Source of the DNA: Vicugna vicugna
Taxonomy: Eukaryota
Assembly: GCA_013265495.1 (NCBI GenBank)
Contig: MU058009.1
Coordinates: 4,158,739 to 4,222,738 of the forward strand
Direction of reading: 5' to 3'
Length of the DNA: 64,000 bases
A model generated the notes under the pieces. It saw only the letters and a list, made by a program, of their open reading frames with translations, searched no databases and had not been told where the DNA came from. Positions 1-64,000 of this stretch are shown in pieces (the stretch's first letter is position 1; the number at the start of each line of letters is the position of its first letter). The translations under genes and the position numbers were made by a program.

Positions 1-993
1 CTCTGTCTGGCATTCAGTCGATGCTCACAACATGCATTTCTGAGCATCATTCTGTCCACCGAACTGTCTCCCACAGTGGGCTGAGGTGCCTTACTTCTAC
101 CTCTGTTGCACAAGCGGAATTGCGCAGAATCCTAGACTCACGTGGAGGAGTTCTGGAGTCGGGGCTGCTGTTAGAGTGCCGGGGCATAGGAACGGAATTC
201 AGAAATCCGCTTACATTACTTGGGGGGCCATGGGAGAGCTTTCGGAGGTATGCTGGGGAATCCTGAGTTCACTCCCGTGTTTTTGCTCCTACTTGCTTTT
301 TGGTTTCCATCTTTCCAAATTCCTACGTGGCCATGAAGGGTCTGGGCTCTGTTTTAAGATTTACCTTCCTTCTTTCTCCTCCAAACCAAGCAGGTCCTGG
401 TGAATGGGTTTGCCAAAAGCAAAAGGAACAATCTTAACCACCTGTCACTTAACAAAGGACACATTTGAAAATAGGAACCACGTGCATGTCAACAAAGGTG
501 AGGGGACAGTAGTCTTGGTAGACCCTCTAGATGTCGCCAAGCACTCCCCCCTCTCCTCCGTTGCTGCACAATGATTACGTCCAGGGCACGGCCAAGCAAG
601 GGACTCGGCAGCTCAGGTGGCTCTCCGTGTAGCCATGGACCCGACTCAGGTCGTTTTCACAGTTTGTTGATTTGTGTTTATTTATTGTTTCTATAAGATT
701 GAAAGTGGTCACCCATTATGGCCCTTGCCTCTCCTTCTGGGTCAGTTCAAGCACGTGATTCAGTTAATCTCCCCGCGGCTGGATGGCGGGGGGAAGACCA
801 GCCACAGCATCGGATATTCGGGAAGGTCCGGGATTCCCGTTGGCCTAGCACGCACGAGCCGGCGCCTGTGGAGAGAGGAGGGGGTGAAGACTGAAGAGGC
901 ATGTAAAGACAGAAGGTGCCGGTCTAGGGAGACATCACTGGCCAACATCATTTTGTCCTAGAACCATTCTTCTGGTTAAAGAAGATCCAATCC

Positions 994-1057
994 GTTTTTT
1001 TTTCTTAATTTTATTTTTGATTGAAGTATAGTTGCTTTACAATGTTAGTTTCAGGTG
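994..1057 (-). mobile_element. L1 extreme 3' end fragment (cetartiodactyl-type)
   Basis: Poly-T followed by ATTGAAGTATAGTTGCTTTACAATGTTAGTTTCAGGTG, which matches the L1 terminus at ~53987-54030 in this window. Confidence 0.8.
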
Positions 1058-1160
1058 GCTGAGCACCGTTCCATTGAAGGTATATTCACCACATCTCAGG
1101 AAGGGCCATTTTATTGGGGGAAGTGACAGTGCTGTTGTCTCACTGCCTCAGAAGGGCCGA

Positions 1161-1164
<4 letters not shown>

Positions 1165-1194
<30 letters not shown>

Positions 1195-1212
1195 ACGCGC
1201 GTGTGTGTATGT
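1165..1212. repeat. (GT)n microsatellite with alternating purine-pyrimidine tail
   Basis: About 14 GT units, then GCACGCGCGTGTGTGTATGTG. Confidence 0.95.
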
Positions 1213-1827
1213 GGGGGCAGCACTGAGGGGACCTGAGCACCGCCTGCGGTGGGGCTGTGTCCCGGCTCACAACCGCCCGGGCTCCGGTAGTCTCAGCCCG
1301 TAAGCAGGGCTCCGCGATAATAACTTTGCCTGTGTGACTTTCTTTCAAGAACATGTGAGGCCATTGCGTGTGGAGACTTGTTTACCTGGGCACGGGGACA
1401 GTCAGGCCACTCTGTGTTTCCGAGATGGGAAGCCCCTGGCAGAGGAGTATGAACTGCAGAAATCGGTTAGCCCGGCCGTTCAGGAGAGGACACTCAGGGA
1501 GTGCCGCCAGCCTGCAGGGTCTCTTCTGTGCGTATTCTTTTGGATCAAAATATTTCCTTATTTCCATGTCCCCGAGGTGGCCCATGGTGGGGGTGGGGGT
1601 GGGGCTGCTCTGGGCTCTTCTCTGTCCCCGTGGTGCAGCAGGCAGCCCTGCGTCTCAGTGTTCCTGGGTCCCCAGCCCACTTTCTCAGACTCCCTGCAAG
1701 AGTGGCCCACTTTTCCTGAGCTCTCTGAACTTCTGCTACCTCTGGACATCCATCAGTGGGCCCACAGCAGTGTCTGGATGGGGAACAAAAAGGCCGTCCT
1801 GGCTCTGTCCAGGTCGAGTGCAGAAAA

Positions 1828-2095
1828 GTAGTGGCTTATGAGAGTTAAGGCCCTGAAATGCAGCTTTCTCTCCGCAGCTGGTCCCTACCCACCCCGGCTG
1901 TCAGCATCCTTACGGCATGACCTTGGACGAGTTACTCAACACAGTCAACCCTCCTTTTCCAGCAAATGAGGATAAAGATAGAGTCTACCTCACAGGGTCG
2001 TTTGGGGGATTGAATGAGACAAACAAGATTCTGTGCGTGAAGCGCTTAGCACAGAGGCTGGCACCTGGTAAATGCCCAGAAATGGCGGCAGTTCT
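1828..2095 (+). mobile_element. MIR SINE
   Basis: TGACCTTGGACGAGTTACTCAAC...TACCTCACAGGGTCGTTTGGGGGATTGAATGAG...AAGCGCTTAGCACAGAGGCTGGCACCTGGTAAATGC, the MIR core plus L2-like tail. Confidence 0.8.
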
Positions 2096-2659
2096 TGCGT
2101 TTTGTCACTGTTGTTATCATTTTGACCTTTTCTCCAGCAGAGACCGTATCATATTTATCTTTGCCAGAGACATTCAATGAATGTTTGTTAAATTGAGCTA
2201 ACTGCTCTAAGTAAAAATAAATAAATAAGAAAAAGAAAAAAGTAGAACCTATTCCTTTACATAACAGCACGGCACTTCCACTGGCCAATGGAGAAAACAC
2301 ACATCCTTGCCTCTGTGAGTTATTATATTCTCTGAATAAACATAAGCCTTTCATATGACCTAATGATTAATGACTTATGCAAAGAAATTTTAATGCCATT
2401 AATAAAAAATTAAGCAGCGAGCTTTCCCCACTTTTTTTTTTTTTGACAGTGTCAGGCTGTCACCTGTTCTCCTGGGGACAACAGGTTTCCGGGAACATGC
2501 TAAGTACAGAAAATTGATCATTCCCAGACGGCGCTCCCCTGTGTTCTCCATGTCTTCCTGATCAGCGTGTGGGGTGCAAGCAAGGCTCTCTTCAGAGTGA
2601 AGAGAGGGACATTTGTGGCATGAAAGGGAGAGGGCAGCTGAGTGCTTGCTCTGTCTACC

Positions 2660-3158
2660 TATCCTCCATCCATCCACCCATCCATCCACCCATCCACCCA
2701 TCCATCTAATCACCCATCCACCCATCCATCCACCCATCTAATCACCCATCCACCCATCCACCCACCCACCCANNNNNNNNNNNNNNNNNNNNNNNNNNNN
2801 NNNNNNNNNNNNNNNNNNNNNNNNNNNNNNNNNNNNNNNNNNNNNNNNNNNNNNNNNNNNNNNNNNNNNNNNNNNNNNNNNNNNNNNNNNNNNNNNNNNN
2901 NNNNNNNNNNNNNNNNNNNNNNNNNNNNNNNNNNNNNNNNNNNNNNNNNNNNNNNNNNNNNNNNNNNNNNNNNNNNNNNNNNNNNNNNNNNNNNNNNNNN
3001 NNNNNNNNNNNNNNNNNNNNNNNNNNNNNNNNNNNCACCCATCGACATATCCACGTATCCTCCCATCCACCCACCCATCCACCCACCCATCCATCCACCC
3101 ATCCACCCATCCATCCACCCATCCATCCGTCCATCCATCCATGTATCCACCCATCCAT
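2660..3158. repeat. (CCAT/CCAC)n simple repeat spanning an assembly gap (N at 2773-3035)
   Basis: Tetranucleotide repeat on both sides of the N run. Confidence 0.95.
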
Positions 3159-5669
3159 CTAGTATCCTTTAAACTCCTTTGCTAAGTCTAGTCTCCTACG
3201 CTCTTATATGCTGGGATTAGAAATGGACACCATTCGTTTGAGGAAGAATGAACACAATTCTGGCCCCGAATGCTCAGGAAAGGAGTCTTATCCAAACAAT
3301 TAAATAATCTTTCAGTTTTGAGGCCAAATTTCCACCAGCGTTCCCAGGCAAGCCCGTGGCTCGTTCCTGAATATCCCTTGTGGACAGTTTGTCTCTAAGC
3401 CTTTGAACAGCAGTGTCTCCACCTCAGAAGCCTTATTCCTCTTCTGTCAAAGGTTTGGTCTCAAGCCCTGTTATTCATTTTGAAGCAAACTTCCAAGTTT
3501 CCAAAACCAGAATTCTCAGACTTCAAAGCCAGGGGAGCCTGCCAGGGCCTCTTCATCCTGGAAACTCCTGAGACAGTGCTGTCCTAGCACAGCTCCGTCT
3601 TGACCCCTGGGGACCGGCTGGACCACCTGCAAGCTCAGCTGAAGACTCGGATCCTTGACAGACTTCTTGTCCCTCAGACACCCCTGTGTTCTCACATAAC
3701 TGTTCTGAGGCGGAGAGAGGAGAACTCTGTCTTTCCCAGTGACCTGCTCCTTAGCGTGGCCGTGAGGACTCTGTTCGGTTCTGCCCTTTACCCGTATGAG
3801 AGCCCCACTGAGGTCAAAGGTGAGTGGGCCACCTGTGTGATGCCTGGTGTGTGCGGCTGGGCTGCCCTTGTGACCCTCACTCCCTCGTGCTCTGTGCTGA
3901 CCTAGCTTTTCGTCCTTACCTGTGCGTGTCGCCCCTCCGCAGCTGTGTGCACCTGTGTGTGCACCTCGGTTGTGCCCGCCCGCCTCCTCTTCTCAGCTAC
4001 GTTTACACTTTCAGGAGGAGGAGCTCCCTCCTTCTTTATTTGCCTTTTGGGTGAGCTCGGAGCCTGTGCCGGCCCTTCACCTGCAGCCTCGCTGGTCGTC
4101 AGCCCTGCCTGGGACAGCTCTTACCTGTGTTGGTCGTGGTGTGGCTGGTGGGCACTCGGCTTGCCTGGGAAGCGGGCACAGTGTTGGGTTCAGCGAGAGG
4201 AGCAGAGGGGGCACCTGGGAGGGGGAGAAGGAGAGCCGCGGGGCTCAGGCAGGAGGACAGCCTGTAAAGCTGCCGGGTGTTTGAGGAGCCTGTACCTGCT
4301 GCTTGTTGGAGGAGTGGCCGCCGGGGTAGGGAGCCTGCCCTCAGGGAAGCCTGACACCCTGTTTCTGAGTCTCTCTCCTGGCCTCTCCAACAGGGCTCAC
4401 GGGATCTCCAGCCCCGTCACCCGGTTGCTTTGAAAGATGTGATGTCTTCCTCCCAGCTTCCCTGCTGACCTTTGCTGGATTTCTGGCTTGGGCTGTCCCA
4501 AAGGCGATCGGAAATTTGCTCAGTGGCATTTACCTAACTCAGGCCACTGGCGGTGTGACATGGTTGGGTGATTTAGGGTTTGGAGGAAAAACACTGGCAG
4601 GAGGATGGGGCGGGCAGGAAGGTTGGAGGGGGGCAGAGGCGCCTCTTCCCTGGAATGCTGCGTGCTGCTCCAAGGCCAGCTGGTTGGCTACTAAGTACGC
4701 AGCCGGGGGCAGGCGGTGGGCGACCCGCTGCCCGAGTCGGGGCTGGCGGAGAGGTGTGGAGCCTGGGTCTGAGGCTGGCAGCCGAGCCTCCACAGTTCGT
4801 CCTCATGGCCGGGTGGACAAGCCCCCCTCTTCAGGATGCATCCTGCTCTGGAGAGCCCTGACACAGATTCACAGAAGACAAGGAAGGGACAAGAACAGCC
4901 GGACGGACCCCTCTGTCCCTGGAGGAGGTGCGCTCGCTCAGCCTCCATCTGTGTTCCAGGCGCCGTGCGTGCGGCTGGCGCAGGAGACGCTCCCGCTGCC
5001 TTCTCGGACATCGTTGTCGAGGGAGGAGACGTGAGCACAGCCTCACACAGGTGGCTGCTCACAGTCAAGACCGGGACTTCCAGGAGAAGCATGTGATGGG
5101 CGGGCTTCCAGGGGACGGAGACGAGGCTGCGGAGGCAGGAACTCCACGAGGAGCTTCAAGGATGGGGAGGAGGTTAGGTAGAGGGGAGGCTGCAGAGCCA
5201 CCCTGAGCAAAGGGCCCCAGGCCGGACGGGCCGGCCGTCTGGAGGGCAGCCGCACGGGGGGCTGCGGGGCTGCGGGGCTGCGGGAGGACCTTCCCATCTC
5301 TGTTTGCCTGTCCCTCTGTCGTCTCATGTTCACCTGCCTCGGTCCAGTCCCCGCAGACACTGTGAGCGACCTGCCCTGCTGGTCCCTCCTTCTGCCTTCC
5401 TGGTGGTGGGCACTCCGCGGGCAGGACTTGGTGGCGGCAGGGCCCAGCTGGGTGTCGGAGTGGGCAGGAGTCCGTGGTGCAGGCTGATTGGCTGAGACCA
5501 AAAGAGGTGTCTTCACTCATGGCTGTTTGCCCTCCACAGTCAGATGTGTGTCCGTTCGAATCCTAGCCCTGCCACTACTTAACCTCTCAAGTGTCAGTCA
5601 CATCTGTCAAAAACTAGATAGCGCCTACCTTGATTCATCGGCTAATGATGATGATGGTGGTAAAATGAT

Positions 5670-5857
5670 AATGGCACCTTCACGCCAGGCACAGCTCTGA
5701 GTGTTTCACAGATATTCAACCCTTAGAGTGACTCGATGAGCAAAGTACTGTTGTTATGATTCCCATTTGACAGATGAGGAAACTGAGGCCCTGAGGAGCC
5801 ATTACACAGGGAACGTGGCTTGGAGCCTGAGTTCGGGATCCACGGACTCTGGATCCT
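5670..5857 (-). mobile_element. MIR SINE
   Basis: ATTCCCATTTGACAGATGAGGAAACTGAGGC is the canonical MIR core in reverse orientation. Confidence 0.85.
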
Positions 5858-6419
5858 GAATCTGCAGGCTCCGCTGCCGTGTTTTCTCGTATTTCAGTCT
5901 GTGTGGGGCCTGCGGTTGTGGGTAACGCCGTGTCCACAGGGACCAGGGGGGAGCCCACCTCCCCCCCACCCCGAATGTGGTTCGTTTGTCTGAGGTTATT
6001 ATTTGTCCGTGGTGTTGGACTCTTGTGTCCCTGGGGTGAGACTGGAGGGACCAGAGGGGAGGAACAGAGTCCCTGGTGGGGTTGGGGAGGACCGACAGGC
6101 CGCACAGGGAGCTGGGAGCTCCCCTCCTCCCTGAGCATCCTCCCAGGTGAGCCCCACTAAGCCCCGACCCCCCCTCGTTGTCCGCCCAACTCCCCCACCT
6201 CCAGCTTCGAGCCTGGATGCGAGGGGCAAAGCCTCGGCAAAGCTTTCTCAAGTGCTGAGTCGAGTTCAGAATGACTGTCGGGAGCTCAGGGATGCAGGCA
6301 GCTTAGTGCTCTCTGATCCCTGAAGATTGGATTCAGTGCTCTGGGAGCGGGCGGAGTGCGGGGCCGACCTTGCCCGTGGGGTCAGCGGCTGATGGAGCCA
6401 GCTGGCCGCGAGCGCATCT

Positions 6420-7130
6420 CCCAGGCTGCGCAGAGCTTGGAGGCAAGAGGATCGATTAAATCAGTGGGGGAGATTTCACATTTAACGTGTGGGGGAAAAA
6501 TCAGGCTTTTTATATGGAAGTTGATGTAATTATTAAAGAAAAAAAATAAAAAATATTGGCATGTTAAGAAAAGATCCAACTGCTTTAGAAAAATATTTTC
6601 TAAATCCTCAGCAGACATTTATCCAGAGGAAGAATATTCAGTAAGCCAAATTTGCTCTTAATCCTTAATCCACAAAGCCATGATCCCCGATTTCACCAAG
6701 TAAGAGCTGGGATGAATGCTAATTGGAAATCTCCCCGTCCCTCCCTGCTTCCTCTCCCTTCCGTTTTGAATTCCAGCATTCTCTCTGAGCTGGGGAGTCC
6801 TGACTTGTTTTCCCCCTCGGAGAGGCGTGTTTGAGAGACACACCCCACCTCTCTCTTTGGCGTTTGTGGTGTAAATGGTACCTTATCCAGTGAAAAGGGG
6901 GAATCTTGTCAACAGCCCCCAGCTCTGCAGTGCTTACCAGGGAGGGGGAGGGAGGGGGAGACGCAGAGAGAGGCGCCTAGTCCAGTTCACTCCCGAAGTA
7001 TGATGGATAATAACGTTTCCAGGAGAGAAATGGCAGGAAATCTGACGGCCAGGACTTGAGGCCCCAAATGGAAAAGCCAATCGCTTGTTCACTCCAGGCT
7101 TCATATTTGAAGGAAACGTTATTTGACGTT
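6420..7130. promoter_or_regulatory. Putative conserved non-coding/enhancer or alternative promoter island
   Basis: No recognisable repeats; AT-rich blocks with ATCGATTAAATCA, TAATTATTA, TAATCC x2 and CTAATTGG; G-rich tract at 6940-6960. Conservation is inferred, not measured. Confidence 0.35.
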
Positions 7131-8966
7131 GAGGCTCCCCCGCCTTCCCCTCTTCCTGCAAGGCCGGAAGAACAGCAGAATTCATTCTCTGTCTTCAGAG
7201 CCTCATTTTCCAGGCGCAGTGAGGCTGTGTGTGTCTGTGAATTCTCATCTCAGCTTGTGCTGGTGTTTGGCAGATGTGTATTTCTCAACCACAGTCGGTC
7301 TTTCCAAGCTCCACGAGAAGTTAGGAGGGCTCTGTGGCTCCTCTTCTCATGGTGCCTCTTCTCAGCCCCAAACAGACCTGCAGCGAGAGCTACAGCGGTG
7401 AAGACCGCGGCGCTGGCCACGCTGCTCTAGTCGCGCTGTCCGTCTTACTCGCCCGGCGTTCGTTTGGTAGCTTTCTAAGGTCCTCGCGATGCCTTTGTTG
7501 GAAATCACTCATGGCAACAGTGTATCAATCACAACAGAGATTCTTACCAACTGAACCCGGGGCGTGCACCACGTAAGGGAAAGCTTGCGCCAGCCCTGTG
7601 AGGGAACAGCTGTCCTTTACCCAAGGAGAAGCTCCGGCTCAGAGAGGCTGAGTCACGTTCCCGAGACCGCCCGCCCACCGCCGGCAGAGACGAGGTCTGA
7701 TCCAAGGCTGACTCCGGAGCCTGGCCTCTTACAAGCTTCACTTTCCAAAGCGGGGACCGGTCACACTGCGGACCGGACCTGTCAGGTCACAACAAGAGAA
7801 GGAGGCATCCAGGCACGAGTTTCAGGTCTTGTCAACTCTTGTAGCCCCAAGGCCAAGGGCGAAGGCGGTCTAGTCGCCCAGACGAAGGGACTGCTGTAGG
7901 GCGGCGCCTTCCAGGCCCTCTCAGTGCGACTGAGGAGGGTCCTGCAGTTCTGGAGCAACCTGCAGGTGCTCACGTGGGATGTGGGGAGGAAGCGGGGGTT
8001 AGTGAGGGCGGGAGGCTGACCTTCTAAGTGTGAAAGAACCATGAATCAAAGAAGACATACTCTCTCCTCCCCACCCCAAACTTCCAAATGAAATTCTTGT
8101 AAAATTAAGCAAACACTTGCTTCCAAACCTCAAATAAAGGGTTCATCGTCTCCAAAGCGGCCCAGGTGTTTCCTGAAACGGAAGGCACAACACGTTCTTT
8201 CCCTGGCGCTGATGGCTGCGCTTGGGGGCTCCCTGCCGGGGGCAGCTGCCAATGTCCCACCAGAGAGGCTGCTCTGAGTCCTGGAGGCTGTCTGCAATAC
8301 CAAACCATGTGGTTACCAACAAAGTTCAGCCACGAAATAAAATTAAACAAATAAAATAAAATACCGAGCCTCGGGCACCCGCTGCACAGAGGCCTGGGTT
8401 TGATCCGTCGCCGGGCGCCCCATAGAGGACCGTCCCCTCACAGCCTGGACTTAGTTTTTCTTTAAGCAAACTTGTAAATTTAGGTACAAAGCCGTTTGTC
8501 CACACTGTCTATGGGAGAAAACAGGCGATTTCCATTCTGATTTAGAGTCACAGCCACTGAAAACAGCCGAATAATTCTGAATGCACTTCGGTGGGAAAGC
8601 CTTCCTCCGAACGTCTCAGAGCAGCTTTGTGCTCATTGTGCCGTTTCTACGCAGAATGTTCCTTGAAGACGGAGGGTGACAGTGGTGATTTTCCCTCGAG
8701 GGAGGGGAGTGGCTGGAGTTGGAGGCCGTCCACAGCGCGTTACGCGGATGCCAGCCCGTCCCTGATGTGCTGGCGGCCGTGCGCGGGTCAGGTGTAGACC
8801 GTCGCACCCAGACCCGCGTGCCGGGGGAGGAGGGGCGCCCGAGCTCCGGGACTGGAGGTCGAGGGGCACTAAGGGTCCGCCTTGAGTGGAGTAAGCGGGT
8901 CTCTTTTAGGAGCGCCGGTGGCTTTCCTGAGGCTCGTCCGAGTGTTTGCATGGTTTTCAACAGACT

Positions 8967-9764
8967 GTTTTGTAACATCTTTTATTGAGTTATAGTCCTT
9001 CTACAGTGTTGTGTCAAATCCCAGTGCAGAGCACGATTTTTCAGTTACACATGAACATGCATATATTCATTGTCACATTTTTCTTTCACTGTGAGCCACC
9101 ACGAGATCTTGAATATACTTCCCTGTGCTGCACAGTATAATCTTGTTTATCTGTTCTACATTGTGAACTCCCAGTCTGTCCCTTCCCAGCCCCCCGCCCC
9201 CTTGGCAGCCACGAGTTTGTATTCTATGTCTGAGTCTGTTTCTGTTTTGTATTTATGTTTTTTCTTTTTTTTAGATTCCACATATGAGCGATCTCATATG
9301 GTATTTTTTTTTCTCTTCTGGCTTACTTCACTTAGAATGACATTCTCCAGGAGCATCCATGTTGCTGCAAATGGCGTTATGTTGTCGGTTCTTATGGCTG
9401 AGTAGTATTCCATTGTATAAATATACCATTTCTTCTTTATCCAGTCATCTGTTGATGGACATTTAGGCTGTCTCCATGTCTTGGTTACTGTAAATAGTGC
9501 TGCTATGAACATTGGGGTGCAGGTGTCATTTTGTAGTAGGATTCCTTCTGGATTTATGCCCAGGAGCAGGACTCCTGGGTCATATGGTAAGTCTATTCCT
9601 AGTCTTTTGAGGCATCTTCATACTGTTTTCCACAGTGGCTACACCAAACTGCATTCCCACCAGCAGTGTAGGAGGGTTCCCTTTTCCCCACAGCCTCTCC
9701 AGCATTTGTCATTTCTGGACTTTTGAATGATGGCCATTCTGACTGGTGTGAGGTGATATCTCAT
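8967..9764 (-). mobile_element. 5'-truncated L1 (ORF2 C-terminus + 3'UTR), camelid-type
   Basis: Minus-strand ORF 9294-9512 [41 protein letters not shown]...ATWMLLENVILSEVSQ is the L1 ORF2p C-terminus; a 3'UTR and decayed poly-A follow. Confidence 0.95.
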
Positions 9765-10464
9765 CTGAGCTGAATGATTCTGTCAGATGGTGGAGGTGAC
9801 ATGGAGGCCATGGGACGTGATCAGCCGCCCTCCCTGCTGGGGTCAGGGCTCAGGACGTGGTGCCACAGCAGGTGGGGGGCAGAGGCGGGCGGTCCTGAGG
9901 AGACCAGCAAAGGGCGTGGGGCCAGGATGTGGCTGGTGGTGGGGTGCACCTGGGCAGAAGGCAGAGCCTCAGGAGCTCTTAGGGGCTCTGCCCTCTGTGG
10001 GGAGGTGCTCCTTCAGGGAGCATAACTACCCTGGGCGTTTGGGGATCCGGCGTCCCACTGGCCACGCAGGCCTGGTGATGGTTGTCGAAAGCTGAAAGCC
10101 ACACCAGATGAGCACGATGTGTGTGCTGACTCTGTTTGGTTTGGTTTCTCCTCAGTCCTCTAAAGACCTGCTGGGGTTTCTGCATATCCAGGGATGAGCA
10201 TCAAACGGGTGGTGCGGATACTACTTCTGGCACATTCCTTCCTTATTCTGCCTTCTCAGCGTGTCATCATCACCCCATCATCCCCATGTAGGAGATGGAG
10301 AGTCAGTAACTAACCCAAAAAGTAGCTGACTGTAGGGCACAGCTTCTCCGCCACTACCTCGGGCTCTTTCTCATCCATTTATTTAGAAAGAGATTTAAAT
10401 TCCCATTGATTGGCTTATAGGTCTCAGTGTATGTTCAACAATAAATGTCCTTGGGTCAGTAACC

Positions 10465-10590
10465 AGCATGGCACTGTGGTTAACTTTCTGGGTTCGACCT
10501 GGACCCCTCACTCACCAGCTGTGTGACCTTGATCAATGCGCTTAACCTCTCTGTGCCTCATAGGACTATTGTGAAGATTGAGTGAGTGGG
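10465..10590 (+). mobile_element. MIR SINE fragment
   Basis: CTCACCAGCTGTGTGACCTTGATCAATGCGCTTAACCTCTCTGTGCCTCA. Confidence 0.8.
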
Positions 10591-11324
10591 TTTCTGACTT
10601 GAAACAAGGTCATATGACATTACAAATGTTTCAGAAAAGGTGGCAGGGCCAGTGAATGAAATCAGAGGGGGTTACATCCTGCTGCACTTCGGGATGGAGT
10701 GAGCCCTGCTGAGAAGGCTGAGTGGGGCACTGGGGTGGGGGCATCAGGTATGGCTGTGTCTTTGACTGTCAGTTTCCACCTTCAGTCTTCTCACTCGAAC
10801 ACCTTTTACTGGCACTAAATTTGTTTTTGGATAATGAAAGCAGATGTTCTGTTTATGCCCTCACCCCGCTCACCTACACGCCGCGTCTCAAAGACACCTT
10901 CTCTCCCCTCCGGACAGAATCGGAGCACAGCGGAGCCGTGTGTCTGGGCTGAGGCCAGCTCTCAGAGAGCTGGTTTCTGGAGAGCTGCAGCCAGGGAAAG
11001 GTTAGTTAACACGTTACCCGGGCACACCGTAAGTGTGGGAGCCCATCAGATAAACGACCACACCAGCTCACACGTGGATAGAAACACGTTTACTGGAGAG
11101 GAGGAAGCCAGCTCTTTGGCACTGCTGGCTCTGCGGCTTCAGGAGCAGCAGGTGCAGCCCGGGACGGCCGGCGGCGGGGGAGGCGCGAGCAGGCGGGTAC
11201 TTCCGCAGTGCTCAGCACCAGCAGTGGGTATCTGCAAGCAAAGAGGGTGTGTGTGTGAGAGAGAGAGTGACAGTGACAGAGGCACGGAGGTGACAAGGCA
11301 GGAGCAGGCGGACGTGAGACCCCC

Positions 11325-11530
11325 GTGGATCTGGGTTCCGATCCTGTCTCTTCCAGCCAGGAACCGGGTGGCCCGGCCCGTTGAGCTGACCTCTCTGAGC
11401 CTTCGCTTCCTCTTCTGCACGACTCCAGCCATGCTCCATCCTTGGTGCTCTCGTGTCTCCAGATCACTTGTGGTATTTTAAGCGTCTAGCATGCGACTCG
11501 AAACACAAAGGCACTCGATAAATGCTCGTC
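11325..11530 (+). mobile_element. MIR SINE (GC-shifted)
   Basis: CTGGGTTCCGATCCTG...GACCTCTCTGAGCCTTCGCTTCCTCTTCTG...GCACTCGATAAATG. Confidence 0.6.
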
Positions 11531-14500
11531 CTCACTGGAGTTCTGGGGCTGACTGTTCCTAAAAGGGCCGCGGGAGGTGCTCCGTGATTCCTGGGCATGA
11601 AGGCAGCTGTGCTTCCGGGAGGGAAGGAGGGCAGGTGACAGGTGTAAGGCAGCCAGAAATCGGGAGAGCACGTTTTTATTTATGGATTCATTCTTGCAGT
11701 GGGTGAGGAAATAGGACAGATTCCCCTGTTTATAATTAAAAATTAGAAATACTCATTTGTATCCAATAAATACAAAATATGACTAGGCTAATCCCTTGTT
11801 CCAAACTTGGCGATTTAAAAGGGAGAGAGAGAAGAGGGGGGAGGAGAGAGAGGATACAAATGGGGTGAGGACCAGCCCTGGACCGCAGCCTGGGCTTCCT
11901 ACCCCCATCCCACTGCAGCCCAGTGCTCATAACCTGAAGAATTTACAACACAGTGCATCATGGACAGAGAACACCCTGCTGCCTGAAAATCAAGTGTGGT
12001 CGCCACTCATGCACACCATTTGGTGTCTGCTCTTCCCGCCAAGGGTCAGCGCCGCGAGGCGGGGGTCAGCAGCTCACACGCACGGGAGCTGAGCTGGCGC
12101 AGAGGAAGAGCTGATGAAGGTGTGAGTGCGGGGCGGGGGCCCGGAAGAGAGAGGAGGTGCCTGGACCGAGGGAATGTTCTGTCCTTGAGCAACGGGATTA
12201 ATTTCTCTCTCCACCTGATCTTCTCATCATTTTATTAGTCAGTATGTTCCGTCATTTCTTCAGTGGCTGTGCCCCTAATCTCACTGTTGGCCAGGTTCGT
12301 ACACCTGCACAGGCGATCCTCACCCTTGGCGTGCTCAACTTCCACACAAGCCAGTTCTCCAGGGGTGTGCACTGAAACCACTCCCCAAGTGCCGGGCGTG
12401 GACGTGCGTGCCCCCCGGGTGGATGAGTCATGGCCCAGCGATGCCACGGTTCCGGGAGTGCCGCCTGCTTCCCCAGAGCCGGGATTCATACAATTGTTTG
12501 GATATTTTATTGCCTTCTCCCGTTGTGGAAAAATGGAAGTGCTGATGCCAGCGATAAGAAACAGAGGCTCCATAAATGTAACACGGCTGAGGCAGAGGCG
12601 GAAATCTTCCGTTGTGCACAAAGAGCAAATGTTTGGCTTCAATTCGGGGCTTATCGCACCTGAGCTGTCTGACTGTGTGCTCAGCTGTGGGGGGGGCAAG
12701 GAGGGGAAGGAAGACAGGCACGCGCAGTGCACGCTGTCAGAGATTAGGTCTAAAATAGATGGCGCGCTGGGGCTTGGCTGGTCCTAGTCAGGCTTCGAGA
12801 TGCACACCTAACTCCGTCTCTGCTCGCACGTGCAGGTTGGCCGTGTGCAGTGACGGTGCGCACATCTGTCCTCCGGCTCGCTCTCCCGACCCCGCTCACG
12901 ATGTCTGTGCGCCGGTACCGCATTCATCTTCTCCTTTACAGAAAAGGTCCACGAGGTTCCCGACTTCATCGGATGAACTAAGCTGCGTGCCTTATTGTCA
13001 AGAATTTTAGTTGTGTCCTCCCAGCTTCCAGTTTTCAGGAAAACATTCCTGGAAAACAAACAAACAAACAAGCGTGTCATTTCTTCTACTTTTCTGAGTG
13101 TGAAATCTCCGCTGTCTGCTGCCCTTTCTCCAGATACTGCCTTTTTGTCCCATTGCTCTTTCCAGATCCTGCCAGGGCTTCATGTTTCCTCTTAAGCTCA
13201 GTCTTCTGGGTCAGCTGTGGGGTGGGGAGCTCCCGGCACTTCCTTTGTGCAGGGTCACCGTGCCTGCGGAGCAGGGTCTTAACCATCAGTTTCATCAGAC
13301 TCTGGGTTCCTTCTGGGTCCCTTACTCAGAACACCCAGGAGCCAGGGACCCCGCTGTCCCTCTGTTCTGTTTTGTTTTTTCTCTCGCCTTCCTCTGCCTC
13401 GTCTCACGACCACGTGGTAAATTACCTGGTACCATTGCCCCGTGTGCTGGCTTCTCAGTTCCCAGACCTCTCACTGGTCTGTCCTCCGCCTCAACCCCTG
13501 TGCTTGTCTCATAACTCCTGTTCTTGTTTACGCACGCAGTGCTTTCAAAAACTCTTTCTGCCGTGAAACGTACCGATAAAGCCCTCTTCTCGCTGCTCTT
13601 TTTAGCTCTGACGTGTCTTAAGTTTTCCCGCCTGTTGATCATCTCTTATTTTGTTTCTTCTTTTGATTTTCACGGCGTGCTCTTTGTGGACAGTTCAGTG
13701 ATTCTCGATGGAACACGTCTCTCGGTAGCTGTGGGTGTCCTTTACGCCGCCGCCCGGCCGTGGCTGTGCGGGCTGATGGTGGGCATAGGCCGCTGTGCTC
13801 CGGGTGCGCCTGGGTTCAGCGGGGGCGGGGGGTGCCCTGGGTCGGTGTGGTTAGTCTCTGACCCTCCCCAAGTCACCAGGGAGCTCTGCCCTGCGTGTTG
13901 GACCCAGTCTCCCTTACTCGCTCCTCTGGGGTGAAGTTGGACACGCCAGGCCTTGCTGCTTGGTACAGAGACTTGGTCGGTCTGGCTGCCCCCACCCCAG
14001 TGGGGTGACCAATCCCACGTCGCTCCAGAGGCCCTCCAGACCTTCACCCCCCGACAGGAGCGCTGGCTCACATGGACCCTGGCTCGTAGCCTCCCTCTGC
14101 GCTGGTGGCTTCACTCTCCTCTGCGTCACTCAGGGATCGGTCAGGTTCTCCCTTCCAGCTTGTTTCCTTCCTCTCATTGTCTAAGGGTTTGTCTGAGGTG
14201 GGGGTTGGGACGGGGAGGGAAGACTGCAGGGAACCATGTGAAACTGGAAGTTGTCCCCTTCTCCGGGTCTGAGAAGTGCAGGCTCCCGGAGCATCCTATG
14301 AACAGGACCTGAGTCGCACAGCGTGAACCCTGCCACCTGTCACGCACGTGCGTCTGGAACGAGGCAGGACGCACGGCAGACACATGCTTTATGAGGGATG
14401 AACTGCGGCCTGTATCCTCCACAGCTGATGCGATGGATGCCATGAAAACAGAGCGAGGGGGAGTCAAGTGCGCTGGTGATGCGCGGAGCACAGCCTCGTT

Positions 14501-14965
14501 TCTGGGGCCCCTTTTGTGGGAGTTTTAGATTGACCCCCCCCAGGTTAGTGACATAAAATGCACAGTATACATAACCTACGTGTGATGACGTGTGTACGTG
14601 TACGGGACATGCCCCCTCCCGGTCTGGTGCTCCTTTCTCCCTCCTTCCGTTTCTGCCCCGACCCTCCCCTTCCTCCCCGTGGTCAGTGTTCTCCGGAATC
14701 AGGCCCTCGACCTCCCACTCCCCTTTATTTGTCCACTCAACTTCTGTCCGGTTCTTGCCTCCTCCGGACACGGGCCGGCATGACCTGTTGGGACTGTGAG
14801 CCAGGCACCCACCAGACTGACTACAAGGCGCCTCCTGCCCCCTCTGCCTCGTGGCCCCCCCCCCCCCCCCAACGCCTGCCCCTGAGACTCAGCACTCGGC
14901 CCCTGAAAACCCGGCCCCCACAGCGGGGGAGGGAAACAGTGGGGAAGCCTTGCGGCCTTCAGGGG

Positions 14966-15313
14966 TGCTGCAGACTGAACGGTGTTCCGCCGAGCTCACA
15001 TGGTGACACCCCAGTTGGGTGAAGCCCCCACTGTGGCTATATTTGGAGACAGAACTTTTCAGAGGTAATTCAGGGTCGGTGAGGTCACAGGGTGGGTTCT
15101 AACCTGTCTGGGTCGTTGGCTTTATGAGAAGAGGGAGAGGAGACTTCCCTCCACAGGCGCACGTGGAGGGAGAGCCACGTGGGGACACAGGAGAAGCCGG
15201 CGTCTGCCGCCCGGGCTGGGGCTCTCCCCAGAGCCGATCCGGCTAGGGCCCTGGGCTCAGAGCTGAGCCACGGCCTGCGGTGTTTGGTCGTCTAGCCCTG
15301 GCCAGCTAGGACA
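14966..15313 (+). mobile_element. MaLR solo LTR (MLT1A-like)
   Basis: Starts TGCTGCAGACTGAAC, contains GTGGCTATATTTGGAGAC...GAGGTAATT...GAGGTCACAGGGTGGG and ends CTAGGACA; candidate 5-bp TSD AGGGG/AGGTG (4/5). Confidence 0.8.
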
Positions 15314-17289
15314 AGGTGCCAGCCCTTCTTGGAGGCCCGAATGGGAGAGGGGGGCGTGATCACGCGGGGGTCCCTTGACATCTTCCTGCAGAAATGAAGA
15401 CGCAGAGGTCAGACACGTCTGACCCTCCAGGAGGCTGGTGGCCCTGGCTGGACTAGAGTTCAGCTGATCACCGGCCCAGGGAGTGGGTGAGCCAGGCCTC
15501 ACTTCCCAGGCCGACAAAGCGCAGCCTCCAAACCTGCCCCTGGCAGGTGCCCTGGGCCCAGTCCCCGTGCGCATCGTCTCCCCAGGAACCCTGCCTCCGC
15601 CTGCGGGCCTGGTTGATTTCTTCCGGGCGTTCCTGGCAAGGATTCCCACCGTTTTGCCCCCTTGTCTCCCGGCTGATTCCCAGCTGCGTTCCTCGGCTGG
15701 ACCCAGTGCTGCCCAGTCTCCCTGGTCGGTCTCCCTCCCTGGGTTCTCAGAGCCCCTCCCGCAGTTGCCGGCTGGGTGGAAAGGCTTCCCAGGTCAGGGT
15801 CTCCTCCGGACGCCTACAGCCACCCAAGGTCCCCAGGCAGCAGCCTGAGACCCGCTCCAGGCTGCCTCTAACAGGCCCGTGACTCCAGGAACAGGGACCC
15901 AGGAGGGAGCCCTCCCCCATCTTGAGGCATCGGCCGCTGGTTCAGTCGTGGCCTCCGAAGCCCAGACTTAGTGCTGCCACTTCTCAGGAGGAGGAGGCCT
16001 TGGTGTTCGCTTCTCCCTGAGGATGCGGTGCGCCCGGCAGCTCCGACGGCGGGCGGCCCTGGCGCGTGTTCTTACGCACGGAAGTGGCTCAGCACGAGTT
16101 CCCGCCTCGTCAGGGCGCTGGCGGCCGGGCTGCGTGTCGGAGCCCCGTTTAGCCGGTGCACTCAGAGCTGGGGTCCGAAGACAGCAGTGACAAGGAGACA
16201 TTGTCTCCAGGGTCTTGTTTCCTTACGTGAGTCTCGCCTGGACTGAGCGCCTCTGAATTTTAAACGCCAGTGTTCTGTGGATGAAGGGGGTGTTCATGTT
16301 TAAGGGCAATGAAATAAAGTATTTGAACTAGCGTCCTTCACTGCTGCAAGGTGGGCAGAGATGGCTTTGTGCTAAACTGATAAACCAGTAAAGTAAAGGC
16401 AGAGATGGGGAGCAATGCAGAAAATGTCTGCCTGCCGCACACGGTGGGTGGAAGCTGTTCACAGAAACCGAAGGCAGACTGTGACGTCCGCCGCAGGAGC
16501 AGCGCCCCGCCGGGCGCCCTCGGGAACGCAGTCTCCGGTCAGCTGCGGGCTGCTGGCGTCCTCCCTCCGTGGGGTCCAGACCCGAGGCTGAAGACTAATT
16601 TAGAAATCGGTGTATTGCCTGCATCGTGTGGTGTGATTACTCTTCTCTGGTTTTACGTGTCTACAAGTGGTGTTCGTGGTCATAACTGCAAACTGTTGCT
16701 CAATTTTTATCGGTCTGGAAAGCCAGTGTTGGTGCTCGAGCACCTGCAAAAGCAAACATTTGCTATGTTGAAAAAATAAGGAAGATCTAAGTGATTTCAA
16801 GATGGCATTTTGTTTACGGACGCTTAAATGCTGCTGGGTTTTTACTTCTTTGGCTGTTAATGCTGCATTGAAGACACAGCCGTGCTGTAGGACTTTCTCC
16901 CCCTTGTTTCTTCTCCTTTGTCTTTCAAAACGTATTCATTCTACTCACAGTGTTTCCTCGAAAATCAAGACAGTCATGCAGTGAGTTCACAGGCAAATAC
17001 TTGTAAAAGTAAAGCATCCCATAGCAATATTAGCCATTTTGTGTCCCACGTAGGAACATTTTGCTTAGCCTTGACATATTTTTGGCAAGCTTTTTACTAG
17101 AAGGGCCAGTGTAGCAGGGCCATCTCGAAGTCCTCAGCACCGCGGTGGTTGGACTCGCCGAAGCTGAGCGTGCCTCCTGCCGCATTTCCGAAGGTCCCTC
17201 AGACCCTGAGTGAGAAATTATTTTAAGTTCCTGGTGGGGAGGGGTTGTGTTTCATTTTCATAGCAGCTTGTAACTAATGGAGTATGTGG

Positions 17290-17372
17290 TTAATGAATGT
17301 ATTGAATTAAATTGAATTAGATGGAATCAAATTGAATTGCACAGAAATAAATTGAATTGTAGTGAATTGTAA
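17290..17372. repeat. Degenerate (GAATT/AATTG)n pentamer repeat
   Basis: ATTGAATTAAATTGAATTAGATGGAATCAAATTGAATTG...AAATTGAATTGTAGTGAATTG. Confidence 0.8.
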
Positions 17373-17821
17373 ACCAGAGAGGGAAGATACGCGGTGATCT
17401 AATAACTGCTGATGGTACCAGACTCCGGAACGCGTTCCCCAGCTCAGGAGACATTCGGTAACCCGCACGTGGGAAAATCGCCCTCCTTCCGTGCCACTGG
17501 GTGTCCTTGCCAAGTGGGGGGGAACGTCACGAGAGACCCAAGGCAGTTACACAGTTCAGGCCCCTCTGCCTCTGTGCAGACTGCGCCAGGAGTGTGCAAC
17601 CCTGCTTTATCACCCTATATGTCACCAGGCAGGAGCCCCATTTTTAAATATATTTTTAAAAAATTTTCCTTTTGTTCAGCAGCAGCTGGCTCTGTGCAAG
17701 CGCTTAGAAAAAGGGGGTGTGAGTGTGTGTGTGTGCGCATCAGGCAGGGGGTGTCATTTGCTAGTTTTAATTGGTAGATTCAGCATCTTCCACTAACAGC
17801 GCGGAAGCCACTGGCTGAGAC

Positions 17822-17835
17822 GTTACCATGGTAAA
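17822..17835. promoter_or_regulatory. RFX X-box-like palindrome
   Basis: GTTACCATGGTAAA, 13/14 match to GTTACCATGGTAAC, with a perfect 12-bp palindromic core; lies in a stretch without recognisable repeats. Confidence 0.45.
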
Positions 17836-20820
17836 TCAAAGCGAGGTGTTTGATTGGTGGACCCCCGAAGCAGGTACAGTCATTTTCACCACCTCCAGGA
17901 AAGTTGAGGCCATCTGGTTCTGCCTCACCTGGAAGTCATTTACCACTCCAGGTGCAAGAAAAAAATTACCCCGAGGTCAGTAACTAAACCTACTTCAAGA
18001 CGTTCCAGCAGAGCATGCAAGAGGAACCGTGTCAAATAGTAATTCTTATCTGCTTATTTGTGTATTTTTGAGCTGGGAAAGTGAGGGGACACTGAAGCAA
18101 GCCAGAGCCAAGAAGAGTTGGCAGGTGATAACCCAGCTCATTCCAAACAGCAAAGCAAAATCCCTCCATCTCATTCTGAAGCAACTATTTTAATGGTCCA
18201 GTTCTGAATGTCTAATAAATTTGGATTTTATAAAACGGACTTTCTTAAGAATCATGTTTCCCAAGACTGTGGCCGAAGGGCACGGTGTGATGTGGAGGAG
18301 TAAAGAGCGAACTGAGCTGGGAGAGGATACGTTCTCAGTGAGGGAAATCTTTCAGAAAGGCTTCTCCCTCCAAAAATGTATTTTGGCCGTATCCACTTTA
18401 CATAGCAACTGAATGTCTTAGACAGTCTTGTGATCACGTAGGATGTAACCAGCCCTCACCCAAATATAGAAGGTGAGAAGACTGCAGAATCATTAGCTCT
18501 TTGGAGTAGTTAGAAGGATTTATTTGGCTCATGTGACATTGATTTGTTTTGGCTGCACATGAAATGTGTGGTCTTTGCAAGTCAATAGAAATGAAGTCCT
18601 TTATTGAAAAAGAAAAAACTCCATGGAGTGAATTACACAAAGAAACGGAAGGGAAAGTCTCCCAGGCTCCCATGCTTTGTGGGAGTGGATGCCAGGGAGG
18701 AGGGGCTGGGCTTCGAAAGGAAAGAGCAGGGGCTTGAGGAAAGGGGGCAAGTAGGAGCAGAGAGTCCACTTAAAGGACACCAGGGAAAGCGTGGTCTGGA
18801 AGCTGGCGGAACGGAACGTGTGGTCGTGGGGAGTCTGGGAGAAGAGGAGACCAAAGGCCACAGTAGACCCCACTCTTCCAGGAATGCCACAAGCCAGGAG
18901 GGCTGGGAATGGGAAAGCCCTGCACAGTCATGGAGTGAGAGGCCTCGTTTATGAGTCGGGGGATGGAGGGCCAGAGAGGGGAACGCTGGAAAGAAGCGGT
19001 CACGCAGAGTGGAGCCCAGCTTCACAGACCAGACCCAGCTTCAGGAGTCTATCCATCCAGCAGGGCCAGATGCACTCATGGACTCCAGCGTCTCCCTACC
19101 CCACTGCGCCCCAGTGCTCAGTCAGACCCCCATCCTGATACTCCATTCAGTAACGCGAGGGCTGAGGTGAGCGATGCGATGCTGGCCATCCACACTGTCT
19201 TTGGTCCTTGCTCCTTTCACTGGGGTCAGAGCCTGCGAGGAGCGGAAGGGCGGTTCTTTCTCCTGCCTCCCTGGGCTCTGGGGTGGAGACCCAACGAGAA
19301 ACCCCCTTCACGAGCCAGTCTCCCACTGCACCTCCTCTGTGCAAGGGGGTCAGACCCGGGACTTGTGGTCACCCCGCCCCGCTCACCATCATCACCTGCC
19401 GCACCTGCTGGTCCTCCCTCCAGAGGCGGACCCTGAGGGCGCTCACTTAATGTGGCCTAAGAAGCACTGCAACTTTGGGGACAGAATATTCTGTCGCAGA
19501 GCCCCGCAGGTACAGCCCAGTTCACCTGGAAAGCTGGAGTTGTGTGGTCAATTGAGGAAGTGAGACAGAGGCGGAGGCACCTCTTAGGATCAGCCTTTGT
19601 GAGTTACGCACTCATTTTAAGAACCTGATAAAAATGATGATTTTTTTCTCCAGGTAGCGAAGCCCATCTCTGCACCTCAGGTTAAGACTTTCATGCATAG
19701 ACATTTTGTATACGCACAGAAACCCACAACTTAGAAAGGTTACATATGTATGTATGTGTACATGCATGTGTATACATGTGTCTGTGTGTCTGCATGGATA
19801 TCTAGGTATATCTGTACGTCTGTTAGATACGATAGATGTGCATACAGATAGATAAATGCGTATGTTTTGCTAAATTGCAGTTCGGTGAGGCATGCGTTAC
19901 CCAAATAGAAACAGGACGTAGGTCTCAACAGCCCTTCAGGATCTAAACTGAACAAGAGTGAGTAATAAGCGGAAGCGAAGCCGAGGCAAGTTCGCGGTGA
20001 CTGTCAGCAGTGAGGAGTCAGTGGCGAGGCTCCCTCAGTGCGGTGACTCCTTCAAGAGAGGATTTGAAGCCACCGGTCTGGGCTGACTAAAGCCCTGGAT
20101 AACACGGCGCAGGAGACAGACCTGAGGACAGCGGGAGGAGCGGGCGGAGGAGACGGGCAGATGCGACTCTCTGAACCCCCGGGTTCCCTTCCGTTTCATC
20201 TTTCTTCAGACTGACACCTTTCCTTTCCACAGGGAAGGCGGCTTAAGTAGCCATCACCTCATAGGTCAGGACATCATATCTCACTATTTCAAATGGATGA
20301 ACATCTCATAGAAATACTGCATTTCAGTTGTTTCCCAGCACATGACTCACCTCATGTGTGTTTCTGCGTTTCTGCTCAGCTGTGAGGTGTGGTGCAATGT
20401 TACAGATTCACCGTCACACCTGTAAGGGTGTGCGCATACGCTGGAATCCTGAGGACACATTTGTCTCTACTCTCAAAAGGACAGATTGGGGAATTGCATG
20501 GTGCCTCCAGCCTGTCTGTGCACAGGAGTGGATGGCTCTTGGAGCGGCTCACGCAGCTGGCCGTCCGATTGTTCGGATCCATGAAAGGCAGGCTTTGTAA
20601 ACGTGGCATGCACTCCCCGCCGTGGACACTGTGGCATTTCATGATCAGCGCCCTCAGAAGAGATGCCAAGCTCCACCGTCCTTCCTGGAGTGGCCCTGCG
20701 TCACTCGGCGACCCCCTCCCCTCCCCTCCCCCAGCATAGACACATGCAGCGCCTTCCTGCAGTTGGCGCGTCACGTGGGCCTGGCGGCCTTCCTGCCTCC
20801 TCAAAAGTGGGCTCAGGCCA

Positions 20821-20948
20821 GGGGGAGGGGAGGGCTCAGTGGTGGAGCTCGTGTTCAGCGTGCAGAGGTCCTGGGTTCAATCCCAGTGCCTCCTCTAAGA
20901 ATACATAAGTGAATAAACTGAATTACCTTCCTGACCAAAAATACGTAA
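20821..20948 (+). mobile_element. tRNA-derived camelid SINE (Vic-1-like)
   Basis: GGGGAGGG..GCTCAGTGG (A box), GGTTCAATCCC (B box), AATAAACTGAATTACC, A-rich tail; TSD-like pair AAAAGTGGGCTCAGGCCA (20803-20820) / AAAAATAGGCTCAAGTCA (20949-20966). Confidence 0.85.
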
Positions 20949-22003
20949 AAAAATAGGCTCAAGTCAGCAAAGCACAGGATTTGCAAACGCTCTTGACCAG
21001 GCCCCCTTCCTGGAGCCTCTCCAGCAGGGTCCCAGCCCTTCTGACTGGTCAGTCCACCACCGGCTGCCACCCGTCTGCAGCCTGGGAGAGGGTGTGCTGG
21101 GCCAGACTTCACAACCTTTCCGCAGATTCCAGCTCATACCGTAGAGTCCGGAGCCCCTGGCGTGACACCCGGGAACGTCACAGGCTGACCTCCCTGAGCG
21201 TGCGTTCTAGCCTCACAGCACGAGAGTGAAGGGTCAGGGGTCCTGGTGGGGGTCCTGGCTTTCTCTCTCCCTTGCTGTCACCGAATACGGGGTTAAGTTC
21301 AAGGCAGGGAGGAGGTGTGTGGCAAACCCCGGCTGCTGTCCTCACAGCCCGGTAAGGCGGATGCTGTAGCCTCCACTGCGGAAACGGAGCTCAGAGGGGC
21401 CCACACGCTTGTCTGTGGACACACGGAGGCACTTCGCTGGAACTCGGATCCGTCTGCAGCAGCACCTGACTCTACCCCGGGGTGTGCGGCCTTTCCTGTC
21501 TCTGCCTGTGTGTTCTTGGCAAGTCTCTCTCTCTCTCTTTTTCCCCCCAATATCAAGTTGGGGGAGGCGGTGGGGGGTAGACCAGACCAGTGATTTCCGG
21601 TGTTTCTGTAGCTCTCCCGTGTCTCACGCGAAGTGCGATCCGAAGATGCTAGAATGGCCCTAAAGGGCGTTGGCCGCAGTGTTCTAGTTGTATCCCTCGG
21701 CCAGCTGTGGTCCCGGGCACCACTTCTCAGCACCGGGAGCCTAGGGCTTCGGCCACAGTGAGCCCCGTCCTCCCCACGTCCGTGCCTCCGCCTCGCCCAC
21801 CCCCCACCCCCGCTCTCTGCGCGTCCCCTCCACCCGGCGAGCAGTCCCAAGGCCCCGACGCTTCGTTTGAGTCTTTACTGTCGCCAGTCGGGGTCAGAGT
21901 TACCTGGCTAGTCGTCCTCTTCTGAGCTCTTTGAGGGAGAATCAGAACTTTATTTTAGCGACTGAATGTTTTTACACATTATATTCCTTTGTTTTCTGGA
22001 GTC

Positions 22004-22512
22004 TGTGTCGGTTTCTTGTGGCTGCTGTAACAAATCACCACAAACTCAGCGGCTTAGAACAACACAAGTGTATTTTCTCACCGTTCTGTTCCCGCCGTTC
22101 AGTTTTCCTGGGCTGGAACCCGGCTGTCGGCAGGGCCGCCCTCCCTAGAGGGGCTGTGGGGGAGGAGCTGGCCCTTGCCTCTGCCAGTGTCGGGGGCTGC
22201 CAGGGTTCCTGACTTGCAGTGCATCGCTCCAGCCTTCAAGGCCGGCATCTTTGAACCTCTCGGCTGCATCGTCGCATGGCCTCCTCTTCCACGTGGATTC
22301 AGATCTCCCTGTGCCGCCCTTTTATAAGGGTGTCCACGACCGCATCTGGGGCCCGCCTGGGCGGTTCAGAATACTCTCCCTGTCAAAATCCTTAGCTTAA
22401 TTTTGTATGCAGACACCTCTTCTTTTATATTTTCCCGTATGAACTTGCATCCACAGGTTCCGGGGACTGGGGCATAGGTGTCTTTGGGGAGCACACTTTA
22501 TAACGTGCCCAT
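22004..22512 (-). mobile_element. MLT1-type MaLR LTR (3' LTR of composite element)
   Basis: TGTGTCGGTTTCTTGTGGCTGCTGTAACAAATCACCACAAACTCAGCGGCTTAGAACAACAC...ACAGGTTCCGGGGACTGGGGCATAGGTGTCTTTGGGG, the typical reverse-complemented MLT1 LTR. Confidence 0.85.
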
Positions 22513-23904
22513 TTTCCCATTGGTCCCCAGAGACCACATCCATCCCACGTGTGAAATGCCTTCATCCTATCGGAACACCCCGCGTTTCTCAACCAGTCAC
22601 AGCATCAGCGCATGCAAAAAACCAACAAAACAAAACAAAACAAAACAAAATCTCATCTAAGTATCACCCGCCCCAGAGGCCCCAGATTTCATCATCTAGA
22701 GCAGGTACGGGCAGCACTCTGGGCACCATCCTCTTGAGACAGAATTCCTCTCTGTCTATGAACCTGTGGAAGCAGAAAACATGGCATCTGCTTCCAAAAT
22801 GCAGTGGCAGGACAGGCGTGGGGTTCCAGTTCTATGATCTTCTCATCCCCAGTGGGAGAGAAGGGAAAGGAGAAGGGGGCCGCCGGTGCAGAGCGCTGTG
22901 AAGAGTCAGCAGGGTACAGTCCACTAGGATGCGAGGTCTGGGAGTAGCCCCCGCGGCCTGCGTGTTCGTCCTGGGCCCGCGGCTCTGCTGCCCGCCCAGC
23001 CCCGCCACTCCAGCCTCCGGGCCCACGCCTCAGCCCCCAGCGCCAGGCTTCCTCTTCCTTGAAAGGCAGCCGTGTTTGCAGCTCAGTAGTTCGAGCAACC
23101 TGTTTCCTGCCTATAGGGTGTTGGGAGTCCAACAGCTTTCTTTCATTTTGCCACTTCGCCACTTGCAGCCCGAGCTGGCGAGAGCTCTGCTTAAAAGTGT
23201 CCTCCGAACTTGGTGGGTCTCCCGTGGGGATCGTGGGGATGCGCACTGGGAGGTAGGAGGGCCTTCCCCAGCACTGTCCTGGGTGGCCCCACCTCGGTGG
23301 CTCCCGCTAACGTGGCTGAGTGGTCCCGTGCGTCCCCACCCCATGTCTTTAGTGCTGGCAGAACACCGCTCAGCTTTGTCGATCTCTTCAGAGCACACTT
23401 CCCTGACGCGAGTCTCCTAACTGTAGCATCTTTTGCAATTTAAATAAGCCCCGAATTTCCCAAGTCATCAATCTCTCTTTTTTTTTAAGCTTTTCCCCCA
23501 ATTTATATTTTTTCTATACTATTTCACTGTAAGCAGGGGGAGAAAAGGTCACGTGTTGCACACGTTGCTGGGAAACCTCCTCCGCTAAACACCCCATTGC
23601 ATAGCTGGCAAGCTCTGCTTTCCACTGACTCTGGGGCACAGCTCGCGGCACGTCCTGCCTCCGTACCCGAAGGGCCGGCTTTCCTCCAGCTCCCGATGGT
23701 GTGCTTCTCATCTCCTTCGGAGAGCTCGCCCGAAGTGCCGTCTACTGCCCATATTTCTACCCAAACCCTGTTCAAGGGAATAGAGTCTTTTGCTATCTTG
23801 CAGCTGAGGATTCTCCCAGACTCTACCCATTATCCAATTCCAAAGCCAATTCCATGTTTGTAGGCGTTTGTTCTCACAGCACCCCACTTCCTGGTACCAA
23901 ACTC
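22513..23904 (-). mobile_element. MaLR internal region (MLT-int type)
   Basis: Ends in the characteristic CAAAGCCAATTCCAT...CACCCCACTTCCTGGTACCAAACTC/TGTATTAG internal-LTR junction (primer-binding end); no intact ORF. Confidence 0.75.
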
Positions 23905-24295
23905 TGTATTAGTAAAGGTTCAAACAGAGGAACAGAAGAAGTAGGGACCATACGCGAAGGGTTTTACTGCAGGAATTGATGTACATGACCGCAGGGCCGG
24001 CCGGCTGGCCGGCCGGCCAGGCCCGTCCCGAGTCCGCAGGGCAGGCTGGCAGCCGCGCGGCTGCAGGTCTCCGGCCGGGGCCGGAGCGGCTGTCCTCGGG
24101 GCCGCTCCTCCCTCTGCAGCCTCAGCTCTGTTCCTGAGGCCTTCCGGCTGGCGGCGAACTAGATCTTCTAGGGTAATCTACTTCAGGTCAGCTGGCTCCG
24201 AACATTAGTCACAGATTAAAATAAAAACCTGTGGGAGCAGACCGTGACCCTCATCCCAGCGAGGAAGTCGTCTGATGGAAGTACAAGGCATTACA
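23905..24295 (-). mobile_element. MLT2-type (ERVL) LTR (5' LTR of composite element)
   Basis: TGTATTAGTAAAGGTTCAAACAGAGGAACAGAA...CAGGAATTG...CCTCAGCTCTGTTCCTGAGGCCTTCC...TAGGGTAATCTACTT...CATTACA resembles MLT2E/F; followed by GAGTC. Confidence 0.7.
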
Positions 24296-25924
24296 GAGTC
24301 ATCAAAACCCGTTAGACAGAGGGTAGTGGGGTGTTTAGAAGAAGGGAAACTTTTAATAAAGTGAGGTCGGACGGCCTGGGGCTGGCGGGGCCGGGTGAAC
24401 TTCAGGACGTCCATGAACTTCCCAGGGTTATACATCTTTTGTTTTCTGTGTGGTTTTTTGGTTTTGTTTTGTGTGTGTGAGAGAGAGTACATGTGCATTT
24501 TCCTGCTGAGTCCATGGTTTTCATCAGCTTCACAAAAAAAGTTCACTTTTTGTTATACAATATACAGTAAAATACTACCTCATTTGTATGGCGGCGTGTA
24601 GAAACAGGTCTCCATTAGGAGTCTGGACCATGGATCTCGTAAAATCTTCCGTGTTCATAAAGCCACACCCACCCGCGTTTCTGCAGCCGTGTCCGGGGGA
24701 CTCAGACGTAACGCTGCAAGCAGTCCTTTTGTGCGTTGGTTGGGGCAGAACCAGGACATGCTTCTTAGCCCAAAGCCCACTCGGAGATGTTTTCCACTCA
24801 TCACTGCTGGCTGCTGGCCCCAAATCAATGGCGGGGCTGAGCCAGGGAGTGGTGATCGGCGCAGCTCTGTGAATGACCGACCACAGCGCATCTCCTGACT
24901 GAGAGAGGGGTTAATCATGCGCACAGATGGCGGCGAACCCCCCAGGCAGTCACACACTGTAAAGCAGTGTTCACGTCACTGCCTTCTGAACACCGTGCCT
25001 TGTAAACCCCAGGATGTGACAAGCCTCTTTAGACTCTTCTCTGATTGTGTCACCGAGTCCCCCGTAGGGAAGTGGGGAGGGGTGGGCGGTAGAGATCAGA
25101 GGAAACATGTAATCACCAGCCTCTTAGAACAATAAGGCTCCTCAAACGCACGTGCGCGGATCGGGTTTTTTGCTTTGGTGTTTCCGCTGGTGAGTAGTTA
25201 GCGGGTTTGGGGGAGTGTGTGCCGGCTTGGGCATCCCCCTGTGGACCACGGGGAACGCCCAGTTCCCTTTAGCTGTGTTTCCGGGAAGTACTAACTGGAG
25301 ACGTGGACGGGGAGGGGAGAACGGACTTTGCGGAGAGAGGCCCGTGTGGTAATGTCAGAGCGTCCTTTCAGACGCAGACGCATCTTTCTCGTGCCCGTCC
25401 TTATCTTCAGTTCTGCGGAAGGCAGGAGGCCTGTTTCCACGGAGGACGCCGTGCACGCCGCCCCCCGAGCGGTCCCCACGGCTGTGCCTGCGCGTCTCCG
25501 GAGCGCTCGCCGCAGCAATCCCACGTCGCTGCACGGAGCGCGCGGGTCGCGGGGAGGGGGTTTCTTATTTTACTGCTGAGAGGAGTAGAGGTTCTCTCCT
25601 GGGAGCTCTTCTGAGAGAAGAGCAAGTCTCTGACAAACACTTTCGGAGAGTTACTCTGTGGCCGGATCGGAGCAGATCCGAAGGCGGCTGTCATTTCTGG
25701 GCCTGTGACCCGCTGCCTGCGGCCACCGAGTCCCAGCTCAGACAGCTACCGGCTCTGGTGTCCCGGGGACCTCACGGTCTCGCTGTCATTGCATAAGGAA
25801 AAAGAGTTTGGCAGATCTCTGGGCCAAGGGTTTCCAGAATCAGCGTCCTCCATTAAAAACAGGGAGCCAAAATGGGAATTTTTGTATTGATGAGGGGAAT
25901 CTAAGGAAAATAGAATATTTTAAT

Positions 25925-26050
25925 TTACTTTGGAGACCTCGGGTATGCGAATGATCTCCTCTGAGTCTCAGTTTATCCAAACAGAAAAATGGGGGCAGAG
26001 GTGTTTACTCATCCATAGGAATGCTGTGAGACTCACTGAAACAACGCTTC
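25925..26050 (+). mobile_element. MIR SINE fragment
   Basis: CTCTGAGTCTCAGTTTATCCAAACAGAAAAATGGGG...CATAGGAATGCTGTGAGA. Confidence 0.7.
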
Positions 26051-26683
26051 TGCAGTGATTTTCTGGTACAAATGGCTCCCAGATTGCATTACATTAGTTG
26101 TAAGTTTTCCAGAGTCCCTGGCACCTCTGATAAAAATGAGCTTTGGAAATGGTAGACTATGAATATTGTAAAAAGGGGAAATGGCTTCTCTTGCTCCCCA
26201 GAGAGGCACTTGAGGAATGTGGGGCCGCTGTCTGACATGGGGAGAGACTCCGAGTGCCCTGACCTGGAGCGGTCCTTCAGCTCTGCAGGCCGGGACCCCG
26301 CCAGGCTAACCATTACGGTCAGCTCAGCCTGGACATACAGCACCGCCGAGTCATCTGTCCGGCAGTCCCAGCTCCGGTGTGGCCCAGGGCTGCACCTGGA
26401 GGCTGAGGTAAGTGTGGGGACGCCCGAGCCCCCCCTGCCGTGGACGCCTTCACCCTCTCTCATCTGCAGTTTCAGGACTCCGCCTTCGCCCCTTCGGTCA
26501 GCTTCCGTCTCTGGCCACAGACCTCTTAGGAGTCTCACAGGCTGTCAACCGACGCGCACTCCGGCCCTCCCCTCAGGTCACAGACCGCAGAGGACACGGC
26601 GGGACTGCGGGGGCTTCTGTAGGGCTCTGGGGGGGCTGGTGTGATTTGGATGTGTGCTATCTGGCCCGTCACCGTGGCGGTTC

Positions 26684-26781
26684 TAATTGGCTGAGGATGA
26701 GTCTTGAAATGTCATAGAAAGATTTATCTCTCAGCACAGATTGTCCCTCAGCTAATTTTGCAATAGGCCACGGGATAATGG
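26684..26781 (+). repeat. Dispersed 98-bp paralogous non-coding element, copy 1
   Basis: Ungapped 73/98 identity to 38291-38388 by manual alignment. Confidence 0.9.
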
Positions 26782-28097
26782 ATTGTTCGGAAAACAATGC
26801 CGGGTCTCAGTGGCCTTTTGTTTTGGAACGAACTTGGTAGCTTCTTGAAGCGAAGGGGCCTGTGGGAAAGAAAGCCGTGATGGGCTGGGCGGCAGCTGTG
26901 CGCTGGGGACCACGGGCCTCGCTTGCGAGGGGCTGGCTGCGTCTTCCTCAGGGTGCCGTCCCTGTCCTTGTGGGGACTCATCAGACAGGTGGGGGGAGAA
27001 GCCTGCCGAGGGAGTTAGGGCTCGAGAAGACATATGGGGCTTGGCATCTCGGACCAGTTCTATCAGCGGCAAGGATTAATTTCAGAGAAGATATTTCATG
27101 AAAAATGGACTTCCCCCACTCTCTTTTGGTGTCCCAGGCAAATATAGTTTGTTGATTTGAAGGTGCCATCAACTGTAAGCTGCTTGTTGATTTAATAACA
27201 GCGTTTCAGGGCTGGGAGACGTGGGAAGATGGGTCCGTGTGACTTGCACATATAGACTACAAGATAAATTTCTGATTCAGAAACGTGAACATGTGAAGAC
27301 ATATTCTGTAAAACTGGGGGGAGACAGTGTTTTTGGTGACCCAACAGCAAAAGTCCCACACGCGTTTTGCCCCCAAATCTCCTTCCAATGGGGTCCCCAG
27401 CTTGGGACTGCGTTTCTTAAAATAGGACGGATTTTATTTTTTACTGGGTGTTTTATATGTGATTTTGGATTCAGACAAAGCCCCTGTCATCTTCAAACAG
27501 CTCTGGATTTTCTGAGCTATTATTAGACTGGAGAGTATAGATAATTGCAATCCACACAGAAAGCTAAAAATAAAGTGTTTATTCATTATCTCTGAAGATT
27601 TTTTTTAGCACATGGCATTTTTCCAAAAAGATGTACAAGTGCTTGGATGAAAGGGCGACTTTCTCCATAGCCCACCCTCCCCTGGAAGTTTGACAAAAAA
27701 GCAGAACAGCCACCAGGCAGAAATCAGGACAGAAGAGAAAGTGCGCACACGGTCTTATTAATATGTCTCGGAAAGATTGAGAATTGGGTGCAAATCTAAT
27801 TCTTCTCATGCGATAGGCAACCTTTGTCTTGCTGGCATTTACCTGAACGGAGGTAAATGTTGATGGCGTCGGCGGGTGTGTAGTCAGTGGGTGTTCTCGT
27901 CATTTATTTTTTTGAACAAAAGACACGGTGGCATCGATCTCCGCGTCCGTCCCCTACTAAGTGGCTGCGGGAATCTGACCTACTGGGCGCGTCTGGTTGA
28001 AACAACTGTCCCGCAGCTGCGACCTGCTTTCGGCCACAGTCCTGCTTGCTCAACACATCGTTTCTTCATCCACAGCCTCTCCTTGGTTCTTGTCAAC

Positions 28098-28320
28098 CGA
28101 GGGTCAATGCCCTTTTTCTACAAAGGGCCAAACGTCCGTATTTCCAGCTTTGTGGGCCACGCTGTGTCTGACGCAGCTCTCAGCTCTGCCCCTGAAGCGC
28201 GGCCCCGGGGGTGAAGGGCGCGCTGTCACGGAGGCATGGCTGTGTTCCGGGACAGCTGCCTGTGCCGAAGTGGCGGGCGGGTGGGGTCTGGACCACGGGC
28301 TGCGTTCGCTAGCCCCACTG
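28098..28320. mobile_element. MER58A-like hAT-Charlie DNA transposon relic
   Basis: TTTTTCTACAAAGGGCCAAA...CTTTGTGGGCCAC...CTCAGCTCTGCC...GGCATGGCTGTGTTCC...TGGACCACGGGCTGCGTTCGCTAGCCCC follows the recalled MER58A layout. Confidence 0.8.
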
Positions 28321-28751
28321 GGCCCCGAGGTTGGAGACGGAATCCACGGTCACCGCTGGGACTCGAGGGCCGAGTCCGTGGGAGGCGGGGCACAGCCCGC
28401 CGGAGGCAGCAGCCCGTGCAGACGAGGGAGCCGGGGGGGCCAGCAAGCGGACGAGGTAACGAAACCACGTCAACGCGGGGGACAGACCATTTGACAAGGG
28501 ACAGCCTCCCTGTGGGGGCACGTCGTTTGTAGGGTTTTGAGTAGGAACACAGGTTATTGAGACCCAGGCCGTTATTTTCTAAGAACTGTTGCGTTCCTCC
28601 CTCTGCCTCACTTTCCTCATTTATGAATTCCCGGCAGCGCCTGCCTCATGGGGCTGTGCTGAGGGTGAGGAAGCGAAGGGTCTTCTGTGAACCGGCGGAG
28701 CGCACCACACGTCCACGACACCTTGTTGTCAAAATGTTGTTTTTGACGCCA

Positions 28752-28880
28752 TTTTACTTTTTACTTTTATTTATGTATTTGGGGGGAGGTAATTTTATTT
28801 ATTTATCTTTAGTGGAGGTGCCGGGAATTGAACCCAGAACCTCGTGCTCGCTCTCCCACTGGAGCTGTACCCTTCGCCCC
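28752..28880 (-). mobile_element. tRNA-derived camelid SINE (Vic-1-like)
   Basis: T-rich tail, GGGGGGAGGTAATT, TGGAGGTGCCGGGAATTGAACCCAG (reverse B box), CCACTGGAGCTGTACCC; TSD-like TTTTGACGCCA / GTTTGATGCCG. Confidence 0.85.
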
Positions 28881-29559
28881 GTTTGATGCCGTGTCATCAC
28901 CCATCTCTAGTAGCCCTCACGTTGGATTGGAAGTGACCAAACTTCGTAACAAACGTAACAGAAACGTGAGAAAGAGTCTTTGAAGAGAGCTGGGTGGACT
29001 GCAACGCCAGGCCTCTTGCGTCTGCGTAAGAGAGAGCGTCTCCAAGTCGCTGGCAGGCTGAGGCGGCTGTCTTCCCACCCAGCTGATGTGAGAAGCCGGC
29101 GTTTAATACCCACATGCTCCCCCACCAGGAGAGCTGTCATCGCAGCGCCAGCCCCGGGGCCTGCTGATAACACGTGATCAAGCACAGGGTGAGCGTGTCT
29201 GGGCCCTCGAAGAAGCGGGCAGGCACACTTAGGGGCTGTTGTCGCTTTTCAGAAGCTTTATAAACATCTATTGACAAATCCGATGAGGAACAAACTGGGA
29301 TAATTAAGCTGTTACTTGTGCAGTCCTCTCCGATTTAAAATGACCATTGGAAACGTAGGCTCCATTTCCGTTGACCCAAGTCAGATTTCAGTGGCAGTTC
29401 AGAGTTCTAAGGAAAGGCGTAACTGCCAAGCAGGAGCCGCAAGAAGATGACACGGGAGCAGCTCACCCTTGCAGGGCCTTTAAAGCCGGGGCTGCGGCGG
29501 GCGCCCTGGAGCCAGCCCCCCACCCAAGCCCACGATAAACTGCCGGACCTTCGGAGGCA

Positions 29560-29700
29560 GTAACTCTCTCGTTTCGCAGAGAGGAGGCGGAGACTCCGAG
29601 CACCTGAGTGTCTTTCTCAAGGCCGTCTGGCTGGTACGTGGCAGAAGCAGAGTTCAAGCCCAGGTCAGTCTGACCCAAAGCCAGCGTTTCATTTCCCAGG
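29560..29700 (-). mobile_element. MIR SINE
   Basis: TTTCGCAGAGAGGAGGCGGAGACTCC...GTGGCAGAAGCAGAGTTCAAGCCCAGGTCAGTCTGACCCAAAGCC. Confidence 0.75.
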
Positions 29701-30569
29701 CAGCGACCTTTACATTGTTTGATTGCTTGCATCCCCCGGTAGAAAGAACAAACCATACAAAGTAAAGCAAAGAACAGTAATTAAAGAGCGCGCTTCCCCT
29801 ATCATGTATACGGGCGCACACACAATGTGTATTTGCAAATCATTCATAATACATGCCTTTTCATTAACAGTATAATGGTAATAAGCTCTGTTATTTCAAT
29901 ACGTATCAGGCAAATTATCAAACGTTTACCAAAAAAAAAGTAAGAAGGATGCACTAAAAATAAATACAAATGGAAGAAACTTTCTTCCTTGCATCAAATG
30001 GTGGGTGTACTTTGCAGACCTCTGCGCTGGACCGCCCCGGCAGGCCAGACACGTCGGGTCCAAGGATGTTGTGTCTCCCTGGCAAAGTGAGTTTAATCTT
30101 GGCGTGCAGCCTGACACAGGCGTTACCCCGCAAGAACCCCGGATGAGTGCGGCAGGGCCTGGTGAGGGCGGCTTATCCCTCAGCAAACCAACGGCACGTG
30201 TGGCAGAGCAGCGCCCAGCCCCCTCTGAGCTGCTCAGGCTGATGCTGCCGTGCACCGCCCGGGGTCCTTGCAGGGGCTGGACGGCCCCCACCGCAGGCTC
30301 TGGCCATTTCAAAAACGAAGTGCTTTTTTCCAGCACACAAATATCTTGCTAATTAGCAATTAGCCATCCAGGGGGAAGGAACAGAGGGAGACCGGGGATC
30401 TGAAATGGTCTCCCAAGAGACATGAAAAAAAAACAACCCAACAACAGCACTTGAAGTAAGGCAGATAGAAATGGGGAGCGGCCTCATTTGGGCAAGATGT
30501 CTCGAGCCGTTTCTCTAGATGTTTTAACTTCGGTGAAGGGCCCCGATGTATTCTGCCAAGTGCTTTTCC

Positions 30570-30735
30570 CTTTAATTTTTAAATGCATTCAAATTTCAAG
30601 GGGAATTTAATCCGTATGTTCCTGGTTCTTTTACACTTAACTCATCAAAATGTTGTTCTTTAAGAGCTGTTTGATCTATAAGGCTTATGAGCCTTTGTTA
30701 TAAGCCTTTTCAAAACCTCTTTCCCCCTTTTGAAT
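30570..30735 (+). repeat. Ancient conserved element, MER135-like
   Basis: TTTAAATGCATTCAAATTTC..AATTTAATCC.TATGTT..TTTACACTTAACTCATCAAAATGTTGTT..TAAGAGCT.TTTGAT resembles my recollection of the MER135 family; hairpins present. Name unverified. Confidence 0.5.
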
Positions 30736-33439
30736 CAGCACATGGAACTGTGCCAGTTCTGAATGGGGTCTGAAAAAAGAGAAGTCCGAGTTCAGGATCC
30801 AGGCAGAGCCTCAAGGGCGCCCGGGCTGACTCTGCAGGGACGCACACTTGGCCCTTGCCTGGGAGGAGGACCAGCAGCTTCCGGAGCACTCCGCCAGGGA
30901 GCCGGGCTCGGAGGGAGCCCAGAGCGGAGAGGCAGCGCGCCGCAGGGGGCGTGCAGGTGTGTGGAGCACCAGGAAGCCTTGGACTTAGGCCTGAGGAGCC
31001 ACCCCGTCCATCCCCCCAACCCGATGACATCCGTGACATGTAGTAACGGTATCAGCCACAAAAAGAGGGAACTCCCAGGGCCCCGGCTCCACCTCCAGCT
31101 GCCTTCCTGTGCCTCACGAGCACCATCGCCCCCCGTCCTCATCACTCTGCGAGGGGCGTGGACGCAGTAGCATTTAGGACCCGCTGACGTGGCTCTGGAT
31201 CCCAGCACCCGCGTGGTGAACGCCAGCGCATGAGGGAAGTTCTTCAGTCCTCCCCCGACCCTGCCTCTGCTGCTGGGCCGCCACCAAGGCCACTACGGCC
31301 CCCACTGTCTCGGGGGGCAGTCGCCGTTCCCACTGGTAGCCGCGGTTGTTCGAAAGGTGTCCCTTTTTCGGTTTGTTTTTGTTTCTGTTTCTGAGTCAAA
31401 ATCTCCTCCCTTGCTAATTATAGCCGTTACTTCTACACTAGACGTAAGCCAGCTCCTCTTCAGCCTCTCACGCCTGAACGTGGCGACGCCCAGACTTCTC
31501 CTTTCCAGGGTTGACAACCCGTCTTTCCGAGGGGCTCCCGTTTCCCGGCCTCTGTCCCTCCGGTTGCTCTGTGCTGATGCACTAGGACGCGCGGAGGTCT
31601 GGCCAGGGTGAAACTCAGTGGAAACCTACCCACTTTGGTTTGGGTTTAATACCCCAGTTAATATGGCTCTAGGATCCTCTAGCTTGTGGAATTCATGTTC
31701 CAGCTTTTTGTTCATTTAAAGTTGATGGCCGCTAAGAAGGTTTTGGGTTTTTTTTCCCTGTGACTTGTTCAAGGCAGAGCCCCACCTCTGGTACTTCTGC
31801 AGTTGGTTTTTTGTTTCAAAATATGACGCTTTCTTATAGACTCTGTTGAACTGGTAACAGTGAAGAGGGATTTAATGGGGAAATGCATATTATACCGAGT
31901 ATTTAGATGTTAGGTGGGGATGTGATCAGACGGGACCAGTTTCACGAATTCCTGCTCGTGTGTTAACTAAATTCACAGCCCTCAGATCTTGAGCCTTCAA
32001 AGCCTCATTCTGGAGTCCTTGTGAAGCTCAGGTGAGTTTTATCATGAAAGAGCACTGAAAAGCCCGCCGCCCGCGGCCCTCCCGTCGGGCAGGCAGCCGA
32101 GAGCGAGCTCACAGCCCGTGCAGGGCACCTTTTACTTTGCCAAGTGACTAAACGTGCAGTCACTGCGGCAGGCGTCCGCCAGCTGTGCCCACACGGCTCA
32201 CCCAGCTGGACCACTTTTCAGAGAAGAGACAGGGCTCATCCACCTTGTCCTGGTCCTAAAGTCCTGTGCCAGAAAGATCAGCGTTGGGTTTGAACGTGTG
32301 CATGAACCTCCAGCAGCCGTGCGCAGGTGGCTCCACTTGACGGAGGTGGTGCTTGTCCCCCAGGCCCACGGGCGACCTCTGGGGAGCGCTCTGCCCGCTG
32401 CTGGGCACTGCGCAGAAGTGGCGAGACCCAGGGGCCGACCACGGGTCCTGCTGGTGAGGCCTGCCATCTGTCCACTTACCTTTTCCCTGCATTTCATCTC
32501 TGCATTCTCCTGGGCTCTGGCAAGCCCTTTAAGCTTCACTGACCTATTCTGCCTGTGAGCTGGGAAGTCCCTGCAGGTCCTTACTTAACCTGAGAGCTTT
32601 CCAAATGCATCTCCATGGAAATTTCTTCTCTTGCTAACAGCCCTGGATTTGGATTTTAATCCCAGAAAACTGTGAAATGTGCGTGTTTTATAGGCTGCTT
32701 TTGAGAGGTTGCATGGGAATCGAACAGTCGGGCAGCTCGTGACAAGTGGAAGTGAAGAGCATTTGCTAAGCAGGGCACCTGCCGCCCTAATACGTACCCA
32801 GCCCAGGGCCGGACCTGGACACCAAACACAGCTTTACGGCAACAGTCCCTTCTCAGCCCGGAGGGCTGTTTACTGTGGTGGAGGGACACACGTCCTGATA
32901 AGAAGGAACAGACGTATGTGAGAGAACATATTTTTGGGTGCCAAGGAATTTGGTAGAGGCTCTAAATTCCGTGGCCCCTGACGTAAGGAACAGCAGGCCA
33001 CAGGCCAGACTAATCCAGCAGGCAGGGAAGGATCTGGATGGGATTTAGAGGGTGCGAGAAGTGGTCAGATTTGGGAATGAGGATGTATTGCTGAGAAACT
33101 CTCTTGTCCGTGGACACCAGACACGCAGACAGGCTCATACAAGCACCGCAGAAACTGTAAGCCCGCGGCCTTCCGTCCTCGGGTCGTTCCCTGGAAACTG
33201 GAAGCGGCGGGGCTGCCGTTGCCAATAGCGATGGACACTGGCATCTTCCTTGTAAGACCTTCTTCACTTCCCAACAAGATGAACACCACCCCTTTTCAAA
33301 GCCAGAGTAACTCTTTGAATCTACTAACACTTGTCTGAACTGACACCCGGAGTAACCAGAAAAACAGTGTGTGGAACATCCCAGTGGCTGGCGGGAGGAC
33401 GGTGAGGAGCACCGGTATCACCTGTGATTTCCGGAGCCC

Positions 33440-33640
33440 TTGCTGTGTGCTGCGCACGCGCCCCAGGGCCACGTGCATGTGCACGTGGTTTCACGTAATC
33501 CTCACGACGACCTCTGGGGGCGGTAGCGGTATCGTCCTCGTTCACAGACAAAACAAGGTGCTGGGAGACTGGGGGCGGGGAGTGAATGAGTGATGGGCAG
33601 AGGCTGTGGACCACGTGTTCTGACTGCAGAGTCAGACCAG
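33440..33640 (-). mobile_element. MIR SINE (GC-shifted)
   Basis: TTTCACGTAATCCTCACGACGACCTCTGGGGGCGGTAGCGGTATCGTCCTCGTTCACAGACAAAACAAGG. Confidence 0.7.
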
Positions 33641-33899
33641 CATTTGAACAGTGTGCTCTGTGTGAAAAAGTCATCGAGTCTGCATAGCCGACAACCATGT
33701 GCAAAGACCCTTCTCCTGTGAGGTCCCCTCTGTCCTTCTCGACTGTCCTGAGGAACGGGGAGTGCCGTGGCCATAGGAAACGGAGGCCAGGAGAAAGCCC
33801 CCTGAGGGCAGCAGTCTTCCCTCTGCTCCTGCCTGAGCCCTGCCCTGAGTGGTGACGGCTGAGCAGACGCTCTGCCCATCAGTATCTGTACCTTCCTTC

Positions 33900-34720
33900 T
33901 CCAGGGAGCTTCACGGCCCTTTCCTTTTAGCTCCCCTTCCATGCCTGTCCTCTGAGCTTTGCCGTCGCGCCCAGTCAGTCCTCCAGTTCAACCTGCGGGT
34001 CAGATGTCCTGTGCGCTGACCACAGACGGCCCCCTGCCCCTGCCCTGCTTGCTCCTTCAGCTCATGCTCTTGCTGGACCATGCTCAAACTGAGGATTCTT
34101 CGAAGGCTGTACTTGCCCTCAGGACCTCAGCTTCCTCCTTCCCCCTGCAGGGGTCCAAGTCTTCATCTACTGTTGCCAGTATCCTCAACTCCTTATCCCA
34201 CTGTCCTTGCCTCAGGCTCTCCTGGCAAAACTCAATTCCAGAAAAATTACATCGTGAGCATCCTCCCGGGCACTGCTGGAGAAAATCATACGGTTACTGA
34301 TGGCGGTGTCTCCGTAAATGCATCATCTCTAACCTTCTCTAGACCCACAAACAAACAAACACCAAACCCTGGCGATTCTGAGCTCCCCCGTTTCTGCACC
34401 TCTCCCGTCCACACGACGGCCATCTCCAGCCTTCCCGTAACGCCTCCCCCTCCCCGAGGATTACGTGGCCTCTAACTTGGCCTGTCTCCCTTTGGCAAAC
34501 TTCTTTTGAGACTCAGCTTAAACATCATTCCTCAACGAGGCTCTTCCTGATAGGTTTCCTTAGCTTCCTGAGTATAACCCACACCACATGTTTTCATTGC
34601 TTAAATTTCACCGTTATCTCTGTTTCTGTTGGTAAATAGCATGAGCTGCGTCTTCAGCAAGTGCATGGTCTACTAGGCCCCTCATACGGTTTTGCTGAAA
34701 ATAGATGAATGACTGCATCA
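33900..34720 (+). mobile_element. L2 LINE 3' portion (decayed)
   Basis: Pyrimidine-rich L2 body, TGAGACTCAGCTTAAACATCATTCCTC..., terminal TGCTGAAAATAGATGAATGA. Confidence 0.6.
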
Positions 34721-37700
34721 GTGAGTGAAGAGAAGCCACACACATACCGTCATGGGAGAGCTGTCACGACCTCCCGCCGCCGGAGCTGGGCGTCCTCCTT
34801 CCTGTCCGTATCCTGTCTTCTCGCGAAGGAAAGCTGTCCCCCCCGCAGGCTCTGCCTTCCCAGGAGGAAGGGCCTTGCTCACTTCCGGCTTCCCGGTCAC
34901 CGTGCTTAATAATCCTTCTTCTCCTCAGGCCTTCGATCTCTTCCTGTGGTTACTCTTCAACCGTGAAGCACGATCATATCTATTTCATGTTTAAGATGAA
35001 ACCCTCCTCTGGGTTCTGTGTCCAGCTTCTGTCTCGTCTCTTCCTAGGCATTGTATGTTCTGGCCGTTCCTTCTCCAGCTCACATTTGGTCCTCACTGTG
35101 TGTGACCTCTGGCCCCATCGTGTCAGAGAAGCCGTGACCTCTGTGGCTCTGCTTCTTGCGACAGTCACGGAAACGCGGGTGCCTCCCTGGGCTCCGTGGG
35201 CGAGCCTGTTCCTCCTCCCGGGGTCCAGTGCCGTCTGTGTGCTGCTGACGCCCCAGTCAGTAGCTCCAGCCTGGTCTCCTCCCTGCCCCTCAGGCACTGT
35301 CCTTGTCCCCGCGGAGACCCACAGACAGCTCGGGCTCAGTGGCTCTCAGCTGGTTTCACCGTCTTTCTCGCAGACTTGCTGCTCATGCAGAGATCGCTCA
35401 CCCGGAGGACAAAGTCAGACAGCTGGGTGTCACCCCAGCCCCTCTGTCTCCTTTCCCACATGTCCTCCAACCCTGGGCCTCTCCCCGCTCCCGCCTGCAC
35501 CTGGCTAATTCAGGCAGCCTTGCTCTCTCTTTGGGATTGACTGTCGTGGCCCCTGACTCGCCTTCCCGCCCGAGGCTGGGCCTGGTCCAGTCGCTCTCCA
35601 TGCTTCAGCCAGAGAGGGCCTTTGGGCTGAAATTTTGATTCTGCCTTCCATTGTTTAGAACTTCTCGTTGGTTTTCTCCTTGTGCTCAGGACAAAGCCCC
35701 GTCTCCTTAGCCAGGCTGCAGGGGCCCCACGCCTCTCCCCGTCTGCTGTCTGAGAAGACGTGTCCCGGGAGCTGTGTCTCACCGTCGTCCTCATGTCCGT
35801 GCCCTCCCGCCCCACCAGCATGTGGCTCACAGCTCACGTTCTGTTCTGGCAGCACCGAACTGGTTCCAGCTTCCTTGCACGCCCTCTCCTGCCGGGGGGC
35901 CGTGCGTGCGGATCCTCCTGTCTGACACCGGTCAGAAGGTCTGTCCTAGTCACACGCGCTCGCTGCGTCCACGTGTTACGGTGACAGAGCACATGGTGCA
36001 CTAGAAAGAGCACACGACCTGGAGGCAGAGACCTGGGGCACCCCTCCATCCGCCATCTGTCCGCCCAGCGGTCCAGCAGACGCCGGATCAGGCGTTCGCC
36101 CACTTCCTTCCTCCAAACACTTCACCTGGTTGCTACCTACCTGTCTTCACGGTGCACGTCAGTCCTCAGCTACTCCAGAGTACCTTTCTCACACACACAC
36201 ACACTCCCCTCTTTTTAGAAGTCGCATTGTACCCTGAACTTACTCATCAGAGCAGCTTCCGTCAGTCAACAGGTACGTGTGGAGTGTCTGTCTTGCACAA
36301 GGCACTGTGCTGGCACTGGCCACCCTCCGCACGGCGTGGCTACTGCTGTCCGCTGGCGTGTTCTGTGGCGGCTGGGACAGCCGCTCTCTGCTCATGGACC
36401 ACGGCACATCCCCGAGTAACGTTTGTCGCCTGGCTGGCTGGGTGGAAAGACCAGAGAGCGGGTTGGCAGGTCCCACCTCTGGTGCCACATCCTGTGCTGC
36501 TGTGCCCAAGGCTCCCTGCATTTCCATGACAGGCCTTCTCATCCCCTCTGGGAGGCACCGGCCAGTCTCAGGGGGGCCCGGCCGTCCCGGCTCTGCTGCT
36601 CTGGTGTCCCGATCATGTTTCTCCCAGTGAGCGTCTCAGCCCTTCCTGATCCTCGCTGTTCCCTGTAGGAAGGCCCAGAAAGCGCCCGACAGGCCCTGCA
36701 GCTGCGGGATGAGGCAGGGCTGGGTCCTTTGGCTGCAGTTCAGCAGTCCGTGGAGGACACTGGACTCCGGGTGTTGGTAAATAGAGGCCCCTTTCAGCAG
36801 AAGCACAGCAGGCTTTTCCTCCTCGTTTATTGTGATGATGATTATTATTTTTGTGGTTCCCATGGAAACAGCTGGAGTGAGAGAACAAGAAAGTCAGGGA
36901 GGTTAGAGTGATGAGCAGCCCCTGTGCTTAGGAAGACGGAGCACCTGCGCTTGCGCGTGTGCGTGTGCACGGCACTCACTTTGTTCCCAGCACACCGCTG
37001 GGTCGGGGGAAATTGCGATGTTTATTCACAGCGTTTGTTACAATCGGGCTCAACCAGGAGACAACTATGAGCTTTCAGCAGTTAGGGAGCCTTTGTAATG
37101 ACGGCTCCGCCTGATTAACGGCGGGGGAGGGAGGCCGGGACGGAGACGTTCGGCAGAGATGGAGGAGGGCCCTAGAGGGAGACATAACGGGGAGACAGGA
37201 CCACGGCTCAGCACCGGGCCCTTGCCCTCAGTTTCCATCGGGATCTCTCTCAATGCCTCCTGTTTGGCCGGGACTCGGAGTGGCAGCTGCCCGGAGCCCT
37301 TCACCCCTAGGCTGCTCTTGTTCCTGCTTCTCCAGCCTTTTGGATTCTTTCCCAAGTTTGGGGGTCGGGAGGGAAGCCAGCCCATGCAGGACCCCTTCGG
37401 GGAATGGCCGAGCAGATCACCGACATCTCAAGCCGGCAGGAGCAGGTCGCGGGGACCCACCCCAAGCAGCACTCCTGCCACTGTCTTCCCTGCGGTCCTG
37501 GGGGGTGATCCAGCGACACCCTCAGTACCCTTTGTGGCCTTAATGATCAGGAAGCCCTAGGATCTAGGTGGTCACTCCACCACGAAGGCCTAGAAAGGAG
37601 AGGACTTGAAGTCCCTGAGCTAAGCATGACCGGCATTTGCGAGGAGGGGACAAGGAAAGGAGCCGAGAGGGCCCACCCGCGCCCTGTTGAAGAGCCGGGG

Positions 37701-38290
37701 CTTCTGTCCAACCGTCCTTGCACCTGGCTGTGGTCCAGCATCCCCCCTCACTCGCACGGTCACCTGTGCCGCTTCCAGACTCTCCACCGGCTGTTTATCA
37801 ACTGGCAGGGCAATCTTAGAAGACGCATGTTCCAAACACACGGAACCCCAGCACCCTGGGGCACTGAAGACTGCTCAGAGCAGTCACACCGCCCTGGCCC
37901 CAGACACCAGGAACGCCCACCTTGGACCGCACCTGACCCCAGAGATTTCCGTCCTGTTAGCCACTGGCGTTTTTCAAGTTTACTAATATCAGCTCTTACT
38001 CCTCCCTAACCAACAGAGCTCTACAGCAGGGACATGGGGCCATTTCTAAGTCACCCCCACCACCTCGTCAGCCCCTAGCTGCCCTTGCGCCTCTCGGACT
38101 GAGTGCAGCCGAGCCTGAGTGACAGGTCCCGTCTCACCGCCCCACCCCCTCCTCCTCCAGCCAGTTATTCGCCCCCATACCTTTCAGGCTATTTTTTCCC
38201 CTCTGAATGATTTTTTTCCCTTTCTGACCAGTGGCCTTTGATTGCAAGGAGCAGCTCAGTTACACAATCCCAGAGTAGCAGAGTGTGTTG

Positions 38291-38388
38291 TAATTGGCCG
38301 GGAATCGGTCTTGAAATGTCAAGGAAAGATTTATTTCCTCGCACAGCCTCCCTAGGTGCTAATTTTGCTATAGGCTGCTGCATAATGG
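38291..38388 (+). repeat. Dispersed 98-bp paralogous non-coding element, copy 2
   Basis: Ungapped 73/98 identity to 26684-26781. Confidence 0.9.
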
Positions 38389-40884
38389 TTCCCGCTCACA
38401 AGGGGCCAGAGTTCCTAATCAGAATACAGGGCTGTAATTGGGTTGAAGGGATTTTAAATCATTAAAGCTGCATTTAGAAAGGGGACGAGAAATAGAACCC
38501 CAAGATTGAATGACTCACTTAGTATCTAATGAGGGAGTCATGGAGTATTACTTATAATATTCCCTTAATGACCTTACAAGCCACGGAACTCCCCCCGCCC
38601 TCCAGGGTCCATTCAACGAGGCACAGTTCTGCAGCCTGCGATCCAACACTCTGGAGCGATTAATTACTGACCCATCAAAGGACCGTCAGGCTCTGCTCCG
38701 CCAGCAGAAGCACGGACTTCTTTCCCCACCATCTCCTCACTCTGCATCTCCCTGCCTGCCTCCTTCTGGGGGTGGCGGCGGTGGTCCACGTCTCCCCCGC
38801 CATAAACCTCACGTGGTTTTGGGAAAGCCCAGCTTACCATGGAAACGAGAGGCTGCAGAGAGTTCCCCGTGGTGGGTCTGCGTAGAGGGGGCGTCAGGAG
38901 GGGGGTCGGGGGCTCTGGGGCGCGCAGACTTCAGGCTTCCAACGACGTTCCTCCTGGGCTGGACTGTGCTTATCTCCAGGCCCAGTCGCTGGCCTAGTTC
39001 TTTTCTAGCTGGGCCTCCGGATGGCTGGGAACCCACTCCACTAACCGTCCGAATCAGGGAGCAAATAGGGTAACGGAAGGGGGGCAGACTTCTGAGTCCT
39101 GTAGACCCGGCCCCGCCTCTTTCAAGACCTGAGCCTGCGGCCGGGCACCCAGCGCCTGGTGCACGGCAGGTGCTAGGCCAGCAGTAGCAGCCCTGTTATG
39201 ATGGTGACCGAGGGCCACCGCCCGCCCCGGCTGCTCCCCCGGTACGAGTGTCTCAGGTTGCGTGAGCTTCCAGCACGTGTTCTGGGTTCCATCTCCAGGT
39301 TGATCTGCGAGGCCCCCAGATCTAGAAGTGGAATCCCTCAGGGGGGCTGCTTCGGGCACGGCCCCTCTTCCTTCTGCAGATTCGGAAAGTCCCGGCCCTC
39401 GGGGAGAGCGCAGGAGGGCTGCCTGTGTCCTGGCTGCGTCACTGCCAGTGGCCCCCGCCTGCTAGGGACATGCGGTTTGGAAACATGATCTCTTGTAGAG
39501 TGACCTGAACGGCCTCCCGTGACTGGGTCCCCATCAGCCGGGCCGCTGTGACGGTGCCTGTCCTGTGCACTCGGGGCCACGTGTTCTGGCAGGGACGTCC
39601 GTGATGCCGCGAGCTCCGTCGTACCAAAAAGGGCATCTGGGTTTCCTTCTGGCTCCAGCTGTGACTCCTGTTGTCTGGACAGAGGAGTGGGACACTGTGG
39701 TGAGTGGGTCACACCTAGAAGGCCGCCCAGATGAGGCCAGTCTGGAAGGAGTTCCTGTTTGGGAAGGGAGTCGGGCTCCATTAACACCAGTGAGGAGGAG
39801 GAGGTCGTGGGTCAGGCAGGTCTTTCTCTTCAGAATTACAGAGTCATGGGTCACGTGGGCGATTGTGCACAGGCCGGGAGGGATCGGGGGCCGACGTCTG
39901 CCGAGTCCCTCCTCCTGGGCAGGTGGGAGACTGGTCATTGCAAGGACAGGGGCTGGTTTCTTGTGCCCACTGCGCGGTTGAGTCAGTCTTACGCAGCCGT
40001 ACAGACTTGGTGGTAACCTAAAAGTTTCCCTCAACCAGCTCTGCCTTTGTCCAGCTCACGCAGAGATGGCGGCAAACATTTCGCTGTAAGATGTGTTATC
40101 ATTATCCTCCACTGAGCCGTTTAGAAAGAGAGATGCCACGGTTCACAAAGTGGGGACAACGAGGATGCGCCTTAGTCGGGACGTGTTGGCTGATTTAAAT
40201 GCAGTAACTGTGAACACATCAGGGGTTGGAGCTGGAGTTTCCCCAAAGTGAAAGGGATAATGGCCGCTTCACATGAGCCAAAGCCAAAGCGGTGTGACCT
40301 CGTATGCCAGAGAACGTGCAGCCCTTCACCCTTCTTAGCCTGTCCCCCCCAGAGCTGTGACATTCATACGAGGCCCAGTAAGGTCTGAAATGCAAAAACG
40401 TGCAAAGGCTCCTGCAGAGGCCCTTCCGTGCAAGGTCCTGTGGCCTCGCAGCCCGCTCTGTCGTCACCTGTTCCTTTCGGAAACTTCCAGTGTCCGCGCA
40501 TTTCTTGACAGGGGGCCACTACAGTGCCTTATGAACTGGACGGTTAGAACATTTCCCCGTGGACTGCAGTTGTCACCCAGAAGCTGGGATGATGGAGACC
40601 GAGGCCCCAGACCACACGCTGGCGCTGCTCCGGGCAGGCGGCCCCTTCTGACTCTAATGCCATCACTTTGGCTTTGGCTCTTTGATCTTCAGTGTCAGGT
40701 CCAGCCAAGTCCGGCTGCTGGCCCACGGGGGCCCCTCTCAAGAAGTAGAAAATGTGCTCTTATGGGTCAAAGTAGCCTTGCAAGTGCCTGGCAAACCGAC
40801 AGCATCTTTGTGGGAATTAGATCAGGAGCCCCGACCCGGGCCTCGTAGCTGAGCTGGGTCCCCACGGGCCCTCAGTGAAGCTCC

Positions 40885-40927
40885 TCTGTGCAGTGGACAA
40901 CCCTGCAGCTCATCCAGGGCAGCCCTG
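40885..40927. mobile_element. MER91-like hAT-Tip100 terminal fragment
   Basis: CTGTGCAGTGGACAACCCTGCAGCTCATCCAGGGCAGCCCTG resembles the recalled MER91 terminus. Confidence 0.45.
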
Positions 40928-43900
40928 CTTCTGCAGCCTGGACCATCTTGATCTCAGCCAGCAGTGTCCGCGGGATCTACTAAACATCCGTGTGAACTCT
41001 GGGATGGAGTTTGTTCAGGAACGATAGTTTTGTCTTCTTTATAAAAGCAGCGAATCCCCTGGAGGGGGCCGGGAACCCTCGCCGTCTACCGCCTGCAGAA
41101 GCCACTGCTTATCTCTGGGTGACAGCCTGCCTTTTAGAGACCGTGTCTTCATTAGCCCAGTGCTATCGAAACTGAGATTGCAGCAGTCACGAAAAATCCA
41201 ATTGCAAACGAAAGTTAAGGGGAGAGAGGGCTGCTGACCGGGCCCCGGGCGTAGGGTCTCTCCTGAGCTGGTCGCTGGCTGCAGGCTGCTTGGTGGCGGC
41301 TGGCTGAGATCAGGACAATCAAATCCTGTTTTGTTCCCCTTGGAAGGACTCTTAGAGCTCTTTTAATCTGGCAGCTTTCAAATATTTTTGTTAATTTTAT
41401 GACATGTAACTGATTCTTATGCTAGTCAGGGTGCTCTGAGGGTTTCTGTTCCATCCTATTTAATTTATTAAAATCGTCGCAGGTTAAAAATCATCCAGTT
41501 GATCGGTGCCCCAGGACTCACTCACAACGTGAAGACTGGGTAATGGTGATCTAGCTTGATTCTTGAGTTTTAAAAAGTTGAGGGCGGAGGGCAACGAGGT
41601 GCAGAGACTTGGTTGTCAGTGTCAGACTTGTCATTAAACTCTTCCCGGAGCCCCGTGCCGTGCCGTCAGCTGAACCCCGTCCCTGCAGGACAGCTCGAGG
41701 AGCAGGAGGGCGCCCCCTTCAGTGGGCGCGGCTAGCACATCTGTGCTGTGCCCTCTGAGCAGTTAGGCGCTTTCTCTTACACAAAGTTCTAGGGACAGCC
41801 CAGGACCAGCCAGCACCCTGCATTCCCGGACCCGAGCAGTGGGGGCCACGGTCCCAGCCCCCGGGGCTTGTCCTGCCCCATCACCACCCCGTCCTCTCTC
41901 TTTGACAAACTGCTTTGCCCACATGGCACCTGAGCTGGGTTTGGACTCACCTCTCTGGACCCACCGAGGTGACACAGTGTCTGAAACAGGAGGTCTCATG
42001 GAGACTATCATTCCAAGGTTTTTTAAAAAAAGACAGCACGTGGGACACCATGACAAGCATTTCTGGCTTTTTGTGCCTGTGTTTGCATATTTTTAATGTC
42101 CTGGAAGGGGTTTTCCAAATGAGCGCCCCCTTGTAGGTAACTGCCCCCATCTGTCTCCTCTCTCTGGCTCTTTGAAGCAATCTGTGGACCAGAACAGCGC
42201 AGTCCCTCCCCCCGGCACTGCCGGCCACTTTGGAGATGTGCCCTCAGTCCTGTTTTCCCGGAGTTGACTCCTCCTCACCCCGACGCCTCATTTCCTTTGC
42301 CCCCGACACGTGGGCGCACGTCCCTGAGCGGCCACAGCCGCAGAAGCCAGCTTTGCACAGTGAGCCGTCGCCCACCTGGCCGCCTTGGGACAGGTCTCCT
42401 CTGCTTGCTGGGGGAGCCCCCACCCCGCTTTCTCTTCTCCGAATGCCCCCTACCAACCCTCACCCCCCTCTTACACACCCGGACGCTGAGCTGTGTTTAG
42501 GCAGGGGGGTGGCCATCAGCTGTCGTTTAATGAACAGTATCGCTGTCAGATTTTTCCAAGATGAAATTTCATCAGAGGCTGAAGGAAGATGCTGTGTGGA
42601 AACTACAGAGGGAGACTTGACAGCCTTTTCAATCCAGTTATCAAAGCATGTGTGGTTCTGAGCAGGTGAAACACTAATGCCATCGTAGTCTTAGCACCGA
42701 ATGCTCTTTTGCATCTGATGTCTCAGTAAATAAAATGGGGTGGGGAGCATAAAGCAGACCTGTTGTCTCCAACCCGCTAAATTTAATATCCAGAGTATTG
42801 ACTGACAGCTTTTTATCACCGTAATTAGTATGGATCGTTCCTCGGGCCGCTGATCAATCTTCCCTGCCTCTGCGGACTGGGGTTCCCGCTTTCCTCCTCT
42901 CGTGCCCTCCCCACTTTTTATTTTAAGATTGATCCTGCCAGTTGCGACCCACCGCGGGGAGGCTGCTCACTTAGACAAAGGAACCCCGAGGGAGGGGAGA
43001 GGCGGGGCGCCCACGGCAGCCCCTCCCGCCTGGCACCCCACCTTGGCCGTCGCAGCCTCGCTCTCCGTGGTCTCCTGGCCTGATCCCGGCTCCCAGGGAC
43101 CTTGGCTTCTCTGATGTGACCGTGCACGCGTCTCTGCCTCTGGGTGGGAGCCGTGTGAAGACAAGCCACAGAGCCAGTGGTCAGTAGGTACCCGGCGATG
43201 GACACTCCTTCTTTAAGGTCACCAAGCCAAGCAAAGGATGGAGACTGGACAGGCGGATGAACTCAGCTCTGTGTGTGTGTCTGTCTAAGAATGAATGCCA
43301 TCTGTGCCCCATAACACAGACCAGAGACCCAGGGCCACCTTCTCTCTCGTCAAGGCTTTCCAATCTGATGTCCTAACTCTTTCATTTCCTGCCCGCCCAT
43401 CCCTCTGTCACCAGCGATAGCACTGGGTTCCTCACCAGCCCTTCCTTTAACTGTCGGGGTCACTTACGTCTCACCGCCTGCCTCCTGTCCTGCCTGGGCC
43501 GACCTCAGCCTCCCACCCTTAGGTCCTCTGTGTAGGTGGCGAGCAGATGTATGGAAAACGCACATTCTTGGGCCACCCCTGTGTATTTCCTGTCCAAGCT
43601 GCTGGTCACAGCGCGGAAGCTCTCTGGAGCTGGACCCTCCCCGCCCAGAGTCCCTCTGCCCACCGCTCCGCCCTCTGTAGCCCCTCCCCCTCCCCACCTG
43701 CCTCACACCCCGCCTTTGCTCAGCTTGTTCATGGCACCTGTGATGGCCTTCCTGCCTCTTCCCCCTCGGCCGCTCTTTCTCCTCCCTCAGGAATTAGCTT
43801 AGATGGCAGGTCTTTCCAGAATCATTCTTTCAGCCCCGAGAGTCCCCTGTGAACGCCTGCTGTCTGTCCTCTGAGATTTTTGAGGAATACGCACGTTTTC

Positions 43901-45329
43901 TTTCCATGTGTCTTTATACCACAGGAGACGGCAAACCCCCTGGGGACAGGGCTGTGTGTTTTTCTTCGTTCTGTCCCCAGTGTGAGAAGAGACACCTGGC
44001 ACCTTGAGTAAGTTTTCATCTTGGAAAAAAAGCATCCCCAAGTAGAGACTTGGTGGACGCCAAGCACGGGGGCACCCGTGTCAAAGCGGGTCTGCTGAGC
44101 GCCCGCGACGCGCGGGCTGCAGGGCTGTGCCGTGAACGAGAGCTCGGCGGGGCCTCACTTGCCCTCGGAGCGGGGACGGGGGCGGGCACCCCTTGCGCAG
44201 GTAAGGAGGTAGCAGGTGTCAGCCCCTGGCCTCAGAGGCACCAGGGACCACAGACCAGCGGCTGCACGGCAGGGAGGGGCTCAGCCACCTGCACACTGGA
44301 AGGGCGCTTCCTCACCGGTCTTCCCGCTGGCGTTTCCCCCTGCTCCGCCCCGTGGGGAGGAGCCCACCATTAGCACCAGTTTTCTGAAGGGCCTCTCCTA
44401 AGGGAGCAAGAGTTAGGTATCTCTGAAGGTGCCCAGAGGAGCCCTCTCGGGCCGGCGGGGTGCCCACGCTGCCTGGGAGGCACCCCCACTGTGTCCCTAG
44501 TCTGCCTGGCCGTGCGGAGCCTGCCCCCCGCATCCCTGGCACAGCAGCTCCCCGCCAGTTACTAGTGCTCACGCACGTCACCGGCCTGGGGTGGAGGCAT
44601 CACACTGGGTGCAGCCCTCGTTGCTGACTCAGCACATTAGAGCCACATGGGACCACAAAGGCCACTGTGTCCGAGGGCCGCACAGAGCCCGGGCATCTCC
44701 AGTGCAAATCGGCCCAGCAGAAAAGCAGAGCGGAGCCGGCCGGCCCCGTCGTGCCTGCTGGGGGAGCCCGGCGGCAGGTGTTTCTGGAGGTGACCCCCAG
44801 ATGCACATGGGCACACGCGGCGCCCCCTGCTCAGTGCCCCGGCCAGCTCCTCTGAGACAGATCTGGCAGCCTGACGCCGACTGGCACGTCCTCCCTCCTA
44901 GCCAGATTGGACTCCGGCCCTTCTTCTGTCTTCGGGGGCCGCTGTGGCTTCAGGGGAGACGGAATGTGACCCCACAGCCAGGCCGCCCCTTGCCGCCGCG
45001 CTGGGGCCTTGGGGTGCAGAGCCGGAACGACCAGCCGACGCAGCCGCCAGCTCCGGCCGTGGCCGCTTGTAAGCACGTGAAGGTGACTTTCTGGGCTCCG
45101 GCAGTGGTCGGCTTCATTTATTTTAAAGCAAAACTATGAAATCAGGTCCAGGTGATGCTGTTCCATGCTTCCTAATTCGCGTGTACGTGGTCGAGGAGGG
45201 GTGGCGAGGATTAAGGGAGGCGCCTGCTCTCTCCCTAGGGTTTCTGCCGCTTCTGCCCGTATTTCCTTTCGCCCAGAAGGAAAGTCAGGGCTCCCGGTTT
45301 GCTGCCCACACCCATGACTTGACTGTACC

Positions 45330-45480
45330 ACTGACTGGCTGTGCGTTTAGACAAGACACTTGACTTCCCTGAGGTTTTGTTTCCTCACCTCCGAAGTGCC
45401 TTCTGGGTTTGTGTGAGGGTTAAACCAGGTAATGCGTGCGAAGCAGCCCAGCCCCGAGCCCGGTACGCAGCAGGTCAGCA
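45330..45480 (+). mobile_element. MIR SINE
   Basis: ACTGGCTGTGCGTTTAGACAAGACACTTGACTTCCCTGAGGTTTTGTTTCCTCACC...TGTGAGGGTTAAA. Confidence 0.7.
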
Positions 45481-45742
45481 GGTGCCATGTCCCTCCTCCC
45501 CAGGCCAGACAGCGTCCCTTCAGATGGCCTTCCCACGGGCAGATCCTCCCCCGCAGGGCCTTTGAACTTAAAATCGTTTATTAATAATATGAATAATACA
45601 TTAGTTAATTGCTTATTAATAATATACAGTAAGTCATGCATATGATGTTTGCACACATGTATGCATGTTGTTTATGAATGGATGTGAGCATGTGCACCAC
45701 ATGTTTGTAGCAGACACTTCTGAGTGAGGAGAACATGAAGAA

Positions 45743-45782
45743 CCTACCTTCCTTCCTTCCTTCCTTCCTTCCTTCCTTCCTT
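45743..45782. repeat. (CCTT)n microsatellite
   Basis: About 9 CCTT units. Confidence 0.95.
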
Positions 45783-48099
45783 GTCATCTATTCTATCCTA
45801 TAATTAAGACTTTATAAAATCATAAAAGTTTATAAAAAAATCTTGAAGGATTCACCCAGGGCTCTCACAGTGGAAGGAACACGATCTGGGACCCGACATC
45901 TAAGTGGAGCTTAAGATGTAATTCGATTTCTTAAAGCGGTACCCCGTTTAGTGGGGACGAACGGCAACTTGGCGCCTAGAAACTCCCCAGGGAACGGGAG
46001 GCTGTGAGTTCAGAATAAATAAATGTGCCTGCTCATTAATTTAATATGCACTGTGAGACCAGGAACCCATTTGTATTGGTGCAGAAGAGAGAGGTATTAG
46101 AGTTCATCTCTCAGGAGAGGGGCCTGAGAGACCCACGGAGGGGGAGCAGAGCGGAGTATGAGGCGGCGGGGTTGGGGAGGAGCAGGGACACGTGGGAGAC
46201 CCAGCTCAGAGAGAAGAGTGGGAAGCAGAAGAAAGGGAGGGAAGAAGGAAGAGAGGGAGGGAGGGAGGGAGGGAGGAAGGTAGGAAGGAAGGGAGGAAGA
46301 AGGCTCCCTAGACAGCAAGGGATCGAGCAGAGAGGCCGTCACCCACAGCTCCCAGGGTCCCTGTAAAGGACCACGTGGCTGATTGTCCGTGATTATCATG
46401 AGTTGACGCCCCCAGGCCGGGGTTACAGGTGGTTTTCTCTGGCTGGCTGGCTGGCACCACGGGTTTTGGTCATCCCAGCCTTGATGGGCTGACCACCGAG
46501 CGCTACCCCAACCACCAAGTCCTTGCGGGACAGCCAGCCCTTCCCAGCAATGGCGTGGGGAAGCGGCGGCTGCAGGGCGGTCAGGAGCGCGCGCTGGAGG
46601 CTGCCGGACCGGGCTGGTCTGTAAAGAATGAGGGAAATAATGCGTTTCCATGACGTGCTGCTCCCGAGGTTGAAACAGTCGCCATTATCCCACGTAACAC
46701 TGCTTGACCTACATTTTCACTTGAAAGCCTTCAGCTAATAATTCGTTTGAATGCTGAGTTATAAATAAACACGTTCATATTCCAGGAGTGAAAGGGGGCG
46801 GGGAGGGCTACCGGCCACCCCCCTCTTCCTGCCCCCTTTCCCTTTGCCTTTGGTTTGATATTTCGGCTTAGCTGTTCCGAGGTGAGAGGAACTGGGGAGT
46901 TCTCCTAAAGGGGACCTTTTCGAAGTAATGAGGCCACTGGGCTTTATCTGGGAAGCTGGCAGGATGCTCAGTGCCAGGGAGATTCGAGCCATCTGGATGC
47001 AAAGGGTCAAACTATCCACTGGCAGCAATTAAGCAGGTCCGTGTGGAGCAGCCGCATGACCATGGAGAGGCGCTGCCAAGAGCAGGAGATCGGTAAACAA
47101 AGGTACAGGCCAGAAGGGGCCCGGGGAGGCCGCGGCCCGGCCACTCGGCATTTGTGCAGGTGCCTGCCTCTCTGGTGTCCCATCTGTCGGGCCCGCAGCC
47201 CACCTGGGTGCCGTCGGCGGAGGTTTAAACAAACTCAAGTGTGTCTGGGTTTGTTCGAAATGCTGTAAGTCCGGAGCCAGGTGGGCCAGGACGAGAAGTC
47301 TGAGGCATCCGCAGCACCCCTTCCCGGACACATCCCTGGCGCCTCCCCCGCTTCTGCTGCTCTCCCGCTTGGCTGTGACCCAGGACGAGCCCAGCAGCCT
47401 GGTGGCGTGGCGAGTGATGCTTACCCTCCGACGGTGGTCTCGACGGCTCCGGAGATCTTTACGACGAGGTTAATTTAGTGCAGGGCTTTGTGGAGACTCG
47501 TTGATAAATGCGGGGCCGTTTGAGTGCTGGAAATCTTTTATAAAAGAAAAATCCACCACATCGGACAGAACTCCCAAATGTATGCATTTACTCATTCAGC
47601 AAATATTTATGTGCCAGGCCCTGTCAGTCCCTGTGGCCGGAGCGGAGAGCCTTCTCACACCTGCGCCCTCTTGGTACAAGGGAGGGTGGAGGGGCCTGCG
47701 AGTGTAGACCCCGCCCCCGCCCCGCCCCCCCTCTGCACAGAGTCCTTCTCCTGACGTCCAGCTGGAGTCCATCTCACATAATCCAGACTCACTTTTCCTG
47801 GAGGTTTTTAACACCCGGACCCTTGCCCGCCCTCTGCAGTGTGTGGGGTCGATTGGCAGCTGGAATGAATGATCTGTCGTTTTTCAGCACGAGTTGCAGA
47901 CAGCTCACCGTGTGGGATCTGGGATGCAGTGTCCTTGTTCCTGATTTTCTCAGTGTCCAGGACACGTCGCACGCCTGGTTGTCTTTGCCCTACTTCACTG
48001 GACTCTGCTCGGTTCCCTGCCCCACCTTGAGTGCTGGCTTGCTACAGGACCTGTCCCTGTGACTTCTGAGGCGCCCTGTCTGCACTCACACCTGCCTGG

Positions 48100-49172
48100 T
48101 CTCTTTCCACAGCTGACACCTTGGCGTCGGCATCTCCACTGCCCTCCAGACTCACAGGATGACTACGTGAGGGACAGACCCCACGGACACTTAGAAGGAT
48201 AGTGCTTCCTCTGCATCCAAGGGGTGACTCCAACTGGCCATTGTGTGCCCGCGTCTAAAACAGAACTCCTGAGCTTTTTTTCCCCCTCTCAAACCCTGCT
48301 AACCAAGCCCCCTCGATCTCAGTGAAGAACGTTACCTTCCAGCCTGTTGCTCAGAACACATGTGTACCAGTCGGACTTTATTCCTTTTTCATTCTTCCTG
48401 CCAGCCATGCCGTCGCTCCCATTTCCTTCCCATCCACCAATTTTGTTGAGTTTACTTACAAAGTATGTCCCTAATCCACACTCTGATCCTTATCTCCACA
48501 GCCTCTAGTTGAAGCCACTGTCAGGAAAACTGGAGGAAACCATGCTGAGCCCCTGCCTGGCCCTCCTGCTGCCTTCATTCCCCCTTCACTTCGCTCGCCA
48601 CACGGAGGTCAAAGATACCTTTTCATCATTTTCATCACATAAATCCGATCACAGAGCTTCTCAGCCTAGAACCCTTCAGACCAAACTCTTCACACCAAGG
48701 TCCAGGGTGTCAAGACCTACAAGACCTGGCCCTGCCTTCCCCTCCACCAAGGTGCACGGTGTCCCCCAGGCCCCCTTGGCCCCCCGCCCTGGTCTCCACT
48801 CTGCTGCAGGACTGCACCCAACCCTCTCCTTCCTCGGCTCATGTGCACAGCTCTTCCCTCTGCTGTCTCCACGCTGCCCTGGGCTGGCTCCTGCCACCTA
48901 TCAGGTTGTGGGACAAAGGTTACCTCCTCAGAGTGGACTTCAGGGAAGACATCACCCCCACCCTCTGCTCGACCCTCGCTGTGCCCTAGTCCGTTGCTCC
49001 ACAAAGGCCTGGAGAGCTGCCGCTCCCTGAAACAGATGTGCACTTGATTCCTGTCTCCTCCACCCAGTAGAGAGGAGGCGTCTTGGGTCTTGTGAGGACA
49101 CCTCAGTGCCTGCAGCTGTGCCTGGCGGGAGCTCAGCTCCCCACAAACGTGCCGACTCGGTCAGTGAGTGAC
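48100..49172 (+). mobile_element. L2 LINE 3' portion (~1 kb, decayed)
   Basis: TCTAAAACAGAACTCCTGA...ATCTCAGTGAA...CCAGCCTGTTGCTCAG...CAAAGTATGTCCCTAATCCAC...CTCAGTGCCTGCAGCTGTGCCTGGC...GTGAGTGA. Confidence 0.75.
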
Positions 49173-49749
49173 TTCCTGACATCGTGGCACTCAGTGGTAC
49201 CTAGGGAGTCATGGATCGTGGTGATTTTGATGATACAATGATGTTCATGATGTCATGATGACTTTGGTCTTCCTGAGCACTGGAAAACTTGAGAAGTCGT
49301 GTCCTCTTCCAAGCTCTATATGCCTTTTCTCTGCCAAGGACAGTTACCTCTCTGGGGCTGAACTGTCCACCTGTGGCCGAGGTGTGATCACTGGACGCTG
49401 GCTGCTGGCCCCCAGCATCCTCATGGAGGCCGGCGGCGTGCGGTCTGGTGTCTTCTCTGTTTTGGATAAATGGCAGATCTTTTTCATCACATTCATGCTT
49501 AGTTGAAGTTTTGTGGCCAGAAGCAATGTAATATGAACTTCTAAAGTTTGAATTTTACATAAAAATGTGATCTTATTTCTGGATATACTTTCAAGAGCTG
49601 AATGAGTAGATGTAGGGTTGTGCCTTGAGCTTCTGCATCTACACACTGTACTTACGTCCTCTTCCTGAAGAGGACAGCCAGGAAGTTGAATTCTCACTTT
49701 GCGTTAACAAGAGAAGTGAAAATACAGCAGGACGGCTCTAAAGGTTTCC

Positions 49750-49772
49750 GTGTGTGTGTGTGTGTGTGTGTG
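49750..49772. repeat. (GT)n microsatellite
   Basis: About 11 GT units. Confidence 0.95.
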
Positions 49773-50635
49773 AAGAATATATACGTATACATATATGTGT
49801 CTATTGTCTGTATGTCTGTTTATCTACCTACCTGCCTTTCTTTCTACAGTTTTTGATCTCTTGGCTTTTTTCTCCTTTCTGTCTCTTTTTGTTGGAAAAA
49901 ATTGGGGTTTAAAAAAAAAAACAAATTTCAAACCTAAAACTCTTTAGAGCAGTGTGAGTGAAGAGAAGGCGCCTGTTACCCTGCGCTACCTTTAATAAGC
50001 TTAAATAAAGCTTTCATACAGCCTAGAGGTTTAAACACAAGGGCGAGCGCTGATGTCCGATGCAGTCCGTGGTCCTCTGCAGGCTAGGCAAGCCAGCAGC
50101 CCCTCTCTTGCTTGTAAAATGTGCATTGTCTTAGGAATATCAGGGAGCATTCCACGCACTCACCTTCTGAAGAGATGCAGGTGCCTCAAACGTCAAAGTC
50201 AACTGAAGAACAGGCAGCAGGCTTCAGAGCTTTTCCACCGAACGACTCCCTTGCCTGAGTTCTTCACGGGGTGCGAGAGGAAGCGTTTCTTCCAGCCAGT
50301 CAGCACCCACTGGGCTTGGAGTTGGCGCCATAGTCTTGATTATTAACCCGCAGCCTTCAGCGCACGTTTGCCATTTGCTGGCAAGCTTGTCCGTGAGTCG
50401 TGCTCGAGGCAGAGGGAGACCAGTTTGATCCCAAATAGGCATTTTGGCAAAGGAAGAGGGAAACTGTACTTTTTTCAGCAGAGACTAGAAATGACTCAGA
50501 CTGCAAGGAGCTGCCCTACCAGCAGCAAAAGGTCACTGCTTCCTCTCACGCCCCTTCCCCTGTGGCCGAGAACGAGCGCCACGCTGTTCCTCCGCCTCCG
50601 GCCACCCTGCACGGCCTTCTCTACGTGTGACCCCG

Positions 50636-51266
50636 GCCGAGACGGCCCTCTGCAGGTGCAGATGTCGGGAGCAGACCGGCACTGAAGGGGTCTTCCTCGT
50701 CTGTCGTGCCCACTGTAAGGCTCTGGACGGTAAGTGAGAGAAGCCAGTGTTTCTCAGCATTTAGACCAACCAGTTACACGTCTTGAAAGACAAGTTGCGT
50801 CAAAGGGTGCAGCTAACTTACTGGGGGCGGAGAGGGGATACAAGAGAAGAAAGAGAAGAACAGAAAAAGACATTTTCAGAAACCATTCATTTAGTACGTG
50901 GCACTTGTTAGAAAACCCCTTGAGTTTCGCTGAATCAACGGAAAGTGGTATTAGCCGAGACGGCCCTCTGCAGGTGCAGATGTCGGGAGCAGACCGGCAC
51001 TGAAGGGGTCTTCCTCGTCTGTCGTGCCCACTGTAAGGTGCTGGACGGTACATGAGAGAAGCCATTGTTTCTCAGCATTTAGACCAGTTACACGTCTTGA
51101 AAGACAAGTTGTGTCAAAGGGTGCAGCTAATTTACTGGGGGCGGAGAGGGGATACAAGAGAAGAAAGAGAAGAACAGAAAAAGACATTTTCAGAAACCAT
51201 TCATTTAGTACGTGGCACTTGTTAGAAAACCCCTTGAGTTTCGCTGAATCAACGGAAAGTGGTATT
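50636..51266 (+). repeat. Head-to-tail tandem duplication (317 bp + 313 bp)
   Basis: 50636-50952 vs 50954-51266 differ by 7 substitutions and one 4-bp indel. Confidence 0.95.
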
Positions 51267-51267
51267 T

Positions 51268-51388
51268 GGGGATTAACAGGTATATCTACTATATACAAAG
51301 CAGAGGAGCCGCGGACCTGCTGCACAGCACGGGGACCTCTATTCAGTTCCTTGTAATGAGCCGTAATGGAAGAGAACCCCTCCAAAAA

Positions 51389-51419
<31 letters not shown>

Positions 51420-51523
51420 TATATGTATGTATATAACTGAATCACGTTGCTGTACACCTGCAACCAACATTTGTAAATCAACTACATTGCAATAAAAAAC
51501 GAGAATAAAAGAAGATACAAAAA
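51268..51523 (+). mobile_element. 5'-truncated L1 3'UTR (cetartiodactyl-type)
   Basis: GGGATTAACAGGTATATCTACTATATACAAAG...GGACCTGCTGCACAGCACGGGGA...ATAACTGAATCACGTTGCTGTACACCTG...AAATCAACTACATTGCAATAAAAAA; TSD-like GAAAGTGGTATTT / GAAAGCGATGTTT (10/13). Confidence 0.9.
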
Positions 51524-53929
51524 GAAAGCGATGTTTCTGCCATGGGTGGGGCGTGGCTGGCCTCGTCAGCTCCGAGAAAGCAGAGCTTCCTGCTGAGCAC
51601 CACGTGGGCAGAAACGATCTCAGCCCTCCCTGCGTCCTTCCCCCGGGGAGGCCCCTGCTCTCCAGTCCCAGCCTCCCCAGGCCCTCGCAGGGCAAGGCTC
51701 CGGCCTGAACGCCTGTGTTGATGCAGTAATCCTCCCCTGGCCTGGGAGGTCCGTCCCTTCCACGCACAGACGCGTTGCAGGACAGCGGTCTCCCGTCCAG
51801 GGGAAGAGGCTGCTGGCCACCCACCACCCCAGGCTTCTGGTCAGGCCGGCTTTGAATGAAACTATTGCAACTCTGTTTTCTTACTGTAAAGATCACAGGG
51901 GTAATCGTCCTTGGTCACAGTTTGTGAACGAGCCAGAGGAGGTCGTGTGAGCTCCAGAAAAGTCCTGGAAGGCACTGGGTCCCTGCTGGGCCAGCTGGAC
52001 CGTCATTTACGCTTTTAGACAGAAGGAAAGGTTATCCCAGGAGAGACCCTGAAGGCTGCTCCTCCCACCTCTCCTCCCCGTTCTCGTTTCTGCGATTGTT
52101 TGGCTTTGCCCATCCCTCCAAGTATGTCCCGTTCGGTACATGTTGTGCACACTGCCTGATTGCCTCCGTCAAATCGAGGACTCGGGCGGGCCCTCTCCTG
52201 GCTCTCCTGGGGCCACGCAGCCCATCCCGCCTCACTGAGGAACCTCACCTGGGTGGCTGGTGAGATATTCAACCTGTGACTCACTTTTTAAATAACGTTG
52301 GAATCACAACCACAGCGGTAATAAATGCCTCTGTGATTTGCATTTAAATAGTATTTTCATCCACAGATCACAAAGAGGGAAGCTATCTTAACTCAACATC
52401 ATGACCTGAATTCTCTTCATCACAAAGCCGGCCCGTGTGCATCAAGTACAGATTCTCCCTCTGTGTCTCCGTCGGATCTGTGTACCCCACAGACTGAACA
52501 CGCGTTTCCCCGCGTTGGGATAGGAGGGCCCAGATGGCTCGGGCGTGCCCTGGGTCATCCTCCTGGCACACGCTTCCTGGCCAGCATCCCGTGAGCTCTG
52601 GCCACAGCACCTCCATCAGCTGGGAGACAGGGCGGGGCCTCCTCGCCTCCCAGGTGTGCACTCGGCACCGGGTGGCTGAGGAACTCACCCCTTGGGTTGT
52701 CAGCAGGGCCGCTCTGACCCGGGCGTGGTTGACAGGCAGCAGACACGGACCCCCGCGTCCCTGTGGCAGCCTCTTTGCAGAGCACGCTTGCTCTCTGAAG
52801 GGGCTCCTGCGCACCTCCTTGGGTTCATGACTTGTCGGCTCCCAGGGAGACAAGACAAAGCGCTGGCAGAGCTCAGAGCCGGGAAGGGCCTCCCAGTAAA
52901 CTCCAGGCACAGGACTTCAGCCCCACGGATGACATCTCCGCCCTGATTACCAGCTTACCCTCTGCCAGGGCCCTTCTCTCCAGCCTCAAGCCTTTTTCTC
53001 CCTTTTCATCTTTTGGCAAGAATCTTTTTTTTTCTTCCTGCTGCACCGTTGAACTTACTTCATCATCAACACATTTTCTCTGCCCCTGGATTCTTTAAAA
53101 GGCATCCTTTGAAGATGTGTTTCTATTCAGACGCAAGCTTTTGTTTAAAAAAAATAAAAGAGGTGTAAATATGGAATTGTATTGAAAAGGCCTCATCTTG
53201 CTTTAGACATGACATCTAAAAGTGTGTTTCAAATAAAGAGCAAGTGTTGTACAAGGCGTGTGTCAAGGCGGTTGGCTTCCTGTCGAGGGAGCCCGGGGCT
53301 GCTTGAAAGGCATTTCTGCCCCTGCAAAAGCTGCTCGGGTTTTGGATCCCCGCAAGTCCCAGTTTCTCTTCCGTACGTGTCCCTTCTGGTCTGACACGTA
53401 GGACCCTGGTTTGCTGTCACGTTTGGATTGCCGTAATTAACTCATTTCAATGAGGTGAAATTATTTTTCCAAAACTAATGACGCCACCCTCATGAACAGC
53501 AAGACTCCGTCCTGACTGGAGCTGCGCTGCTCCCTTCACGGCCCCCGCCTTCCCACGCGCCAGCCCTGGCGCTGGCGGCGTGGCGCCTTCGCAGTTCCGT
53601 GGGGCGGAGAAGAGCGCAGGGTGTCAGAGTTTGCCCTTTAAACCCGACCCTGCAGTAATGGGTGCCTGCAGGAGCGTGGGGGTCCTCTTCAGGATGATGG
53701 GACCCAAGTCCAGAAAGGCGGTCTGGCTTGCTCGAGGCCACAGGATGACTCCTGGCAGCCCCTGACGGCAGACGGCTCGGCCGGGCGCGCTGCACCTTCT
53801 GGTCCAAGGGGATTCTTGCCTGACGTGTGTCAGCTCCAGCGCTCGGGACCTGGGTGGTGTTGCCCTGTGGTCACAATTTAGCATGGAAACATGTCACGTT
53901 TGCCATACAAACTTCGAAAAGGCAGCTCG

Positions 53930-55027
53930 TTTTTTTTTTTTAAGCACAATATTTTTATTTTTTAAAATTTAATCGTAATTTTAAAAATTGAAGTACAGGT
54001 GATTTACAGTATTGTGTTAGTTTCAGGTGTACAGCAGAGTGATTCAGATATATATATAGAATAGAATATATATATATTCTATTTCAGATTCTTTTCCAAT
54101 ATAGGTTATTACAAGATACTGAACATAATTCCTGTGCTATGTGGCAGGTCCGTGTTGTTCTTCTGTTTTATGTACAGTAGTGTGTGTATGTTAGTCCCAA
54201 ATTCCTAACTTATCCCTCCCCTTTGCTTTCCCCTTTGGTAACAATAATTTGTTTTCTATGTCTGTGGGTCTACTTCTGGTTTGTAAAGAAATCCATTTGT
54301 CCTCTTTTAGATTCCACATGTAAGTGATACCGTTTGATATTTGTGTTTCTCTGTCTGATCACCTCCAGGTCCATCCATGTTGCTGCAAATGGCTGTATTC
54401 CATTCTCTTTTATGGCTGAGTAGTATTTCATTGTGTGTGTGTGTGTGTGTGTGTGTAGCACATCTTTTTTATCCAGTCATCTGTCGATGGACATTTAAGT
54501 TGCTTCCGTAACTTGGTTATTATAAGTAGTGCTGCTGTGAACACTGGGGTGCGTGTATCTTTCGGAGTTAGAGTTTTCTCTGGATATATGCCCAAGAGTG
54601 GGACTGCTGGGTCATATGGTAACTCTATTTTTAGTTTTTTAAGGAACCGCTATACTGTTTCCATAGCAGCTGTGCCAATTTACATTCCCACCAGCAGTGC
54701 GGGAGGGCTCCCTTTTCCCCACAGCCTCTCCAGCATTTGTCATTTGTGGACTTTTGAATGATGGCCATTCTGACTGGAGTGAGGTGACAGCTCATGGTAG
54801 TTTTGATTTGCATTTCTCTGCTAAGTAGCAACACTGAGCATCTTTTCGTGTGCCTGTTGGTCATCTCTGCGTCTTCTTTGGAGAGATGCCTGTTCAGAGC
54901 TTCTGCCCACTTTTTGATGGGGCGTATGCGTTTTGATGTGAGGTGTGTGAGCTGTTTGTTTTGGAAGTTAACCCCTTGCGGGTCACATCGCGTGCGGGCG
55001 TTTTCTCGCAGTCCGCAGGTCGCCTCT
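53930..55027 (-). mobile_element. 5'-truncated L1 (ORF2 C-terminal remnant + 3'UTR)
   Basis: Minus-strand translations PIKKWAEALNRHLSKED...[21 protein letters not shown]...[10 protein letters not shown] and MKYYSAIKENGIQPFAATWMDLE are L1 ORF2p; poly-T at 53930; TSD-like GAAAAGGCAGCTC / GAGAAGGCATTTC (10/13). Confidence 0.95.
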
Positions 55028-58000
55028 GAGAAGGCATTTCTGAAAGAACAGGCAGGCTCCACTGTGGAGGGGGGCCACCGCCATTTGTCTGGACTCGGTG
55101 ACATCTCTGACAGTTGGTGACTGTGCCTGAGGGCAGCCTTGGACTCCAGCGCTGGCCCGGGATCTGCTGAAGACGCCCCGACTCAGTGTCCCCCGACCAC
55201 CTACCTGGTTGTCCTGGCGTGAACTTAGTTGACAGAACGGTGATGTTCCCTTTCCCTCCTTGCACTGGTTAGAGCCCGGTCTTCCAGGGGTCGGGAAAGG
55301 CAGACCATCCCAAAGGCTGCCCAGCACCGCGGGCGCGCTCGGCTCCTTCAGCAGCCCCGCCCTGACCGTCCTGTCGGTGTCAGCTGTGCGCGGGCGTGCA
55401 CGGTGACCTGGACATGTCTGTCCTCCTGTTACACTCTCCCCACGTTCATCTTTTCTGCCCTGAGCTACAGCGTCCTCCAAGTTCAGCTCACGTGCGGTCT
55501 CCTCTGTTACTCTCGGAGCATCTTCCCTCCCTCCTCAACTTAGATCAGTACCTGTAACCGCCAGACACTGCTTTCGGTGTAACAGTAGGTGTGCTGGTTG
55601 CACTGGTGATGGAGGGGACGGAAGAGCCCAGGAACCAACCAGGAGACTCAAAGGCAGCCGGTTATATGACCCTCCTGCGTCTACGTGCAGCTCCAGGCTG
55701 GAGGCACCTGGGGAGGGGCACTGGTTTGAGTCAGGGGCAGTCCCAGACATCGGGAGCTGCACCGTGCAGGGAGGGGCTGGTACCCCAGGGAAACGCAGCC
55801 ATGGCTGGAGGTGCCACCGGAACAGAAGGGGAGGGCACCTCCAGCCCCATCCTTCCACCCTGGAACATCTGCTGAAGCCAGAGGATGAAGAAACCTGGGA
55901 GATGTTGGGAATGAGGTTCTCTGGACGCAGAGCAGAGGAGAGGGGGCAGGAAGTGAGCAAGGGGACAGATGCAGGGATGGCTAAGTCCCTTCTCTGGGCT
56001 CGCAGCATCCGCACGTACTGTCCCCGTTGTGGTCACCACCCTGAGTTCTCATCGTGGTTAGACTCACTTCACGGCCAGGATTCTCACACCTTGAGCACCT
56101 CGCACAGTGCCTGGCACAGAGAGAGACCGAAGGAATGAGCACCGAGGTCTGGGAAGTCGTGACGTCCTGTGGGAACGCCAGAGGCATGAAGTCCACTGAG
56201 GGCAGCTGACTTGCAGACCCCCCCTCACCACCCGGAGCCCCCCTTTTCCCTGGTTCCATCCTTGTTTGCAACTTGAAGATGAAAAGTAAAGCTGTTAATT
56301 AAAAGACTGTGAGTGACTACGCCGCAGGTGCAGAAAAGAAAGCAAGGCGCGGGGCCGGCCCGGTGAGAGGAGGGTGCATGCGGCCGTGTCCACAGAGGCC
56401 GCTGCAGAGCTCACGCTGACGTCTTCTCAGGAGGCGAGACTGCTTCCAGGGGTCCACTGACCACGACGAAATTCCCCAGCCCCCTGCAGTCAGAGAGGTC
56501 CGCAGTTCCTCAGTGGCTCCCATTTATTTCAAAGTATGCATTAGAGAATTTCTATCAGAAATCCAGAGGGTTCCGTTAAAAGTCGCGTTTCTCTGTGTCC
56601 CAGCTGTGTCCTGCCAGCCTGGCCGGCCCTCCAGCGGTGCGCATGGCATCCGGCCTTGCTATGTGAAGACAGAAGGCGTGTTTGCCTAGCTCCGTGGAGG
56701 GGAAGGAGACGCTGGTTTCCTCTTTTTGTTGTTGAGACTGAGAAGATGCGCAGGGTCTGCCAGGCTTTAGACAGCGGGCCGTGAGCGGGACCCCTCGGCC
56801 TGGGCTGTGTGCGCCCCCTGGTCAGCCTTACGGGCCAGGCCACCTCTGCTCCTTTGGCTTTTCCAAGCTTCTACTGTCAGAAAGACGGACAGGTCATCTT
56901 TGCAAAAGTGGAGGCTGTGCCTTAGCAAGAGGCTTTGCGATACCCTGAGACATAAAGCATCGTCAGTGTGACTAACGCTGAAGCCGCGGTCCTAGGAGGC
57001 CATTTGGTTTCTCCCAGGAAGAAGGTCCCAAAGGCCACGGCCCTGCTTGGCCGATGTAATACGCCCACAATAAAATGATAAGGCGGCACCACCGCCCGTG
57101 TCCCCGGCCTCCTTGCACTCGTTTACTTCTCCCCGTCGCACTGATCCGCTGATGCGTTTGCTTATCCGGTTGTGTGTGGGTGTGTAAGCTCCCGGAGAAC
57201 AGGGGCTCTGCCACTTCCTTTCCAAGTCACTGCTGTCTTCCTGGCGCTAAGGAAAGTCACACAGTGGGGGCCCAACACGTAGGCGTGCACAGGATAGCAC
57301 GCGTGTGAGACCCCGCCCTGCCTCAGGGCGGAGCGTAGCCAATGGTCACAGGTGTCAGTCTGGCTCCGTGCCGGGCCCCACCCCCCAGGTGCCTAAGTCA
57401 AAGCAGAAGAACTCGGGCTCCTCTGGAACCAGCGAAGTCCAACTCGGGACTGTCTTGAGGTAAATCAGTCTTGTCACTCCCAGCTGCCCGGCTCCACGTG
57501 GGTGTGGATTAACTACGGCACAATATAAAACACATTCCGTAGCGTCTTCGCAGTAGTCTGGGGGTCCTTGACCGTCTTACAGCCTAATTAAACTGTAGCT
57601 TCAAACATGGATTTCTTTAGTTCAAATGCGTAAACTAAGCAGAGAAGCCTGTTTTATTTTTAACCCCCCGACGCTGAAACCGGAAGACCGGCCGGTTCCA
57701 ACACCCCCGCGTGTGATTGGTCACCAGCGGCTTCAACCGATGCGCGGGTTTGGTCTAGAGAGCGGCTTCCTCCCGAGGGGAATGGCCGAGGACACACGAT
57801 GCGGTGTCAAGAGTTTGAGACGGGTGCGGACCGAGAGTGCAGGCTGAGGCTGAGACACGGCTGGGTCTCGGCACACCGCCCTCCCCGCGCCATGTCGACG
57901 GCGAAGAATGAGCCCTGACTCTGGCAGCCATGCACGTGAAACTGGCGAGGAGAGATGGGGACCCCAGACCTGGGCGCCCTCCTCAGGGGCCGCTGCCGAC

Positions 58001-61000
58001 AGTTTGGAGCGATCAGATCCTCCCTCACCCTCGTTTCCCCAAGAAGCCCCCCTCCCGGGAGCTGTGGGGAGGAGCCTCGGAACAGAGAGCCCAACCACGA
58101 GAAGAATGATGAAGTGGCCCTTTAAATATAAATCTCTGGAGCCCCACATGCCCCGGGTGGATGTTCCCTCAAGTATTCAAATGAGATTGCAGCATCAGAT
58201 TGGTATGCATTAGGCTGGTTTCAATGAAAATTAACATGTAATTGCTTCAAATGAAGTAAGTGAGGAGGTAATCTGTTCTTAAATTGGATTCCCAGGATTT
58301 TGTGGTACCATAATGCAGCTGTGAAATGAAATATATTTTAAGGATGATGTCCTCAAGGGGGTGCAGCGAGGAGGGAGAGGAGCAGCGAGAGTAGGTGGCT
58401 GAAGAGCCTCCCCCGGCCCCAGCCCGCCTCCTTCAGCTCGGTCTCCTTCTCCAGCCGCCAGTGGATGAAGAGCTAGTCCCCCACCCGTGGGCGGCTCCCG
58501 TCCTCTGTCTGCTCCCTGGACCCTGGACGGAAGCAGGCTCCCTGTGGGCAGCAGCGGGTCCTCCTCACCTCCTCACAGAGCCCAGAGCCGGGGCCGGAGG
58601 CACCGAGTACTCCCAGACGCTGTGGCCCTGTCGCCCCTCCGAGCTGGATGGAGGATGCCGATTCTGGGTGTGGCCCTGCGAGACCCTCCAGACGGGCGGG
58701 TGCTGCCAGGGCTGGTCCTACCGACCAGAGCGCACTGTGCAGCCGGAGAACTCCTGCTCGTGCTCCCGGCATCTCAGTGTGGGGAGGGGCCCGCTTGACC
58801 TCCTGGTGTCAGAGACGGGCTGGAGCAGCAGTAGCGTCAGAGCCAAATTCATAACCACTCCTCCTACCCCCGAGCCTGGGTCCGGCCAGACCTCGGCAGC
58901 CATGATGTGGACTGTGAAGTCCGGAGAGGAGCCTGGAGCCTGGGGATGGTTAACCTTTTTACACTCCAATCAAGGTGGGAGCAGCTGGGTGAGGAGTCAG
59001 TGCAGGTTAATGCATTAAATTGTTTGCCTTTGCCACCCTAAGCTGAAATGGGATTTTCAGCCACCTCCAAAACGAGCTGGCCGTCCTCTGGTCCTGTGGC
59101 CTCCCTCCCCTTCCCAAAAAGCCGTCTCTGATGGGCTCCAGGGACCTCCTGCGCCACGGCTGCAGGTGGGCAGAGATGTTCAGGGCTGTTAAGTGAAATG
59201 AGTCACCCGTCGGTGTGCAGGCAAAGCTGGGGCGAGGTGCAAGGCAGGGCTGCCGCCAGTCTAGATAGACCGCGTTCCCCATCGAGGGGCTGGGACCACA
59301 GAGTGAGGGCCCAGCAAGTGTTCCTCAGCTCAGCGGGAGACGGGGTTTATAACAGTCTGTGTAAGAATGTCTGCTTCAGTACGAGAGTCCCCGTCAGAGC
59401 GGGAGTGGGGAACTTCACAGGAGACGGGGAAGAATGAGGCTCCGCGGTGCACGGCCGAGTCAGGCCCTGCTGAGCCCGGCGGCCTCCCCGGCCCCGCCTG
59501 GGTTGCAGCTCAAGTGCGTTTCTGACGCTGGTCTTTGTTTCTCCCCAGGCTTGCTTGCTGTCTCCTTCCTGCACGTGTGGAACAGTTCTGGCTTTGAAAC
59601 CCATCAGAGCCAACGGCGTCTCCCCACGTACATGCGTTTGTCTCTCAGTATGTGTGACCAAGAAGATTTTTGAAAGGAGGCCGGAAGGGCCCCCTTCTCC
59701 TGTGGGATTGCTGGGCTGATGACTTCAGAGGGAGGAAGGTCCGGAAGCGAGGAGGGGGGAGAAGGGACAGCGCTGGTGTGCCCGCTGAGCTCGGGTCTCC
59801 CCGGAAGTGATGGGCTGAGACCCCCAACACCCTGCCGAGTGGCTTGGCTTCCTACCAGAGGCCCAGCCACGAGGGTGCAGAGAAAATCAGGTCTCGGCCG
59901 TGGGCAGGAGGCAGACTACTTACAATGTTGACGTTTCATTCTCACCTCTGGGTGCTTCCTGAGATGGGGTGTCTCCCCAACATGGGACAAATCATCTGTG
60001 TTGATGGGCCCCTCTTTTCATCTGGTGATGGGAGAGAAATGCCATTTACCTGTCTGCCCAGGGCTGCGTGAGGGTGAGAACCAGCCATCTGGCCCTCAGG
60101 GAGCCACGCCCGGAGCCATGCCCGGAGCCACCAGAGGGAGCGGGCGGTCTCTCCTAGGTCGTCCGCAGACGCAGGGTCTTCTTCACCCTCTGCGCGCGCT
60201 GGCCCCACTGCCACCCTTGGCAGGGCCTGAGCTACTCCAGCTGAGCCGAGGGAGGGGCGGGGCGGAAGCGACCGTGTGCGGGTACTGTGCGTATAACCCA
60301 CCAAGCGCGCGGATCTAGCTCCTGAGCGTCGCTGTCTTGTGTGAGTCCACCGGACAGCCATGCCTGCTGTCAGACTGCCACGGGGTCACCGTGCTCAGCT
60401 CGCCTGGCTTAACTCTCTTCCAAGTTTGCAGTTTGCAGAAGAAAAGTAGAAAAGGCCCTGGTTTTCTTCCCATTTTAGAGAGAGGGAAGGAGCGTTCGCT
60501 CCGGGAGCAGAGGAGGTGCAGTTCGTCTGAATCACCAGATAGTCCGCGTGAGGCCATCCACACGCCCTTCTCCGGGGACCTCGTTTGCTTTGACAATCCA
60601 GTCGGGGTCATGGGGTTAATGCCTTGCTCTTAAAAGGCACACCAACATCAGGTCCAAGTATAAAAAGTAAAACGTGAACTGAAACGCATCGGCCGTAACA
60701 GCCGTAGGCACCGCAGCCCCACACGGAGAGCGAAAAACCCCAAGTTGTGCTCGGACTGCCGCGGCCCCGGGGCCTGGTGCCACACAGGAGGCAAGGCGCT
60801 GAGCGGAAAGTGCCAAGTGAGGGGGCTATGACGCCGGAAGCACGAGGGACGGCTGGGGCGCTGGGGGGTCTGTTCCGCCCCGCCCGGGTGACCCATGAGC
60901 CCCCTCCCCGCGCCTCCCCTAAATTCTACTCCAGAGGCTCGAATTCTCATTTTATTTGCCTGTCCTGCATGTCATCGGTGTCCCCACACGGCTCTTCAGC

Positions 61001-62265
61001 CCCGTCTTCCCACCAGCGGCCCCGCCCTCCTGTCCATCGTCTCTCTCTGAGGGGCCTCAACTGACAATCGTGCCGATAGTTTTCATACATAATGACTTAA
61101 GTGCATCGCTTTTCTGCAAACACGGGTGTGTGCGCCTTCAGCTCCTCTGCTCCTAGCCTTTTGTGCCTGGTAAATACACTCCTCTGACGTGTGTTTAGGA
61201 CGATGGCTCCGTTCTGTGCGTGCACCATTAGTGCCAATTGCACCCAGCAGAAACACAAATTACCTGCGTTCCGCAGACATAGCTAACAACCTAGACCCCA
61301 CGGGCTGGCGTTCACCGCAGCCTCCGCGTCTGTCCGCGAGGCTGAGGGGGGCACCTGGGCTGCCTGGCCACGTGCAACGTGGGTGAGGTGCCCTGCGTGC
61401 CCAGAGCCCGCTGGGGGAGCTGTGCGTGCAGCGCTGGGGGTGCGCGCCCTGTGTGGGGCCTCTCTGGGGACCCCGCCAAGGCTGAGAATTCCTATGAGAA
61501 GGAGCCCCTGCAGGAAGGGGCGTGGGGATGAGGTCGCGGAAAGGGCAGCCCTAGGAGAGGCCTGCCTCCTGGAGTCAGGACCGGGGGAGAGGCCGTGTGG
61601 GTCCCCAGGTGTGTTACGGTTTTATTTGGGCAACGCTGTCCTCAGCAAATCAGCCTCCCCTGGGGCCGCTCAAGTCCACTCTGCAAGGTTTTCACAGGAG
61701 GAAACACTGTAACAAAGAACCTGGCTTCTCCAACGCCCCCTACCGTCAGACTGCAGGAATGCGTTAAGGGAGCCTGAAGATGTGCCTCAGCTGCCCAGGG
61801 AGACGTGAGGGACCCCTCTGTCCCTGGGCTCGGGCCTCTGCCCCCACCCCAGCCACCAGGAGCAGACGTCAGTGTGTCAGCAGTGCAGCCTCGAAAGGGG
61901 CGGGGACGCGGGAGACCCGGGGCGTCCCGAGCAGACCAAGCCCTTCCCACGCCGCGCCTCCTGACTCAGCCCCAGGGGCCCCTTAGTTGTTTCTGTAAAG
62001 ACACTGAATCTTACCCTGCGCGGACTTCCTCCAGGTGTGGGGGTGTCCCGGTGCCGCTCAGAACTGGATTCTTGAAGCCTTGTGACGCGCGCGCACACAC
62101 ACACTCGCCCACCCACACTCACTCACCCAACAGGAAACAAAAAGGAACCGTGAGAATGGGGAAATCTCTGTCTTCTCCTTTCTCTCCATTAAAAAACCAC
62201 ATCCCTCCGGCCTCCCTCCCCCACCTTCCCATACGGCTTTGCTGTCTCTCTCCTGCGCCCCCGCC

Positions 62266-62561
62266 TCTCCGCCCTGACTCCCCGACTTCTCCACCCTGAC
62301 CCCCCAACTTCTCCACCCTGCCTCCCCCCCCCCTTCCCCCTGCCTCCCCCACTTCTCCACCCTGCCTCCCCCCACCCCCCCNNNNNNNNNNNNNNNNNNN
62401 NNNNNNNNNNNNNNNNTCCTGACTCCCCCACCTCTCCACCCTGACTCCCCGACTTCTCCATCCTGACTCCCCCACCTCTCCATCCTGACTCCCCAACTTC
62501 TCCACCCTGACTCCCCCACCTCTCCATCCTGACTCCCCGACTTCTGCACCCTGACTCCCCC
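62266..62561. repeat. C-rich 22-bp minisatellite with internal assembly gap (N at 62382-62416)
   Basis: Unit TCTCCA(C/T)CCTGACTCCCC(G/C/A)AC(T/C), 22-bp period. Confidence 0.95.
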
Positions 62562-63384
62562 TTGGCTTCTCTCTGTCTCTTTTCTCTCATTTGCAGTGAG
62601 GGTGCAAGGCACTGGAGGGTCAGCACCGTATATCACTGGGGGATCAGCGTGAGGGCCACTTTGACAAGGAAGCTGTCATCAAGTTTTACAGCTTCATATC
62701 AAATGCAGTGTCCATGGCAAGGACAGAGAGGGACTGGAAGGGCACGGGGTGGTTTGGGGAGAAGGGTGGACAGAAGACGGCTCTATGGTGGGGAGGGGGC
62801 ACACCTAGGTGCTTCCACACAGATGTGTCCACTATCCCTCCCAGACGAGGCATGTCCCCAGAAACTCACGGGGAGACCTACCCGTCTATAAAAGCCCCAG
62901 TGATGGACTGTCCATCTGTGTGGCCCACCACACAGGGCCCCGGAGAATGCTGATCAGAGCCGTTCCAGGGCAGGGGAGCCGAGGACAGGACTGTGGAGGT
63001 GACCTGTGGCCCTTTCTCCTTGAGACGTGGTGGTAGGGACCTCTCCCACCCCTGGTGCTTCCATAAACAGTGCTGGATGCACGTCCAGGATGCCCATCAG
63101 CAGGGGCCTGCCCACCCGCCAGGGGACCAGCTGGCGGGAACCACCACTGAGGCTCAGCAGAGAGGCGTTGATGGGGTGCGTGGACAAGCGAGGCCAGCCC
63201 AGCGAGTCCTCGGGGGCCACACGTGACATCGTTTCCTAGGCTGACCCTCCTGCAGGCAGGACCATTCCTTGTTCTCGGGCCCTGCCCTCCCCAACTCCTG
63301 GCCAGAGACCAGCAGACAGCGCCCCACCTCGCTGTCCAGCCCGGGTCTCCAGGAGAGAGGCCACCAGAGGTGCAGGCCCCGCTC

Positions 63385-63447
63385 TGTAATTTATTAACTG
63401 TGTGACCTTGGGTGATTAATTGGCTTCAGTTTCCTTGCGTGTGAAGT
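63385..63447 (+). mobile_element. MIR SINE core fragment
   Basis: TTAACTGTGTGACCTTGGGTGATTAATTGGCTTCAGTTTCCTTGCGTGTGAAGTGG. Confidence 0.7.
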
Positions 63448-64000
63448 GGAAACATTGCTGACCTTGGCCTTGCAGGGCGGCTGGCAGGAGGAGAGGGCGC
63501 AGGGGGCTCAGCGCAGTTCCGGGTGCCACTGGCAGCCAGGACGCATTTGCTGTTCTTGCTCCTGTACCCACCCCTTCCTCTTCTTCCTCCCCGACTCCCC
63601 ACGCCGGGTGAGCCCCTCCACTCGGCCAGCCAGCAGCCCTGCAGGGCTGGGCTGCTGGGCGGCCTTACAGATGCTCTCGCGTCTCCCCAGCCTGCTCCCC
63701 CGCGGGCAGCGACGTCTCAGTCTCTTGGGACGTAGACCTGAGCACGTCACTGTCCTGTTTGAACCTGCACGTTAGACTTCAGATTCCTTAGGGTCACGGG
63801 CGGGGAAGGCCCTTCATGGAGGTGCCCTTGCTCACCGTGCGGGTTTTTCACACATCTGATTCCCACCTAACTCCGGCTCCTCTCGTAACGGTTCTCAGCT
63901 TTAGTCACCAGGAATATCTGCAGATCTCATTTAGAATATTGGGTTGGGGGGGTCTATTTATAAAACGCAGTTTTTTTTTTAATTCCACAAGTGTGTGATG

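Follow-up and report, generated by a model that had tools for sequence, protein, structure and literature searches.

Two stretches of non-coding DNA that lie 11.6 kb apart in the 64-kb region analysed here (the window) resemble one another in a series of short invariant blocks, and the locus raises the question of where the two come from and what has kept their blocks alike. The first, copy A, is a 98-base module on the + strand at 26684..26781 (41% G+C, against 66% and 59% in its flanks), and the second, copy B (45% G+C), lies 11,607 bases downstream in the same orientation at 38291..38388 (+). An earlier note on this DNA had reported this pair with its coordinates and orientation, a gap-free alignment with 73 of 98 bases identical and seven blocks at equal offsets, and all of this was reproduced. 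In a blastn comparison within the window, 26680-26781 aligned with 38287-38388 over 102 columns (74.5% identity, E 2.3e-15), the similarity thus beginning upstream of the copy A module at about 26680, and an nhmmer search of the window with 298 bases around copy A as the query gave an E-value of 4.2e-13. The note had also called the flanks unrelated and free of a TSD, terminal repeat or poly-A, and this held. When the copies were compared in register in 20-base tiles, 13-18 of 20 positions matched in all five tiles inside the module and 1-8 of 20, the background level, in all 16 tiles outside it. The direct and inverted 8-mer matches within 300 bases on each side of both copies were few and scattered and included no TSD or terminal repeat, and no poly-A tail was seen by eye. 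Neither a second collinear piece (blastn, 700 bases around each copy) nor a third copy anywhere in the 64-kb window (blastn and nhmmer) was found. Together, these data indicated that copies A and B share a common ancestry. Between 0.91 and 1.00 of 23 sampled words from a 301-base stretch around copy A were present in 19 of 24 listed sequencing runs, the five runs with 0.00 counting as no evidence; this check concerned copy A, and the holders of the stretch were all near-identical and came from three organisms. After 11 runs marked as a possible source were left out, the stretch was still held by 8 runs of 3 studies, and copy A is therefore not an assembly artefact.

The seven invariant blocks, 63 bases in total, stand at offsets 0, 17, 33, 50, 67, 79 and 91 in both copies, and the spacers between them keep their lengths with 10 of 35 positions identical. 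Clustering of the mismatches was found with a runs test (p 0.012) and with the number of bases in runs of at least six (p 6.5e-5; 200,000 shuffles), both p-values being inflated because the end blocks define the alignment. Without both end blocks, 59 of 84 positions match, and a two-state model fits identities of about 100% and 41% with a likelihood ratio of 7.9 that was reached by none of 150 shuffles, which agrees with the earlier claim that identity is concentrated in the blocks. Since the mismatches are clustered and not scattered, the blocks are likely to be under selective constraint. The lack of gaps says less. Under neutral decay at this divergence, zero indels would be expected with a probability of 0.02-0.22 for the 98 bases and of 0.005-0.35 for the spacers only, both ranges resting on assumed substitution:indel ratios, and a stretch of 205 bases without a gap, at 78% identity, is also found in the window between two L1-like sequences, an imperfect control because they are derived from a reading frame. 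Absent indels are thus weak evidence taken alone. The argument that neutral decay would have scattered the mismatches is upheld by their clustering, and its second half, that decay would have added indels, is weaker than the note made it. Similarly, in the proposal that both copies are constrained on a rigid grammar, the constraint on the blocks is likely and the rigidity, i.e., fixed spacing, is plausible and no more, because the gap-free alignment on which it rests is weak evidence.

All of the blocks lie on the + strand, and several contain words that we take to be protein-binding sites. Block 1 (copy A 26684..26691, copy B 38291-38298) has a TAAT core that overlaps TTGGC, presumably an NFI-type half-site; this five-base core word was the object of the test in place of the NFIC matrix, and it stands in block 1 of both copies against a background of 81 of 647 tiles. 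A full palindromic NFI site is absent from both copies. Block 2 (26701..26714 and 38308-38321) is the longest invariant run, with 14 bases, and its word occurs in the window only twice, in copies A and B; it forms an imperfect dyad with arms that are 5 bases long in copy B. Block 3 (26717..26727 and 38324-38334), whose 5′ part complements the beginning of block 2, has GATTTAT at its 3′ end, a word with six occurrences in the window including the two in the block 3 copies, and its TTTAT core is assumed to be of the posterior HOX/CDX type. The six-base block 4 (26734..26739 and 38341-38346) is a common word, with 90 occurrences in the window. Blocks 5 and 6 lie one base apart (26751..26768 and 38358-38375), and block 7 (26775..26781 and 38382-38388) holds the third TAAT core. 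Each copy has three TAAT cores, where a stretch of 98 bases would be expected to contain 0.38, and we take them to be of the homeodomain type. The MEIS and Hox labels of the earlier note come down to partial matches. The canonical full words are TGACAG for MEIS and TGATTTAT for PBX-HOX; neither occurs in copy A or copy B, and the window contains TGTCA 140 times.

The 150 most protein-like of the 602 stop-free frames of at least 60 aa gave no Pfam match and pointed to no gene, a scan that left aside the other 452 frames and all shorter ones and that a small exon could escape. Nothing in the window reached the Rfam gathering score, the best matches around the copies having E-values of 0.42 (18.5 bits, cut-off 90) and 1.1, and none of 25 tandem repeats overlapped either copy. 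A look-alike of a third copy at 27759-27820 (4.6 bits, E 1.7) was rejected as chance because 16 of 40 shuffled windows gave an equal or higher best match. The module pattern was absent from viral contigs in two scans and from bacterial and archaeal genomes, and four metagenome matches were confined to the pattern itself, had 34-45 of 98 identical bases and were put down to chance; these collections contain no vertebrate genomes, so the blanks are uninformative on copy number.

We consider it probable that copies A and B go back to a single dispersed repeat family, of which two very old members inserted here separately and survive as these cores, the remainder of each insertion having decayed past recognition, and that selection keeps both cores as compact cis-regulatory modules. 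Membership in an old exapted repeat family, one of the options in the earlier note, is thus the best reading here as well. To judge from the sequence, the module pair is real, probably functional and probably a known kind of element. The blocks would be putative binding sites (the three TAAT cores, the NFI-type half-site, TTTAT and the central dyad) for factors that may bind together, so that spacing would matter, and a developmental gene that surrounds the window or lies beyond it would have both copies as its distal enhancers, most probably in mesenchymal cells. Against a repeat family it counts that only two copies are known, with none further in the window or in the collections scanned, and that no ends of a transposon were apparent.

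For the family itself we lean slightly towards MER121, on a resemblance to descriptions and not on sequence; otherwise it would be another ancient family of the UCON, Eulor or MER kind. Kamal, Xie and Lander reportedly gave the first account of MER121, in 2006. The block words of the two copies may resemble its core. One source, which writes ‘MER21’ and cites Kamal 2006, describes hundreds of exapted copies with short, more conserved motif-like subsequences (PMC3826495). MER121 is listed under hAT in Repbase (PMC5753468) and is classed elsewhere as ‘DNA, TcMar?’ (PMC6904449 Supplementary Data 4). It evolves more slowly than neutral sequence (PMC2689173), is in an enhancer state near SOX9, BMP4 and FGF10 in cells derived from mesoderm (PMC6904449) and has been described as limb enhancers (PMC3757057). 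A MER121 copy would be expected to be conserved at its orthologous site across mammals. Copies A and B are likewise non-coding and diverged, with short invariant blocks common to both, a trait that is not specific to MER121; they also both carry the TTGGC half-site, and no coding exons were found around them. Of 926 human MER121 copies, 413 have the NFIC motif MA0161.1, the sole motif listed for the family (13 of 13 rows; PMC3649963 Table S4). This motif fills 409 rows of the same table, and because many families carry it, the half-site is weak evidence for MER121. Unlike the MER121 model of 401 positions (PMC4229909), the two copies share 98-102 bases, although decayed arms would not show in a pairwise comparison, and DNA-transposon ends, which would not be expected to survive, were not seen within 300 bases of either copy. 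Searches with the block words found no MER121 consensus in print, where it could sit in supplements or figures. Two copies within 11.6 kb are also unlike MER121. With an even spread of 926 copies over 3.0 Gb, a neighbour within that distance would be met with a probability of 0.36%, and 3.3 such close pairs would be expected genome-wide; because this figure is so low, the closeness of A and B calls for a developmental gene around which copies cluster, or else for local copying.

Several other systems share features with the pair. UCON, Eulor, MER130, MER135, AmnSINE1 and LF-SINE likewise have conserved cores that are short and in which no transposon ends can be recognised, and such repeats are often enhancers of developmental genes (PMC5753468, PMC3757057, PMC10637000), MER135 responding to homeobox factors (PMC10637000). 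Paralogous exapted copies that keep common motifs are a described class (PMC3428314). The enhanceosome model, as given in PMC3826495, predicts that sites and distances are conserved and the intervening sequence is not. The blocks and distances of A and B are kept and their spacers are not, in line with that prediction; the pattern differs from the enhanceosome case in being seen in two paralogues only, with a fixed distance that the statistics do not establish. Should the repeat-core reading be true, the pair would add two more copies to a class described since 2006, probably with human orthologues that carry an annotation already, and the gain would be small. The useful remainder would be the pairwise pattern of kept sites, scrambled spacers and unchanged distances that the model predicts, and the copies, with 11.6 kb between them in a single regulatory landscape, would lend themselves to a clean test of redundancy and to a test of spacing. 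As of 2013, the motifs within such copies reportedly had no experimental proof of binding.

An old local duplication of one enhancer, giving a shadow pair with decayed flanks and no wider family, would fit the closeness of the copies, since a distance of 11.6 kb in the same orientation is rare for evenly spread copies, even if the shared orientation by itself has even odds by chance. Locally duplicated shadow enhancers, as described in PMC13345019, are also two similar, close non-coding stretches with short, highly similar cores; enhancer-body homology is given there for 31.9% of the sets of shadow enhancers in mouse, and flank homology is undetectable in 31.5% of such pairs. However, 68.5% of them keep a flank match, and copies A and B, unlike typical pairs of this class, show none, the tiles around them and the blastn comparison of 700 bases having yielded nothing collinear beyond the module. 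The suggestion of duplicated shadow enhancers therefore found no support in the flanks, and we regard local duplication as unlikely. That the copies are neutral fossils of an old repeat, with blocks that arose as runs by chance or as A+T-rich words of slow mutation, agrees with their 13 transitions, 12 transversions and distance of 0.31, which are ordinary for old repeats, and with the insignificance of zero indels taken alone; nor did an orthologue come to light. Against this, the mismatches are clustered, near-random spacers stand beside 63 invariant bases, and decay that had gone far enough to scramble the spacers would also have hit the blocks, which leaves neutral decay quite improbable. 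Nothing was found that favours a convergent assembly of the same binding sites or an assembly artefact; the agreement of the seven blocks in both order and offset (E 2e-15), 25 differences that exclude a collapsed or doubled contig, and the independent runs in which copy A is present make either extremely unlikely.

The blocks are also partly complementary to one another, a point that the earlier note had missed. RNA folding predicted an 18-pair hairpin in copy A (26688..26738, +), with blocks 1-4 pairing, block 4 closing the hairpin with block 1, and block 2 in the loop. It could mean that the module acts, or acted in the past, through a structured RNA or through a hairpin of extruded DNA, and that blocks 1-4 owe their conservation to this pairing. 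The predicted RNA is far more stable on the + strand (-21.6 vs -12.5 kcal/mol) and uses G-U pairs; for the whole of copy A the folding energy is -33.8 kcal/mol (z -4.67), with none of 200 shuffles equally stable, and its first 56 bases rank second among 508 G+C-matched window tiles. Copy B could form 16 of the 18 pairs, two through changes on both sides and two through G-U, and substitutions placed randomly in the arms keep such pairing with a probability of 0.009. However, the helix was picked on copy A after the fact, the probabilities rise to 0.31 and 0.42 when the changed positions are held fixed, and the pair counts of copy B are attained in 60-120 of 500 shuffles. The two of 18 pairs changed on both sides, in a comparison of two sequences only, were matched by 120 of 500 shuffles, and the covariation is not significant. 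Copy B moreover prefers another fold (-14.1 vs -9.9 kcal/mol for the hairpin; z -0.87), the pair probabilities of the hairpin in copy B are at most 0.01, a second hairpin of copy A is broken in copy B at 6 of 14 pairs, the best Rfam match stays far below its cut-off, and blocks 5-7 are equally invariant without a common stem. A structural role in its own right is thus very unlikely. H/ACA snoRNA and pre-miRNA readings of the two hairpins in copy A were dropped because they lack Rfam support, because the second hairpin does not survive in B and because conservation is higher in the loop than in the arms.

It is also improbable, if less so, that the pair represents the core of an unnamed ancient family, or of a named one whose block pairing has gone unnoticed, in which an element of fixed geometry serves both as a row of protein sites and as a hairpin, of RNA or extruded DNA, that holds the 14-base block in its loop. 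If so, natural variants with fixed spacing would be a ready test set for enhancer grammar and would bear on the reasons for the strong constraint on conserved non-coding elements. Such a core hairpin is predicted in copy A and goes unmentioned in the available portions of the MER121 descriptions; new here, it offers a cheap extra hypothesis for a family alignment. Copy A contains in addition an alternative 12-base inverted repeat (26685-26696 with 26746-26757, 11 of 12 matching), of which copy B keeps only 7 bases, those within blocks 1 and 5. Block 5 begins with 7 bases that repeat block 1 in inverted form with one mismatch, and this is the sole inverted pair common to both copies among the 13 in A and the 9 in B.

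The alignment of the two modules, copy A at 26684-26781 and copy B at 38291-38388 (both + strand; 11,607 bases apart), reproduced what an earlier note had described, namely a gapless match in the same orientation with 73 of 98 positions identical. Within the window the match had E 2.3e-15 across 102 columns with blastn and E 4.2e-13 with nhmmer. Seven invariant words (blocks 1-7) lie at identical offsets in both copies, as had been proposed, with block starts 17, 16, 17, 17, 12 and 12 bases apart, i.e., the first five blocks at intervals of 16-17 and the last two at 12. In-register 20-base tiles showed 13-18 identities inside the module (5/5 tiles) and 1-8 outside it (16/16 tiles), in agreement with the claim of unrelated flanks, and an 8-mer screen of the flanks gave no suitably placed match, in line with the reported lack of a target-site duplication or terminal repeat. 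The paired module is thus real.

The mismatches between the copies were found to be clustered (runs test, p 0.012; block test, p 6.5e-5), both tests taking in the end blocks, which themselves define the alignment; even after removal of the end blocks, a two-state model with identities of about 100% and 41% outperformed 150 of 150 shuffles. The diverged spacers are identical at 10 of 35 positions, which is near random but biased low because the spacers were delimited after the fact. Under assumed substitution:indel ratios of 8-20 to 1, the probability of zero indels was 0.02-0.22 for the whole module and 0.005-0.35 for the spacers alone. An L1-like pair in the window, which derives from a reading frame, runs for 205 bases without a gap at 78%, and two C+T-rich spacers could, judged by eye from two sequences only, conceal mutually offsetting small indels. 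Given the clustered mismatches, the weakness of the gaplessness as evidence and the possible offsetting indels, constraint on the blocks is supported and fixed spacing between them is plausible only. Of the "rigid grammar" suggested earlier, the clustering beyond neutral decay stood and the argument from gaplessness was weaker; the module is probably constrained.

The homeodomain-type cores named in the earlier note held up, with three TAAT per copy against 0.38 expected, and two of the six GATTTAT in the window fall in copies A and B. The full MEIS word is TGACAG and the full PBX-HOX word is TGATTTAT; neither is present in either copy, and TGTCA by itself is found 140 times across the window; both labels are partial matches. 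Block 1 contains the NFI-type half-site TTGGC; neither copy has a full NFI site. The bases of block 2 form an imperfect dyad, and block 5 begins with an inverted copy of block 1; among the 7-base inverted pairs, this one alone is common to both copies.

The homologous core is short and sharply bounded, its flanks are unrelated, and scrambled spacers separate its invariant blocks; this suggests two old insertions of one dispersed repeat, of which the part left would be the part under selection. Copies A and B most likely both belong to a known kind of element, and their human orthologues may already be annotated. We consider it likely that the cores are compact enhancers, each of which would be bound jointly by homeodomain factors, NFI and a protein that recognizes the central dyad, and would act on a nearby developmental gene. 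At the level of sequence, the comparison establishes homology and block-wise constraint of the copies; from the same sequence we infer binding, enhancer activity, tissue and target gene. The main difficulty for the dispersed-repeat reading is the closeness of the two copies: with 926 evenly spread copies, a neighbor within 11.6 kb has a probability of 0.36%, so that one has to assume either that copies cluster around a developmental gene or that local copying took place. Enrichment near developmental genes is reported in two papers (PMC6904449, PMC4158753). Local duplication of one enhancer is an unlikely origin given that the flanks of the copies lack homology, although such homology is also absent in 31.5% of mouse pairs (PMC13345019). 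That both copies are neutral fossils is quite improbable, since the mismatch clustering exceeds neutral decay, even if the absence of indels says little for constraint. Convergence or an artefact is scarcely credible: for a 301-base stretch around copy A, 0.91-1.00 of 23 sampled words were present in 19 of the 24 runs listed, and after removal of 11 possible-source runs, 8 runs from 3 studies were left among them.

By analogy, the module behaves like an exapted ancient repeat. MER121 is the closest named family, which the block words may resemble, and the module is set beside this family by such words and by descriptions, not assigned to it; as a family name, MER121 has a somewhat better than even chance. 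The likeness consists of internal conserved blocks and an NFI half-site in both copies, both unspecific features, and a string search of the literature did not find the MER121 consensus. The boldest reading, in which the family has no name yet or its core contains a hairpin so far overlooked, has a small chance. In published descriptions, the human family has 926 copies, 413 with an NFIC motif, the sole motif given for it there (PMC3649963), and a text that writes 'MER21' and cites Kamal 2006 describes exapted copies in the hundreds, which contain short subsequences of higher conservation (PMC3826495). Other papers report low substitution rates (PMC2689173), an enhancer state in cells derived from mesoderm (PMC6904449), links to limbs and appendages (PMC3757057, PMC4158753), uterine regulatory elements (PMC4447085), a model of 401 positions (PMC4229909) and classification as hAT (PMC5753468); the comparison with known elements also drew on PMC10637000, PMC2629548, PMC4514817, PMC3428314 and PMC13345019.

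A feature overlooked in the earlier note is the predicted folding potential of copy A, whose + strand as RNA reached -33.8 kcal/mol (z -4.67), a stability that none of 200 shuffles equalled. Most of this stability comes from a predicted 18-pair hairpin at 26688-26738 (+), in which blocks 1 and 4 pair, block 3 pairs with the beginning of block 2, and what is left of block 2 lies in the loop; this hairpin ranks 2/508 among G+C-matched tiles of the window. The only more stable G+C-matched 56-base tile lies at 18537-18592 (-22.7 kcal/mol). In copy A the same 6-base word ends two successive spacers, giving the 5' arm two alternative partners. Copy B could form 16 of the 18 pairs (two via double-sided changes, two via G-U), with a probability of 0.009 under random placement of an equal number of changes, which together with the stability of copy A would favor a structured RNA. 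Against this, the helix was chosen on copy A, fixing the changed positions raises the probabilities to 0.31 and 0.42, and 60-120 of 500 shuffles attain the pair counts. Moreover, copy B favors a different fold (z -0.87; hairpin pair probabilities <=0.01; -9.9 vs -14.1 kcal/mol), 6 of the 14 pairs of copy A's second hairpin are lost in copy B, and an Rfam search gave no supporting match for module or window. That the module works as a structured RNA is accordingly very doubtful, and the predicted hairpin reads as a relic of the ancestral element's internal symmetry, or as chance.

A two-sequence profile found no third copy in the window. A look-alike at about 27751-27820, ~1 kb downstream of copy A, resembles blocks 2, 3, 5 and 6 with altered spacing; its profile hit (27759-27820) scored 4.6 bits, which 16 of 40 shuffled windows matched, i.e., chance level, and it was rejected. 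In collections without vertebrate genomes, the module pattern had 0 matches among prokaryotic genomes and viral contigs, and four metagenome matches (34-45/98 identity) were discarded as confined to the pattern itself.

The window has a high G+C content (42-63% per 2 kb), and 150 of 602 stop-free frames of at least 60 aa, picked by amino-acid composition, gave no Pfam hit indicating a coding exon. By eye, 5400-13400 and 15500-54400 hold many short A+T-rich islands bearing TAAT, as well as pieces we take to be L1-like and SINE-like, a setting resembling a regulatory desert or the inside of a large intron. Islands with both TAAT and TTTAT, seen by eye at 6440-6730, 16590-17070, 18430-18640, 27540-27920, 29700-30000, 42500-42830 and 45570-45700, are candidates for further conserved non-coding elements. 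Short inserts at about 28760-28875 (-) and 20830-20950 (+) presumably resemble a camelid tRNA-derived SINE. Two 3' fragments on the - strand (9297-9764 and about 54270-55182; 78-88% alike, no Pfam hit) are presumably L1-like with ORF2-like peptide remnants, and an inverted pair of 44 bases (51426-51469 and 54015-54058; 86% complementary) we take to be a pair of oppositely oriented L1-type 3' ends. At 50636-51266 lies a young duplication in tandem, whose 2 copies (period 314) are 96% alike. The window contains 298 N bases, and simple tandem arrays at 2633-3201 and 62214-62604 (4/8/12-base and 22-base units) each surround an N run.
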